The position numbers and the translations under genes are program-made. From Rhynchobatus australiae (lineage: Eukaryota), in assembly GCA_034780895.1 (NCBI GenBank), contig JAUZTB010000033.1, positions 38,493,108 through 38,557,107 of the forward strand: a stretch of DNA of 64,000 nt. Direction: 5' to 3'. Each line of letters starts with the position of its first letter. Positions within the stretch are counted from its first letter, which is position 1. This document shows, piece by piece, positions 1-64,000 of this stretch. The notes beneath the pieces were generated by a model that had not been told where the DNA came from, did not search any database, and saw only the letters and a program-made list of their open reading frames with translations.

Positions 1-359
1 ATGTTGAAAGGACTGGACAGAGTAGATGTGGCTAAGTTGTTTCCCTTGGTGGGTGAGTCCAGGACTAGAGGGCACAGCCTTAGAATTAGAGGATACCCAT
101 TTAGAACAGAAATTAGAAGAAATTTCTTCAGCCAGAGGGTAGTGGATTTGTGGAATTCATTGCCACATACAGCTTTGGAGGCCTTTGGAGGTGTTTAAGG
201 AGGAGATTGATAAGTATCTAATTAGTCAAGGTATCAAGGGATATGGGGAAAAGGCCGGAAATTGGGGCGAGATGGGAATGGTTTAGCTCATGGTGAGGTA
301 GCGGAGCAGACTCGATGGGCCGAATGGCCTACTTTTGCTCCTTTGTCTTGTGATCTTGT
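1..359 (+). mobile_element. CR1-clade LINE 3' end
   Basis: ORF2 C-terminus LFP..SRTRGHSL..RRNFFSQRVV.LWNSLP, 3' UTR gatgggccgaatggcct, short tcttgtga tail. Confidence 0.9.
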
Positions 360-360
360 A

Positions 361-495
361 AGACACAAGGGACTGCAGATGATGGAATTTGGAGCCAAAA
401 AACAAACTGCTGGGGAAACTTAGCAGGTCAGGCAGCATCTGTGGAGGGAAAGGAATGGTCAACATTTCAGGTTGAGACCTTGCAGCAGGGCTCCA
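361..495 (-). mobile_element. Penelope-like terminal repeat fragment
   Basis: Same family as 23040, 26326, 26755, 38745 and 57480 (ctgcagatg.tggaa ... cagcaggtcaggcagcatctgtgga). Confidence 0.65.
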
Positions 496-554
496 GTTGA
501 GATTTACTCCAGAAACATCAGTTTGAAAACAAAAACTGGGCTGCCGTTTCAGGG

Positions 555-722
555 TTGTACAGGGAGAGTGCTGCACCATTGGCAGTGCTGTGTTTGAGAC
601 AAGATTTTAAACAGATGTCCTGTCTGTTGTGTCAAATTGACATAAGAAAACTCACTGTTGTGAAGAAAGGCAGGAAAGTTGTCCTCGGTGTCCTGATCAA
701 TATTAAACCTCCACCGACATCC
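555..722 (+). mobile_element. Deu-domain SINE fragment (SacSINE1/AmnSINE1-like)
   Basis: gggagagtgctgcac...gaagaaagggcagg...cctcggtgtcctgatcaatatt resembles the Deu core; related copies elsewhere in window (e.g. about 9530-9670). Confidence 0.7.
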
Positions 723-724
723 CT

Positions 725-1172
725 GTAAACTATCCCTCTCGACCATCAGTAGTGTCTATGGGAGGGTGCTGCCTCAAGAAGGCAACATCTATCAAAGATC
801 CCCACAATCTGGGTCATGCCATCTTCTGGCAGGTACCATTTGGGCAGGAGGTACAGAAGTCTGAAGTCCCACACCAATGGGTTCAAGAACAGCTACTTCA
901 ACTATTCGGTTCTTGAACCAAGTGGCACAACCCTAGAGTTTGGCAACACTATGAACACTTTGATCACTTTGCACTAAAATGGACTTTGTTTTATTTCTTT
1001 AAAATTGTGCTATTTTGTAAAAAGTTTGTTTATTTTATTTTTAACATTTTTTTTATTGTGAATGCTGCTTTTATGATTCTATATGCCTATGATGCTGCTG
1101 CAACTTTTTCATTCACCTGTGCATACATGTACTTGTGCATGTGTCAATAAACTCAATGTTGACTGACTTTGA
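725..1172 (+). mobile_element. Rex1/Babar-type non-LTR retrotransposon 3' fragment
   Basis: Degenerate CLKKATS.KDPH..GHAIF...GRRYRSLKSHT..FKNSYF, then 3' UTR with aataaa and short repeat tail. Confidence 0.75.
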
Positions 1173-1533
1173 ACTGACAAGGGTGAAAATTCTACCCATT
1201 GAGAGACAGCTGACACTAATAATTTTTGGCTATTTCTTCCTTTTTGTCATCCTTCTGGTGACTATGTTACCAGAATGTAGCATACTTGACAATATTTCCA
1301 AATGAGAGTACTGCATCTGAACCAATACTGACACTTCATGAGTTTATCCTCCTTATAAACTCTGCAGGAATTGCTGGAGTTCTAAAGCAATCTTCATCTA
1401 TGCCATTCGGTCTGGTACAGTTGTGTATCAGATCCTGTTGCATGGAGAATACTTGTAGTTGCAGGCACATTGAGGGAATGCTAGGTCTTGTGCTGTTGTG
1501 ACAGCAACAAATAATCATGCATCTCACTTCTAG

Positions 1534-1693
1534 GGATCGACGTGGAGGTGGCCAGGAAGGAGGAGGAGCAGCGGATGATCCAGGATGCCAGGCAGTGGCT
1601 AAATAGAGGGAAGCTGGAAGATGTTCGGCACCCGAAAACTGGAGCAAGTGCCCTTCATGTTGCTGCAGCCAAAGGCTACTTGGAGGTCATGAA
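1534..1693 (+). CDS. PPP1R12C: Exon, ankyrin region: (G)IDVEVARKEEEQRMIQDARQWLNRGKLEDVRHPKTGASALHVAAAKGYLEVM(K)
   Basis: cacttctag|GG ... ATGAA|gtgagt; 160 nt, phase 1 to 2; ankyrin ALHVAA motif. Not in ORF track. Confidence 0.96.
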
Positions 1694-2790
1694 GTGAGTG
1701 AACAGTCATTGTGGGGTTTAGTGAAAAAAGATGAGTTTCTGGTTTTAGTCAAAAAAAATTATCCTTAGTTAGTTACTACTCATCAAAATTTTAAAGGCAA
1801 ATTTGTGTGTAAGGAATGCAGGAAATGTGATTTGATGTTAAGCTGATTTTGTTTTGTCTACAAGGAGGTTGCTGCTTCCTGCTGTGGGAACAAGCTTTAT
1901 TTGCTGTAAGAGTGAGAACATTGAGAAGATGGAGATATCAGGAGGGGTTTGGGATAGAATCAGGAAGGTTCTTCAGTATGAAACATGCCAAGAGATGAAT
2001 GAAATAAAATAATAGTCCAATGAAAGGATGAGATAAATATATCTGAAGGGATATTTTTGATGTCATTACTATTAAATGGTATTGCCTGTTCTTAGCACAT
2101 CGATATTTGTAGATATTTCATGGGCACAAATTAGTTGGCCCATTTGTTACATTTCATCAGTTACTGTATTTAAAGTATTTTACTGATTGCAAACTGCTTT
2201 GAGTCTTTGAAAAGCAAGAAACAAATGCAAATCTTTTCTCCAACTCCTGATCATGGTCCATAGGAACTCATGGATGGCCAGTTTTCAGCTGCCACATCTA
2301 ATGCATTTCATTTAGCGCCATGGAGTGTAATGGAGGGTGTCCTAAATGTGAAGGTGGGACTTCATTTCCAGAAAGATGTGCAGTGGTTTCGCATATCAAT
2401 ATGATTGTGGATAGATGCATATGAACTGAGTTGACTGGTGAAGACAAAGGCTCACGGTTTTCTCCAGAGACACTCCTGATGCTGGAGGTTGAATCTTCAT
2501 GTCACCACCTCTCAGAGAACATTCTGTGCCCTTGCCACTTTTAATGCGTCTATTCAAGTGAAGTCATATTTCAGATGCAAGATTCCCTAAAATGTTTCAA
2601 AAGAGAATTGTGATAAATCTTGCTATTCTCCACTGTTAGCTCCCTCCACGTGTATTGGCAGCACTCTATAACGTTTTTTTTCTTGTTCAAGTATACTAAG
2701 TCAGCAGAGGATTATTAATTCAAAGAAAACTGTGGCCTTTGTGGTGAAAGTATTTCTGTATCCTTTCTGCAAGATGTCTTTGTGTTGTAG

Positions 2791-2935
2791 GTTGTTAATC
2801 CAGGCTGGCTTTGATGTGAACAGTCGAGATTTTGATGGTTGGACTCCATTACACGCAGCATCACACTGGGGCAAAGAAGAAGTCTGCAGGTTGTTGGTGG
2901 AGAACTTGTGCAACATGCAGGCTGTCAATAAAGTG
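2791..2935 (+). CDS. PPP1R12C: Exon, ankyrin repeat: LLIQAGFDVNSRDFDGWTPLHAASHWGKEEVCRLLVENLCNMQAVNKV
   Basis: tgttgtag|G ... GTG|gtgagt; 145 nt, phase 2 to 0; GWTPLHAA motif. Confidence 0.97.
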
Positions 2936-4779
2936 GTGAGTCCTACCAGCATTAAGTTAAGAGCTCCCACACTGATACTGCTAATTTCTCAATGACTCTG
3001 GATTCTGTGTTGAAGTCACCGCCTTTTGAAGCTAAATGCATTGATGCACCACTGGTATGTTGCCTAGACTTAGACCACAACACTCTTGGGTTACTCAAGT
3101 GTATGCTGAGGCAACAGCTAAACTGCTGCAGGTAACCTGGTTTCCTGGACTCTAGGAAAACCCTCTAGGGTTTTTTTTTAAAAAAAGTCAGATCTGGTTC
3201 CCATTCCTGATCATCATTTATTTACTCTCAAATAGGAATGGATTGTGCCTGGCTCTTCAAATCTTTGCACTGCCAGAATTGGTTACTTCACTCTGCAAGG
3301 ATCCTATCTTATTGACNNNNNNNNNNNNNNNNNNNNNNNNNNNNNNNNNNNNNNNNNNNNNNNNNNNNNNNNNNNNNNNNTATGTTATATATCATTTTTC
3401 ATTAAAAATGTACAGATTTCCAGTTCGTTATGATGTATTATCAGGCTATAGGATACAGGAGAGAGATCTTAGATCTCTATCCTCCACTGCTTAGTTCAGA
3501 GTATTTTGTGCTGTAAGTTGCTAGAGGTACAGCTGGACAGTGGTGGAATGAGGGCAGTGGAGCATCTGGGACCAACAGTCTAACTCATTACCTACTGAGA
3601 TATAATAATGGAGAAAGGGACAGAGGAACAATAGAGGCGGCTGAACTCGAGTCAAATCAGGCATAGGAAGAGAAAGACTGGGGGGAAAAGACAGGAAAGA
3701 AAACTAAGAAATATAAAATATATTTAATGAAGGTTTTTAACATTTCTAAAATGAACTTTCAATGTACTGGAATGAAACTTGATGTTGCTTTGCAACCATA
3801 GCAATCGACTGAGATTGTATTAACAATTATAATGTGTGTAAAGGATAACCAACCTATTGCAGCAAGTTTAACGGACAAATGGTTTGTGAATCCAGCAAAT
3901 ACTTAATAGTAAAGGTAAGGCTGAGGCCATTTGTGTCGTGCAAGTTGTGGAGTTGTGTAATTGACCCAGAAGCTCTAAAAATGTGCCTCTCACAGCCTTT
4001 GTGAATCTTAATCCTTTGAATTTGATTTGCATATTAAGGGTGCATTGTTAATACAAGATTTGCAGGTTAAATTTTGTGCTTTATCTTAACAACAGTGCAG
4101 TACTGCAGTTTATCACACTGCTTCATTCCATAGTATTTTGATACATAAACACCAACATTTTTCATAGACAATTTAAAAAAAACATTTGGTAAAATCCTGA
4201 ACAACTTGTCGAGCTGAAAATTGATAACAATTGGTAGTAAGAATTAAGAGGTCTTTCAAAAGAATTTGTAGGAGGGAAGTGATTGGTAAAAAGCCTTTTC
4301 CATGTGAGCAGATTAGAATAGGTAGCTAATTATCAGTTAACTGACATCCTTAAAATAGACTAAGGTATTTTCTTGCTGAAAATGGTGATTGTTACATGAC
4401 CATTAATAAAATTGCTTGTTTTTTTGTGGGGGGGGGATTAGAAAAGGGAACATATTTCTGTGCCATGGCCTCTTTCACATGGGTAGGAATAACAGTGCAA
4501 ATTTTTAACTGCTATTACGATGAATGACAAAAAAAAATTGAAAATCTGTGGACCTGCCTGTTTCCTATTCAGAGCTGTCAGTGTGTTTTTAAAAAAAAGT
4601 TTTGAGAGATTTTCAAAATGTACCCTGCTCATTAAAGCAGTAAGTCAATAGGTAATGGTGAGGGGTGAGGGGTGGCAGGGGCAGAGAANNNNNNNNNNNN
4701 NNNNNNNNNNNNNNNNNNCATTGGAATGGCATAAGATAGATGGGTACTGATAGGCTCAATGCTCTCTTCTGATTCTTTG

Positions 4780-5550
4780 CCAATGTATTGTGCTGCAATA
4801 TTCTGTATTTCATTGTCTGATGCTGTACTGCACTATACAAATCTATTTTGCTCTCTTCTCCTATATTGTACAATATACTGTGGCCTGAATGTCTTTTCTA
4901 CCTATATAAGCTAAACAAAACAGTCAATTATTGCATTGCTTTTTGGGACTTGCAACATGAAGAGACATCATTATTGATAAATTGCCAGTGCTTTAACTCA
5001 TTATACTTGGAGAGGTTGTACCCTTGTACTGTCGTTTTGTAAGCCCTCTCATTCCACGTTGCTCTGCATTGCTGAATTTGCATAGTGCTGCTCTGTATTG
5101 TTATTGCTCTGTTTTGCTCTATAGTGCACTCTATTGTATAAAATTGATCTACTTTCCAGCATTGTTTTTATTATTCCTCTGCATTAATTATATTATTATT
5201 GCTCTTTTTCTCTGTAAAGCTACTGCACGATATTACTCTGTTTCATTGTATTCTTTTCAATACTATTGAAGGACATTTCATTCAAATATAGAGCAATGCA
5301 TTTACTAAGGGGCATACATTGTGAGTATGTTGTTCAATGTTAATCAAATTACTAGGTTTCCACTATGTTATTTTACATTATTCAATGTTATTTCATGCTG
5401 CCTACATTAATTGTTGCTCTATATTGCANNNNNNNNNNNNNNNNNNNNNNNNNNNNNNNNNNNNNNNNNNNNNNNNNNNNNNNNNCTATTTGTATCATAT
5501 TTATACTTTGCACTGTATTGCTCTTTTTTTGCACTGTATTATGCTATATT
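4780..5550. repeat. Highly degenerate pentanucleotide-like satellite (tgtat/tattg/tgctc)
   Basis: Recurrent ctgtattg, tattgctct and ctgcattg words with about 5-nt periodicity. Confidence 0.55.
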
Positions 5551-6318
5551 AGAAAATACAAATTAAAGTCGACAAAAATGATCCTCAATTAATGCATGTG
5601 ATTTTACACTGATTTATCTCGCAGATTAATGTTTCATGATGAACTTGGATAGTCGGTTTCAACTTCACATGATTTAAAATGGTGCAAAATCTCAGAAACC
5701 CCACTGGTTAGAGTTGCTTGACTTTCCTGTACTTTGCGGAAATGCGGTATGTTTCTTTTGGGTGAATTAGGTGCACTGGTGGTATCAGAATCCATAATAC
5801 CTCATGTCTGTCATAAGGAACATTGTATATGTAGAGTGGTTATTGCATGGGATGCTGTCTTCATGTGCTAATTTATAATAAATGCTAACACATTTTTGCA
5901 TTGGTGCAGTTTAAAGTAGTAATAACCAATATTTCCACAACTGTACCTGATGTCAGGGTAATGACAAAAATGCTGTATCAGGAGGCAGGACATGACTGGC
6001 AGTGTCTGAAATGAATAAGATGGTTGGTTTGAGCAAAGGAGTAGCCAAATCAGAACCGTAGTGCAGATTTATTCTTGGGTGTAGTTTAGATATCTATTGA
6101 GTAGATGTTTGACCTTTGCAGTGCATTGTGATTCAAGCAATGGCAAGATTTTTTTTCTTTAAATTGGTAGGAGTTTCACTGTAGGAGAGGTGGTTGTTTT
6201 AATTGTACTCTGTAGGCAGGTTACAACTTTACTGTTTCTGGAGTGAATGTTAAGTGGGTAGAATTGATTGTTTGCCATCAGGAACAATGATCATTGACGG
6301 GTTTTTCCTGAATCATAG

Positions 6319-6393
6319 GGTCAAACTGCATTCGATGTTGCAGATGAAAGTCTCTTGGATCTGCTGGAGGAGCTACAGAAGAAACAGACCGTT
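6319..6393 (+). CDS. PPP1R12C: Exon: GQTAFDVADESLLDLLEELQKKQTV
   Basis: atcatag|GGT ... GTT|gtaagt; 75 nt, phase 0 to 0; MYPT end-of-ankyrin motif. Confidence 0.96.
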
Positions 6394-7082
6394 GTAAGTA
6401 GACACAGACTTACAGGCAACAGTTTTTTGAATACTCAGACTACACACACAAACACTTTCATTAGGCCAAAGTGATAAAACTTGCGACCAATTACTAGTCC
6501 CTTTTAGATGCTAGTCTGGTTTGTCAGGGAGTGGAGCTGTACAATGAGGAATTTACCTTGTGCTTTTTGTGTTGAATCTCTTCCCAAGCCATCACTAGGT
6601 AATTTATGACAAATAATGGAAATCAGTACTGCAAGTGATTTCAAACGGACCTTGTTCTAGGGTCCCCTCCTCACTCTTTCAGAATTGGGGAAATGGTCAT
6701 AGACAACGTGAGGCAGAAATTTATTTAAGTTTCTTTCTATGACTTANNNNNNNNNNGCAATAGTACACTTATGTTGGGTCCAATTCCGAACATTGCTTTC
6801 TGCTCAAAGGGCAGGTGATCTAACATACAAATAAGCTTACTCCACATCGATTATGCAATCAAGAGAGATCTTTTCCACTCCAGAGATGTGACGTGAATTT
6901 TTACTGGTCAGCTTGAGCCTCCCTGTGTGGTTGTACAAGGAACTATTGCAGTGTATGAGATGGAGGGATCTTTTGTCAGGTTACTGAATTGTACACTCTT
7001 CTCCCTATGGTTTTCCCCCACACAATTGACCATTTATAGTTTTATGAATTTTTCTTTTCCTTCCTCTTTTTGCCGAAAACAG

Positions 7083-7174
7083 TTGAGGATTGAGAAGGAG
7101 AAGCAAGCCAAGATGGAGGCCTCACTTATTGAACTGTCGAATGCCTCTCAGCAAATACCAACCAGGACCAGGAG
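7083..7174 (+). CDS. PPP1R12C: Exon: LRIEKEKQAKMEASLIELSNASQQIPTRTR(R)
   Basis: Polypyrimidine tract, aaacag|TTG ... AG|gttagt; 92 nt, phase 0 to 2. Confidence 0.92.
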
Positions 7175-8517
7175 GTTAGTTCTGACTTGGTTTGTTCTGG
7201 TGATTATCCTGCAGCATGTAGACTCACTGTTTGATGAGTGGTGATGCCTACTGCATTTCCCACCCTAACACCACTGGATGAGTTTTTAACTGTAGGCACC
7301 ACTTCACCCTTGATAGATTGAGCTGATGCTTAAAAAAAAACACCAAGGATTTGCTTTTTCCCCTTCTTTTCCCACTGAAAGTGGAAGCATTGGTGCAATT
7401 GAAAATCATTTTTGAAAACATGTTTTAAAATATATTTATTTGCTTTGATTAAACCTCTTTGTGGAATAAGAATGTTAACATCTGAGTAGTTTTTCCATTG
7501 ATAAGTTGCTGTAACAGGAGTCAATGTGATGGGGTCACTGCCCCTTGATATTTTGAATGGAACCACTTCAAATGAAGGTGAACTTAAGTAATTTCTTTAA
7601 TGACATCTGCTTTTGAAAGGTGAAAGAGCGAAAGGATCAGACCTGCAGATAAAAGAACATTGGATTTCATTTTGTAGTGGTGCTGGTGTTATGGCGACCA
7701 TGATATTGAATGCTCAACATGTTTTTTTTTCCTTCTTGGTTTTAAATCAGCTTTGACTTTTATCCATAAGCTGCAATTTTGTTGCAGGTTTGTTAGTTGT
7801 TGTGTCCAATTCCTTAAAGATGTTTGTGTTGTCCTTTCGGTAACTGGTCACTGATGTGTTACACATCATTCTGGGATTTGACTGGCTTACCTTCAGTCTG
7901 TGGCCCATCCCNNNNNNNNNNNNNNNNNNNNNNNNNNNNNNNNNNNNNNNNNNNNNNNNNNNNNNNNNNNNNNNNNNNNNNNNNNNNNNNNNNNNNNNNN
8001 NNNNNNNNNNNGTGGCCCAACCCCCCCCCCCCCCCCCCGGCAAATGCTCACCCCAATTGAGATGAGGAAGGTGCACATGTACCTAGATACACACAAATCA
8101 TTGAAACAAATGAAGCATAATACACACAGATTTAATAAAGGACAAGATAAAACAAGTGTGTGCAGGCCAGTGGGCCGTGTGTGCACACACTCATTCTTCA
8201 TGTACATTCACCTTCATGTACATTCAAGGAGATGAGGATAAGTAAAGAAGAATTGAATTGACTCAGACCCTTCTCATTCACAAATTGTATCCAGTTGCAT
8301 TGTTGCTGGGGAGGTTTTTTTTAAGGTTTAACTCTCTGAACAAAATAAAGGGAAGAAAGGACAATTTATGCTAAGTAGCTATGCATCCAATGATGTTTCA
8401 TCCATTATCAAGGAAGGAGAAAGTATCCCACGTGGTTGACACCTGATTCGCCACCTTGGATATTCATTTTCTCTACCAGTGCCCCAGTTCTGTTTCAGTG
8501 TATGCCAGCTACAACAT

Positions 8518-9162
8518 ATTAACATACAAATTAGGAACAGGAGTACGTCACTTGGCCTCTCAAGCCTGCTCCACTATTCAGTAAGACCACAGTTGGTCTG
8601 ATTTTAACCTCGACTCTGCCTTCCTGCTTACCCACTGTAATCTTTCAGTTCTGTTGCTCTCAAGAATCTGCCTACTTCTGCCTTAAAATATCAAAGACTG
8701 CTTGCACCACATTTTGAGGAAAAGAGTTCCAAAGACGTCCCTCAGAGAAACATTTTCACATCTTCATCTCTGCCTTACGCAAGTTCCATATTCTCCCATG
8801 AGAGGAAATATCCTCTCCAAACCCTCCCTGTTAAGACCCTGAAGGATCTTGCATGTTTTAATTAAATTGCCTCTCTAAAAATATGTGTAATTTGTCCAAC
8901 TTTGCCTCATTTGACAACCCACCTATGCCAGGTATTAGTTTTGTAAACCAGCTCTGAACTGTTTCCAATTTGTTTACCTACTTAAATAAGGAAACCAAAA
9001 CCATACACAGTACTCCAGATATGGTCTCATCAACACCTCATATAACTGAAATATAAACGCTCTATTTCTGTGTGCGACAGCATTCTGTTACTTCTACAAT
9101 TGCAGTACCAACCTTTCGTGAATCACGTGCAACGGAACCCAGATCCCTCTGCATCTCAGAGA
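8518..9162 (-). mobile_element. Degenerate CR1 LINE 3' portion
   Basis: Reverse-complement 3' UTR (ggaacaggagta...caagcctgctcc) plus cacagtactccag (LEYC motif). Confidence 0.75.
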
Positions 9163-12100
9163 TGAGTGCAAGATGTGCTGTACATCTTGTGTGTGAGTGT
9201 CTTGCTGTTTTAATGTCAGGAGTTCATAACAGCCCTATTATGATCGCACATGTAGCATACTAAAAAAAATCAAGGAATAAAATATTTTTCATGCATTGGT
9301 GAAATGCAGGGATTATGAAATGTGCCAAATTCCCTTTCCATCCACAACAATGCTTTCTTGCAGATTTCTAAAGTGTGCTAATAACCTCCAGTGGCAGGTT
9401 CAGGTACTGCATCAGCTCTTCAATCCAAGTGCTGTGCAAATAAGGGCAAAAGAACTCCAAGTGCCAGCAAGATCTCCCTAAAACACACCATATACAATCA
9501 ACTGTATCAGTGACAGCTTGGCACCTTCCCAAATAGTTGTGTATTCAAGCTCCACTCTAGGACTTGAATGCATAATCTAGGTTGACACTTCAATACGTTA
9601 TTGGAAAACTTCTGAACTTTAGAATTATTCTCCCTCGGGATGTGATTTTAAACAGAGATCATCTATATCCATCTCACTAATGCTTATGCCAAATGACGGC
9701 CATTTAATTTCAAAATAATTCATCATATGCGAAGTCTGTGTATTTGGGAAAGTTAAGATGTTCTATAAGCGCATACCTTTTGCCATTTGCTATAGACATG
9801 GCCCCAGTGTTTTAAGCTTTCGACCCATTATTTCCTCCTGCCCTGTCATTCCGACCATTCCATTCAATGTTATTCCTGACCTGTGATTTCCGTGGTCTTG
9901 CTAATCCTGGAACCATCTGATTCTGTGCTATCTTGTGCATTGAAATCTTCAGCTATTCAAGTAGTCACACACTCCTTTACCGATTTTCTCCTCCCTTCTT
10001 CTCCACTAATGATTTCCTCAACCAATTGAGCCTTGCGGAGAAATCTTTTTGTATGTTTATTGAAACAATGTCAATTTAGCTGGAGCCAGTTGTACATCTC
10101 ATTACTTCATAGTGAAATTGACCATGACTTCTTGCCTGACTTTGTCTTCCTGCTTAATTATTTCTCTTGTCCTATGCTCACAGTAACGACCTGATTACCT
10201 GTCCAATGCCCACTCCTCTTCATTCCTTAAGACTTGAATCATCTCAATCATTTTCTCCAATGAAAACCAGATCTGTTATCCTTACAAATCCAACATCCCC
10301 CAATCAACTTATCTTTCAGATTTCTCTGTACATTTTCTATCATGTTAATTTGTCCATTTTAAGATGGTGCTTAAACCAGAACATAGTTGTCAAAACATCA
10401 TCTCACCAGTGACTTTATACAATTGGAAGAATCTGCTTAAAACGACAGTCAGTCTACCTTGAAGCAGACCCCACTAAGCAATCAGTGTGTGTTAAAACTT
10501 GGAGAACTAGGTGAAGGTTGAGTAGAACTGAGCGGCAAATTGAAAATCAGTGGATTGTTGTTTTATGCTTGGATGTGAGAGAATGACATGACTAAAGGAT
10601 GTAAAAGGTTTCACAGTTTTGAGATTTTGAGAAAAGATGATTTAGAGAAGATAGTTGAGGAACCTTGTCAAATGATGAAAGTTCAGGGAAAAAGAAGACT
10701 GAAGTGAATCTAACATTGGAGTAAGGGAAGGACAGAAATCGAAAGTTCAAAGGATCCCTCACTAAAATTGTGTAAATGAAATAAAGACGTGTCATATGGG
10801 GGAGAGTTTTGAGTCTAGCCGTGAAAGAAGAGTTGTCCATCAGAATCAGCTCTTGATCCATGTTGAGAGATGCTAGAAGGAATGTAATGATTTAGTTTTT
10901 GTACTGTGAAAATTAGAAGTGCTAGAAAAATGCAGCCGCGTAGAAGTTAGTGGATATACAATGGAATCCTTAGAAAAGATTGGGTTGAAGGATGTGTGAA
11001 GTCACTGATGGAGAAGTAAAGAACTAATAATAAGCACTGTATTGGAGTATGCAAAACAAAGGACAAAGCACCAATCACAGCATGGATGATATTGTCTCAT
11101 GCAAAACTGGGTAGCCACTAATAGAACTCTGCCTCTGGGAACTCCAAGTATGGTAATTCCTGTAAAAGTATGTAGAGTCAGANNNNNNNNNNNNNNNNNN
11201 NNNNNNNNNNNNNNNNNNNNNNNNNNNNNNNNNNNNNNNNNNNNNNNNNNNNNNNNNNNNNNNNNNNNNNNNNNNNNNNNNNGCTGTGGAGGCCAAGTCA
11301 CTGGGTATATTTAAAATGAAGGTTGATATGTTCTGGAAGACGCATCGAGCTGTGAGCACTGGACAAGGACCATACCAGTGAGTGCTTAATGGATTAGATC
11401 CATAAGCATAATAGGTAAGTATTGGCTTTGATGGTATTAGAGGTAGCAGTTGAAGGGACACAATTTTTCGAGTTCACTAAATTGCTAAAAGGAAGAAAGG
11501 ACCAAGAAAAGAAGAGACTGCAAAAGTTCAATGTTCCAATGTACATTACAACACACCTCTTGACATTTAAAATCTATCTATGTTGGAAGCAATCCACGAA
11601 ATTGATCTAGATCCAGGTAATCTAGAAAATGCTCAGTCACTTAATCTAGAGTCTGTTACATAATCATTCGTGAAGGAACCTTCAGTTTACTGTTATTTAA
11701 TACTATAATGAAGACATTTCACCTTATTAATTAATCATAGGATATTTTACATATATCACCCATTCTCTATTTTTGACCCACTTCCTAATCCATTTAATTC
11801 ATCTGTCAACATTCTATTGCGTCTCCTCATTTGTGAGTGTAAAATCATCAAACATCCTACGAAAACTTCACAAAGAATTCTAGCAGATTTCTGTCACAAT
11901 ATGTTATTGCTCCGAAATCCTTGCTGCTCTTTGAATTCTTTTTCTGCATGCCCGGATATTCTGCTTTTTCTTTGAATGCACTCATCCATTAGAAGACAAA
12001 CTATTTTCCAACTCATTGCAGAGCCCATCTCGTTGCAGTCACTCATTCCTAATTGTTGGGTTTGCCTTGTACCTTGTAACTATTTATTCTTTGTATCTTT

Positions 12101-13309
12101 CCAAACATTTTAAAATATTGATTAACATGATTAGTTAACAAATTCCACTATTATTTTATCATGTGTTGACCAGGATGGTAATGGTGAATTTGATGGGCAT
12201 TTATCATTTCAGTTTTTAATGTTGAAGTGTTGATAAAAATGATCAAGAAATAAAGAGGTTAAATTAATGAGACAAGTATATTATTGAAAGGGAATGGAGG
12301 GGAATGCTGTAAAGCAACGAGTGTTGCAGTAACCCTGTGGTGATGAGGAATACACTGTGTGTTGAGGCTTAGCCTCATGTAGATTGAAAGTTGGCTGCAC
12401 TGTATTGGCTTCTCCACTGGACAAAGAGTGATGCCTCACCAAATAAAATGCTGTGTGAGGTTTGCCTCTGGGTTCAATGATTGTTTTATGCTTTTGAGAT
12501 ACAGCAGGGTACAAAAGAACAGCTCCAGCATTTCCTTACGAGTAGCCTTCAACTCAGAGACGCAAATGCCTCGCTGCACTGGATAATCGCGGTGAAACGT
12601 TACTAATAAATGTGTTAAATCAACAATAAAACAGTTTAATAGAGCTGGAAGTACAATACTTGATAATATCAGTGCTGGGAGTGTATTATACAGTTATAGA
12701 AAATAACAGGGTGTAATGAACAGAGCATTACACGGTAATTACGAGATCCAGAGTGCAGTACACAGGAATTCATAGTTGTGGACTATGTATTTAGCTGAAG
12801 TGTTACATGTAATAATAGTGACCTGGGTTCAGAATGTATATCTTACAGAATAGATGAGAGCATGCTTTTCACGTGAGCCAGAGATACATTGCACATTGAA
12901 AGCGATTTGGGATGTTTCATTCAGCAAAAAGTATCAGTAAACAGCAGATCTGAGGGTGCATTACTGATGTTTGNNNNNNNNNNNNNNNNNNNNNNNNNNN
13001 NNNNNNNNNNNNNNNNNNNNNNNNNNNNNNNNNNNNNNNNNNNNNNNNNNNNNNNNNNNNNNNNNNNNNNNNNATGTTTGAAGGTTAGAGGGAGTGTTGC
13101 CCAGGATAACATGGGATACTACAGGAAAATAGAGCAGAGAATTATCTAAATTTACTATCAGCGTCCTATTTGCGTAGTGCTGGAGACTGGCTCCTTTATA
13201 CCCTGTTGGAGTTTTGTGTCTAACCTCAGTGATGGAACTTGCTTATCGAGTCTTGGGCCTGCACGCATCACACTAACAGCCAATTAGTGCTAATCCGTTA
13301 TCCCACCAG

Positions 13310-13482
13310 GACTTCTATTTCCCGTATGAGCAGCAAAGATAAAATATCAATGCATGACAAGGAGCGCAAGACACTGGAGTCTGTAATGCTGGAGCATGTT
13401 AATGATGAGGAGGAGGATAGGAAGAAGTTGAATGGCTCAAGTTCTGAGGAGGAGGTGCCTCATGAAGCTGAATCAGAGGCTG
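13310..13482 (+). CDS. PPP1R12C: Exon, acidic region: TSISRMSSKDKISMHDKERKTLESVMLEHVNDEEEDRKKLNGSSSEEEVPHEAESEA
   Basis: cccaccag|G ... GCTG|gtaagt; 173 nt, phase 2 to 1. Confidence 0.93.
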
Positions 13483-13789
13483 GTAAGTCAATGATTTCTG
13501 CTTCCATCACAGGGGGGGGGCTTGGAATATCTCTGNNNNNNNNNNNNNNNNNNNNNNNNNNNNNNNNNNNNNNNNNNNNNNNNNNNNNNNNNNNNNNNNN
13601 NNNNNNNNNNNNNNNNNNNNNNNNNNNNNNNNNNNNNNNNNNNNNNNNNNNNNNNNNNNNNNNNNNNNNNNNNNNNNNNNNNNNNNNNNNNNNNNNNNNN
13701 NNNNNNNNNNNNNNNNNNNNNNNNNNNNNNNNNNNNNNNNNNACAATTTAACTAAAGAAGGACTCTTTGGAAGTTTTAAGAAAATATCG

Positions 13790-14265
13790 GAGGAAGTAAG
13801 TGGAGAGGTAGGCTATTTGACTGTCAGTGTCTCTCCACCATTCAGGGGCATCATGGTTGAATTTCTATTATTTTGCTACCCTTAATATCCTTTGATTTCT
13901 GCCCAGAGACAATTGACCTCAGTTTGAATATACTAATCGACCATAAATCCTCAGTCTGCTGGAGTGCAGAGTTTCAAAGAATGAAAATGGTTTCTCCATG
14001 TTGTCCTAAATATTCAGTCCCCTAGCTGAGACTACGATAACTGTTTTTGGACCCCAAGTAGTGGAACGAGTCTTTCAGCCTTGTGAGAAATGTTTGAATG
14101 AAGTTGTCTCTTATTCCTCTAAAACCTGGAGAATGCAGGTCTATTCTTATTCTGAGGACATAACTGTTATCCCAGAAAACAACCCAGTGAACTTTCATGA
14201 TATCACCATCCAAGTTAACTGATGCAGCAGTGGAGTCAGAGCCAGGTCTAACGGAGGTCCACATC
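13790..14265 (-). mobile_element. Very degenerate CR1 3' fragment
   Basis: Residual similarity to other minus-strand CR1 ends in the window. Confidence 0.55.
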
Positions 14266-14402
14266 TTCTGAATTTAATGCTAATAGGATCTGTGAGGATA
14301 GAAAACTTGAAATTACATTAATGGACAATTGACTTCCAAGGGGAGACAACAGATTTCTCATTGCTTCCAGTATTCTCCTGTGCTCCCAGCACTGGTGGTG
14401 TA

Positions 14403-14850
14403 AAAAGGAAACTGTGCATTGCTATAGTGTCCTTATGAGCATTGGGTCACCCCAAACTTCTTTGCTAAAATGGAAATGCTTGGGTGTAATCACTGTGTTA
14501 GTGTGGAAAATGCCGCAGACATTTTGTGCACAGCATTCTCCCACAAACAATATGGTAATGGCCAATCATCTGTTCTTGTAATGTCAATGGAGGGTAAATA
14601 ATTGGCTAGGCACCAGGGATAATTGTCCTGTTCCTTAAGAAATGGTACAATGGGATCATTTAACCAAGAGAATAGGGTCTCAGATTAACATCTCGTTTGG
14701 GAGATGCTTCTTCAACAGTGCAGCTATTTTGCAGAATTTCAGTGGAGTGGCAGCTTACACATTTGTGGTCAAGATTCAGAAATGAGACAAACCTACCATC
14801 CTTCCAATTCTGAGGCAAGAGAACAGTGGTGCCAAATTTGTCACTGACAA
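14403..14850 (-). mobile_element. Near full-length Deu-domain SINE
   Basis: ggagggtaaataattggctaggcaccaggg...atgggatc...aacagtgcagc is the reverse complement of the Deu core, with tail (ttgtgcacagca..tcccacaaac). Confidence 0.72.
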
Positions 14851-15384
14851 TTGGCAGCCTTTAAACTAGGATAGGAGGCACACACAGCTCCTGGTCATGT
14901 GGTGCTGTTGCCCCTATACTGAGGATTAGGTCCAATTGGAGGCCTGGTATCTGCAATTTCCTGAGTTGTAAGATCCTATTGCAGTCCCTGAAATGGGATC
15001 TGTACGGTCGACTTGCGTGGTTTTCAAAGTAGGGGTTGAGACCTGCCAGGTGAGTCACAGGATGTTTAAAAAGGGGCCACTCAAACTGATTAGGCTGGGG
15101 TCAGTGGTGTAGGGCTCAAGGGACAAAGGTAACAAGTAAGAAAGAGGCCCTGGGCCTATAGTGAGAGGACTGGAGAGAAGCCTGGGAAGCACAGGGTCTG
15201 CAGACCAGAGAACTACACATCCTACCTCCACCTTACTCTAAACCTGCCCGCCTAAGCGGCATGTAAATATCTGTTCTCTCTGATACTGCCTTTTGGAGTT
15301 TAACCAAAGTGGTTTGATATCATCTACATTAGATTCGTAGTTAACTGTTCATTATTATTGGGTCATGTTGATGAAAATGACTTG

Positions 15385-15418
15385 CCTGCAAAAAGGTTTG
15401 AAGACCAGTGGTCTAGTG
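15385..15418. mobile_element. Possible single hAT-Charlie terminal inverted repeat
   Basis: aaaaggtttgaagaccagtg followed by NTCTAGAN-like gtctagtg; partner end not found. Confidence 0.35.
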
Positions 15419-15748
15419 ACCTTTGGTAAAGTAAATTAGGCCTTGAGAACCTGCAGGACTGGCCAGTGCTGGTAGTCACAGATGGTCACATGGTCTGAAT
15501 CATATCTTGCTGGTTCATGACTCCCAGACAGGTTGGCATAACCTTACATGATAAGTGTCTTTCAGAAAAAGCCTGCTGGAGCTTGAAAGTGTGATTTATC
15601 TCTGCATTTTGTTGTCTCTTCCATATTAAGTATATCGGTAGTGATAAGACTCTCGAGGGCTATTTCATTTGGGGTTAGAAATAGGAAACTTAGATTTGCC
15701 ACACTCTTCATTTGTATTCGTTGACCACTGTGTCTTTTGGTTTGACAG

Positions 15749-15843
15749 AGAAGGCCAAAGTCCGACTTAACATGAATAACCTCACCAAACGGAGCATGAC
15801 AACTGACTCCATCCTCCCATCCACTACTGCAAGTAACAAGAGG
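15749..15843 (+). CDS. PPP1R12C: Exon: (E)KAKVRLNMNNLTKRSMTTDSILPSTTASNKR
   Basis: ttttggtttgacag|AG ... AGG|gtatgt; 95 nt, supplies the required phase 1 to 0 bridge. Confidence 0.88.
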
Positions 15844-16049
15844 GTATGTAACAAGCAAGGAGTAACTGATTGATGTTTGAGTTTGGAACCTGCAGTGCCA
15901 TCTCCTGATTTAGTTTTTTTAAACTTCCAGAGTGGAGCCAGGATCTGGTGGGATAGAAACTGGTTTGACTGACTCTCTCATTGAAGATATGGCATTTTTT
16001 TTCATTCTAGATCAAACAAAAGAAAATTCAGAATTGCTGGAAATGCTGA

Positions 16050-18860
16050 TTTGTTTCCCATGAAGAATGCTGCTTGCTTTCTATTGGAGGGTTGCAAGGT
16101 TTTTTGTTACAAGGTGTGCTGTACTGTGGTTGGTCAAGGGAGGTTGCCATGGCTGGATTGTGCAGTGTTTATCTTCTGAGAGCTGTTGCGTTTCATTTCA
16201 AGAAATACTGCATTGTTTGCTGTGATGCTGCACTTTGCTGTGGATTGACCCCTTCTGTTTTCTATTGTGTAGCTGCTGCAGATTTGCTGTTGCAAGAAAG
16301 GATGTTGCATTTTGCTGTTCAGTGATGTGTGGTTTGAACGGCAATTCTTGTTGCAGCTAATGCTGTTGGTTTGATGTTGCAAGGATTGATGCTATGCTTC
16401 CTACTGCAGTCAATGATGCATTGTTTTGTGTTGCTGGGTGTGGCATTTTGTAAGAAATGTGGTGCCATGTTTCATTCTGCAGGCCGTTGCAATGTTTTGA
16501 TGAATCATAGTATTGTTCAAATTGAAAGTGCATTCATAACCCTTCTGTGAGAGATGCCTCTTTGGCTAGGAGCGTCTTCAGAGCTGCCTCTGCTCTATCA
16601 CCGTAAAATTTGTTGTGGAAACTCTTGGCCATTGTTTTCTCCATGGTGCACTTGTTTTTTTTTCCGTCTCTTTGTGTGCCATTTTAAGAAGGCTGCTCTT
16701 TGAGGACTGCTGCGTAACTTTGTGGCATTGTTTGTTGTTGCAGTGTTTTCCCTAGCAACTGGTGTGAGGTAAAGTTATGGGTTTGCCTTAGATAGTCTTA
16801 AATTGCACGGCTCCTTGCCTGTGACGCTCATGAGTTTGCTGGGACTGCCCACTATCTAACTTTGCACCTCAGGGAGAAACAATAGGGGCCCCTTTCTAAT
16901 CTGACCTGGGGGTTGCATTTTTCACATCCTTTGCACTTCTCAGAATTTGTGGGTGGAACAGATGAACACTTTGGAGTAAGATCATTATAAAATCAAGAAG
17001 CTTGTTTATTTCACTTGGTACAGAATGGCACTTACAGACTTCCTTATCAGCCCCCAGCTGTGAAAACTAAGCTTGGCCTTCAGTGCTGGCAAGCACGTCC
17101 CACTTGCAGCCTTAGTTGAAATGGACAAGTTAAGTGCCTTGCTCTTTTTATTACAGGAGAGCTCCGGAAAATAAGCTTGACCCTTACTTTATATATGGAG
17201 GTCATGGTTTACAGACCTGGCCAATCTCAAGTCTCTAAACAGCAGGTTCTCGCTGGGTCCCTTTTCCATTTCATCCCTGCTGAACTCAGATCTGTAATGA
17301 TCGTAGCAATGATAGGTCCAAATGGTGACTTGGAGTTTTGAGAGAAAATAACGAGGCCACCAGCTTCATTGTCCCTGATAGTACTGAAGGGTAACAACAT
17401 TAGTTTTGGTCAACTACCTTAAATGCAAGGCGGATGATTTTTGATTTTAATGTAAATGAAGTTACTTCAATATAACTTTCTCCTCTGAGTAAAAATGATC
17501 AAAAGTGAAGCCTGGAATGGTATAAATGTGACCCATTATCATTATTATTGCATTCTGTCCTATTCTAAGGGATACAGTGCTTCATTCTTCTGCATTGTTG
17601 CTGCTATATTACTTAAGTATTTCCTGCTCTGAATATTGCAGAGTTCTCCTACCATGCTNNNNNNNNNNNTCCCTTTTTGGAATGCTGCATTATTTACTCT
17701 TAAGGTGAGCATCAATTTATCTCTTCTATGTGTGAGTTTTCTCATTGCAAGAAATGCTACAGCATTCTCGTTGGCTGCACTGTTAATGCTGCATTACTGC
17801 TTCTGGTGAGATAAGCTGATTTTTTTAAAGACTTCTGCAGGGATGTTGCATTGTTTCCTGCTGTGAAGTTTGCTGTGTTAGGTGTTGTAAGGGTTGCTCC
17901 ATTATTTTGTTAAAGGTGGTGTTTTAATTTTCAGGTTTATGCATTGTTTTGTGTATAAGAAAAGGGCAAAATTGCCTTTTCCAATGGAGATTGCAATACT
18001 TCCTTTTCTGAGGAATGCCACTGTTGGTGCTTGTGTTTGAAATGTCTCATTCAGATGGCTATGCAGTGAAATCTTCAGGATTTTTTTTCATGTGGGGTCC
18101 AGTGATAATTGCTGCATTGCTTTTTGTAGAGTGCTGCACTCCAGTGAAGATTGCTCTGTCACTTTTGAAGATTGTGATTTTTGTTTTATTCTGAAGAATG
18201 TTAATTTGTTGTCAGCTGTGAAGGATGCCATGCTAGTGAGCAATACTGTGATATTTCCAGGATAGGTAACATGTGACATGAGCTTTGATTTATGTTATGA
18301 AGAATGCTGTGCCATTTGGCTGAAGAGTTTTGGATCATTTCTGATCAAAGATACCACATTGATTATAGTGCTTTGTTGTTTCTGGTTGTTGTAAAGAGCG
18401 CTGCCATATTTCCATTGAAGAGTGCTGAGTTTTGTGGAGATTTTTGTTTTGTTTCCAGTGAAGAATACTGAATTTCACCTTCCGAAGATTTTGTCTTCCA
18501 CTGGATTGTGTGAAAAGTGTCCCATCGAACCTTATGAAGAGCACTGCATAGCTTCTTATGAAAAGAGCAGTGTTCTTTCCAATGAAGGATGCCACATTGA
18601 TTTTTATGAAGAATTCTGTATTGTTTCTTGTGAGGAGTGGTGTTGTCTACAGTTATGAGTCTTGTGTTGTTTCTGGTGAAGAAAATTGCAAAGGTTATTC
18701 TGAAGGTTATTATATCTCGATGTGAAGAATGCTGCTTAGTTCTTACAATGAGAACTGCCATATTATTTGTGAATAGTGTTCTGTTGATTCATGATTTGAA
18801 GAATGCTGTGTTGGATCTCAAAAGAATGCAGCTCATTTTCTTGTGAGGAGAGCTGCTTTA
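16050..18860. repeat. Degenerate 24-bp minisatellite, consensus about TGTGAAGAATGCTGCATTGTTTCT (blocks about 16050-16780 and 17740-18860)
   Basis: Six consecutive units in exact 24-nt register at 18509-18652; many scattered gaagaatgctg words. Confidence 0.75.
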
Positions 18861-18892
18861 TGCAAATAATTTTTAATTAGTTTGTGCCAGTG

Positions 18893-19023
18893 AGAGTCAC
18901 AGAGTTGTACAGCATGGAAACAGGCCCTTTGGCCCAACTGGTCCATACCGACCAAGATGCTCGTCTGAGCTAGTCCCCATTTTTCAGCACTTGGCCCATA
19001 ACCCTCCAAGCATTTCCTATCCA
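18893..19023 (-). mobile_element. CR1 3' terminal fragment
   Basis: tacagcatggaaacaggccctttggcccaac... is the reverse complement of a CR1 3' UTR. Confidence 0.8.
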
Positions 19024-20431
19024 GGAGATGTTTTTTAAATTGGGAATGAGCCAATCCCAGTCCCATTCTGCACAGAATTTAAAATGTAGCTCTGCAGGTA
19101 TTCAAGTAATATTATAATCTCCAGACTTGGGTATCCTTTTGTATTTAGTATCTATGTGCTGACTTCCCAGGACTTGGAAAACCTGGTGCCACAGGTAACT
19201 GGGAAGTCTGATTCAACAAGAAAAGGAATTTCCAGCATTTAAAGTGGACTGAGTAGACAGTGAGAATTTCCTCGGTCCCCTCCAAATGTTCCTCTGAAAC
19301 AAACTGAAGCTCTCCTCCATCACCACAATCCCCACTTCTGCTGCCCCACCACTGCTGATAAGCAAACCCCCTCCCACCGCCACCGTAACATTCACCTCTG
19401 CCCTTGCCCAACCACACTGTGATGTGCAAATCCCCACCCTGTACCCTGATTTTCTGCTTGGTACTCTGAGCTCTCCCTCCAACCTGTGACCATTACCAAT
19501 ATATGGGAGTAAGCCAGTGATGCAGCAGTGTACTACTGATTTTCTAACCTCACAGTTGGCCAGTCCTTTGGTCAGGCTGAATGCTGTTCAGGAAATGGAG
19601 CAAAATCTAATTAATTTGGACCTTTATATCCAGAAGGAACTCTACACTGGTGGCTTTCCTAGGTTCAACCTCAATCCTCAAACATCCTTGCCCCCACCTC
19701 TCCATATGTATCAGGGTCCACCATTCTATGGGCAGGAGGATTGTTGTCATGATGCCACACTGTGAAGCTCCATCTATTAATGAATCGATCATAACCATAT
19801 TTTAAAAAAAACTATCAGTAGAACAGAACGTCCCTCTAATTAGGTTAATACTTTCTTTATGATCTATACATTTCTGGCAGGTACCACAGTTCAACCATGA
19901 TATTATTTGACTTCCCTCTAACAAGCAATAAATGTTCTGAGAACACTCTTTGAGTACTAGAATTTTACGTCCTGTTGTATGACAGTAGTTCCTCCCTGGT
20001 GATGAATGCTGTGGTCTAGGTTGGCTGGAGAATAAGGATTGATGTTTTGAGAGTATCCCTTTTTGCCAGTGTCCACGAATGATGGTCCAGGTAGAAATGG
20101 GAGCATACTTAATGTTTCCTGTAATTAAGATTTGATTGAAATTATTTTTTACCTTTTCAGGAGAGTCAAAGCTTCACTGAACATTATCCCAGCAGTATTA
20201 ACTCCCTGTTTTATTTAGGCATTGACTGATGAATGCTACCGTGATATGTAGGTTTAATTTATTGATGGCATGTTCTATTGTGGATTGAATTGTTCATTTA
20301 TATGACGGCCATGCAGAATGAGGATGTCTTTCCTTTATGCCCTTTCTTGCCTCCCATTCTTTCTCTTCCATTCTCACCTGTACCTCATCTGACTCTCTCT
20401 TTTTCTCCTCTTGCTCTTCCTCTGACTACAG

Positions 20432-20548
20432 TTTGACTTCTTTACTCCTTTCCTACCTTTTTGTCAGCCAAGTGACCCAAAGTCATGGAGACAGGGCCTA
20501 CGCAAAACCGGCATTGTCTTGGTCCCCCAAAGAGGTCAAAAGGCAGCG
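20432..20548 (+). CDS. PPP1R12C: Probable alternative cassette exon: FDFFTPFLPFCQPSDPKSWRQGLRKTGIVLVPQRGQKAA (second in-frame acceptor at 20468)
   Basis: About 100-nt pyrimidine tract, ctgactacag|TTT ... GCG|gtgagc; 117 nt, symmetric phase 0; SWRQGLRKTG resembles AWRTALRKTG of the next exon. Confidence 0.8.
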
Positions 20549-21479
20549 GTGAGCTTCTTGCATGTTGAGGTTTCCATTCTCGTTGAAGCTTTTGGTGNNN
20601 NNNNNNNNNNNNNNNNNNNNNNNNNNNNNNNNNNNNNNNNNNNNNNNNNNNNNNNNNNNNNNNNNNNNNNNNNNNNNNNNNNNNNNNNNNNNNNNNNGTG
20701 CTGCATGAGCACGTGGTTTGCCTTGCATTCATCCGCCTTGGTCTTCCTCTCTATTTCAACCTTTCGAGTTTTGGACAAGCAATTTCAGAGACACAAATGA
20801 AAAATTACTCTAAGCAATAGAAAGCCCAGCGATCTAGAACACAGTCTATTCATGTTGGACATTCTCATTGATACTCTGCCATCTTTACTGCTTAAAATTG
20901 ACCAGAAAATTACTTTTTAAGACAGTTTCTAAGGGGGTGGTTGAGGATGGATAAGTATGTATTAGGTTTCCCTTCCATCTCACTTATGTCCTTTCATATA
21001 AACGTCATTGCATTGTTGAAAGGAGAGAGGTTGTGACCTCACTGAAAACAAGTATTGATGGCATTGTATACTAGAGGTGGAAAAGAGGTTAATGTCACAC
21101 TGCCTTTTTAAATTAGATTGAAATGTTTTTGAGGATACTGAAGAGTACCATTTTATACTGGAACTTAGAAGTGTTCAAGAGAATAAGAGACCATTGCACT
21201 CCAACTGGCTGGTCCCAGGATTCTGAAAGTTTGCATGTACATTTTTATTCCTTGTGCTCCCAGTTCACTCTATCTGTTAGATATTGGTGCCACCCCAACC
21301 CAATTTCACTAATTCTCTGCTCTGTAGGTTCACCTGCTGTTCTGTAAAGTTAAATCTAAAACTGCTGATCTTCTCTATTCTAAAAATGAGCTTCTCTCAC
21401 TTTCTTGCAGAATTAGTGATTGCTATAGATGTCATGAGGTTTCAATTTGTCCAATTGCCTTACAATCTCTTCTGAGCAA

Positions 21480-22030
21480 CTGCATGCTACATTCTTTTCC
21501 AGTGGAGATATTTTCAGGTTCTATAACTGAATGACAAATACAAAATATCAACCAACAATGTTGAAGATGCCCCTTCTGAAATGTGATGATCTGAATTGTA
21601 CTTTAAATTCCAATTGAGGTTAGTCTAGCACTTTGCAAGGTCATCATTAAGTCCTGAGATCTTTCCTCTCTTTATTGCTAGTTTGATAGTTTTGACATTA
21701 CTCACCAGAACTGGGCACCATTCTGCTCCCCACTCCCCCACCTCCTTTGTCCTGTCCTATTGTGCGTCATGTGCCCACACTGTTTATCCTTCAGATTTCT
21801 TGTTATTTTGCACTTAGCCACCCTAGACATCTGCCACTACTTGGCCCAACTTCACAAATTATGCATATCTCTTTCCTTGGTCTTTTATTTATGGCTATTC
21901 TTCAAGAGATTTGTTATTATCAGAAAGCTTATGCAATGTTGGTTTTATTCCAAGTTTCAAATCCTTTATGAACATTGTGAACAGCAGTGACCCAAATGCA
22001 TATCTCTCAGGCACATCACTAATAACCCTT
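21480..22030 (-). mobile_element. Very degenerate CR1 RT fragment
   Basis: Residual RT-region words in reverse orientation; boundaries approximate. Confidence 0.45.
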
Positions 22031-22319
22031 CAGTAGAAATAATCCAGAAACGATGAAAATTACTAATATTCAGACACATCCAAGACCAGCATGGAACCTG
22101 TGCTTAACTGCAAGCAACTGCAGGAAACATTTAAACTTCATTTGAATAGGGATTTTTTGCACTATTTGCCTACATCTGATTGCCTATAGTTAAAATACAC
22201 AGCATTGGTACCTTGATTGTTCATTCTTTTTCATCCCCTGACCAATTGTTTTCCCTTTCGGCCCCTAAGTAGTGCATACTTTCCCTCTGTCTGCTTTTAT
22301 TCAAGGTTTCCACTTGGTC

Positions 22320-22525
22320 TCTGATTGGCACATGATTCACTCGGTCTCATGATTGGTATTTGTTCTCTCTCAGTCCTTAATTGGTGTGAGTTCCTTCTTA
22401 CTCTCTGGTGCATATTCTCTCTCTATTTTTGATTGGCACACATTCCTTCTCTGCTTCCTGCTTGGTGTATGTTCCTTTTCTGCCACTGACTGGTGTTTGT
22501 TCCCTCTCTCCAATGGTTTGTGTTC
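22320..22525. repeat. Degenerate 25-29 bp minisatellite with GATTGG core (about 8 units)
   Basis: Units gattggcacatg.., gattggtatttgttc.., aattggtgtgagttcc.., gattggcacacattcc.., gcttggtgtatgttcc.., gactggtgtttgttcc.. Confidence 0.75.
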
Positions 22526-23039
22526 AACTTTGAAGCTCCAGTTACTGTACATTTACTCCAAGTCCTCAGGTTGCCGGTCAAACAATTACAGTCAAACATT
22601 TGCAGATATTTGCGTGACCTTCCCCTTGGGCTTAGCCAGTTCTGAATGTGGGGTAGCTGTAATAACTGTAAGAGAGGAGGTTAAATACACGAGGACCCTG
22701 AAGAACAAATGCTAATTACTGGGGCAGGACTTCTCCTGGCAGCCATTTGGAGCAAAATTATGGAGGCCTTCTGAATGATCAATCTTTTGACTTCACTGGA
22801 ACCATTAAAAGATGTTTCTGTCATATTTCATGACATTGTCAGCACAGTTTGACCAGAGGGAAACTTCCCCCATCCATTTAATGCTTTACTTTATGGTTGA
22901 GAATTTATTTTTGTTTGGGGGTTAGCTGCAGCCTGCTGGAGGATTTTACTACTTTTTCAGGTTGATTTCTTGAGATTGCTATAAGTTTGCTGTTTCCTCA
23001 AAATGGACAAGCTGGCAGAGAACAGCAATCGAGAACCAA

Positions 23040-23240
23040 AAAACTGTAGATGTTGGAAATCTGAGGGAAAAAAAAACAGAAGATGCTGGAAATATTCAGC
23101 AGGTCAGATCACAGCAGAGTCAGGTTTCATGTTGATGACTGTTCTGATAAAAGGCCATCAACCTGAAACATTACCTCCGTTTTTCTCTCCACAAATGTTG
23201 CCTGACCTGCTGAGATATTTTTCCAGAAACTTCTGCTTTT
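23040..23240. mobile_element. Penelope-derived fold-back (inverted pair of terminal repeats)
   Basis: cagaagatgctggaaatattcagcaggtcag ... ctgacctgctgagatatttttccagaaacttctg are inverted copies. Confidence 0.7.
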
Positions 23241-23629
23241 ATGATAGAGGATATTTTAGATTGCTCCCACCTTTGTTGTCAAGAAGGAGGGAGGTAAGCT
23301 TCTCTGCCAGNNNNNNNNNNNNNNNNNNNNNNNNNNNNNNNNNNNNNNNNNNNNNNNNNNNNNNNNNNNNNNNNNNNNNNNNNNNNNNNNNNNNNNNNNN
23401 NNNNNNNNNNGCCAGCAGCTTCCCTTTTTGTTTGGTTATGCTACTAGTTAATCTAGCTGCATGTTTTTTCTGTAGGCTGCGAGATAGCTTAGTTTATGAG
23501 ATGGTGCCAGGAAATAGCACAAGAGATGAGGGCTCTCACACTTGACCTTAACCAACAGGTAAGAAGAGCTTGTTGCTTGTATGGACCAGAGTAATCTGAT
23601 CTTGACACCAAGATACAGAAGGCTTTTCG

Positions 23630-25756
23630 TGTAAGGGAAGTGGCACTTGTAGGGAACAGTACAGCAAGGGTATAGCAGTAGTATATTCTGTGTAATTATA
23701 CAGTACTATATATAAAGAGTACAGCGACAGTCTATTCTGTTCTCTGCAATTTGCAGCAAAGAGTACTAGAGGTTATATTTGCCCAGTGCCAGGTAAAGGA
23801 TATCTTCTTGTGGTTTGAAGTGGAAGAGAGAAGTTCTACATAGGATCAGACAACACATATAAAACTAGAAAGAAGATTATGTGGAGAAACCACGAGGATC
23901 TAAGGTTTAAATGCCAGTCTAGAATCTCACAAGTAACTGGCTTAAAAGCTATGATGTTTCATCATTCTAGCACAAAAAAAATGGAGAAAAATAACCAACC
24001 CTTCCATTGGATTAAAAGTATTGTATAGTGTTGTCAAAAAGAACAAGCTTGAAGATTGGGAGGGCTTTTCTGAATCAGCAGAGATTGACCAAAAACCGAT
24101 TGAGGAGAAAGGTAGATTGAAGGAACACTAATAGTAAACTTAAGAGTGTAAGGCCTTTAGCCAAAATGTGAAAATTGGGGAAATAAAACCATACTTAGGT
24201 CCCTTAGAGCTTAGGAGAGGAGAAATTGAAAACATGTTTTATATCTAACTTCACAGTGTTACCAAATAACATATCAAAATAGTATGGAACTTAGAGACTG
24301 ATGGGAATGCAGAACTTAATGTAATTTAATAATTCGTAAAGCAAAAGTACTGAATAAATTGATGGGATTAAAGCTGATAGATTTAAATCTCCCAATGACA
24401 CAACCCATGGATTGTAAAAGAGGTTGCTGCACAGACAGCAGCTATCATGGTAGCAGTCTTCTCATACTCCCAAAGGTTATGACCGCCCTACTGGAATGTA
24501 CAAATGTAACACAGCTATTCAGGGAAGGAGGGCGAGGAAAAGTGTGGAATTATAGATTGTTTAGCCAAGCAGCAGTTGTCAGAAGGTACTGGGATTCATC
24601 ATTAGGGAAATGGTAACAGGGGACTTAGAATGTATATAAACGTGATTAAGCAGAGTCTGCATGGTTTTATAAAATAAGGAAACTATGTTTTAAAACAAAA
24701 TAACTAGATTATCAGATAAAGTAATGGGCGGATGTAAATAGAGATGTTCAAAAACTGTTCTTTAAAGTATCATGCAAAAGGTTATTTAAACAAAATAGGC
24801 TGATGGTTTGGGGCAATAACTTAGCACGGATGAGGCATTGGTTAAATCAGAACATGAATAAATTAGTCATTTAAAGGCTGTAACAAAAAGAATACAAAGA
24901 GGTGTGGACCCAACTATTTAAAGTCTATGTTGATGATTTTGTTGAAAGACCAATGTGTTATGTATCCAAGTCTGCTGATACCAGTTTAGATGACAAAGTC
25001 AACGGTGGCAAAAATATAAACAATTTGTAAAGAGAAAGATTAACTGTGGATGAGAAAATGGCAGTTATGGGGAAATGTGAGGTTATTCACCTGATTAGGA
25101 AAAATTGGAAAATATTTTTAAATGGTCACTAGAAAATGTTGATGTTTAGATAGATTTGGATGTTGTTGTATGCAAAACACAGGCCGTTAACATTGAAGTA
25201 CAGCAAATAGTGCAAATGTTTTATCAGCTTTTATTGCAAGGATATTGTTGTACAAGATTAAGAAATCTTGCTATAATTATACAAGAGTTTGCGGGAATTG
25301 TGTGCAGTTTTGCTATCTCCATTTAAGGAAGATTCTACTTGTCTTAGAGACAGAGCAAAGGTTCACTGGATCGACTCCTAGATTAAAATGTTAATTCACT
25401 GTGATGGTTGGGATGGACATGTACTCTTTGGAGTTTAGACAAATGAGTTGTGTTGATTGAAACTTAGCATTCATCCTGATTCAAGTCACTTATGAATTAT
25501 GTGATTGTCCCTCTGGCTGGAGACTATTGAATTGGGGCTAATGGTCTCACAGAAGAGGTAGGTCAAATTGTGTCCTTTTCCATGTATTCAATGTGGAAAT
25601 CGATAGATTCTTGGATTTTTAAGGGATTCTTGGAATTCGGGAATGGAGCAGGTAAGTGGAGTTGAAGTCGAGGACATGCCATGATTTGACTAAAAGATGA
25701 AGCAGGATCAAGGGCCAATTAGACCTAATCTTATTTATTTTATTATGTTCTTATGC
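23630..25756 (+). mobile_element. Long, old, internally deleted CR1 LINE
   Basis: Decayed CLPGARVKDI-like (23780), GNYRP-like (24545), QHGF (24658), KFADD-like (24968) and GKCEVIH segments, ending in a ttatgttcttatg tail. Confidence 0.8.
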
Positions 25757-25958
25757 TATTATTAGAGCAAGCTCAGTCTCTCCACCACCTTTGATGTCAA
25801 TGGAAGGTAAGCCCCCTAACTCTGCTGGCTTTTTTATTTTACTGCTATGCTTAAGCAGGTTCTTTTCTTTTCCATTGATCACACCTTCAGCTTGAGGCAT
25901 TTCAGTTCTGGGTGAATGAGTCCCATCATTTGGTAAAGTGTCTCCTTTGTTCACCCAG

Positions 25959-26171
25959 TTTTCAGGCCCTCCTGCCAAAGCGGCAACCCATGAAGAAGAG
26001 AAGAAAGAACAGCAGTCTCCAGCTGCATGGCGAACTGCCCTTCGCAAAACAGGGAGCTATGGAACCCTCAACAACTTGCAAACACCGCAGGAGGAGCAGA
26101 AAGGGAAAGAGGTGGGAATTGTCCGGTCAGCATCGAGCCCCAAGCTGACTCTGGCTGAATCCAAGGAGAAG
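25959..26171 (+). CDS. PPP1R12C: Exon: FSGPPAKAATHEEEKKEQQSPAAWRTALRKTGSYGTL...IVRSASSPKLTLAESKEK
   Basis: ttcacccag|TTT ... AAG|gtttgt; 213 nt, phase 0 to 0; motifs equivalent to MYPT1 S445 (LRKTGSYG) and S472/S473 (RSASSP). Confidence 0.96.
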
Positions 26172-26325
26172 GTTTGTGAGAGGAATGTTTAGGAGCATTG
26201 CTTGAGAGAGAAGTTCAATTAGTTCTCCACTTGGTACTGATAGGTAGGTCAGTGATCAGGCATAGGTTTAGACTAATCGGCACAAAGAGCTATACAACGA
26301 TAATTGAAAAGCAAAAATGCCGAAA

Positions 26326-26510
26326 TCTGAAATAAAGCAGAAACTGCTGGAGAGACTCGGGAGGTGAGGCAGCATCTGTGGAAAGAGGAACAGAGTTAAT
26401 GTTTCAGGTTTTGATAAAGGATCATCAGCCTGAAATGTTATCTCTGTTTATCTCCACAGATGCTGCCTGACCTTCTGAGCTTCCCTAGTATTTTCCTTTT
26501 TTATTTTAGG
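26326..26510. mobile_element. Penelope-derived fold-back element, about 85-bp arms
   Basis: aggcagcatctgtgga...aacagagttaatgtttcagg / cctgaaatgttatctctgtt..tccacagatgctgcct. Confidence 0.8.
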
Positions 26511-26754
26511 TAGGGTGATTTTTTTGTTTGAAACACAGTATTGACCCAAGTTAATCTAAAAACTACTGTCGAACATAATGGTGGACACAGATGTAATAAT
26601 AACATGCAATAGATAATTGGATTAATCTCAACAAGAAAATGATGGTGGCTTTAAGGAAAGAGCAGGGGACTGAGAATAAACGTAATCTTTCAAAAAGCTA
26701 GAACGGGCATGAAGAGGTATAAAATTACAATGGCAGGGTTTTTAATGAAATTCA

Positions 26755-26890
26755 AAAAACTGTAGATGGTGGAAATCTGAAATAAAAGCAAAAAAATGCT
26801 GGAAAAACACTCAGCAGGTCAAGCTTTGAACCATCTACGGAAAAAGAAATGGCTTTAATATTTTGGGTTGAAGGCCCTTTATTGGACTGA
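26755..26890 (-). mobile_element. Penelope-like terminal repeat fragment
   Basis: ctgtagatggtggaaatctgaaataaaagc...ctcagcaggtca, same family. Confidence 0.65.
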
Positions 26891-27044
26891 ATTGTAGCAG
26901 CATAGCAGGATTGTTCTTTCTGAAAAGTCCATGCTGGCTATGAGCAGAGATATCTTGATGGTTCCATTTACCTGTTTCTTGCTAATGCCCCTGCAGATAT
27001 GAAGAGGTATGTGAGGAGAAAACTCTTTCTTACTTAGAAGACCC

Positions 27045-27730
27045 TCGGAGTAAGAATTTTTTTTCTCACATACCTCTTAATATCTTTTGACCAAAATCAT
27101 AAATATGTCTCACAGCCCTTGAATCATCAGTGAAAAGAACATCTTTCCTCTCTTTACCCAGTCTGAACCAATCATCATCTTGTTTATTTCCAATGCATTT
27201 GTTCTCATCTTTTTTGCTTTAAAGAGTGAACCTGCTTTCTCCAGTCTGATCTTGCAGCAGAATTCTTCACCCCGGGAACATCCTAGAAACATTTTCTCCA
27301 CTCCTTTTAGGATCTTTGCATTCTTCCTCGATTGTAATGATCAGTTGTGGTGCACACTAACCAGTGTTTTGTGCAGTTTCAACATAATTTCCCTGCCTCT
27401 GTTAATACCTGGATCCCATTTGCTTTTCTAACGATTCATTCAATGTGCTCTTTCACTTTCAGGATATACAGACACCCAAGTCTGTTCGTGAATATCCTTT
27501 GCAACACTTCCATTTAGCAAACACTTCTTCTCCTAAATCTTCCTTGCAGTGTATCTCTTCACAATTTTCTGTATTAATCTTCCTCTGCCACTTGTTTGCC
27601 CTTTCAGCCAGCCTATCTATTGCCTTATAGCAGTCTTTTGCAATTCTCTTCACCGTTTACCACAATTGCAAGTTTTGTGTCATCCACACATTTGGAAATG
27701 TTACCCTGCAAACCCATGTCTAGGCTTGTT
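27045..27730 (-). mobile_element. Degenerate CR1 ORF2 3' portion
   Basis: ORF track minus-strand RLAERANKWQ..NTENCEEIH..DLGVC matches CR1 RT C-terminal motifs. Confidence 0.75.
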
Positions 27731-29138
27731 ACCCATCAAAACATTTCAATGTGCTTCATTATTAAGTAGAGCTTGGCTCCAGGTACATTCAGGCAATGGG
27801 AGGTAGTCAGCATTCCTGATTTAATTAGAGGTGGATTTTAATGAATGTATTAATGGAAGAAATGCAAAGAGATCGATTTCAAAAGGAATCCATGAGCTTC
27901 ACACAGCTGAAGGCATGTTCCCAGTGATGGGCTGCTCAAGAGGCTGGAATCAGAACACTGGAGATCCCTCAGAGGATTTTAATGCCAGTATTGATTAGAA
28001 AAGTAGGGAGGAACGAGGTCATGCAGGAATTTAAAATTGAGCATTAGAATGTTACTAATAGGAAGCCACTGAGCACAGAGTGTGAAAATGAGAATGGGGT
28101 GTGAGTTGCAGGGAACTGAAGTTTGAAATAAATGTATGGACAATGAAAGATAGGAAATTGGTCAGGATTATAAAGCCCTGCTTGAACTACACCTAAGGTA
28201 GTGCTCTGGAAGCCAAATATGTAGTGATGGAACATGCATTTGGCAGAATGATACCTGAATTTCTATGAAGGCTGCATTACTTGAATGTATGGGAGGATGG
28301 GCTCAAAGTTTTTGAGATAGGAAAAAGAACTGATAGAGAAAAACTATTTCCATTGATTGGGATGTCTAGGATTAGGGGGTGTAGTGAAAAGATTGAAGCC
28401 AGACCTTGCAGGAAATTTCTTTTACAGGTAAAGGTCAGTCAAATTTTTGATTGAAACCCTTACTGGAACTGACTTGATGTACAAGGCAATGTGGAGGAAA
28501 ATGGATTGAAGCAATATTTTACCTTGTATGTCATACTTCAACCTCTTTCTTTCTCATTGTGCACTCTTATGTGAAAGTGTATATTGAGAAAGAGAGACAG
28601 AGGCTGAGAAATCCAATCATAGGGTCCCACATTTTAGCCCATCACGCAATTTGATTTCAGCACAAAAATGAAGTGGACTAATAAGTAGGAGTCTTATTGC
28701 AAGTTGCACGGTCTGCAATTCTGCTTCCAAGTTCAGTGTCTGATACACTAAAGCACAAAGAGGCCCCAATATGTGTAGTGGCTGTTCCTTCACAGTGCTT
28801 GTGGGAACTCAGCCTAAGCAGGTCACAGCCCACAGAGTCTGGTGCTGGGAACCTGGCTCTCCCCACTCCCAAATTCTCAATCAGCCCTTGACCAACCTGA
28901 CTTCCAACCCAGCCACAACCTTTCTGGCATCAAAACCTCACCCCAACTCCCCTATAGAACTTGTCCTATTCTCTCCAGATCTAATTCCTCTACCAGTCTG
29001 TCCTGGCTCTGGCCTAACTAGTACCAACTTCAGTTGACTGAGCTCCTTTCTAATCCATGACCTGTCTGCTCTCCCTTTGCCTCAGTTTCAGCTACGTTCT
29101 TCTCACCCCCAAAGTCTGTCTTGTGCAACCCAGTTCCA

Positions 29139-29872
29139 GACTCAGAATCAAAATCAGGTTTATTATTACCAACTTAATATGACATAAAATTTGTTGTTTT
29201 GTGGAAGCAGTAANNNNNNNNNNNNNNNNNNNNNNNNNNNNNNNNNNNNNNNNNNNNNNNNNNNNNNNNNNNNNNNNNNNNNNNNNNNNNNNNNNNNNNN
29301 NNNNNNNNNNNNNNNNNNNNNNNNNNNNNNNNNNNNNNNNNNNNNNNNNNNNNNNNNNNNNNNNNNNNNNNNNNNNNNNNNNNNNNNNNNNNNNNNNNNN
29401 NNNNNNNNNNNNNNNNNNNNNNNNNNNNNNNNNNNNNNNNNNNNNNNNNNNNNNNNNNNNNNNNNNNNNNNNNNNNNNNNNNNNNNNNNNNNNNNNNNNN
29501 NNNNNNNNNNNNNNNNNNNNNNNNNNNNNNNNNNNNNNNNNNNNNNNNNNNNNNNNNNNNNNNNNNNNNNNNNNNNNNNNNNNNNNNNNNNNNNAGAATG
29601 CTCTCAACCATACATCTATAGAAATTTGCAAGAGTCTTTGGTGACATACTAAATCTCCTAAGACTCCTAACGAAGTAGAGCTGCTGGCGTGCCTTCTTTG
29701 TGGTTACATCAATGTGTTGGGTTCAGGATAGATCTTCTGAGAGGATGACTCTCAGGAACTTCAAGCTGCTCACCCTTTCCACCACTGACCCCTCAGTGAG
29801 AACTGGTGTGTGTTCTCCTGACTTCCTCTTCCTGAAGTCCACATTTCAGTTCCTTGGTCTTGCTGACACAAT
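29139..29872 (-). mobile_element. Rex1/Babar-type LINE 3' portion spanning an N gap
   Basis: Minus strand reads KFL.VI.SEDLS.TQHID..TKKARQ.LYFVRSLRRF.MSPKTLANFYRC.VESI; tail cagaatcaaaatcaggtttatt. Confidence 0.85.
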
Positions 29873-30394
29873 GGTGAAGACCTTGATAGAAAAGTCTTAA
29901 GTTGTGTACGGTCTGTTCATTAATGCAACATGTGCTGGGTCTTGTGCATCAGAATCCCCACTCAGTCAGAAGTGTTGTTGGTTTGCTTTGAACTTGCAGT
30001 TTAATTCATTTAAATAGGTGCCTTTCAATTTCTTGACCAGGTGTGGGAGTAAAACTCCATTCTGCACCTAATCTGGAAATGGTTGATGCAGTTTGTGGAG
30101 CAAAATGGTGATAGGTTTCTGCACAGACTGTCTATGATCCGGAGGCAATTCATCGGTATGGTATTGGGACTTCAAGCTGCAACTGACCCATCATATAAAT
30201 ACTACAGGGAACCTGAATGGGGCAGCACCAAGGCAGAGTTATGTGCAATTCATTTATAGTTTTTGGTAAAACCCTAACCTGTTCCATCTAATACTGTTAT
30301 ATTGACTCTGTTAGAATTGATTTCCATTGTTCAACTGTTGTGTTGATTACTGACTGTGTTTTAAGTTCAATCTTTATTTGCTGGTTGCCCTTAG

Positions 30395-30480
30395 GAGAAG
30401 GAACCTCGGTTAGCCCGTGTTCCACCGACTCCAACAAGAAAGCTCTTCACTATTGGAGATGCCAATGAGGACAAATCTAG
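30395..30480 (+). CDS. PPP1R12C: Exon: EKEPRLARVPPTPTRKLFTIGDANEDKS(S)
   Basis: cccttag|GAG ... AG|gtaggc; 86 nt, phase 0 to 2. Confidence 0.92.
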
Positions 30481-31615
30481 GTAGGCAGACAAGCTGCAGG
30501 AAATAGTTCACAGGACTATATTTAGTTTCTGTAATGATGGTTTGCAAAAAACTACCACTAAATGTTAATACTCAGTGATCTTGCGGCCATGTAACACCAT
30601 GCTATGCGAGGACCTAGAATCTGAATTAAAGATTAATGTGATTTTAAACCTGATTTAATCTGCTTTGCCAGTGCAGGGAACCAAGAGCAATCATAAATTA
30701 CCAGAGGACAGTAGAATTGAATAATAGCTTTAGCTACAAATTACGAATGAGTATATGGTTCCCCCAACTCCCATCTGGTAATATTAGAAATTATTATTGT
30801 TAGTTGTATACAAAAGGTGTTAGTGATTTAGAAAAATATGATTCCAAGATTCTGGTTGTTGTAAAATGGTAGATCATGGGGACCAGAAATAATAGATCAA
30901 GGCTGTTCAGTGGTGATGGTCCATGCATTAGATTACAACATTTGAATAAGTAACTACACTATTAAAATTAAGGTCGTAAACACCAGACTGTCCCCAATTG
31001 GACTCATTGATTTGAGATCTGGTGAAATAAGAAAATTAAAGCTATCCCTAATTTCCCACTGCTTTCAATCCATCTGACAAGTGCATTCTTGTGCATATCG
31101 GGTAAGAATATGCTTGGACCTGATTATAGTGAAGGCATATTGAACAACCTGCCAACACTTATTTCATTGGACTGATTGGATGGAATTAGAGGGAAGATGA
31201 TAGGCCCAAAGTGTATCCCAGGATGAGTTGTTAAGTTCAATGAGAGAATATAAGGAATGGTGGAAATTACAATGGTACCAGATCTAGCATGATAGGGAGA
31301 GGGGTAGAGCGTGCCTAGTTTGGGGAGAAAAAGCTTCTATCCAATTGTTTCAAGGTTTGAAAATACTTTGCTAAAATTTGACAAATATTCATCTCTCAAA
31401 CTTGCCTCTAAAACACCTTTCTGTGGCCAGGGACACTCTGTGTAATGTAGTAAACTAAAATATATTCAGGAAACTTTGAGTCTTGTATCTCAGCAAATTT
31501 GTGCTTGTGTCTGAATAGTTTACAGAGGTTGAAAGCACTTTTCAAAAAAAACCTATTTGCCAGGTCTTTCTCCAGGGCCAGCTTCTTCCTGTGTGATCCT
31601 TGCTTCTTCTTGCAG

Positions 31616-31813
31616 TGATTCTGCAGCCCCATTGGCTCGAAGTGCCTCCTACACAAGGCAGCGAGAGGATGACTCTGGCATCCTGGCCCGGAGCTCATCA
31701 TACACACGTAGACAGACAGAGCTGGAGAGCAACAAAAGGGATAAGGACCTCAACGACACTCTGCCGAGCAGCACTGGCATCTCCACAGCAGCAGTGCCTG
31801 GTCATCCAAAGAG
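31616..31813 (+). CDS. PPP1R12C: Exon: DSAAPLARSASYTRQREDDSGILARSSSYTRRQTELESNKRDKDLNDTLPSSTGISTAAVPGHPK
   Basis: ttcttgcag|T; SSSYTRR motif as in MYPT1. Donor placed at AG|gttttt (weak) because phase 2 is needed; 198 nt. Confidence 0.85.
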
Positions 31814-32059
31814 GTTTTTAGCCAGTGTGCATTGAAATTATTGGTCTCTTGCTAATGTCATCGGGCCAGACCTGTGTTTCCAGTGGGAATTCTTAAAAAT
31901 GGATTGAACTTGTGGAATGTTTCATCCATTCATCTTGAATGTTTACTGTGAGGTTTTGTCCTGTTGTGCCTCTGGATATAGAACATTGTACTCGCTCAGT
32001 TCCTATTTTGAATTATCAGCAGGCAATTGCAGATTCCCGCAGACAGAAATGATCAGAGG

Positions 32060-32455
32060 GTTAGTTGCATTCAACCCCCATTCTTGACCTTGAAGGTACA
32101 AAGTACATTAACACAGAAACACATGCAGGAGTGCTGTATTGTTGGAGGTTCTGTTCTTCAGCTGTAATTTTAAAATAGTCTCATGACTCTTCCCAACAGT
32201 TCACTTAGACATTAGAAATCCCACATCACTAAATGGAAGGTCAGAAAGTTCTCCTACTGTGCTGGTCAATGTTTCTCTCTCCATGAATTTTACCAAGTAT
32301 AAATCAGCAACTGGTCACTTCTTCTCTGTTCAATGCGAGTCTTTGAAAATTAACTGCTGTGTTTTCTATAAAAACAAATGTGACTACATCACAGATTTAT
32401 TGTGTGCAAGCCCTTCAGGATGCTCTGCTGAAAAAAAAGTTATACAAATTTTTTG
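32060..32455 (+). mobile_element. Deu-domain SINE (degenerate)
   Basis: ggagtgctgtattgttggagg ... gttctcctactgtgctggtcaatgttt ... aaattaactgctgtgtttt. Confidence 0.65.
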
Positions 32456-33599
32456 TATGTGAGGGCCATAATATTAAACTGCAGAAGAATGTATGTGTGA
32501 CCAAAGTCAGTAGAGTGACTATGTGCCTGCTGCACTTTGCCCCAGAAATTGTCAGTTGATATTGGGTATGTTGGTAAGTGCCTGTGACCACAGAGTGAAA
32601 TATAAAGGGTTTTTGAGAGGAACAGTCAAAGTGTAAATTGCTGCTCCACAAAACAGCATCATAAGATAGTAAGATGGAGTATGGTGTGACAGACGAAGGT
32701 GAGTGGTAATCCTGTGTGGATGGTGTTTTAGTGGCATTAAGGGAGGTAATGGGGCTGACTGTGGAAAATGGCCTTGCCCTGTAGAAAACCTAACTGAGGT
32801 TTCTAGCATTAAACAATCCACTGAAAACTGTTTCATATCCCAAAGAATATGATCTCTGGAATGCTGTTGGTCACGTTGCATTTTCCTTTACGTTTTGATC
32901 CAAACTTCTAGACCATGGCGTATAAAAGGAGTAAATGAGAGTTTTACCGTTAATGGACCAGGTTATTTTTAATCTGGGCCAGTATAAACAGTTTTACTCT
33001 GCATCTGGCTAGTGCTGTATTTGGCAATTTATAATTGAGCAATTCGAAGGATGTCATGTTTGGACAGCTGTTGATGTGAACTCTATATCTTCTGTAATAC
33101 TACCCAACTTTCCTGGCAGATAAGCATCTGATGCACTTCCAACTCTGCTGTCCTGATTGTAACACATGCCTATCTTTGTAGTAAATAAGTAGATGGAACA
33201 ATGGTACTGTATGTTACACTGCTTGTTGCCAGCTGTGTTCAGTAAGAAATTAATAGAAGAACCAGTGATATTCCATCACAAGGAATGAAGCCTATTCAAA
33301 TAGTTTATACATTAGTTCAAACAAAACCATTCCATCCTCATGGCCAGGAAATAATGTGGAGGTGGAATCTGAACGTGGGAATGGGAAAAGATTACAATTG
33401 TTAATTGTAAACATGGATCCATGTATTTCCATTTCTCACCTTTATGATATCACTGCCATTATGTAGGAGTGAACTACAGAACAGTGTGCAGTATTTGCAG
33501 TGACATCAATACAGTAATAGTGTTGCAGACAGTACCCTCTTAAGTTAAAATGTTTTTGGGACAGTCAACAGCCATTCCATTGCACTCTAACCTTATTTT

Positions 33600-33960
33600 A
33601 TGAGCATAAGTATAGGCACGGGATTAGGTCACTTGTCCTACTCTACCACTTAACAGGATCATGACTGAAATGATTTTAACCTCAGCTCCACATTCCCATC
33701 TATTCCTACTGACTGACCTTTCATCCCTTTGCTTATCAGGAACCTATCTCCCCCTCCCTTAAAAATATTCAATGACTATGCTTGCACTGTCCTTTGAAAA
33801 GAGGGTTTTAAAAAATCACGATCCTCTGAGAAAGAAATATAGCTCATCTGTCTTAAATAGGTAACCACTTATTTTTCCTCCAATAGAAGGAAACATCCTC
33901 TCCACATTTACCCTGGTAAGGTCTCTCAGGATCTTGTGTGTTTCAATCAAGTTGCTGAGT
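33600..33960 (-). mobile_element. CR1 3' fragment, same subfamily as 8518-9162
   Basis: Shared words ttttaacctc, ccttaaaaatattc, aggaaacatcctctcca, aggatcttg. Confidence 0.75.
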
Positions 33961-35264
33961 TAGCCAGTTNNNNNNNNNNNNNNNNNNNNNNNNNNNNNNN
34001 NNNNNNNNNNNNNNNNNNNNNNNNNNNNNNNNNNNNNNNNNNNNNNNNNNNNNNNNNNNNNNNNNNNNNNNNNNNNNNNNNNNNNNNNNNNNNNNNNNNN
34101 NNNNNNNNNNNNNNNNNNNNNNCTTCAAATAAAAGGTCATCACCCTGAACTCTTAGACCTCTGACTTTTTCCAGCCTCCTCCTGGGCACGTCTCCAACAT
34201 CAATTAATATATTTGTGGGTGGGGGGGGCATAGAAATGTTTGGGAGAGTCATATTAATTAACCTGACCATGTAAGCCCTGTTTAGACTTCCCTTGACAGA
34301 AGAGCAACAATGTAAGGAGAAGGCACTGTTGTTCTTACAGCAGAATTCCTTAAAGGTTCAGTGACCTTTATTATTGGCATTCATTGAGCTATTTGAAACC
34401 CTATTTGGATCACTAACGGCATTTCCAGTCCTGCTGATCAGCTGGGTACTTTCATGAAAATCAGTGTTTACTTTCCTGACAGTAGTCAAGATTTTTTCTA
34501 TCTTAATGCAGCCTTCTGTGCAAGGTTTATTTAAGAGAAGGCAGACTGGAGAAAATGGCCAACCTTTTTAGCTGTGGTCAGTTACTGTATGTCCTTGTGA
34601 GATGCTGGATATAGAGCCCATAATTTACTCTGGCACATTCAAATAAATTATTAGCAAATTGTAATCATGCCTGAGATGCCCGGACAGAATGGGAATGGCC
34701 TCATGATATCATTTCTTTCTGCTGCATGTTCCAGAATTTAAGTTAACATTGAGGAGGTCTACCTCAGTTAACACCAGATCACCAGGCACTGAATGTCAGT
34801 GAGAGTCTACGGGGACTGTAGTGTCTTGTGACTTGTGATGATAGTCATTGAGATGGCCTCCCTCTTACTTCTACAAGGCCTGATGCTGCAGTGAACATCT
34901 TGCCCTGCTGTCTTTGTGTGACATTTGTCAGTTAAACAGGACATTATATGAACAAATGAGGCATTATTTTCAGAGGCTGCAGCTATATCAGAACTTTGTT
35001 CAGATGATCTCATGGCCTCGGTATAAGTATAGATTTGAGAGTGAGTAGACCCCAAGTTACCAATGAGTCTGCAAAATCCTGTACAATGTTTCTCTCCAGT
35101 TGATCCTTCCATGTGTGAAAACTGAGCAGGAAAATGGTGTATGGTTGATCCTCGAGGGCACTTGTTAAAGCATAGGTAGCTGCCATTTAAAAGTCAGAAC
35201 TGTGTGTGTTCACAGCCAAGTACTCCCTGAGAGAAGTTCAGGGATTAGTGGGGGGGGGGCGGGG

Positions 35265-36260
35265 AAACCTGCATTACTTTGTCAAATGCCTTAGTAAAGT
35301 CCATAGATGGTAAACATCTACCACCCTGCCTTCATCATTCTTCTTAGTTACCACCTCAAGACAGTCAATCAAATTAGTGTGGCATGACTTTCCCTGTGCA
35401 ACGCTGACCATCTCTGATCAGCCCCTGTCTTTCCAAATGTACATAAATCTTATACCTTCTGATTTTCTATCATAATTTTCCTACCACTGTCATAAGGCTC
35501 ACCAGCCTGTGGATACTTGGCTTATCCCTGCTGCCATCCATCAATAAAGGAGCAACATTAGCTCTCCTCTAGACTCCTAACAAAAATGCAACAATCTCTG
35601 TCAGGGATCTTCTATCTATCCCAGCTATCTTCTCCCTTACTTCCCATAGCAACTGGGATAGATCTCCTCCAGACCTGAATATTTATTAACCCTTATGCAT
35701 TCCACGGCATCTAACATTTACTCTTCTTAATACTGATCTGCTCCAGATTATCTATGTGTCCCTCCCCAAACTCGTTATCTTCTATTTCCTTCTTCTTGAT
35801 AAACCAGGAGATATGGTTCACATCTCCTGGTTCCACACAGAGATTACCCCTTTGGAACCATAAGGGGACCCACTTTTTCCCCTGGCTACTTTCTTTCTGT
35901 GAATTTACTTATAAAGCACCTTGGGATTCTCCTAAATCTTACTGGTCAAGGGTATTCCATGGCCCTTTTTTGCCCTAATTTCTTTCTTGCGTTCTCTCTT
36001 AGACATTCTATATTCCTCGAGATTCCTTCGATCCCAGTTGCCAATATCTGTCATATCTTTCCTGTTTTTTTCCCTAATCAAACTTTCAGTGTCCTTGGTC
36101 ATCCAAAGTTCCCTAATCTCGCCTTCTTTGCCTTTCACCCTTGAACATGCTATCACTGAATACTTAAAACTCTCTTTTAAAAGACTCCCACTTGTCAGCT
36201 GTTGCATTATCTGCTAGCATCTGCTCCCAATCTACTGTTGCCTGGTCCTCTCTTACACTA
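35265..36260 (-). mobile_element. Degenerate CR1 ORF2 internal fragment
   Basis: gtcaaatgccttagtaaagtccatag (YMDF.KAFD), PVSL-like ataaggctcaccagcc, and KKEIRAKKGH in ORF track. Confidence 0.8.
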
Positions 36261-38744
36261 TTGAAATCAGTGTATGTGCTGAGGAGGCTGAACAATCTCT
36301 CTGTACCACTGCCAGTTGTGTAATATCTTTCAAATCAAAGGAAAATAAATCCTTTGGAAAGAGAAAGAACTGCATATACTGGAAATTTGAAACAAAAACA
36401 GAGAAATGAAAATATACATGGGCCAGCTCATGCATGGAAACAGATTAAATTAGTCCAAGCATTTGATAGAATATTTTCTACTTTTTTTAAAGTGGCATTT
36501 ATAGATTCTCCTTTTTAATTCCGTCCTCCATGTCTTTCACCCATTGACCTTCATTGGGTTTATTCTTTTCTGCATTATTCCTAACAGTGCCTCCTTCAAA
36601 TTGTCTTCAATATTCCTTGGCTGCTTCTCAGAGGACCCCGACTTACAATCCAGGTTCCCTTCAATCATTGTTAACTGATGTTCGCAGTCAATATTGTCTT
36701 GTTCTTTTGTGCCCATCCACCAAAGTCGGTGACCTTTCCAGTGATGAGCACATTACAAAGTGTGAGAGTTGGGCTCTCCAATGATCCCAACTGTTAGAGG
36801 ACCCATCCTCCAGCAATAGTCAGACCAAAAGGGGACAGATGGCCTGCTTCTCACTGCATTCCAGTGCTCAGGTATTATTGAAGAATTCCATTCCATCATG
36901 ATGGCTTTTGACCAGCTGACTTGGGTTCTGAGGTGGCCCAGTGGTTTTCAGGGGGTCCAATTGAAGCCTGCCCTTGCAGGAAGCCACTCAGTAACTTAAA
37001 TGCCTGTTCTGACCACACTATCAGGGTCTGCAAGTCACACTTGCCACTACTCATTAATGATCACAGTGGTAGCGCCAGCTCCCTATGTTGCCATGAATTG
37101 AGGGAATTTTCTGCAGTGATACTCTACAGCCATTTCCTTTCTCCTTGGCGACAGTTTTCTGTTGGTGTTGTTTACAGTGAGGATGTACAGCTGACAAGAG
37201 GGGGTAGGTCAAAGAATATTGCAAATGCAGCATGGAGTCAAAGACTGCATCTCTGTCTCCTCCTGTTCTTATGAAGTTATTTCTTCAGTGGCCATTTGCA
37301 ACTCATTTATCCCAGGCACATCTTGTCACAGTTTAATCATTCTAAATTTGGTCAGATTAGTTTGAAGCTACAAACTAATCTGTAGAAAGCTGAGCTGGAT
37401 GTCCAGAATGGAGGATCATTTAGAAGGATGAGATGAATGGACAACAAATTTATCTTTGAAAATCTATGTTTGAAGTAGTACATGCTGTTAAAGATTGCAA
37501 ATTCTTCAACTTGTAGGTCAAGAACAACGTGGGTGGAGATTGCAGAGACAGAATGGGACACAATCCACCTGTTAACATGAAGAATAGTTTACTGTAAACA
37601 AACAGCTCTTCAGGATTGGATTCCACATGAAGCCTTTCTGGAGCAAGGAAGATTTTTAGTCTCCAATCTTTACTCTTGTAAAAGACACACAACAACATTT
37701 TCCACCTATACTCTTTTTTTCCCAATGTATGCAAGCACACATATTGGTCTGCTGCATCACTTAGATAATATGCAATGAACGTCTGTTTCTGTCAATACTC
37801 TAGTTCACGATGTAAGCAAAATCTTTTTCTATGATGCGCTGGAATAATTTCTCGCTCTTTCCCATTTCATTTCAGCACATTTAACTTCCAACATATTGGT
37901 TAACCATTCAGTTAACTACTACAGTTTCTCACCCTCTCCAACCCTAACCCCCTGCTTCGCTCAGCTCCTTTCAGTCCGTTGTCATTGCCAGTATAAACAT
38001 CTTTTTTCCAGTGGAGCCTTTGTGAGGAACCAAGCCCTGAAGAACTATTTGTTTACAGTGAACTACTCTTCATGCTAACCGGTAGACTAGCCCATTCTGT
38101 CTCTCCTTGCAATCCCCATCCATGTTGTTCTTGGCCTATGAGTAGAAGAATTCGCAATCTATAACAGCATGTACCATCTTCTCACATTCCTCTCATCCTT
38201 CCAAGTGATCTTTGGAGAGAATTGGTTAGTGAAGTGCTGGATAAGTGAACTATTCCTACAGCTTGGTGTATCTCCCCTCTTTATTTCCAGTTCCTCACCT
38301 GCCCCCCACCCCACCCCTCAAAGAATGAAGTCCAAAATTTATTTCAACCTTTGGTGCCATCTCTCCAGTGTTTGGACGTGCTCCATGTTCATAACTGACC
38401 CAAAAGAAATTGTAATATTAAAACGCAGCCTGACCTGTACAGATTCAGCATCAATTTCTTTAGTTCAACAACTTTTTCTTCAGTAACTATTCTGGCAGTG
38501 ACTGAATAGAGTCAACATTGAGTCCACTATCATTGCTACATCTTATCTAGTTTCCTCGCTAGTTGGTGGAACATTATTAATAAATTGTGTCTCAATTCTT
38601 TTTTTTCCCCCCAATGTAAGACCTTCCATTACCTTCAGCTGGATTGAAAATGATGTAGGTTATCATATGGATTTTGTATCTCAGTTAGAATGCACAGCTA
38701 CCATGTGTGTTCTTGTCTGCAACCAACACCATTGCCTGAAAATC

Positions 38745-38835
38745 CAAAAAAAACTGCAGATGCCTGAAGTAAAAACAGAAGATTCTGAGACTGCTTCACA
38801 GGTCATGTGGCATCTGTGGAAAGAAGACAGTTAAT
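38745..38835 (-). mobile_element. Penelope-like terminal repeat fragment
   Basis: aactgcagatgcctgaagtaaaaacagaa...caggtcatgtggcatctgtgga. Confidence 0.6.
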
Positions 38836-40729
38836 AACGCATTGCTAGAGTTTTGACAGATATATGGAGCTTGACCTAACCCCGAAACCATTCAAAAGAA
38901 ATGTTATTCACAAGATGCTCAATGGAGTCTGATCACTCAGCCAAAGGTATAAGCTGAATTACTTGCACGTTACATTTTAAATTCTGTGAACTTGAACAGC
39001 TCTTGATGCTAGTAATAAATGAGATGGTATCACTTCAGCCATGTTTCAGTATTCATACTCAAAAGTTTTGAAAATTTTGATAACTTAGCTGATAATTTTT
39101 CAACAGGAATGCATCTAATGACTCTGAGTTATTAAACTGGAATCAAAAGACCTTCAACAGCTAAATGCTTTCAAAGTTCATTTGAAATATTTTCTCCATA
39201 CCCAGGGTTTCTGCAGTTTTTAAGTATGTGCCAAAACCTAATGGATTTTGTTTGTAGAAACTATCTTACTGCCTTGAAGTCTTTTTCACTTTATTCTTTG
39301 CCCCTTCCATTTTTTTTCTTTTTTTCCCTCCATTCTTTCAGACTTTCACCCTTCCTCTGCTTCCCTCTCTTTCCTTCACTCTCATTTTCTTGCTCTCAGT
39401 CTCTACTTATTTCTTCTTCCTCTCTGAAGTGCATACTGAAAAAGATGCTATCCTACCAGAACATCATTTAAATGCAAAGAATTTATACTGAGCTCCCCTA
39501 TTTTTCTGTGGACTAAAAATATTTCAAAGACAAATTGGCATTCTGAGTTTTAAAGAAAGATAGTTCCTTTGTTTTTGCAGAGTCCAAACTGTCCATCCGT
39601 CAGGGAACCTCATGTAATTTGGGTAAATTAAGAAAAATCTATTTTCATATCTTCACTGTTGTTATGCAACTGAATGTAGCAGCAATTTGTGCGAAATAAG
39701 GTCGTGTGTAGTGAGCAGGCAGATGAAACAGATGTTGCTTAAGGGAAGAATGTTGGCCAGTACAAGAATAAAAAATTCTGATTTGATTTGAATGGTAGCA
39801 TTAAGTATTGTACACTTACACAGTATTATTGTTAAATGTTGATAGTCATACAGCTCTCTCACTGTTCAGTCTCCTCTTCCTCCCAACTAGACTTGGTGAC
39901 TGTATCTCCAGTGAGACAGTTCAGTTCCTTATCAAAATCAGCCTCTTCCACTTGATTTACTTAAATTAATTTTTTACTGATGTTAATGAATAGTGATATT
40001 AACATAATAGAAAGAAAACATATTGTAATAACTAGCATTGACTATAATATAAATATCTATTATATCTTTCAGTCATTGGCATTGTAATACTTGGTCAAAA
40101 TATTGAGAAGGAGGTTAGCTATTTATTGTGTATTTAGGTGAAAGACATGAAATTTCTGTTCTCTAGGTTTATGCATGATTCCCCAGTTATGTTACTGTAT
40201 GGTAACATCTGTCATTCTTGTGGAATTTGTGCCTAACTACTGTACATGTATTGCTCTTTAGAATTCACCTGTTCCTTGGATCTAAATCTGCTCTGCAATT
40301 ACTGAGGTGTATTTAGCTTTAATAAGCCAACAGACTAATATAAAAGCCTCATCCAGTAATCATCTTTGTACTCTGTATAAATTGTGACTTTGTTACTGCA
40401 CGTTGGTTTTATCCTACATGCTAGTGTTTGCTGTAAATGTAAACACCTGCTCGATCTGTCTGTCACGTTGGTTACATTACATGCATTTCAGTGTGTTTGT
40501 ATATGTGCATGCACTTCCAGATATATTGTTCCTGCGTTCATGTGCTTGAATGTGCCAGCTTGTATGTTCTTGGGTATATGTACCACGTGACAGTCTGTGA
40601 ACAACAAATGACAGAACTCTGCTTTATTCTTGTTCTCTTTCTATCTCTATATATACATCCTGTAAGTTCATGTATTTACCATCCTGTTCTCTTCCTGCAT
40701 GTTTGCACATTGTTCTGCTGATTCACTAG

Positions 40730-40864
40730 TCACTTGCGCCTGAAAGCGATAGGCCGCAGCTATAGTGCACAAGACTTCAGACTACGTTCCAGAACAATGC
40801 CACCTTCAAGCCATAACGATACTAACTCTGACACTGCTTCTTCCAGCATCACCACTTTTCGAAG
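40730..40864 (+). CDS. PPP1R12C: Exon, possibly alternative (central-insert position): HLRLKAIGRSYSAQDFRLRSRTMPPSSHNDTNSDTASSSITTFR
   Basis: attcactag|T ... AG|gtactg; 135 nt, symmetric phase 2, open frame, CpG-richer than flanks. Confidence 0.78.
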
Positions 40865-42849
40865 GTACTGATCATATTGGCTTCTTTCAACATTTTGTAC
40901 TATAAGATGCACTGCTATGTTGTGAGCAGCACTGGCTGCTTGGATTCCTGGTCCAATTCTTCCAAGTGACAATGAGATAAAATTAGGCAGTAACTTGATG
41001 GGTAGGAATTCATTGTTTGCTTTTCTGCATAAAATCATGGTCTTGTAGTTCAAATTAATCATAAATGAAAAGTACTGAGATGTAGGCATCAATGAGGTGC
41101 ACAGTTTTGGACACGTGCCTTGGTTCAGAGCCTTGTGATCCTATGATTCATTAAGCATTGATTAGATCACTGGGTTTGGAGGGATGGCTTTTTGTGGTTC
41201 TCTGACAGAAAGCTGCTGGAAGTTCCTTTTCAACCTTGACCAAGAGGAAATAAGACTCAGAGGGAATTTCTTTTTGCTACTTAGAGGGAATAACATTAAT
41301 AGATGAAAAGAGTCATGTGCAGTAGAGAGGGGCTTGGATGAAGACATTTAGAGGGGTTGCACTCAGTGTGTTAACATTCATATTGAAGAGATTTACGTGG
41401 AGGATCGTACTTGAGAGTNNNNNNNNNNNNNNNNNNNNNNNNNNNNNNNNNNNNNNNNNNNNNNNNNNNNNNNNNNNNNNNNNNNNNNNNNNNNNNNNNN
41501 NNNNNNNNNNNNNNNNNNCTTGAGAGTTTGAACTGGAACAAGGACCCAATGTGTTTGCTACCAAATTCCTCTGGGGTTTGAGATTAGGTTAGTTACTAGT
41601 CATCCATTAATTTTCCTTTTTTGTTTCATAGATGGTTTGGTTATTTTATCTGATGTGTTCCCACACTGGTCTTTCCCAATAATTTTCATTATACTTCCCT
41701 TGCAGTGCATCTTTTGGAAGAAGGCAGGAGGGTCTTGCTAGTAGTTCTGCCCCAGGATCTGTCAGTACATTGTCCAATACAAGAGCAACATCTTCAGGAG
41801 ACAGTTACACAAGTCGGTAAGACTGTCTCTGCAATCTGGAATTCATGGTTTTCATGACTTATGGAGGAGCTGCACCATGTCCGAAAGGCCTCTGCTCCGC
41901 CACTTCTGTGAATCCTATTACAGTTTGTTATTTTCATGGTTAACATTGAAGCTGTTATATCAGTTTTCTCCTTCATCTCTCCATCCTATCTTTGTCTTAT
42001 TCGTGACACTCTTTCTCTTCCTCTTATTCCCCCTCTCTTTCAAGTTTGAAATATTTGTGTGAGTTTGTTGTTTCGTTAATTCTATTTGTGTTGATCATTT
42101 CTCCTGTGCAATCAGTATATTAAAAAAAATTGGATGATGTTTCCCTCAGGGTGGCGTAATTAGGTTTTAATGTATCATTTTTCCAGAATATCATTTAGTT
42201 TAAAGCCAGTTGTAATAAGTTTTAAAGTCCTTGTCAATCTTATCAGGAGATTGCATAGTATTTAACAGATGCTATAACTATGCTGCATGAAAACAGATTC
42301 TGCTCTGAAGACTGTACACGTTTGCGATTCAAAAAAATGTTTTGAGATTAAATGATAAATCAAATAGGCAGTCCCATTTCCATAAACAAATAAATCAGAA
42401 ATAAATCTGGGTACCTTGGATAAAACTGTGGTGGAACACATTTGCTTGTTAATAGCAAACAATCCAGTGGGAAATTCAGGATGAAGACAGGAGGTTCTTG
42501 AGCGAGGATTAATCAAACATAGAACAAACTTCCAGGAGATTAATGGAAACAGAAAGTTCTAGCATCATTCAATGAGTTACAGAATTAGAACGAGTGATAA
42601 GGTACTGCAGGAACTAAAGTTGGCCAAGTAGCCTTTCTCTTTTAGTTTAAATTATTTCCACGATTGCCTTTGAGACCTTACAAAGGAGGGCACTGTAAGG
42701 TAATTTCAATATCAGGCATTTGGGATGTGAGCAGAGGACTTGAGGGTGTTGTGATTCTGTAGGCTGTAAATGTTGTTGAATTTTCTCTCCTACCATTTTT
42801 CTGAAAGGGGGAAACTCTGAGGTGAGGTAAGGAGATTTGAAAATTCTCT

Positions 42850-43590
42850 CTCATCAATCACCATCTGAACACATGCCCTTTATTGGACTCCTTCCTCATA
42901 TTTCCATCCCTGCCACAACATTGAAATAACAATGACCAAAATCACTTTTGACACCATATGTGATTGTGATGGTGGTAAATCCAACCCTCCTTGTCCTTCT
43001 CAACATCTCTGCATCCTTTAACGTGGTTGACTAGACCTTCCACCTCCAGTACCTCCACTATCATTCAGCTGGATGAGACGACAGGTGACTGGTTTCATTT
43101 TAATCATTTGCAGCCAAGGTTATGCAGCAATGGCTTCACTTCCTGGACCAACACTAATTGCCTCAGTAACTCGCAAGGCTCCCTACTGTTATCTATATGC
43201 TGCCCTTCAGCACATCACACTGAAACAAGATGTCAGTTCCAAATGTGGGCTGATGACACCCAGCTTTACCCCCTCACTACCTTGTGTTTGACATGCAACA
43301 CTCTGAGCAGAAATTCCCTCCAACTGAATGAGGGAGTGAACAATACATTAACTTTGGTCCCTGTCACAAACACCATTCCCTAGCCTTCAACTACATCACT
43401 TTCATTGGCATCTATCTAAAAGGGAACCAGATTATTCATATTCTTGCTGTTGTACTTAAACTAAGCTGAGTTTCAGACCATATACTGTATCAGTATCATC
43501 TCTATTATCTTTTGTAATGTTGCACAATTCTACCTCTTCCTCTGTATTCTGCTGCTGTAATCCTCATCCATGGCTATGTAACCTCGAAAT
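42850..43590 (+). mobile_element. L2-clade LINE RT fragment
   Basis: FQMWADDTQLY (L2 YADDTQLY), QGS.L and N.LQLN motifs in ORF 42991. Confidence 0.75.
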
Positions 43591-43899
43591 TGGCAGGGTC
43601 AATTGTAATCCAAATGGACTGAAGGAATCTCCTGATTTTTCAGTGAATTACAGCTCTGTCTAGTGTATTACCTTCAATCAAAGCAATAACTTTGCTGAAT
43701 AAGGCTGATTTAAACATTTTGTCGCTTGGAGCTTCATGTATAGTTAGTACTTTGCTCAATACCTTAATTCAGACTAGATGTAAACATTTTCCCTGGTGCA
43801 CTGAGACCTGATATTTTACAGATCAAGTGATAGTTTCTGCTATACTGTATAAGGGAAGACTTAATTCACAGGTCTTACTTTGTTCCTTCTTATCCTCAG

Positions 43900-43998
43900 C
43901 TCCCAGACTCAAAACCAAGCAGGAAATGCAGCAGAGAAAGAGAGTAATCCAACCACGCAAGGCACTGGTTATGGTACAGAGAACCGTGAGAGACGCAG
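43900..43998 (+). CDS. PPP1R12C: Exon: SQTQNQAGNAAEKESNPTTQGTGYGTENRERR(R)
   Basis: tatcctcag|C ... AG|gtacca; 99 nt, phase 2 to 2; ends in RERRR leading into SYLTPVRD. Confidence 0.92.
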
Positions 43999-44494
43999 GT
44001 ACCAGTTACGAGTGAAATGCTCAAACGATGCCGTGAGCTCAGTATGAACCACATACTCAAAACAGAATCTCTTGTGTGCAGTATATTCTGTAGTCGGTTG
44101 CTAACTCTATAATAGATTTGGGAAAGCAAAGAATTTTAATTCTTAAAGTGTGCATACTGTTAGTGGAATCCATTAAAGAATAGAACTTTGCTGTTTTAAA
44201 GCTCCAATCTGATACAAGTCTAACCAGACTCAGTCCTGTGCCCCATAGAGACNNNNNNNNNNNNNNNNNNNNNNNNNNNNNNNNNNNNNNNNNNNNNNNN
44301 NNNNNNNNNNNNNNNNNNNNNNNNNNNNNNNNNNNNNNNNNNNNNNNNNNNNNNNNNNNNNNNNNNNNNNNNNNNNNNNNNNNNNNNNNNNNNNNNNNNN
44401 NNNNNNNNNNNNNNNNNNNNNNNNNNNNNNNNNNNNNNNNNNNNNNNNNNNNNNNNNNNNNNNNNNNNNNNNNNNNNNNNNNNNNNNNNNNNNG

Positions 44495-45310
44495 GAAGCC
44501 ATTCAGAGCATCATGTAAGTTCCATCCTGAGAAACAGCTATTATGCTTAATTCTTATTCCCAACTCCTGGTCTTGTAGCCTTGTGGGTTATGGCACATCA
44601 AATGATTAACCAGATATTAAGAATTCCTGTCTCCATCACCCTTCAGCCAGCAAGTTCCTTATACCAGTTCCCTTGTGGAACAAGTCCTCTACTCCCCTTT
44701 AATCTTTCTACCAATTGTATTAAATCAGTGCCGCCTTGTTAATGGTATCTCTGCCAAGGGAAACAGGTCCTTCCTGGACACTATATCTAGGCCTCTTGTT
44801 GTTATAAGGACCTCACTTTAAATTGTCATTTAGCTGTCACTATTTGAAAGAAAGCAACCCCAAATGGCAAATCTTCTGTCATAACTAAAAATCACCAGAC
44901 CTGGCAACATGCTCATTCATCTTGCCCAGCATCTCCAGTGCCATCACATCCTCACCCTAAAGTGGGGATTAAACCAGTACACTTGCTGTGACCTGCTTCT
45001 TTTATAGTTTCAGCAGAACATCCCTGTGCTTATATTCTTTGAGTTAGCCAAATAAAAAAAATTATTCACATGCCTTCTTCAGAATGTTTTTTCTCTCCCT
45101 GAATTGTTCCTTTGGGATCTGTAAATATATACTCCAAGATCTGTCTGTTATTCCATATCTTTTATTACTCTATTGCTTATTATTGTATTCTTTTGATAAG
45201 TTCACTCTCCCCAAATACCATTACTGTGGATTGAATTCCATTTATTATCTTTGTGCCTATCTAGCCGGTCCTTTGGTACCTTTTTGCTGTCATCAGTTTT
45301 CCACCCTATG
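44495..45310 (-). mobile_element. Degenerate CR1 3' portion
   Basis: gggaaacaggtccttcc, ctggcaacatgctcatt (RMLPG) and related words reversed. Confidence 0.6.
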
Positions 45311-46599
45311 ATCCCCTAACACTTTTTTTAAACCAATTATTTCATTCTGCTTTATCAATTTCCTTTGGGTTGCAATTATTTTATTGCTCATAAGCTACAT
45401 TTCTCTTCCAGTCCATTGGCTGAAACCTTTAACAGTTCTAAAGGAACACTCACTGTAATTCTCCCAAGGCAACTAGAGATCAGCAATAAATGCCTGCCTT
45501 GCCNNNNNNNNNNNNNNNNNNNNNNNNNNNNNNNNNNNNNNNNNNNNNNNNNNNNTAAATCATTTAATTGTGTTCAAAAAAAGTACATCATTAACTAGAA
45601 TTGAAATGGAAGTTACCCTGCACTATCAAACCTCTTAAAAGACATGGAGAGCCACCTTATTTTGAGATTTTATTCTAGTTGCTTATTCAATTATACTGAG
45701 CCAAAGTATTGATCGTAATGGGTTAGCTGAATGATGTGAAAACATGTTTGTTATACAGGCAAATCATTGAGCCTTTAGAGTTGATAGACTGATGTTTTTG
45801 TTTGGAGCCTTTGAGTCTGGAATACATAAGAAGCACATTGTATTTCATTGGGAGTCTGCAAATTCAATGGCAGCAATTTGGCTTTGCTTAACATCACTAA
45901 TATCCTTTTTAAAATTGGACGCCAAGTTGATGATGGGAGAAGTGGCTAAAAGGTTGGTTAGGAAACTTGATATTAAGGCCGTTGACGGTTTTGAGGAGAA
46001 AGTTCCAGAGCACAGCATGGTGAAGTATTCATCCAAAAACCTTTTAGAAGTCTGACTGAGGGAAGGCATGAGGTGAACAGATAACCAGGCTTCACATCAA
46101 ACAGGGAAGAATTGAAAGACAAAGTGTAAATTGCTGCAACTCCAGGAGGGATGAAAGGCAGACCATGGGGAAAGTTCAAATTGAAACTTAAAACAGGGCA
46201 GAAAAAAATGTTANNNNNNNNNNNNNNNNNNNNNNNNNNNNNNNNNNNNNNNNNNNNNNNNNNNNNNNNNNNNNNNNNNNNNNNNNNNNNNNNNNNNNNN
46301 NNNNNNNNNNNNNGCTGAATAAGAAACGGACTCTGCAGAGAACTGAGTAAGCCGTGTCGGGCTGGAGTTGGTAGTTCATCCAACGAAGCATCAGTAAGTC
46401 TTAGATGTCTGCCTATGTGCTGCTGAATGTGGAAGTCTGAAATTTGCTGAGTGACAGATGGTGTTGTAGGATCACTCGCATAGGATTAAAGTCCCCATTC
46501 ATTTCGGTGGCAATTCCAGGTCTGTGGAATAGGGAAAAAAAAAATGTGAAAATGTTCTTTAAAAAAAATTACCTCCCATTTTTATTCAAAAGCAGAAAC

Positions 46600-47830
46600 T
46601 ACCGAACTACAGGTAGTTCAGCATTTCTCACAGATGTTAATGTTGTTATTTGAAACTTCGTAGCAGGGCATTTAGAAAAATCCAAGATAATCAGGGAAAT
46701 CATGTTCGATGAACTTAGTGGAGATCTTTGAAGAAGTAGTGTGTCCCATGGATAAAGAGGGGGGTGGGGAGTCAGTATACTGTACTGGATTCAAGGTTGT
46801 TGTAGAAAATAAATGTTCATGCTGTAGAAGGCAACATATTGATGTGGGTCGAAGAGAAGATTGGCTGATACAAAACAGTGAACAGGCATAAATGTTTCCT
46901 TTTCTGGTTGGCAATGTGTAGTGAGCAGTAATGCCATAGGGATCAATGCAGGGGCTTCAACTTTTTATTATTTCTATAAATGACTGAGATGAATGCATCA
47001 AAAGTATAACTGCCAAGTTTGCTGATGAATGAAAGATAGGCAGGAAAATAAACTGTGAAGGGGACACAAGGAGGCTACAGAGGATATAGATAGGTTAAAT
47101 GAATGGGCAAAGAACTGGCAAATGAAATATACTATGGGGAAATGTGTAATTGTTCATTTTGGCAGGAACATTAAAAAGATTACACATTTTATTTAAATGG
47201 TTAGAGTTTGCAGAGCTCTGAGATGCAGAGGGATCTGGCATGCATGCAGGTAATTAGGAAAGCTACAGTGTTGTAATTCAGTGAGAGGGATCGAATACAA
47301 AAGCGGGGAGGTTATGCTTCATTTAAGTAGGCCATTGGTGAAACCATATCTGGAGTACTGTGTCCAGTATTGGATGAGTTATTTAAGGAAAGATGTTAAT
47401 TCATTAGGTGTGGTTCTGAGGTTTACTGGAATTTATGTATTAAATAGGAAGGTCATCTAATAAGGAAAGTGTGGAATAGACCAGCCTTGTATCTAATGGA
47501 ATCCAGAAGAGTAACATGTGACTTGATTAAAACTTACATGATCCTGATGGGTTTTAACAAGGTATTTAGAGAGGATGTTACCTCTTGTTGGAGAATCTAG
47601 AACTGGGGCTCACTGTTCAAATATAAAGGGTCACCAATTTAATGTAGATGAAGCAATTTTTTTCTCAGTGTTGCAAGTCTTCAGAACTTTGTTCACCAAA
47701 GAGCAGTGGAAGCAGTGTTTGTGAACATTAAGGCAGAAGTAGATAGATACTTAGTATCCAACCATTCNNNNNNNNNNCGCCTTGCTTATTAAGTTGTAGA
47801 GCAGGCATGAGGAGACCCCAATTTGTATGT
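46600..47830 (+). mobile_element. Degenerate CR1 RT and 3' end
   Basis: KFAD, RLQ.DIDRL.EWAK.WQ, GKC.IVHFGR, LVKPYLEYCVQYW and GESRT motifs. Confidence 0.85.
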
Positions 47831-48915
47831 TTCATTATTTTGAAGTGATTTTACATATAGCAATATTTAGATTGAAAATAAAGTATCTTCAAATCCTTGA
47901 TAGAGAGACAACTTTAAATCTATTTATATACAACTCAAATTGAATGCTTCTAATCAGATCATTATAGTTAAGCTACAAAAAAAGACAGAAGTACAACCTA
48001 CGAAGATCTGTGGTACATGATGACCCCAGTTTTCATTTGCCTCCCCCATTTCTCCTGTCTACTTTGGGTGGTGCAGTTATCAGAAGTTTACATTTTGATT
48101 GCAGCAGAACCCAACCGTGATTTGAGTCTTGGATCACTGAGGTGTTACACCTGTTTGGGGAAGGAAAACGTTTGCTGCTGCAGCACCTTCTTAGAACCTC
48201 CAGATGCACAGTGGAGCTTAACCACCTGAGAAGCAAAACTTTCCTGAATTGGTGCCGAACAACAAACCCTCCTATCCAAAGGGACAGTCCTACTGCTTCC
48301 AGTGTCCTATATGATGCCACCCTTTGGCTTAGATATCAATTTAAATGCTTTGTTATTTTAGATGAGAGTTCACTGCCCTTCCTAGGGAAATCCTAACAAT
48401 AGCAATATTGTGCACAAAAAGGGTCCAGGCAGAGCGAAAAAGACCTCCCTTTAGTCTGAAGCCAGCAGGCTATCTCCCAGTAGGCAGAAAATCAGCCCCA
48501 TTGATATGATTGCTGTAATTCAAGCCATAACATCAGCTGCATGGTGTGAGCTACCTTCATTACTGGATTCTAATTAGACAGCTGTATAATTTATCCTTCA
48601 CAGATCAGGACAGGTTTATGTCACATTGAAAACCATTTGTAAAGGACGTGAAGATTACTGATCAATTAGTGAGGATAAAAATTTACAATTCAAAGTACCA
48701 ATTTTCTAAGTTTTTTTTTGACTAATGAGTTTTTTTGGACTGGGACTGCCTTGGGCATGCTTGAACATCAGAATTGACAAGGAGTTACAAGCAGACTTCA
48801 TAGCTGTGACTTCCTTCCATCCAATGTACAATAGTTTCTCTTTGGGTGCAATGCACGATCAGTCTTCACCGCTGCCTTTAAAGTGATTGTTCTCTGCATT
48901 GTTTCACCCACTCAG

Positions 48916-49006
48916 ATCCTACCTCACCCCAGTTCGTGATGAGGAAGCTGAAGCACAACGGAAGGCGCGTTCGCGACATGCCCGCCAGTCTCGCAGGTCC
49001 ACACAG
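48916..49006 (+). CDS. PPP1R12C: Exon: SYLTPVRDEEAEAQRKARSRHARQSRRSTQ (site equivalent to MYPT1 T696)
   Basis: cactcag|A ... CAG|gtgaga; 91 nt, phase 2 to 0; hallmark MYPT motif. Confidence 0.98.
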
Positions 49007-49354
49007 GTGAGACAGTACAGCCTCTGCAAAACATTGTGCTGTAATCTTACCCACCCTCATGTTCACTGTTGGATACTGGAATTCTGAATCGGTTGCCAGA
49101 TAGTAAGAGATTAAAAACCAAACTAATTTTTCTCCAATAAACATAAACTAATATTGGATGTGGAATAGAGATTTGCATAAGAGGTTTGTCTGTGTGTGTT
49201 CACTAGGGGTTTATACGATTTCAAATACATTCCGTGTTCTGTCAGCCCTCACCATTGTTCCACTCCATGCATTTCCTTTACTGCTTGGAAGGGGCATCAT
49301 AAGGCTTTAAAAACATTTTAACCTTTACTGTATTAAGCATGCACATCCTTAATA

Positions 49355-49598
49355 CAGTAAAACTATAACCTGGCACACTCAGGATTTTGGTGCCAGGTTG
49401 GCAAATTTTCCAGATTGTTGGATTTGACCCATTTTAATTCACATATTACAGTATTAAAATGAATTTTCCAGTAAACCAGGCAAGTCTAAAAGGCATACAG
49501 GAGTGGGAATGGAGTGCTGCAATTGTCACCTCATAAGCCAAATGCTGAATCATAAGGATTTCTGAATAATTGGACAGTGGATTAGCAGAGTTTTATTG
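49355..49598. mobile_element. Tc1/mariner (Tigger-like) MITE
   Basis: TA|CAGTAAAACT ... AGTTTTATTG|TA termini with TA duplication; internal palindrome aacctggcac..gtgccaggtt. Confidence 0.65.
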
Positions 49599-49778
49599 TA
49601 TTGTGGAATGAATATGTGAATAGATATCCAAAAACCCTTAGCATTTTATCCAATGATTATTGGGGTGTTCTTTGTCCCTGCTTGCCTTTCATCCCCACCC
49701 CCCAACCTTATACATACCCCACCAGACTGATTCAGAACTTGCTGTTCTGTTTCTGTTATATTTCATTTTTTAATGCAG

Positions 49779-49940
49779 GGTGTGACACTGACAGACCTCC
49801 AAGAAGCTGAGAAAACAATTGGAATCCAGCGTGAGAAGAAAGCTGCAGAACAGGAGAAAGAGAAAGAAAAGGAAGAGAAAGAAGGAGAAAGTAAAGACTT
49901 AGCCTCGAAATACAGATATAGCAGGAGCAGTCAGGATGAG
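49779..49940 (+). CDS. PPP1R12C: Exon: GVTLTDLQEAEKTIGIQREKKAAEQEKEKEKEEKEGESKDLASKYRYSRSSQDE
   Basis: taatgcag|GGT ... GAG|gtgaga; 162 nt, phase 0 to 0. Confidence 0.97.
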
Positions 49941-50726
49941 GTGAGATGATTAGCTACCTATAATAACCAGGTGGCTTTGTTACACTTAATGCTCCAAGCC
50001 TGTCTGCCAACATCAAAGCACCACCCAAAACTTTCTGATGCCTGTGTCAAAACACACACCAACTCTGATCAACATTGCTCTATATGCTGAGTTATGACAG
50101 ATCCTGGATAAGTAAGACCTTCATTTTAATAATTGTTTTCAAATCTGTGAATGATCTCTCCGTACCTGTTCCTTTAAACTCCTCCACCTCTATAGATTCC
50201 CATGCATTTCCATAGGTCTGCCATTTTGCACATCCCCAATTTCAATCAGTTGGTGGCTTTGTTATTTAAATGCAAGTTGTTGATATTACTCTCTTAATCC
50301 TTCAGTTACACTCAGGTTATAACAAGTCATGGGGTTGCTTTAAAGAATTAATTTTTGGAATGCTGTGTGTCAGTCCTGCCATTACCATGTCTCTTCCTCT
50401 GATGTCATCTCTGCAGATCTCTGACAACTATCAGATTGTGCAATTCTGAACTTCTTCACCTCTTCCTTTGCATGTTTTCCACTGATCTCTCTCTTTTTGA
50501 ATCCTTTAAATAAGAGAAGGGATGCTCATGGAAATACATTGGTTGAGAGAGAAATCTTCAAATGAGTGCTAGACCATTCCGGATTCACATTGGGAAGTAT
50601 TGTTTACCATGCAAAGACAGTAGAAANNNNNNNNNNNNNNNNNNNNNNNNNNNNNNNNNNNNNNNNNNNNNNNNNNNNNNNNNNNNNNNNNNNNNNNNNN
50701 NNNNNNNNNNNNNNNNNNNNNNNNNN

Positions 50727-51058
50727 GGGATCATTCTTGTGAACCTCCTCTGGACCGTCTCCAGGGCCAGCACATCCTTCCTTAGATACGAGGCCCAAGT
50801 ATTCAAAATTTTGAATATTTGAATACAATATTCCAAATGCAGTCTGACCAACACCTTGTAAAGCCTCAGCAGTACGTCCTTGCTTTTATATTCTAGTCCT
50901 CTCCAAATGAATGCTAACATTGCATTTTCCTTCCTTAATACCGACTTGATCTGTAAGTTAACCCGGAGGGAATCCTGAACTAGGACACCCAGGTCCCTTT
51001 GCACCTCTGATTTCTGAATTTTCTCCCCATTTAGAAAATAGTCTACATCTTTATTCTA
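50727..51058 (-). mobile_element. CR1 ORF2 fragment (well preserved)
   Basis: QRDLGVLV...LYKVLVRLHLEYCIQ...LETVQRRFTRMI. Confidence 0.92.
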
Positions 51059-51390
51059 ACTGCTTTTCTGCAGCACTGCTTGCGAACTGCACTGGGTGTG
51101 TGCTCTGGATGGGTGTAGCAGACTCTAATCACACTTCCTGGTTAGTTTATTTTGAATTCTTGCCCTCGAGTCTTCCTTTGAGAGTGGTATTTTACTTCCA
51201 TGGCAACAAATCTTTTAAATCAATGGGCTAATTTATCTTTATTCATGCCCTGTGAGAATTGAATGATCCCGGAAAGGGACAGTCACGGGGCACTGTGACC
51301 CTCCATACCTTTGCTACTTTCCATTTTGGCACGGAAACTGAGGGGAAGGTTGCTGGAGTCCTGGACACATGGAGATTCTGTGTCACTGCT

Positions 51391-51534
51391 CTATTGGTAT
51401 TGGTATTGGTTTATTATTGTTACTTGTAATGAGGTACAGTGAAAAGCTTGTCTTACAAACCGGTCGTACAGGTCAATTCATTACACAGTGCAGTTACATT
51501 GAGTCAGTACAGAGTGCATTGATGTAGTACAGGC
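51391..51534 (-). mobile_element. Non-LTR element 3' tip with (CCAATA)n tail, probably Rex1/Babar
   Basis: tattggtattggtattggtttattattg is the reverse complement of aataaa followed by a hexamer tail. Confidence 0.6.
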
Positions 51535-51805
51535 ATAGTTAGTGACAGTTTAAATTTAAAAGTGTAGAACGATTATTAGTAAAGGTAATGAGTAGATCTG
51601 TAGAGAGCAGCTTGCAACGTGTTGCCATGCTCTGGCGCCATTTTGCTCCTTTAATCTCTGGAGAATCTACATTCTCCCCCTTGCATTTTTGTCCATTAGC
51701 CCTGCCTTTTTCATTCTGTGCTTTTGGTGATTTTATTTGAATGTGTAGGTTGTCTCTCAAAGTGCCATTATTTAGTGTCACCCTCTATGTTGCTGCCTTA
51801 TACAG

Positions 51806-51944
51806 GAGAAGAACTGGCGTTCGAGACTAGCCAACCTACAGAAAGCAGATCTGCTGGGTCTAACCTCCTATTCCACAGATTCTAATCGTTCAAATGTTCC
51901 AACTTACACCTGCCACAATGCTGTACAGCCTCTTGACAACAAAG
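51806..51944 (+). CDS. PPP1R12C: Exon: EKNWRSRLANLQKADLLGLTSYSTDSNRSNVPTYTCHNAVQPLDNK
   Basis: cttatacag|GAG ... AAAG|gtattc; 139 nt, supplies phase 0 to 1. Confidence 0.9.
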
Positions 51945-53307
51945 GTATTCACAAACTTCTTAAGTATGGAGTGTGCTCATTGTCTACTTCCTACTCCTTC
52001 AAAACTTGGAATATTGAAAAGGTTCAACAGCATCTCTAGCATTTCACAGTGAGCAGTTGCTGGAAAGACAGAACTTGCTGTATGTCACAGTGGATAAAAA
52101 CAACGCTGGTACAGTTACAGGTGTCAAAACTGGAAGGTCCTTGGCTGCCGTTGCTGATTGTAATTGGGACAATAGAGAGGATATCATGGGCCTTGACATT
52201 GATGCCCCAAGCTATTGTTCCTGGATCACTCTTGATCATACTAGCTAATATCTGATACTTTTGAGTGAATTCAGCAACTTGAGCAAGGCAGGGAAGAGTT
52301 GTGTCTAAAACAAAATGCACAATCTCCTGTGGAATTCCCCTGGTGTTGGCAGCATTTTGTACTTGGCAAAAAAAAATTGTTCAGCCTTGACATTCTCAGG
52401 CTTGAATATGTTTTAAGTCCAGAGCACTTAGTGGCCTTTTGGTGAATTAAGTGCTCTGTCGAGAGTTTATGTAGAATCTCTGAAATGTTTACACTCCTCA
52501 AGCCCTCTGTAGATTTACTTGGACTGTAATGACTCAGACTTAACCTCAAACCTGTACTGATTTAGCTGATTTTAGAGGAGACAAAGCTAAAGACTTATTT
52601 GAGTGCAAAAACAATATTTGCTATAATTGATCTCAACACTGGATTATAGTGGAAGTTCAGTTACTGCTGCTTGTCACCATCTGTTGACACCAGCTGGAAA
52701 GTATATGCTTGGATATCAGGTGATAAATGGGTTCATCTGTGCTATTCCCTACTGTGAAATAGCTTGTTGCTACTCAAACGTAAAGGATGAACACCTTAGT
52801 TATAGAGAACCTGAGGACACTTTGCACAGAAACGAGAGGATTTAGGTGCTGACCATTGTCACTGAATGGTCTCCATGACATTTCCAACTGCCACGTGAAT
52901 GTGGTTTTTGCCTGTTGATGTTGGGTGAGTGTTCATTTCTCAGTGACATGGTCACTGGGTGCTGATTATCTCTGAATGAGGCTGCCATCACTGGATGCTG
53001 CTTTACATCGNNNNNNNNNNNNNNNNNNNNCACTGGTTGTCGCTTTATGCTCAGTTGAGGGGGGGGTAATGTAACCGGGTATTTTCCTCTGATGGTGTGG
53101 GTTGTCTCTGGGTATAACGTTACTCTGGGGTCTTTGTTTTAACATACAGATTGCCGTTTACCTCTGGGGCTGATAACCATCACTATGTGCTGTTTGGTTA
53201 TGGTTGGCATACCTTGTCTTCAAGGAAAGTTTGCAGCTGGGTGCCGAGAGTCTATGGGTACCGGAGCATTTCTGAACAACTAATCAGAGTTTGGATCTCT
53301 CCAACAG

Positions 53308-53435
53308 AATTGGAGAAAGCTAAAGAAGAGGAGAAGGAATCGGATGATTCTTCTTTCAGAAGGTCCGGTACAAGAGACCGGAGACGGCCGAGGGGGAAAC
53401 GAAGATCAACAGGTGTGCATTCCCTATCACAAGAT
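53308..53435 (+). CDS. PPP1R12C: Exon: (E)LEKAKEEEKESDDSSFRRSGTRDRRRPRGKRRSTGVHSLSQD (site equivalent to MYPT1 T853)
   Basis: ctccaacag|AA ... GAT|gtaagt; 128 nt, phase 1 to 0; RRRPRxKRRSTGV motif. Confidence 0.96.
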
Positions 53436-54409
53436 GTAAGTATTCTGGTTACTCAAGGGAACTGTAGATCAAGTCAGCTACCCTGCTCAAGGGCAGGGTT
53501 TCTCCAACAGAACCATGGCCAATAATCAAAAGATTGCAGTCACTTATGCCGAAATCAAGCTTACTTTTATTTTATACTTGATGTGCTAAATATTTCCATA
53601 CATTAATTTCACTGTTACCTGTGGAGCTGACTGTGACTTGTTCTGAGCATGAGAATGTTGAGCTGAATTAACAGAAGTAGAGAAATGGTCAGGAAAGCAG
53701 GGGGTGGCAAGGGACAGAAAATGAATACCCAGCATGTTTCAACTAAGAGTCGATAGGCAGAATACTCTGGTGATTGTTGTGTGGAGAGTGGCAAATTCTT
53801 TTGGTACATCTACATTTTCCTATGAATGTTGTGAGGGTGAGAAGCTGATCAGATTCATACAGTGGTATCATGTAGTCACTTTGATCTGTGCTATAAGATG
53901 AGCTGTGAAGACCTTGTTTGAAATACCTGAGGGACTTGGAACTCTAAACACAATCACTGCATAAATTAAAAGTAAGGTAAGTGGCTAGTAAAGTGCTAAT
54001 GGGAATATATCAAGTATGTGAAAATTGCCACTTTTGACCAGTAAGGAGATCTTGCCAATTTAAATGTATGATTTAATGGTCTTTATTTTTTTTGTTCCTA
54101 TTGATTTCCATCATCTAAAAGTAAAATTCTGTCAAAATTAAACATTAAAAAAATGATGTACTTCACTATAATGTAATAACTACTAATAACACCGGGATCA
54201 ATTTGCCTCAGCTAGCAGCTCTGTCCAAAAATCCCACTGTACAATATAATTAGCGTATAATCTTGAGTGCAGGACTGAGGGAGTGCTACGTGAAGAGAAG
54301 TGCTTCTTTTTCAGTTGAGATATTAAATAAAGACTCTGTATGTCTGCTCGTGTAGAAAAAGTGGATCCCATGACATTGCACCTGGTGTGACAAACATTTT
54401 CTCCCTTTT

Positions 54410-55803
54410 GATCTTTGCGTCCTCACTGGCCACAGGAGTAGTACCGGATGATTGGAGGTGGCAAATGTTATTCCTTTAAGAAAGGGAGTAGGGATAACCC
54501 TGGGAATTATAGACCAGTGAGTCTTGCATCAGTGGTGGTCAAATTATTGGAAAAGATTCTTAGGGACAGGATTTACAAGCATTTGGAGAAGCATAGTCTG
54601 ATTAGGGATAGTCAGCATGGCTTTGTGATAGGCAGGTCATGGCCTCATGAGCCCGATTTGAATTCTTTGAGGATGTGACAAAACACATTGAGGATAGAGC
54701 AGTGGATGTGGTGTATATGGACTTTAGTAAGGTATTTTATGAGGTTCCCCATGATAGGCTCATTCAGAAAGTCGGGAGGCACGGGATCCAGGGAACCTTG
54801 GCTGTGTGGATTCTGAATTGACTCGCCCACAGAAGGCAGAGGGTGGTTTTAGATGGAGCGTGTTCTGCCTGGAGATCGGTGACCAGTGGTGTTCTGCAGG
54901 GATCTGTTCTGGGACCCCTGCTCTTTGTGATTTTTATAAAGGACTTGGATGAGGATGTGGAAGGGTGGGTTACTAAGTTTGCAGATGACATGAAGGTTGG
55001 TGGTGTTGTGGATAGTGTAGAAGGTTGTTGTAGATTACAACAGGACATTGATAGGATGCAGAGCTGGGCTGAGAAGTGGCAGANNNNNNNNNNNNNNNNN
55101 NNNNNNNNNNNNNNNNNNNNNNNNNNNNNNNNNNNNNNNNNNNNNNNNNNNNNNNNNNNNNNNNNNNNNNNNNNNNNNNNNNNNNNNNNNNNNNNNNNNN
55201 NNNNNNNNNNNNNNNNNNNNNNNNNNNNNNNNNNNNNNNNNNNNNNNNNNNNNNNNNNNNNNNNNNNNNNNNNNNNNNNNNNNNNNNNNNNNNNNNNNNN
55301 NNNNNNNNNNNNNNNNNNNNNNNNNNNNNNNNNNNNNNNNNNNNNNNNNNNNNNNNAGAGGGTGCAGAGGAGATTTACCAGGATGCTGCCTGGATTGGAG
55401 AGCATGTCTTATGAGGATAGGTTGAGTGAGCTATGGCTTTTCTCTTCGGAGAGGAGGAGAATGAGAGGGGACATGATAGAGGTGATAAGAGGCATAGATC
55501 GAGTGGACAGCCAGAGACTTTTTCCCAGGGCTGAAATGGCTGACACGAGGGGGCATGATTGTAAGGTGATTGGAGGAAGGTACAGGGGATATAGAAGTAA
55601 GTTTTTCTTTTATACACAGAGAGTGGTGGGTGCATGGAATGTGCTGCCAGGGGTGCTGGTAGAGGCAGATACTGTACATTAGGGATATTTAAGATCGAGA
55701 AATGGAGGGGTATGTGGGAAGGAATGGATAGATTAATCTTAGAGTAGGTTAAAAGGCTGGCACATCATCATGGGCTGAAAGGCCTGTTACGTGCTGTAAT
55801 GTT
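54410..55803 (+). mobile_element. 5'-truncated CR1 LINE (RT domain to 3' end), youngest-looking copy, nested in a Deu SINE
   Basis: PGNYRPVSL, QHGF, YMDFSK, QGSVLGPLLF, KFADD, VQRRFTRM, FFYTQRVVGAWN; frameshifted. Confidence 0.95.
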
Positions 55804-57363
55804 TAACTAGCACCACCAAACTTAAGTTTGGTCATTTTTTTTCCAATTTATACACAAATTGTCTGACATACTTGCCTAACAACAGTGGCCATTTCTAAGG
55901 TAGTTCGCTGATTGTGAAGTATTTTGAGCCAACCTGAGGTAATGCTTAGGTACTACAAATGTTTTTATCTATTGATCTTTACCTAAAGAGCCTAGTATCA
56001 CCCAAAATTCCTGGCCTTGGTCTTGCTGTTGGTTAGCCCAGAACTGTAATTCAGTTGCATAAAGACAAGTTCAGCAGCCAAATATTATGCAGGACTACAT
56101 CAAAAGAAACTGTGTAGATGCAGTGTAGTCAGCTCTCATTCAGAATCGATTGAAAGAAATCTACAAATTTCCAAAGTTAATGTTTATAAGCTAAGGTAAT
56201 GTTTCTATTGAATTCCTTTCGTTTTTTTTAAAAAGAAGCTACTTTGTACATAATTGAGAAGGAAATGTTATTTGAAACCTGACAAACATCATTTACCTAT
56301 GTATGCTTTTGTTTAAGTTTAACATCTATAAGTTGAACACAAGCAAATGTCCAATTTTATCCAAATTGAGTATGTCCCATTCCTGCCAGGATATCTTATT
56401 TCTAATCCCTTTTAGTTTACAATTTAGGAAGGGAAGTTTGACTAATCCGTCCCTGGAGATTAACTGAACTTTGTAAAGCTGTACTCTCAAGCATGCACTG
56501 GACATTTTATTTATTGATGAAGGTTTTTGTACCTGTTGACAACCATCTTGAAGCTCAGGACTAATTCTGATCATATTTAGCAATTTTAATGTATTCATGT
56601 TGGACATGTACATTCATCATGTCAGAGCAAACAAATACAGTCTGAGGTTCTTTTCGGGAAAGACAAGTGGGGCTTCATGGGTGACTCTTTGATTTAATGG
56701 ATAATAGGGTAGGTGTGAAGAAGGTATTAAAACTTATAGGAGAATCACTAATAAATTGAGTTGGAATTCAAGGCAAAACTGGTAGTAGGAATGTGGAATG
56801 TGCCATTGTAAAGAGTACATGAGGAAAACAACATGGACACATGCAAGGCTGAAAGACCATTAGCACCCGAGGGAGAAGGAACGTAAGAGCACACTAATAG
56901 GATTAGATGAAATAGATTGTGAGAATGAATGAACTCCTATAAAGCATCAATACAACAGGGACCAAACAGTTTCTTAACTGTAGATTCAATGTTATTATAA
57001 AAGTCAGAATGCAGCTAACAATTCCATCAGCAGTACTTTAAATGTCTCACTTAGTGCTCCAGCAGTCTTACCAAATATTCTCCAGTCATTTCTGTTCAAA
57101 GTTAGTTTAACACAGTCAACTTTGTCTGTCAGTAGTGGAGCACTTTCACTTCTAGCTGCACAATCAGTTTATTCCTTTTTTTATGTAAATTCAAAAGAAT
57201 AAACATTGCCTGGACGGATGGGATTAAGTGACAGGTCTGTGCTTGTGCACCATGTATCTGAATCTCTGAAGCAGTCAACGTGTAACAGAGTTCTGGAGTT
57301 TGGACTTGGATTGTAGCCTTGTTCTGGAATGTTCCTCTGTTTATACAACTTTTCCTTTTCCAG

Positions 57364-57423
57364 GATGAGAATGACCAGGATCAGTCAGATAGTGAAGATG
57401 TGGTGGGATCGCAGAAGAAACAG
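57364..57423 (+). CDS. PPP1R12C: Exon: DENDQDQSDSEDVVGSQKKQ
   Basis: ttttccttttccag|GAT ... CAG|gtatgg; 60 nt, phase 0 to 0. Confidence 0.9.
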
Positions 57424-57479
57424 GTATGGATCATGGCTTCCAAGTTCTGTAATGCAAGTCCAATATAGCCCATGAAGTA

Positions 57480-58420
57480 AAAGCAGAATGTGACAGCAAT
57501 ATTGAGCAGATCAGCCAGCATCTGTAAGTAGGNNNNNNNNNNNNNNNNNNNNNNNNNNNNNNNNNNNNNNNNNNNNNNNNNNNNNNNNNNNNNNNNNNNN
57601 NNNNNNNNNNNNNNNNNNNNNNNNNNNNNNNNNNNNNNNNNNNNNNNNNNNNNNNNNNNNNNNNNNNNNNNNNNNNNNNNNNNNNNNNNNNNNNNNNNNN
57701 NNNNNNNNNNNNNNNNNNNNNNNNNNNNNNNNNNNAGAAAATACTGGTTATGCTTATTATCAGATATTGTTGAAATAGACGTTGAATCCAGAAGCTCATA
57801 TTGTGTCTGGTCGTAAGATGAAGTGCTGTTCCTTGACCTCACATTGAGCTTCTTTGGAATGATACAGGGACGAAAAATAGGCTGGCCAAAGTAGCATTAG
57901 GATAGTGATTTAGGTGTCAGGAAATCAGAACTCAGGGCCACACTTGTGTGCTGAATGGAGATATCCCACAAGATGATCACCTGATCTGTGTTTGGTCTTT
58001 CTGTAAAGGAGACCTAATTGAGACCCCTGAATGTAGAATTGAAAATAGCAGAAATAAGTTCATCCAAAATTAGTTTGGAGCCAAGAATAGGGGAAAGGGA
58101 GTATGAAGTGGAAGAAGTGTTGTTGGACAAGGAAGAATTGGAGTGGTGGATCACATTAGAAGCTTCAGAAACTGCAGCCATTTATACTCTGAATATTGAG
58201 ACTGTCTAGGTAGAAGAATAGGAGGTGAACAAATGAGAATGAAAGATTGGGAAATGGAATGGATACTGTTAAATGGTCTGCTAGCTGTGATCTGGGCTCA
58301 TTTGAGGGAAAAGAAGATGTATTTGGAAAAACTGGTGTGGAAGATAACCTTGTCAGACCAGTTGCAATGAAGACACAGTAACTGAGAGAATGGCACAGTC
58401 CTTACAGGTAATAGAGTGCG
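57480..58420 (-). mobile_element. Penelope-like element remnant: GIY-YIG endonuclease C-terminal region plus terminal repeat
   Basis: Minus strand gives KTKHRSGDHLVGYLHS (about 57945-58000) and QCEVKEQHFILRPDTI*ASGFN (57781-57846), like remembered ETKRRLGDRFAEHLRS / QRKLEEQHLIFRLGTLQPSGLN; terminal-repeat family sequence at 57480-57530. Confidence 0.7.
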
Positions 58421-58505
58421 AGGACAATCTGGAGAAGTCTACATGACAGGTTATGAGTGGATTGTGGTTGATTTTGTTCTTATTACTTCCGTTTTTTTTT
58501 TGCAG

Positions 58506-58522
58506 GCTGATAATCTGTCAAG
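58506..58522 (+). CDS. PPP1R12C: 17-nt microexon: ADNLS(S/R)
   Basis: T-run plus gcag|GCTGATAATCTGTCAAG|gtaagg; provides the needed phase 0 to 2 bridge. Confidence 0.88.
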
Positions 58523-59519
58523 GTAAGGAGTCCATTTATCATTCCTATGATGGCCACGATTGATTTTGTTCTCACTTAACAACACCGGATACTCTTTTAG
58601 CAGGGGTCACCGGCTGATTTTCCCTTCCTAAATTCAGGTGGATCAAGGCTAACCATTGAATCCCTGCTGCTGCCCGGGGTGAGACCCACTAACTAGACAC
58701 AGAAGCTGAATTAAACATGGGGTGGTGGTGGGGTGCTTAGGTATGGGTGATCTCATGTAGTCTTGGTCATTGTTATTTTGGTAGATTCTTTTCCACTAAA
58801 CAAGCTGAACTGTGCATTTGACCACTTCTTTCTGAAATCTGTAATGGTGGCCTTCTGGAAACTTGTGATGGTGATTGAGTCTGTTAACAATCAGGGAAAT
58901 TGTAATAAAGCCCAGTGAAAGAATGGGCCCTCATCATTTCCTAAATGATGAGTGTTATCCTCTGGCTAGACCCTGGTGGGAGGTATTGGCCACCTGTATC
59001 CTTAGTGCACTGATCTTTATAGTAGAACTGCAGAATATTTGAACTAACAAGTAGATTAAAATAGTGAATGGAAAGAGCAGTCAAGTCCAGTAAATATCAC
59101 TTGCACTTCCTTAGCCGATTATCTCCAGCACATGATTTGCAGCTGAGATGTGATAATGCATTTTGATAAAATATGGTGGTATTTCCAAATGCTGAGCTTA
59201 CAGGAAATATATAATGTTTTCAAGTTGCAAGTGAAAATTGCAATCTTGAGCCATCTTTAATTTGTCTGCTCGGGATCAGGTTGGGGATATCAGCATCTTG
59301 CTTCATACCTGCACACCGCTGGCAAAGCCTCTGTGAAAATTGGGTTGAGAGAATGTATCTTTTAAAAATTGTAGATTTATTCCTCTCCAAAGTCATTTAA
59401 CATGATGCAGTATTTCTAAATCACACCATGTTTACCCAATTTCCACCCCTTGCACAGAATGAAATGGCTTCTAACACTGTCACTGTCATTTTTTCCATTG
59501 TGATAAAGGTAATCTATCC

Positions 59520-61310
59520 CCTTCATTCTTATTGTTTCATGTACAGTCTCAGACAAGGTTAACCAATCCATCCTTCTCCATTATCTCTTCATCTCAGCAA
59601 CTGTGGCCAGAGAATCACCTACACTACCGTTTATTCCTGTTCCTATTTTGTTATGTCTGGTGATCCCCAAGATCTATACATGGCCCTTTCTGCATTCAAT
59701 CTAGATGCTGCCTCTTGGTAATTCATCTAAGAATATAACGTTAGTTTCTGCTACTTGACTGACATTGAATAATAGATGAGCAGAAATTTCCTCCAACTAG
59801 ATATTGAGAGTCTTATCATTAACTTCAATTCCCACTCACTGATACCATCCTATTTGTGGACATAGTCTGAAATTAACCATATTGTTCGCAGTCTTGGTGT
59901 TACATTTGACTTGTGATCCAGCTCCTGACCAAATATCTACACCATTGCTCCCTGTTTCCACCTCCATAATGTGGTTTAACTCTACCACTGCCTCAGCTCA
60001 CCTGCTGCTGAAAATCTCTTCTGGGCTTTTGTTCTCCAGATGATTCCTGGACTTCCAGCCAGCCTCCCTCTTTCCTAGACTCCTTCCCTATGTTCTTCCT
60101 CATTCCTGGACTTCTCCGCTCTGGCCTTGCTCATTTCTAGATTTTCAGCTGGCTGCTAGGATCTTATCATAGAACAGTATAGCACAGCCACAGGCCCTTT
60201 GGCCCATGATGCCTGTGCCGAACATGATGTTAAATTAAATCTCTTCTGCCTTCACATGATCATATTCCTCCATTCTCTGCATATTCATTTGCTTTTCTGA
60301 AAACCTTTTAAATGCCACTATCGTATCTGCTGTTAAGGGTCCCGCTATTAACTGTAGACTTTCCCATTAAGTTTGACCTCCCAAAGGCAACACCTCACAC
60401 TTGCCCAGATTAAACACTATCTGCCATTTCTCTGGCCACATCTGTAAATGATCTATGTCCTACTGTATCCTTCGACAACCTCCTTCACTATCTCCAACTC
60501 CACCAATTTTTGTGTCATCTGCAAACATACTAACCAACCCTTCTACATTTTTGAAGTCATATATATGTCACAAACAATACAAGTCCCAGCACTGATCCCT
60601 GTGGAACATCACAGATCTCCAGCTAGAGTAACACCTTTCCACCACTTTCTTTTGTCTTCTATGTGCAAGCCAATTCTGAATCACCGTGAATCCCTTGCAC
60701 CTTAATCTTCTGGATCAGCCGACCATGAAGGATTTTGTCAGATGCCTTACTAAAGTCCATGTAGACAACATCTACATACCCTACCCTCATCAAACACCTC
60801 TTCAAAAAAAACTCAGTCTTAAGTTTGTAAGATATGACTTGCTCCATACAAAGCCATGGTGACTGTCCTTAATTTTCACTCAAAACTTTGCTGCCTCTGT
60901 CCTAACTTTACACAAGCTACGTTTGCGCTGTGCTTGTTGATCTGAATTTGCTTCTTTTAAGCAATGTGCACATTTTGGTAAGCTCAACTCTTCTCTGAAT
61001 CACTCCAAGGCCACATCACTTGCACTTTCTATGAACTCTCCTAGCCAACAATCGTTTGGGATACTGGTTGTTCTCCTCTTCTGACATTTTGAGTAGTCTC
61101 TCTCCACCCTATTTTAAGCATGCCAACATTGATGATCAGGCCTTAAGAAGGAAGGTCCTGTGTATGGAATTCCCTCCCGAAATCTCTTGGCCTCTTTCTT
61201 CCTTTAGGAATTACCTTAAAGGCCACAGCTTTTTGACCAGGCATTTAGTCATTGCTGTAACACCACATCAGGCTCAACAATAAATATGTTTGATAGCACT
61301 ACAAAGATGC
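59520..61310 (+). mobile_element. Old L2 fragment interrupted by a CR1
   Basis: DD.QIY-like, N.LQL, LGVTFD and AAE.L..AFV segments at 59640-60040; L2-like 3' part resumes about 60880. Confidence 0.55.
60167..60872 (-). mobile_element. Internally deleted CR1
   Basis: VDVVYMDFSKASDKILHGRLIQK in ORF track; 3' UTR at 60167-60330. Confidence 0.85.
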
Positions 61311-61382
61311 AACTTGAGGCATTTTTCTGCATTATTGGGTGATAAGCAATCGGAGCTGTTGTTGTCTATGTTTTGACTTTAG

Positions 61383-61515
61383 TTACAGGGAAGATACCAC
61401 CACAAGAAGCCAAGGGAATCAATCAAACAAAGGAGTGAGCTATTCGGACACGAGCCTGCGTTCTGCACGGGCTGGTCGGGCTGAGAGTGAGACTGACAGG
61501 CAAGGCTACAGAAAG
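61383..61515 (+). CDS. PPP1R12C: Exon: YREDTTTRSQGNQSNKGVSYSDTSLRSARAGRAESETDRQGYRK (alternative in-frame acceptor 61389)
   Basis: ttttgactttag|TTACAG|G ... AAG|gtaaat; 133 or 127 nt, phase 2 to 0. Confidence 0.9.
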
Positions 61516-61619
61516 GTAAATTTCAAGTGGAAGATCTCCATTCAGGATGTAGGTTTAAACCCCACCTGCTTCCCTCCAACTGGCCTCTTCATCTGACTGG
61601 GGTCGAGAATCTCATTCCT

Positions 61620-63200
61620 CAATGATGGCTATTCCATCATCTGTTCGAGGGGATATGGAATTTCTTTCCAAAATTCCACCTCTGCAGCCCTATTCAATTT
61701 TTCAAACCTGACTTCCTCAACATTTGTGACATTTTCCTATTAATGGATGTCCTCTATTAATTCTACCATTTAAAGGTTCCACATTCCTAATTTTCCAATA
61801 TGCAAGCCTTTCAGTATCTCAGTCAACTGCTGCTTTCCTTAATGCTCCCATTTACTAATCTATCTTTCCCCCTTCTTCCAGTCACTCCAGTTATGCTATC
61901 TCCCTATTTACTGTTGTCTACCCAGATTTCTTCATTTTACTGGTTCCTTCCTCTAATTCTTTGATTTAGTAGAACCCTTCTCCAATTCTGCCCCCTCCCC
62001 ACCACCACTGATTCCTCCATTAACATTGTCTTCTCTTTCCTCTACTTACCTTTTGCCCATCTATACCCTTCCCATTTAGAGTGTTTTACGTATTCTATTT
62101 TAGTTTCCTCTCCCAATCATTGCTAAGCTGCTGTCCGCTTGTTCATTTATTTGTGCATGCCCTCCTACCATTTATTGATGTGCTCTCCAAATTCCCCCTT
62201 TAATGATAAACCTCGTACCCAATCCCAGTATTCCCCACTTACTGCTGTTTCTCTCCCCAGTTTCTCATTTACTTGACCCCCTTCTGATTTTACAGGTACT
62301 CTTCCTAATTCTACTGGTAACTGATGTCCTTCCCGAATTCTACCATTCACTTTGTCCCTCCCTAATCAATCTATTGCATGGTGTCCACCCCAAATTTCCT
62401 CATTTATTGCAACCTCTCCAACTCACCTACTTTCCCTATCTTCTCCCATTGCATCTCTAGATTGCTACCATCCCTTAGCTATTTACTGCTTCCGACCTCT
62501 AATTCAAGTAGTTAAATAAATGTGCAATTAAAAATCTAGGATCAATAATAATCATGTAACTACGAGTTCCACAGAACAATACAGGCCCTTCGGCCCACAG
62601 TGTTGCGCCGTCCATCAAACCACACCTCACACCATCCTAACCCTTTCCTCCTGCATATCCCTCCATCCCACATTCCTCCATGTGCCTATCCATCAACCTC
62701 TTGAACCTGTCCAACGTATCTGCCTCCACCACCACCCCAGGCAGCGCATTCCATGCACCTACCACTCTCTNNNNNNNNNNNNNNNNNNNNNNNNNNNNNN
62801 NNNNNNNNNNNNNNNNNNNNNNNNNNNNNNNNNNNNNNNNNNNNNNNNNNNNNNNNNNNNNNNNNNNNNNCTTCAGTCCCTCCACCTTACTACTTTGATA
62901 GCCTGCGCTCTGCTTCTTCCCGAAAGTCTCTCTACCTGTTTGATCTACCTTTTCCCCATCCCCTTCTTCCTCTCCCTAATTCCCACTGTCTGCCTGTAAT
63001 AATTTGCTCTTCTCACCTATTGATTCTATTGTTGGTGCACATCTTTAATTTGTTCTGAAACTGGTACTTATCAGAAATTCCCCCACTTAATTTTGCCTTC
63101 CTAATTTTACCTATTTACTGGTGACATTTACAACTCCCTTATTTATTGTTGCCTTCCACTTATTGTGGTTTCTATTGATGTGTTCTTCTAATTCTCATTC
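61620..63200. repeat. Pyrimidine-rich low-complexity region with a CR1 3' end inserted at about 62570-62880 (-)
   Basis: Strong C/T bias on + strand; RVVGAWNALPGVVVEADT on minus strand. Confidence 0.7.
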
Positions 63201-63486
63201 TTCTGTTACATTAGAAGATGGACAGAGTTGGTCATTCAGCCTCTTTAACCTGTTCTGCCATTTATGGCTGATGTGAATATCTTTTTATAACTTTCACCAA
63301 AATCAGCATCTGAACCAAAAATCAACTTTGTAGGTATTGCTGAACTCTGCCACACCTCATCCTAGATTCAGCAAACTATATTAATTTTGGTCTGCTTACC
63401 TGTGGAGTTCTTGATCCAAGGTGCTGCTGATCAAGAACACTGCCAGAAAAGCCTACAAAGTAATTGTATCTCACTCTGTCTAACAG

Positions 63487-63591
63487 TTGTATGAAGAGCT
63501 TCAGAGAGAGAATGTCCAGCTACAGGACCAACTGCAGGAGATGCAGATGCAGATTTCACATACTAAGTTGGAGTTAGAGAAGGCTACACAG
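63487..63591 (+). CDS. PPP1R12C: Exon, C-terminal coiled coil: LYEELQRENVQLQDQLQEMQMQISHTKLELEKATQ
   Basis: tctaacag|TTG ... CAG|gtaagc; 105 nt, phase 0 to 0; LYE..EN..L...LELEKATQ motif. Confidence 0.96.
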
Positions 63592-64000
63592 GTAAGCAGT
63601 GTTTGAACAGTTCTCACATAATGCAGCCTTGAGTGCAAGAGTAGGTAATGGCATTGGTGCACTGTTAATCGGGTAAGGATAAATCTAAAGAAAAACACAG
63701 CCACGGTTTAGGGTCCCACTGTCTGTGGTGAATTATTTGCATTCATTGTATTGGTTATCATTTAGCTATCCACAGTGTTTCACAAGGTGTCATATCTGAT
63801 CTCACCCCTTTGAGAATGTATTACCTGCAGCGCTTATTCACGCAGTTATTCAGAACAGCTTCCTTCTCTGAGAGAGCTGAGGAAGTGGTGGCAAGCAGGC
63901 GTGTCACTTTAGGGTGTGGGGTGTTCCTTCTATAAGAAGCTGCGGTTGGAGTTGTCTGGGAAGATGTGATTAAATGGATGGAGTAGCCACCCTCCCAGAT

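Follow-up and report, generated by a model that had tools for sequence, protein, structure and literature searches.

A ray homolog of MYPT1 exon E9+ carries a serine-less repeat of the S445 motif in an apparent fourth PPP1R12 paralog

Introduction

The closest described counterpart of the exon studied here is E9+ of human PPP1R12A (MYPT1), which lies between E9 and E10 and was reported by Saldanha et al. 2022 (PMC9367544; Ensembl PPP1R12A-223). In the accessible sections of that paper, its size is given as 117 bp in the supplement and as 32 added residues in the main text. According to the same sections, E9+ is included in about 5% of pooled GenBank RNA-seq reads, falls below 0.1% in endothelial, smooth-muscle and platelet data, was negative by RT-PCR, and is called conserved in some vertebrates by the authors. 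These sections contain no function, motif repeat, Ser-to-Ile change or paralog comparison for E9+. The accessible parts of PMC4552530, PMC5325614 and PMC10783575 likewise hold nothing on the cassette exon, and a search of the open-access literature, outside which most subscription papers lie, found no functional study of E9+. The central-insert (E13/E14) and leucine-zipper (E24) cassettes are also alternative exons that tune MYPT1, but they occupy other positions, are well studied and do not repeat the S445 motif.

S445 itself is encoded in exon 10. According to the accessible parts of PMC11576189 and PMC3969223, NUAK phosphorylates this residue, which results in the binding of 14-3-3 and in reduced phosphatase activity, and the first of these sources treats S445 as a routine readout of NUAK activity. 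The same residue is also a LATS1 site, for which activation was reported (PMC3849777, accessible part); phosphorylation of S445 may therefore act in either direction.

An earlier note had proposed, for a stretch of 64,000 nucleotides from the ray Rhynchobatus australiae (hereafter the window), a hidden cassette exon that duplicates the S445 motif but lacks the serine. This exon resembles human E9+, as far as the latter is described in the accessible sources, in its length of 117 nt, the slot between E9 and E10, phase 0/0, the GTGAG donor, the WRQGLRKTGIVLVP core, a downstream TGCATG and its character as a minor, frame-preserving cassette. It differs from E9+ in that it lies in a different paralog, possesses a conserved second acceptor that creates an 81-nt form, and follows a longer AG-free tract; in rays, there is also an optional exon upstream of it (termed exon X below). 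With the S445 segment of MYPT1 exon 10, it has W-R-x-x-L-R-K-T-G (positions -9 to -1) in common, whereas it carries Ile at the acceptor position, continues with [VI]-L-V-P instead of [YF]-G-A-L, and has no Leu at +4.

Results

The host gene encodes a protein of the PPP1R12 (MYPT) family, and its exons (Table 1) are near-identical to a sawfish protein in tblastn searches. The N-terminal ankyrin exons were located in the window by tblastn, and Pfam Ank families are recognized on the close shark protein P0002. The window does not include exon 1; in close relatives, the N-terminal RVxF motif reads RVKF. Four PPP1R12 loci are present in the ray genome (G000), on contigs C33 (the window gene), C42, C65 and C80. 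They were compared in an unrooted tree of 22 rows based on the ankyrin region and the RRSTQ exon, which included no outgroup and left out P0025, P0035 and P0040, for which the cut points were not found. In this tree, C42 clusters with PPP1R12A (support 99/96) and C80 with tetrapod PPP1R12C (100/99), while C65 adjoins PPP1R12A; the latter locus reads LRKTGSH, as does mouse Ppp1r12b. The window gene forms a clade of its own with shark and ray 'PPP1R12A-like' proteins (100/99), and the split (A,B)|(C,D) is supported by 97/92. Two other assignments were rejected by the tree: the window gene as PPP1R12C, of which C80 is the ray ortholog, and the window gene as the PPP1R12A ortholog, given its separate clade and the grouping of C42 with A. 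Judged from the tree, the window gene represents neither A, B nor C, each of which has its own locus in this genome, but a fourth PPP1R12 paralog.

Among the proteins compared, this paralog occurs in cartilaginous fishes only, where it bears the NCBI name 'PPP1R12A' or 'PPP1R12A-like'. We found no earlier description of a fourth MYPT paralog in the open-access literature, a search outside which most subscription papers lie. A troponin gene adjoins the C80 locus, as is also the case for human PPP1R12C. Troponin-family matches were seen at C33:32769177, C65:24.4-24.6 Mb, C80:1.03 Mb and C63:32.6-33.1 Mb; three of the four contigs with a PPP1R12 locus thus carry such a match, as does C63, which fits a shared paralogon. 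Elsewhere in the gene, an exon at 40730-40862 (SHLRLKAIGRSYSAQDF...) is present in the Chiloscyllium isoforms X1 and X2 and missing from X4, and is therefore another cassette of the paralog.

The cassette exon was described in the earlier note as a symmetric phase-0 exon of 39 codons behind a very long pyrimidine tract, and this description is accurate. Its translation gives 39 stop-free codons that include WRQGLRKTGIVLVP, it is bordered by a cag acceptor and a GTGAGC donor, and both neighboring exons join it in phase 0. The acceptor is preceded by a 108-nt AG-free zone with 85% pyrimidine over 100 nt and ranks second of the 1848 YAG sites in the window, directly followed by the internal acceptor at 20468 (rank 3). 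The YAG context with the highest pyrimidine content in the window (89% over 100 nt) is found at about 39300-39400 and probably represents a simple repeat. In the PPP1R12A gene of the ray, the corresponding acceptor (L007:889-905, minus strand) shares 14 of the final 16 intron bases with that of human E9+. The attribute 'hidden' was overstated, since the exon is annotated in isoforms of related sharks and its human homolog has been published.

Table 1. Coordinates of the PPP1R12 gene features within the window
Feature	Position	Strand	Description or basis
Host gene, ankyrin exons to C-terminal coiled coil	1534..63591	+	PPP1R12 (MYPT); both ends beyond window
Upstream exon (E9 equivalent)	15749..15843	+	End in phase 0
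Optional exon X	17705..17805	+	101 nt, out of frame in window; 99 nt in relatives
CU-rich pyrimidine tract, free of AG, with cag acceptor	20322..20431	+	Acceptor scan
Cassette exon, long form	20432..20548	+	117 nt / 39 aa, phase 0/0; homologous to E9+ of human PPP1R12A
Cassette exon, short form	20468..20548	+	81 nt / 27 aa; in-frame internal acceptor; motif retained
Core motif W-R-Q-G-L-R-K-T-G-I-V-L-V-P-Q	20486..20530	+	Sequence, alignments
Cassette Ile codon	20513-20515	+	Position equals Ser of next exon
GTGAGC donor and TGCATG at +11	20549..20564	+	Sequence
Second downstream TGCATG, at +154	20702..20707	+	Sequence
Downstream exon (E10 equivalent), with WRTALRKTGSYG	25959..26171	+	Start in phase 0
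Ser codon, S445 equivalent	26055-26057	+	Inside downstream exon
RRSTQG inhibitory-site segment	48914-49006	+	tblastn
C-terminal PRKG1-interacting coiled coil	63484-63594	+	tblastn; PF15898 on P0002

Three variants of the exon, namely long, short and skipped, are found in the isoforms of sharks and rays, where all counts refer to annotated gene models. The Mustelus cluster comprises eight isoforms, five of them long, one short (X4) and two skipped; the four isoforms of the Scyliorhinus cluster are divided into two long, one short (X2) and one skipped. In Pristis, all three members (3/3) contain the short form after a 33-residue exon X. RNA evidence came from four of the eleven listed runs, all of a relative (organism A), which were aligned to the window; no RNA run of the window's own species was among those listed. 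The skip junction 15843^25959 was covered by 4, 2 and 2 reads in three raw RNA runs of this organism (18-24% of each read), and it is also present in an organism A contig with a depth of 7.6. In contig 3 of run X1 (depth 5.96), 20467-20547 directly follows 17704-17804, so that this contig represents the short form; this run was tagged 'probably DNA' by the tool, yet it contains exon-exon joints. No inclusion junction above the listing threshold was observed in the three raw runs, in which the cassette bin reached about one read's depth, in one run only. The long form and the joint 20548^25959 are absent among the joints listed for the organism A runs. Thus, of the splicing pattern that the earlier note had proposed, skipping and the short form appear in the RNA of a relative, but neither 15843^20432 nor 20548^25959 is among the joints listed. 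Taken together with the long, short and skipped shark models, the skip junction and the short-form contig support a spliced and conserved cassette, and we conclude that it is a genuine alternatively spliced in-frame exon.

A TGCATG, which we take to be an RBFOX-type element, follows the cassette within 100 nt in each of three genes: at +11 in the window, at +79 in ray PPP1R12A and at +75 in human PPP1R12A (the latter counted by eye). The ray PPP1R12A cassette has a second copy at +231. None of the 19 other donors of the host gene is followed by TGCATG within 200 nt. An upstream CU-rich tract combined with a downstream TGCATG is the layout of PTB-repressed, RBFOX-activated exons. From this arrangement, we lean slightly towards a tissue-restricted inclusion of the cassette that would be mediated by the pyrimidine tract and the downstream TGCATG. 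In the accessible part of a supplementary table of PMC5989265, the cassette is not among the three Ppp1r12a rows, which concern E13, E14 or E24; similarly, in the splicing table of PMC5062968, the two rows examined, out of five, concern E13, E14 or E24 and not E9+.

Exon X is spliced to the short cassette in the Pristis models and in one organism A contig. It encodes a hydrophobic stretch, and joining it in the genome studied here would lead to a frameshift and stops. The window copy may represent a poison exon, an exon in decay or an error of the assembly. Its inclusion in the conserved unit was rejected because it is found in Pristis and organism A only, is more diverged and is out of frame here. 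Some further irregularities were observed around the cassette. One organism A contig (depth 6) uses an alternative acceptor at 25966, 7 nt inside the S445 exon, which would shift the frame. In Chiloscyllium isoform X2, a donor internal to 25959-26171 removes the RSASSP (S472-type) segment. The stretches 18893-19012 and 23038-23214 belong to interspersed repeats of high copy number, to which thousands of RNA reads and contigs map.

The cassette is by no means restricted to the window gene. A second copy in the ray genome (G000:C42:45886775-45886885) lies inside the PPP1R12A gene, in the same slot. Among the matches listed (120 listed; 492 matches, 2721 candidates), the cassette occurs in PPP1R12A from sharks to mammals, including birds and a turtle, with E values of about 1e-22 against amniote PPP1R12A isoforms. 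The 39-residue insert that the earlier note mentioned for predicted PPP1R12A isoforms thus exists, in human E9+ as well as in amniote and shark isoforms. The cassette was also found in a teleost and in PPP1R12C (MBS85) of frogs and lizards, the clade that is sister to the window clade in the unrooted tree; in frog PPP1R12C, it ends with QRGQKAA. Teleost-type cassettes (P0157, P0158-P0161) read LRKTGISLVP, with a Ser one position past the Ile. The cassette HMM found no match at the ray PPP1R12B (C65) and PPP1R12C (C80) loci, whose relevant introns are interrupted by N runs (17, 9 and 496 nt at C65; 60 and 119 nt at C80). A HMMER search of cluster representatives, which often lack the minor exon, returned nine matches, of which the two named ones are vertebrate, and no non-MYPT family, named lamprey or named invertebrate. 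Because the cassette occupies the same slot in A, tetrapod C and the fourth paralog, it should predate the split of A from the C/D lineages, in agreement with the earlier note; we infer that this split dates to the genome duplications.

We then compared codons. Between the cassettes of the window and of ray PPP1R12A, there are 13, 8 and 20 differences at codon positions 1, 2 and 3, respectively, and 15 successive core codons encode identical amino acids despite nine synonymous changes. Synonymous changes therefore dominate the core. Organism A and the window differ at one position in the 81 nt of the short form, at seven positions plus a 2-nt gap in the 99 nt of exon X, and at 5/178 and 8/201 positions plus gaps in two intron pieces. 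The cassette occurs in 22 distinct contexts, all of which share W-9, L-5 to G-1, I0, L+2 and V+3, and 21 of which have P+4. Ile directly follows LRKTG in all 151 cassette proteins (those longer than 100 residues), a set that was collected by cassette likeness and hence biases the invariance upward. These patterns indicate that the cassette is under selection at the protein level. It could be argued instead that the exon matters mainly as RNA, through splicing that is regulatory or takes place at a low level, or that it is a neutral spacer with a peptide that has no specific partner. Such a role would fit the low inclusion levels of the tested human cells and of the three raw organism A runs as well as the apparent absence of the exon from ray B and C, but it is highly improbable, since the core changes between paralogs are mostly synonymous, both forms are in frame, and the invariance of residues extends from sharks to mammals and over three paralogs.

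The Ser of LRKTGSYG was identified as S445 by its position: it is residue 484 in seven of seven mammal-type 1069-residue isoforms checked, and subtracting the 39 residues of the cassette gives 445. The assignments made in the earlier note thus hold for the serine itself, for its role as a NUAK/14-3-3 site (PMC11576189, PMC3969223; accessible parts) and for the Ile at the equivalent position of the cassette, which is shared by all 151 proteins. The alignment score of the cassette with the next exon is 49 in the window gene and 58 in PPP1R12A, values that were reached by none of 20000 shuffles; for the comparison with the rest of the protein, the score was reached by 0/3000. Within the motif, 21 of 28 bases match between the two exons, both exons start in phase 0, and the motifs are spaced by exactly 39 residues in 13 of the 144 two-copy proteins. 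But the likeness extends over 12-16 residues only, the exons measure 117 and 213 nt, their 3' ends differ, and shuffle tests do not exclude convergence. The old exon duplication claimed by the earlier note is thus likely rather than proven: based on the motif match and the shared 5' phase, the cassette was quite probably born by duplication of the neighboring S445 exon before A, C and the fourth paralog separated.

The same note had also described the cassette as a copy that the kinase cannot control. The serine is indeed absent, but this wording went too far, because the LRKTG Thr is kept and the cassette is added to the S445 exon in 144 of the 151 proteins, so that S445 control remains. The other seven are PPP1R12C models from three frog species (P0028, P0031-P0033, P0040-P0042) that contain the cassette without the exon bearing the S445 and S472 equivalents. 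They represent a true swap of the cassette for the S445 exon, which is not seen in shark models. Moreover, with the retained Thr and a conserved hydrophobic tail of its own, the cassette is more than a serine-less motif and may constitute a distinct motif instead of an inactivated copy.

The function that we favor, with some reservation, is that of a second docking site. The short predicted W-R-x-x-L-R-K helix, shared by both copies, would bind a putative partner. In the constitutive copy, phosphorylated S445 and 14-3-3 would mask this helix, whereas the copy with Ile and the IVLVP tail would still be free to bind and would thereby keep the phosphatase engaged while NUAK or LATS is active. A helix is predicted for cassette residues 19-26 (SWRQGLRK) in a low-confidence model (mean pLDDT 70). 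Of 18 exon-10 contexts, 7 have L or F instead of W at -9, which weakens the idea of a shared partner. Database searches with the cassette gave no lead: Pfam recognized no family on it or on the next exon, a PDB sequence search yielded two weak matches (E 0.18 and 0.26) that we take as chance, and the best ESM Atlas match reached 0.78.

Sites of AMPK-family kinases such as NUAK combine a Ser/Thr acceptor with hydrophobic residues at -5 and +4 and basic residues at -4/-3. The cassette agrees with this pattern at -5, -4 and -3 and deviates at 0 (Ile) and +4 (Pro), whereas the next exon agrees at all of these positions. It is conceivable, if unlikely, that the Ile copy is a pseudosubstrate decoy that fills the groove of NUAK or of another AMPK-family kinase recruited via PP1-beta and so slows phosphorylation of S445, 39-50 residues downstream. 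L-5, R-4 and K-3 of the AMPK-family consensus (PMC11576189, accessible part) are present in 22/22 contexts, and CagA, a non-phosphorylatable mimic, provides a precedent by inhibiting MARK2 (PMC6890249, accessible part). But the consensus Leu at +4 is Pro in 21 of the 22 contexts, Ile is bulky for an acceptor position, and the invariant LVP tail would be left unexplained. A literature search for a hydrophobic determinant at -9 of AMPK-family kinases found nothing relevant.

The conserved basic residues may also be read in other registers. The arrangement R-x-x-x-R-x-T-G-I resembles the inhibitory sites T696 and T853 of MYPT, and the exon could accordingly add kinase control, instead of escaping it, through phosphorylation of the LRKTG Thr, which is invariant. 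In this comparison, the T696-type window ranks 1-3 of about 1000 windows in five of five proteins and the T853-type window 3-4 in three of the four proteins where it was matched, and tetrapod C reads RQSLRKTG next to RQSRRSTQG. No score is significant alone, with 5-89% of shuffles reaching them; the T853-type window ranks 13th in Anolis and is unmatched in Hyperolius, and the constitutive copy has the same Thr, all of which make a new phospho-Thr site very unlikely. DFRxxL repeats of MLCK, LKKT of WH2 domains and 1-5-10 calmodulin anchors are known motif classes. A binding site for the cytoskeleton or for a calcium sensor that has nothing to do with S445 control, either an F-actin motif of the MLCK DFRxxL or WH2 LKKT type or a 1-5-10 calmodulin anchor formed by W, L and the new Ile, is likewise quite unlikely. 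The W..L....I spacing, the basic charge and the predicted helix would be compatible with such a site, and an actin-binding repeat is described for MLCK (PMC2196421, accessible part), but this remains a resemblance only, with no Pfam family, no meaningful PDB match and Atlas values of at most 0.78.

Discussion

Parts of this picture were already known, since the exon is annotated in sharks and was published in human as E9+. What is new here is its host, the apparent fourth paralog, its occurrence in the same slot of A, C and the fourth paralog, its nature as a serine-less S445 repeat with an invariant LVP, and the shared downstream TGCATG. Our overall reading, which we put forward tentatively and with slightly less than even confidence, is that the exon is the fourth-paralog homolog of E9+, that it is likely a duplicate of the S445 exon, and that it likely adds a docking motif that would not be switched off by the S445 kinases and 14-3-3. 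A more far-reaching reading is rather doubtful: an RBFOX-tissue-switched exon older than the vertebrate MYPT paralogs, which as a serine-less twin of S445 would act as a NUAK/LATS decoy or as a 14-3-3-independent holder of a partner, and which would give rise to a kinase-resistant isoform that was overlooked in humans and can replace the S445 exon outright in frog PPP1R12C.

For practical work on MYPT1, it may matter that the cassette core overlaps the peptide that was used to raise a pS445 antibody, according to the accessible part of the source, so that related reagents may cross-react. For the family as a whole, the presence of the exon in the fourth MYPT paralog of sharks and rays places its origin earlier than the divergence of the A and C/D lineages, and a conserved S445 repeat without the serine predicts a tissue-specific isoform that would be under altered NUAK/14-3-3 control.
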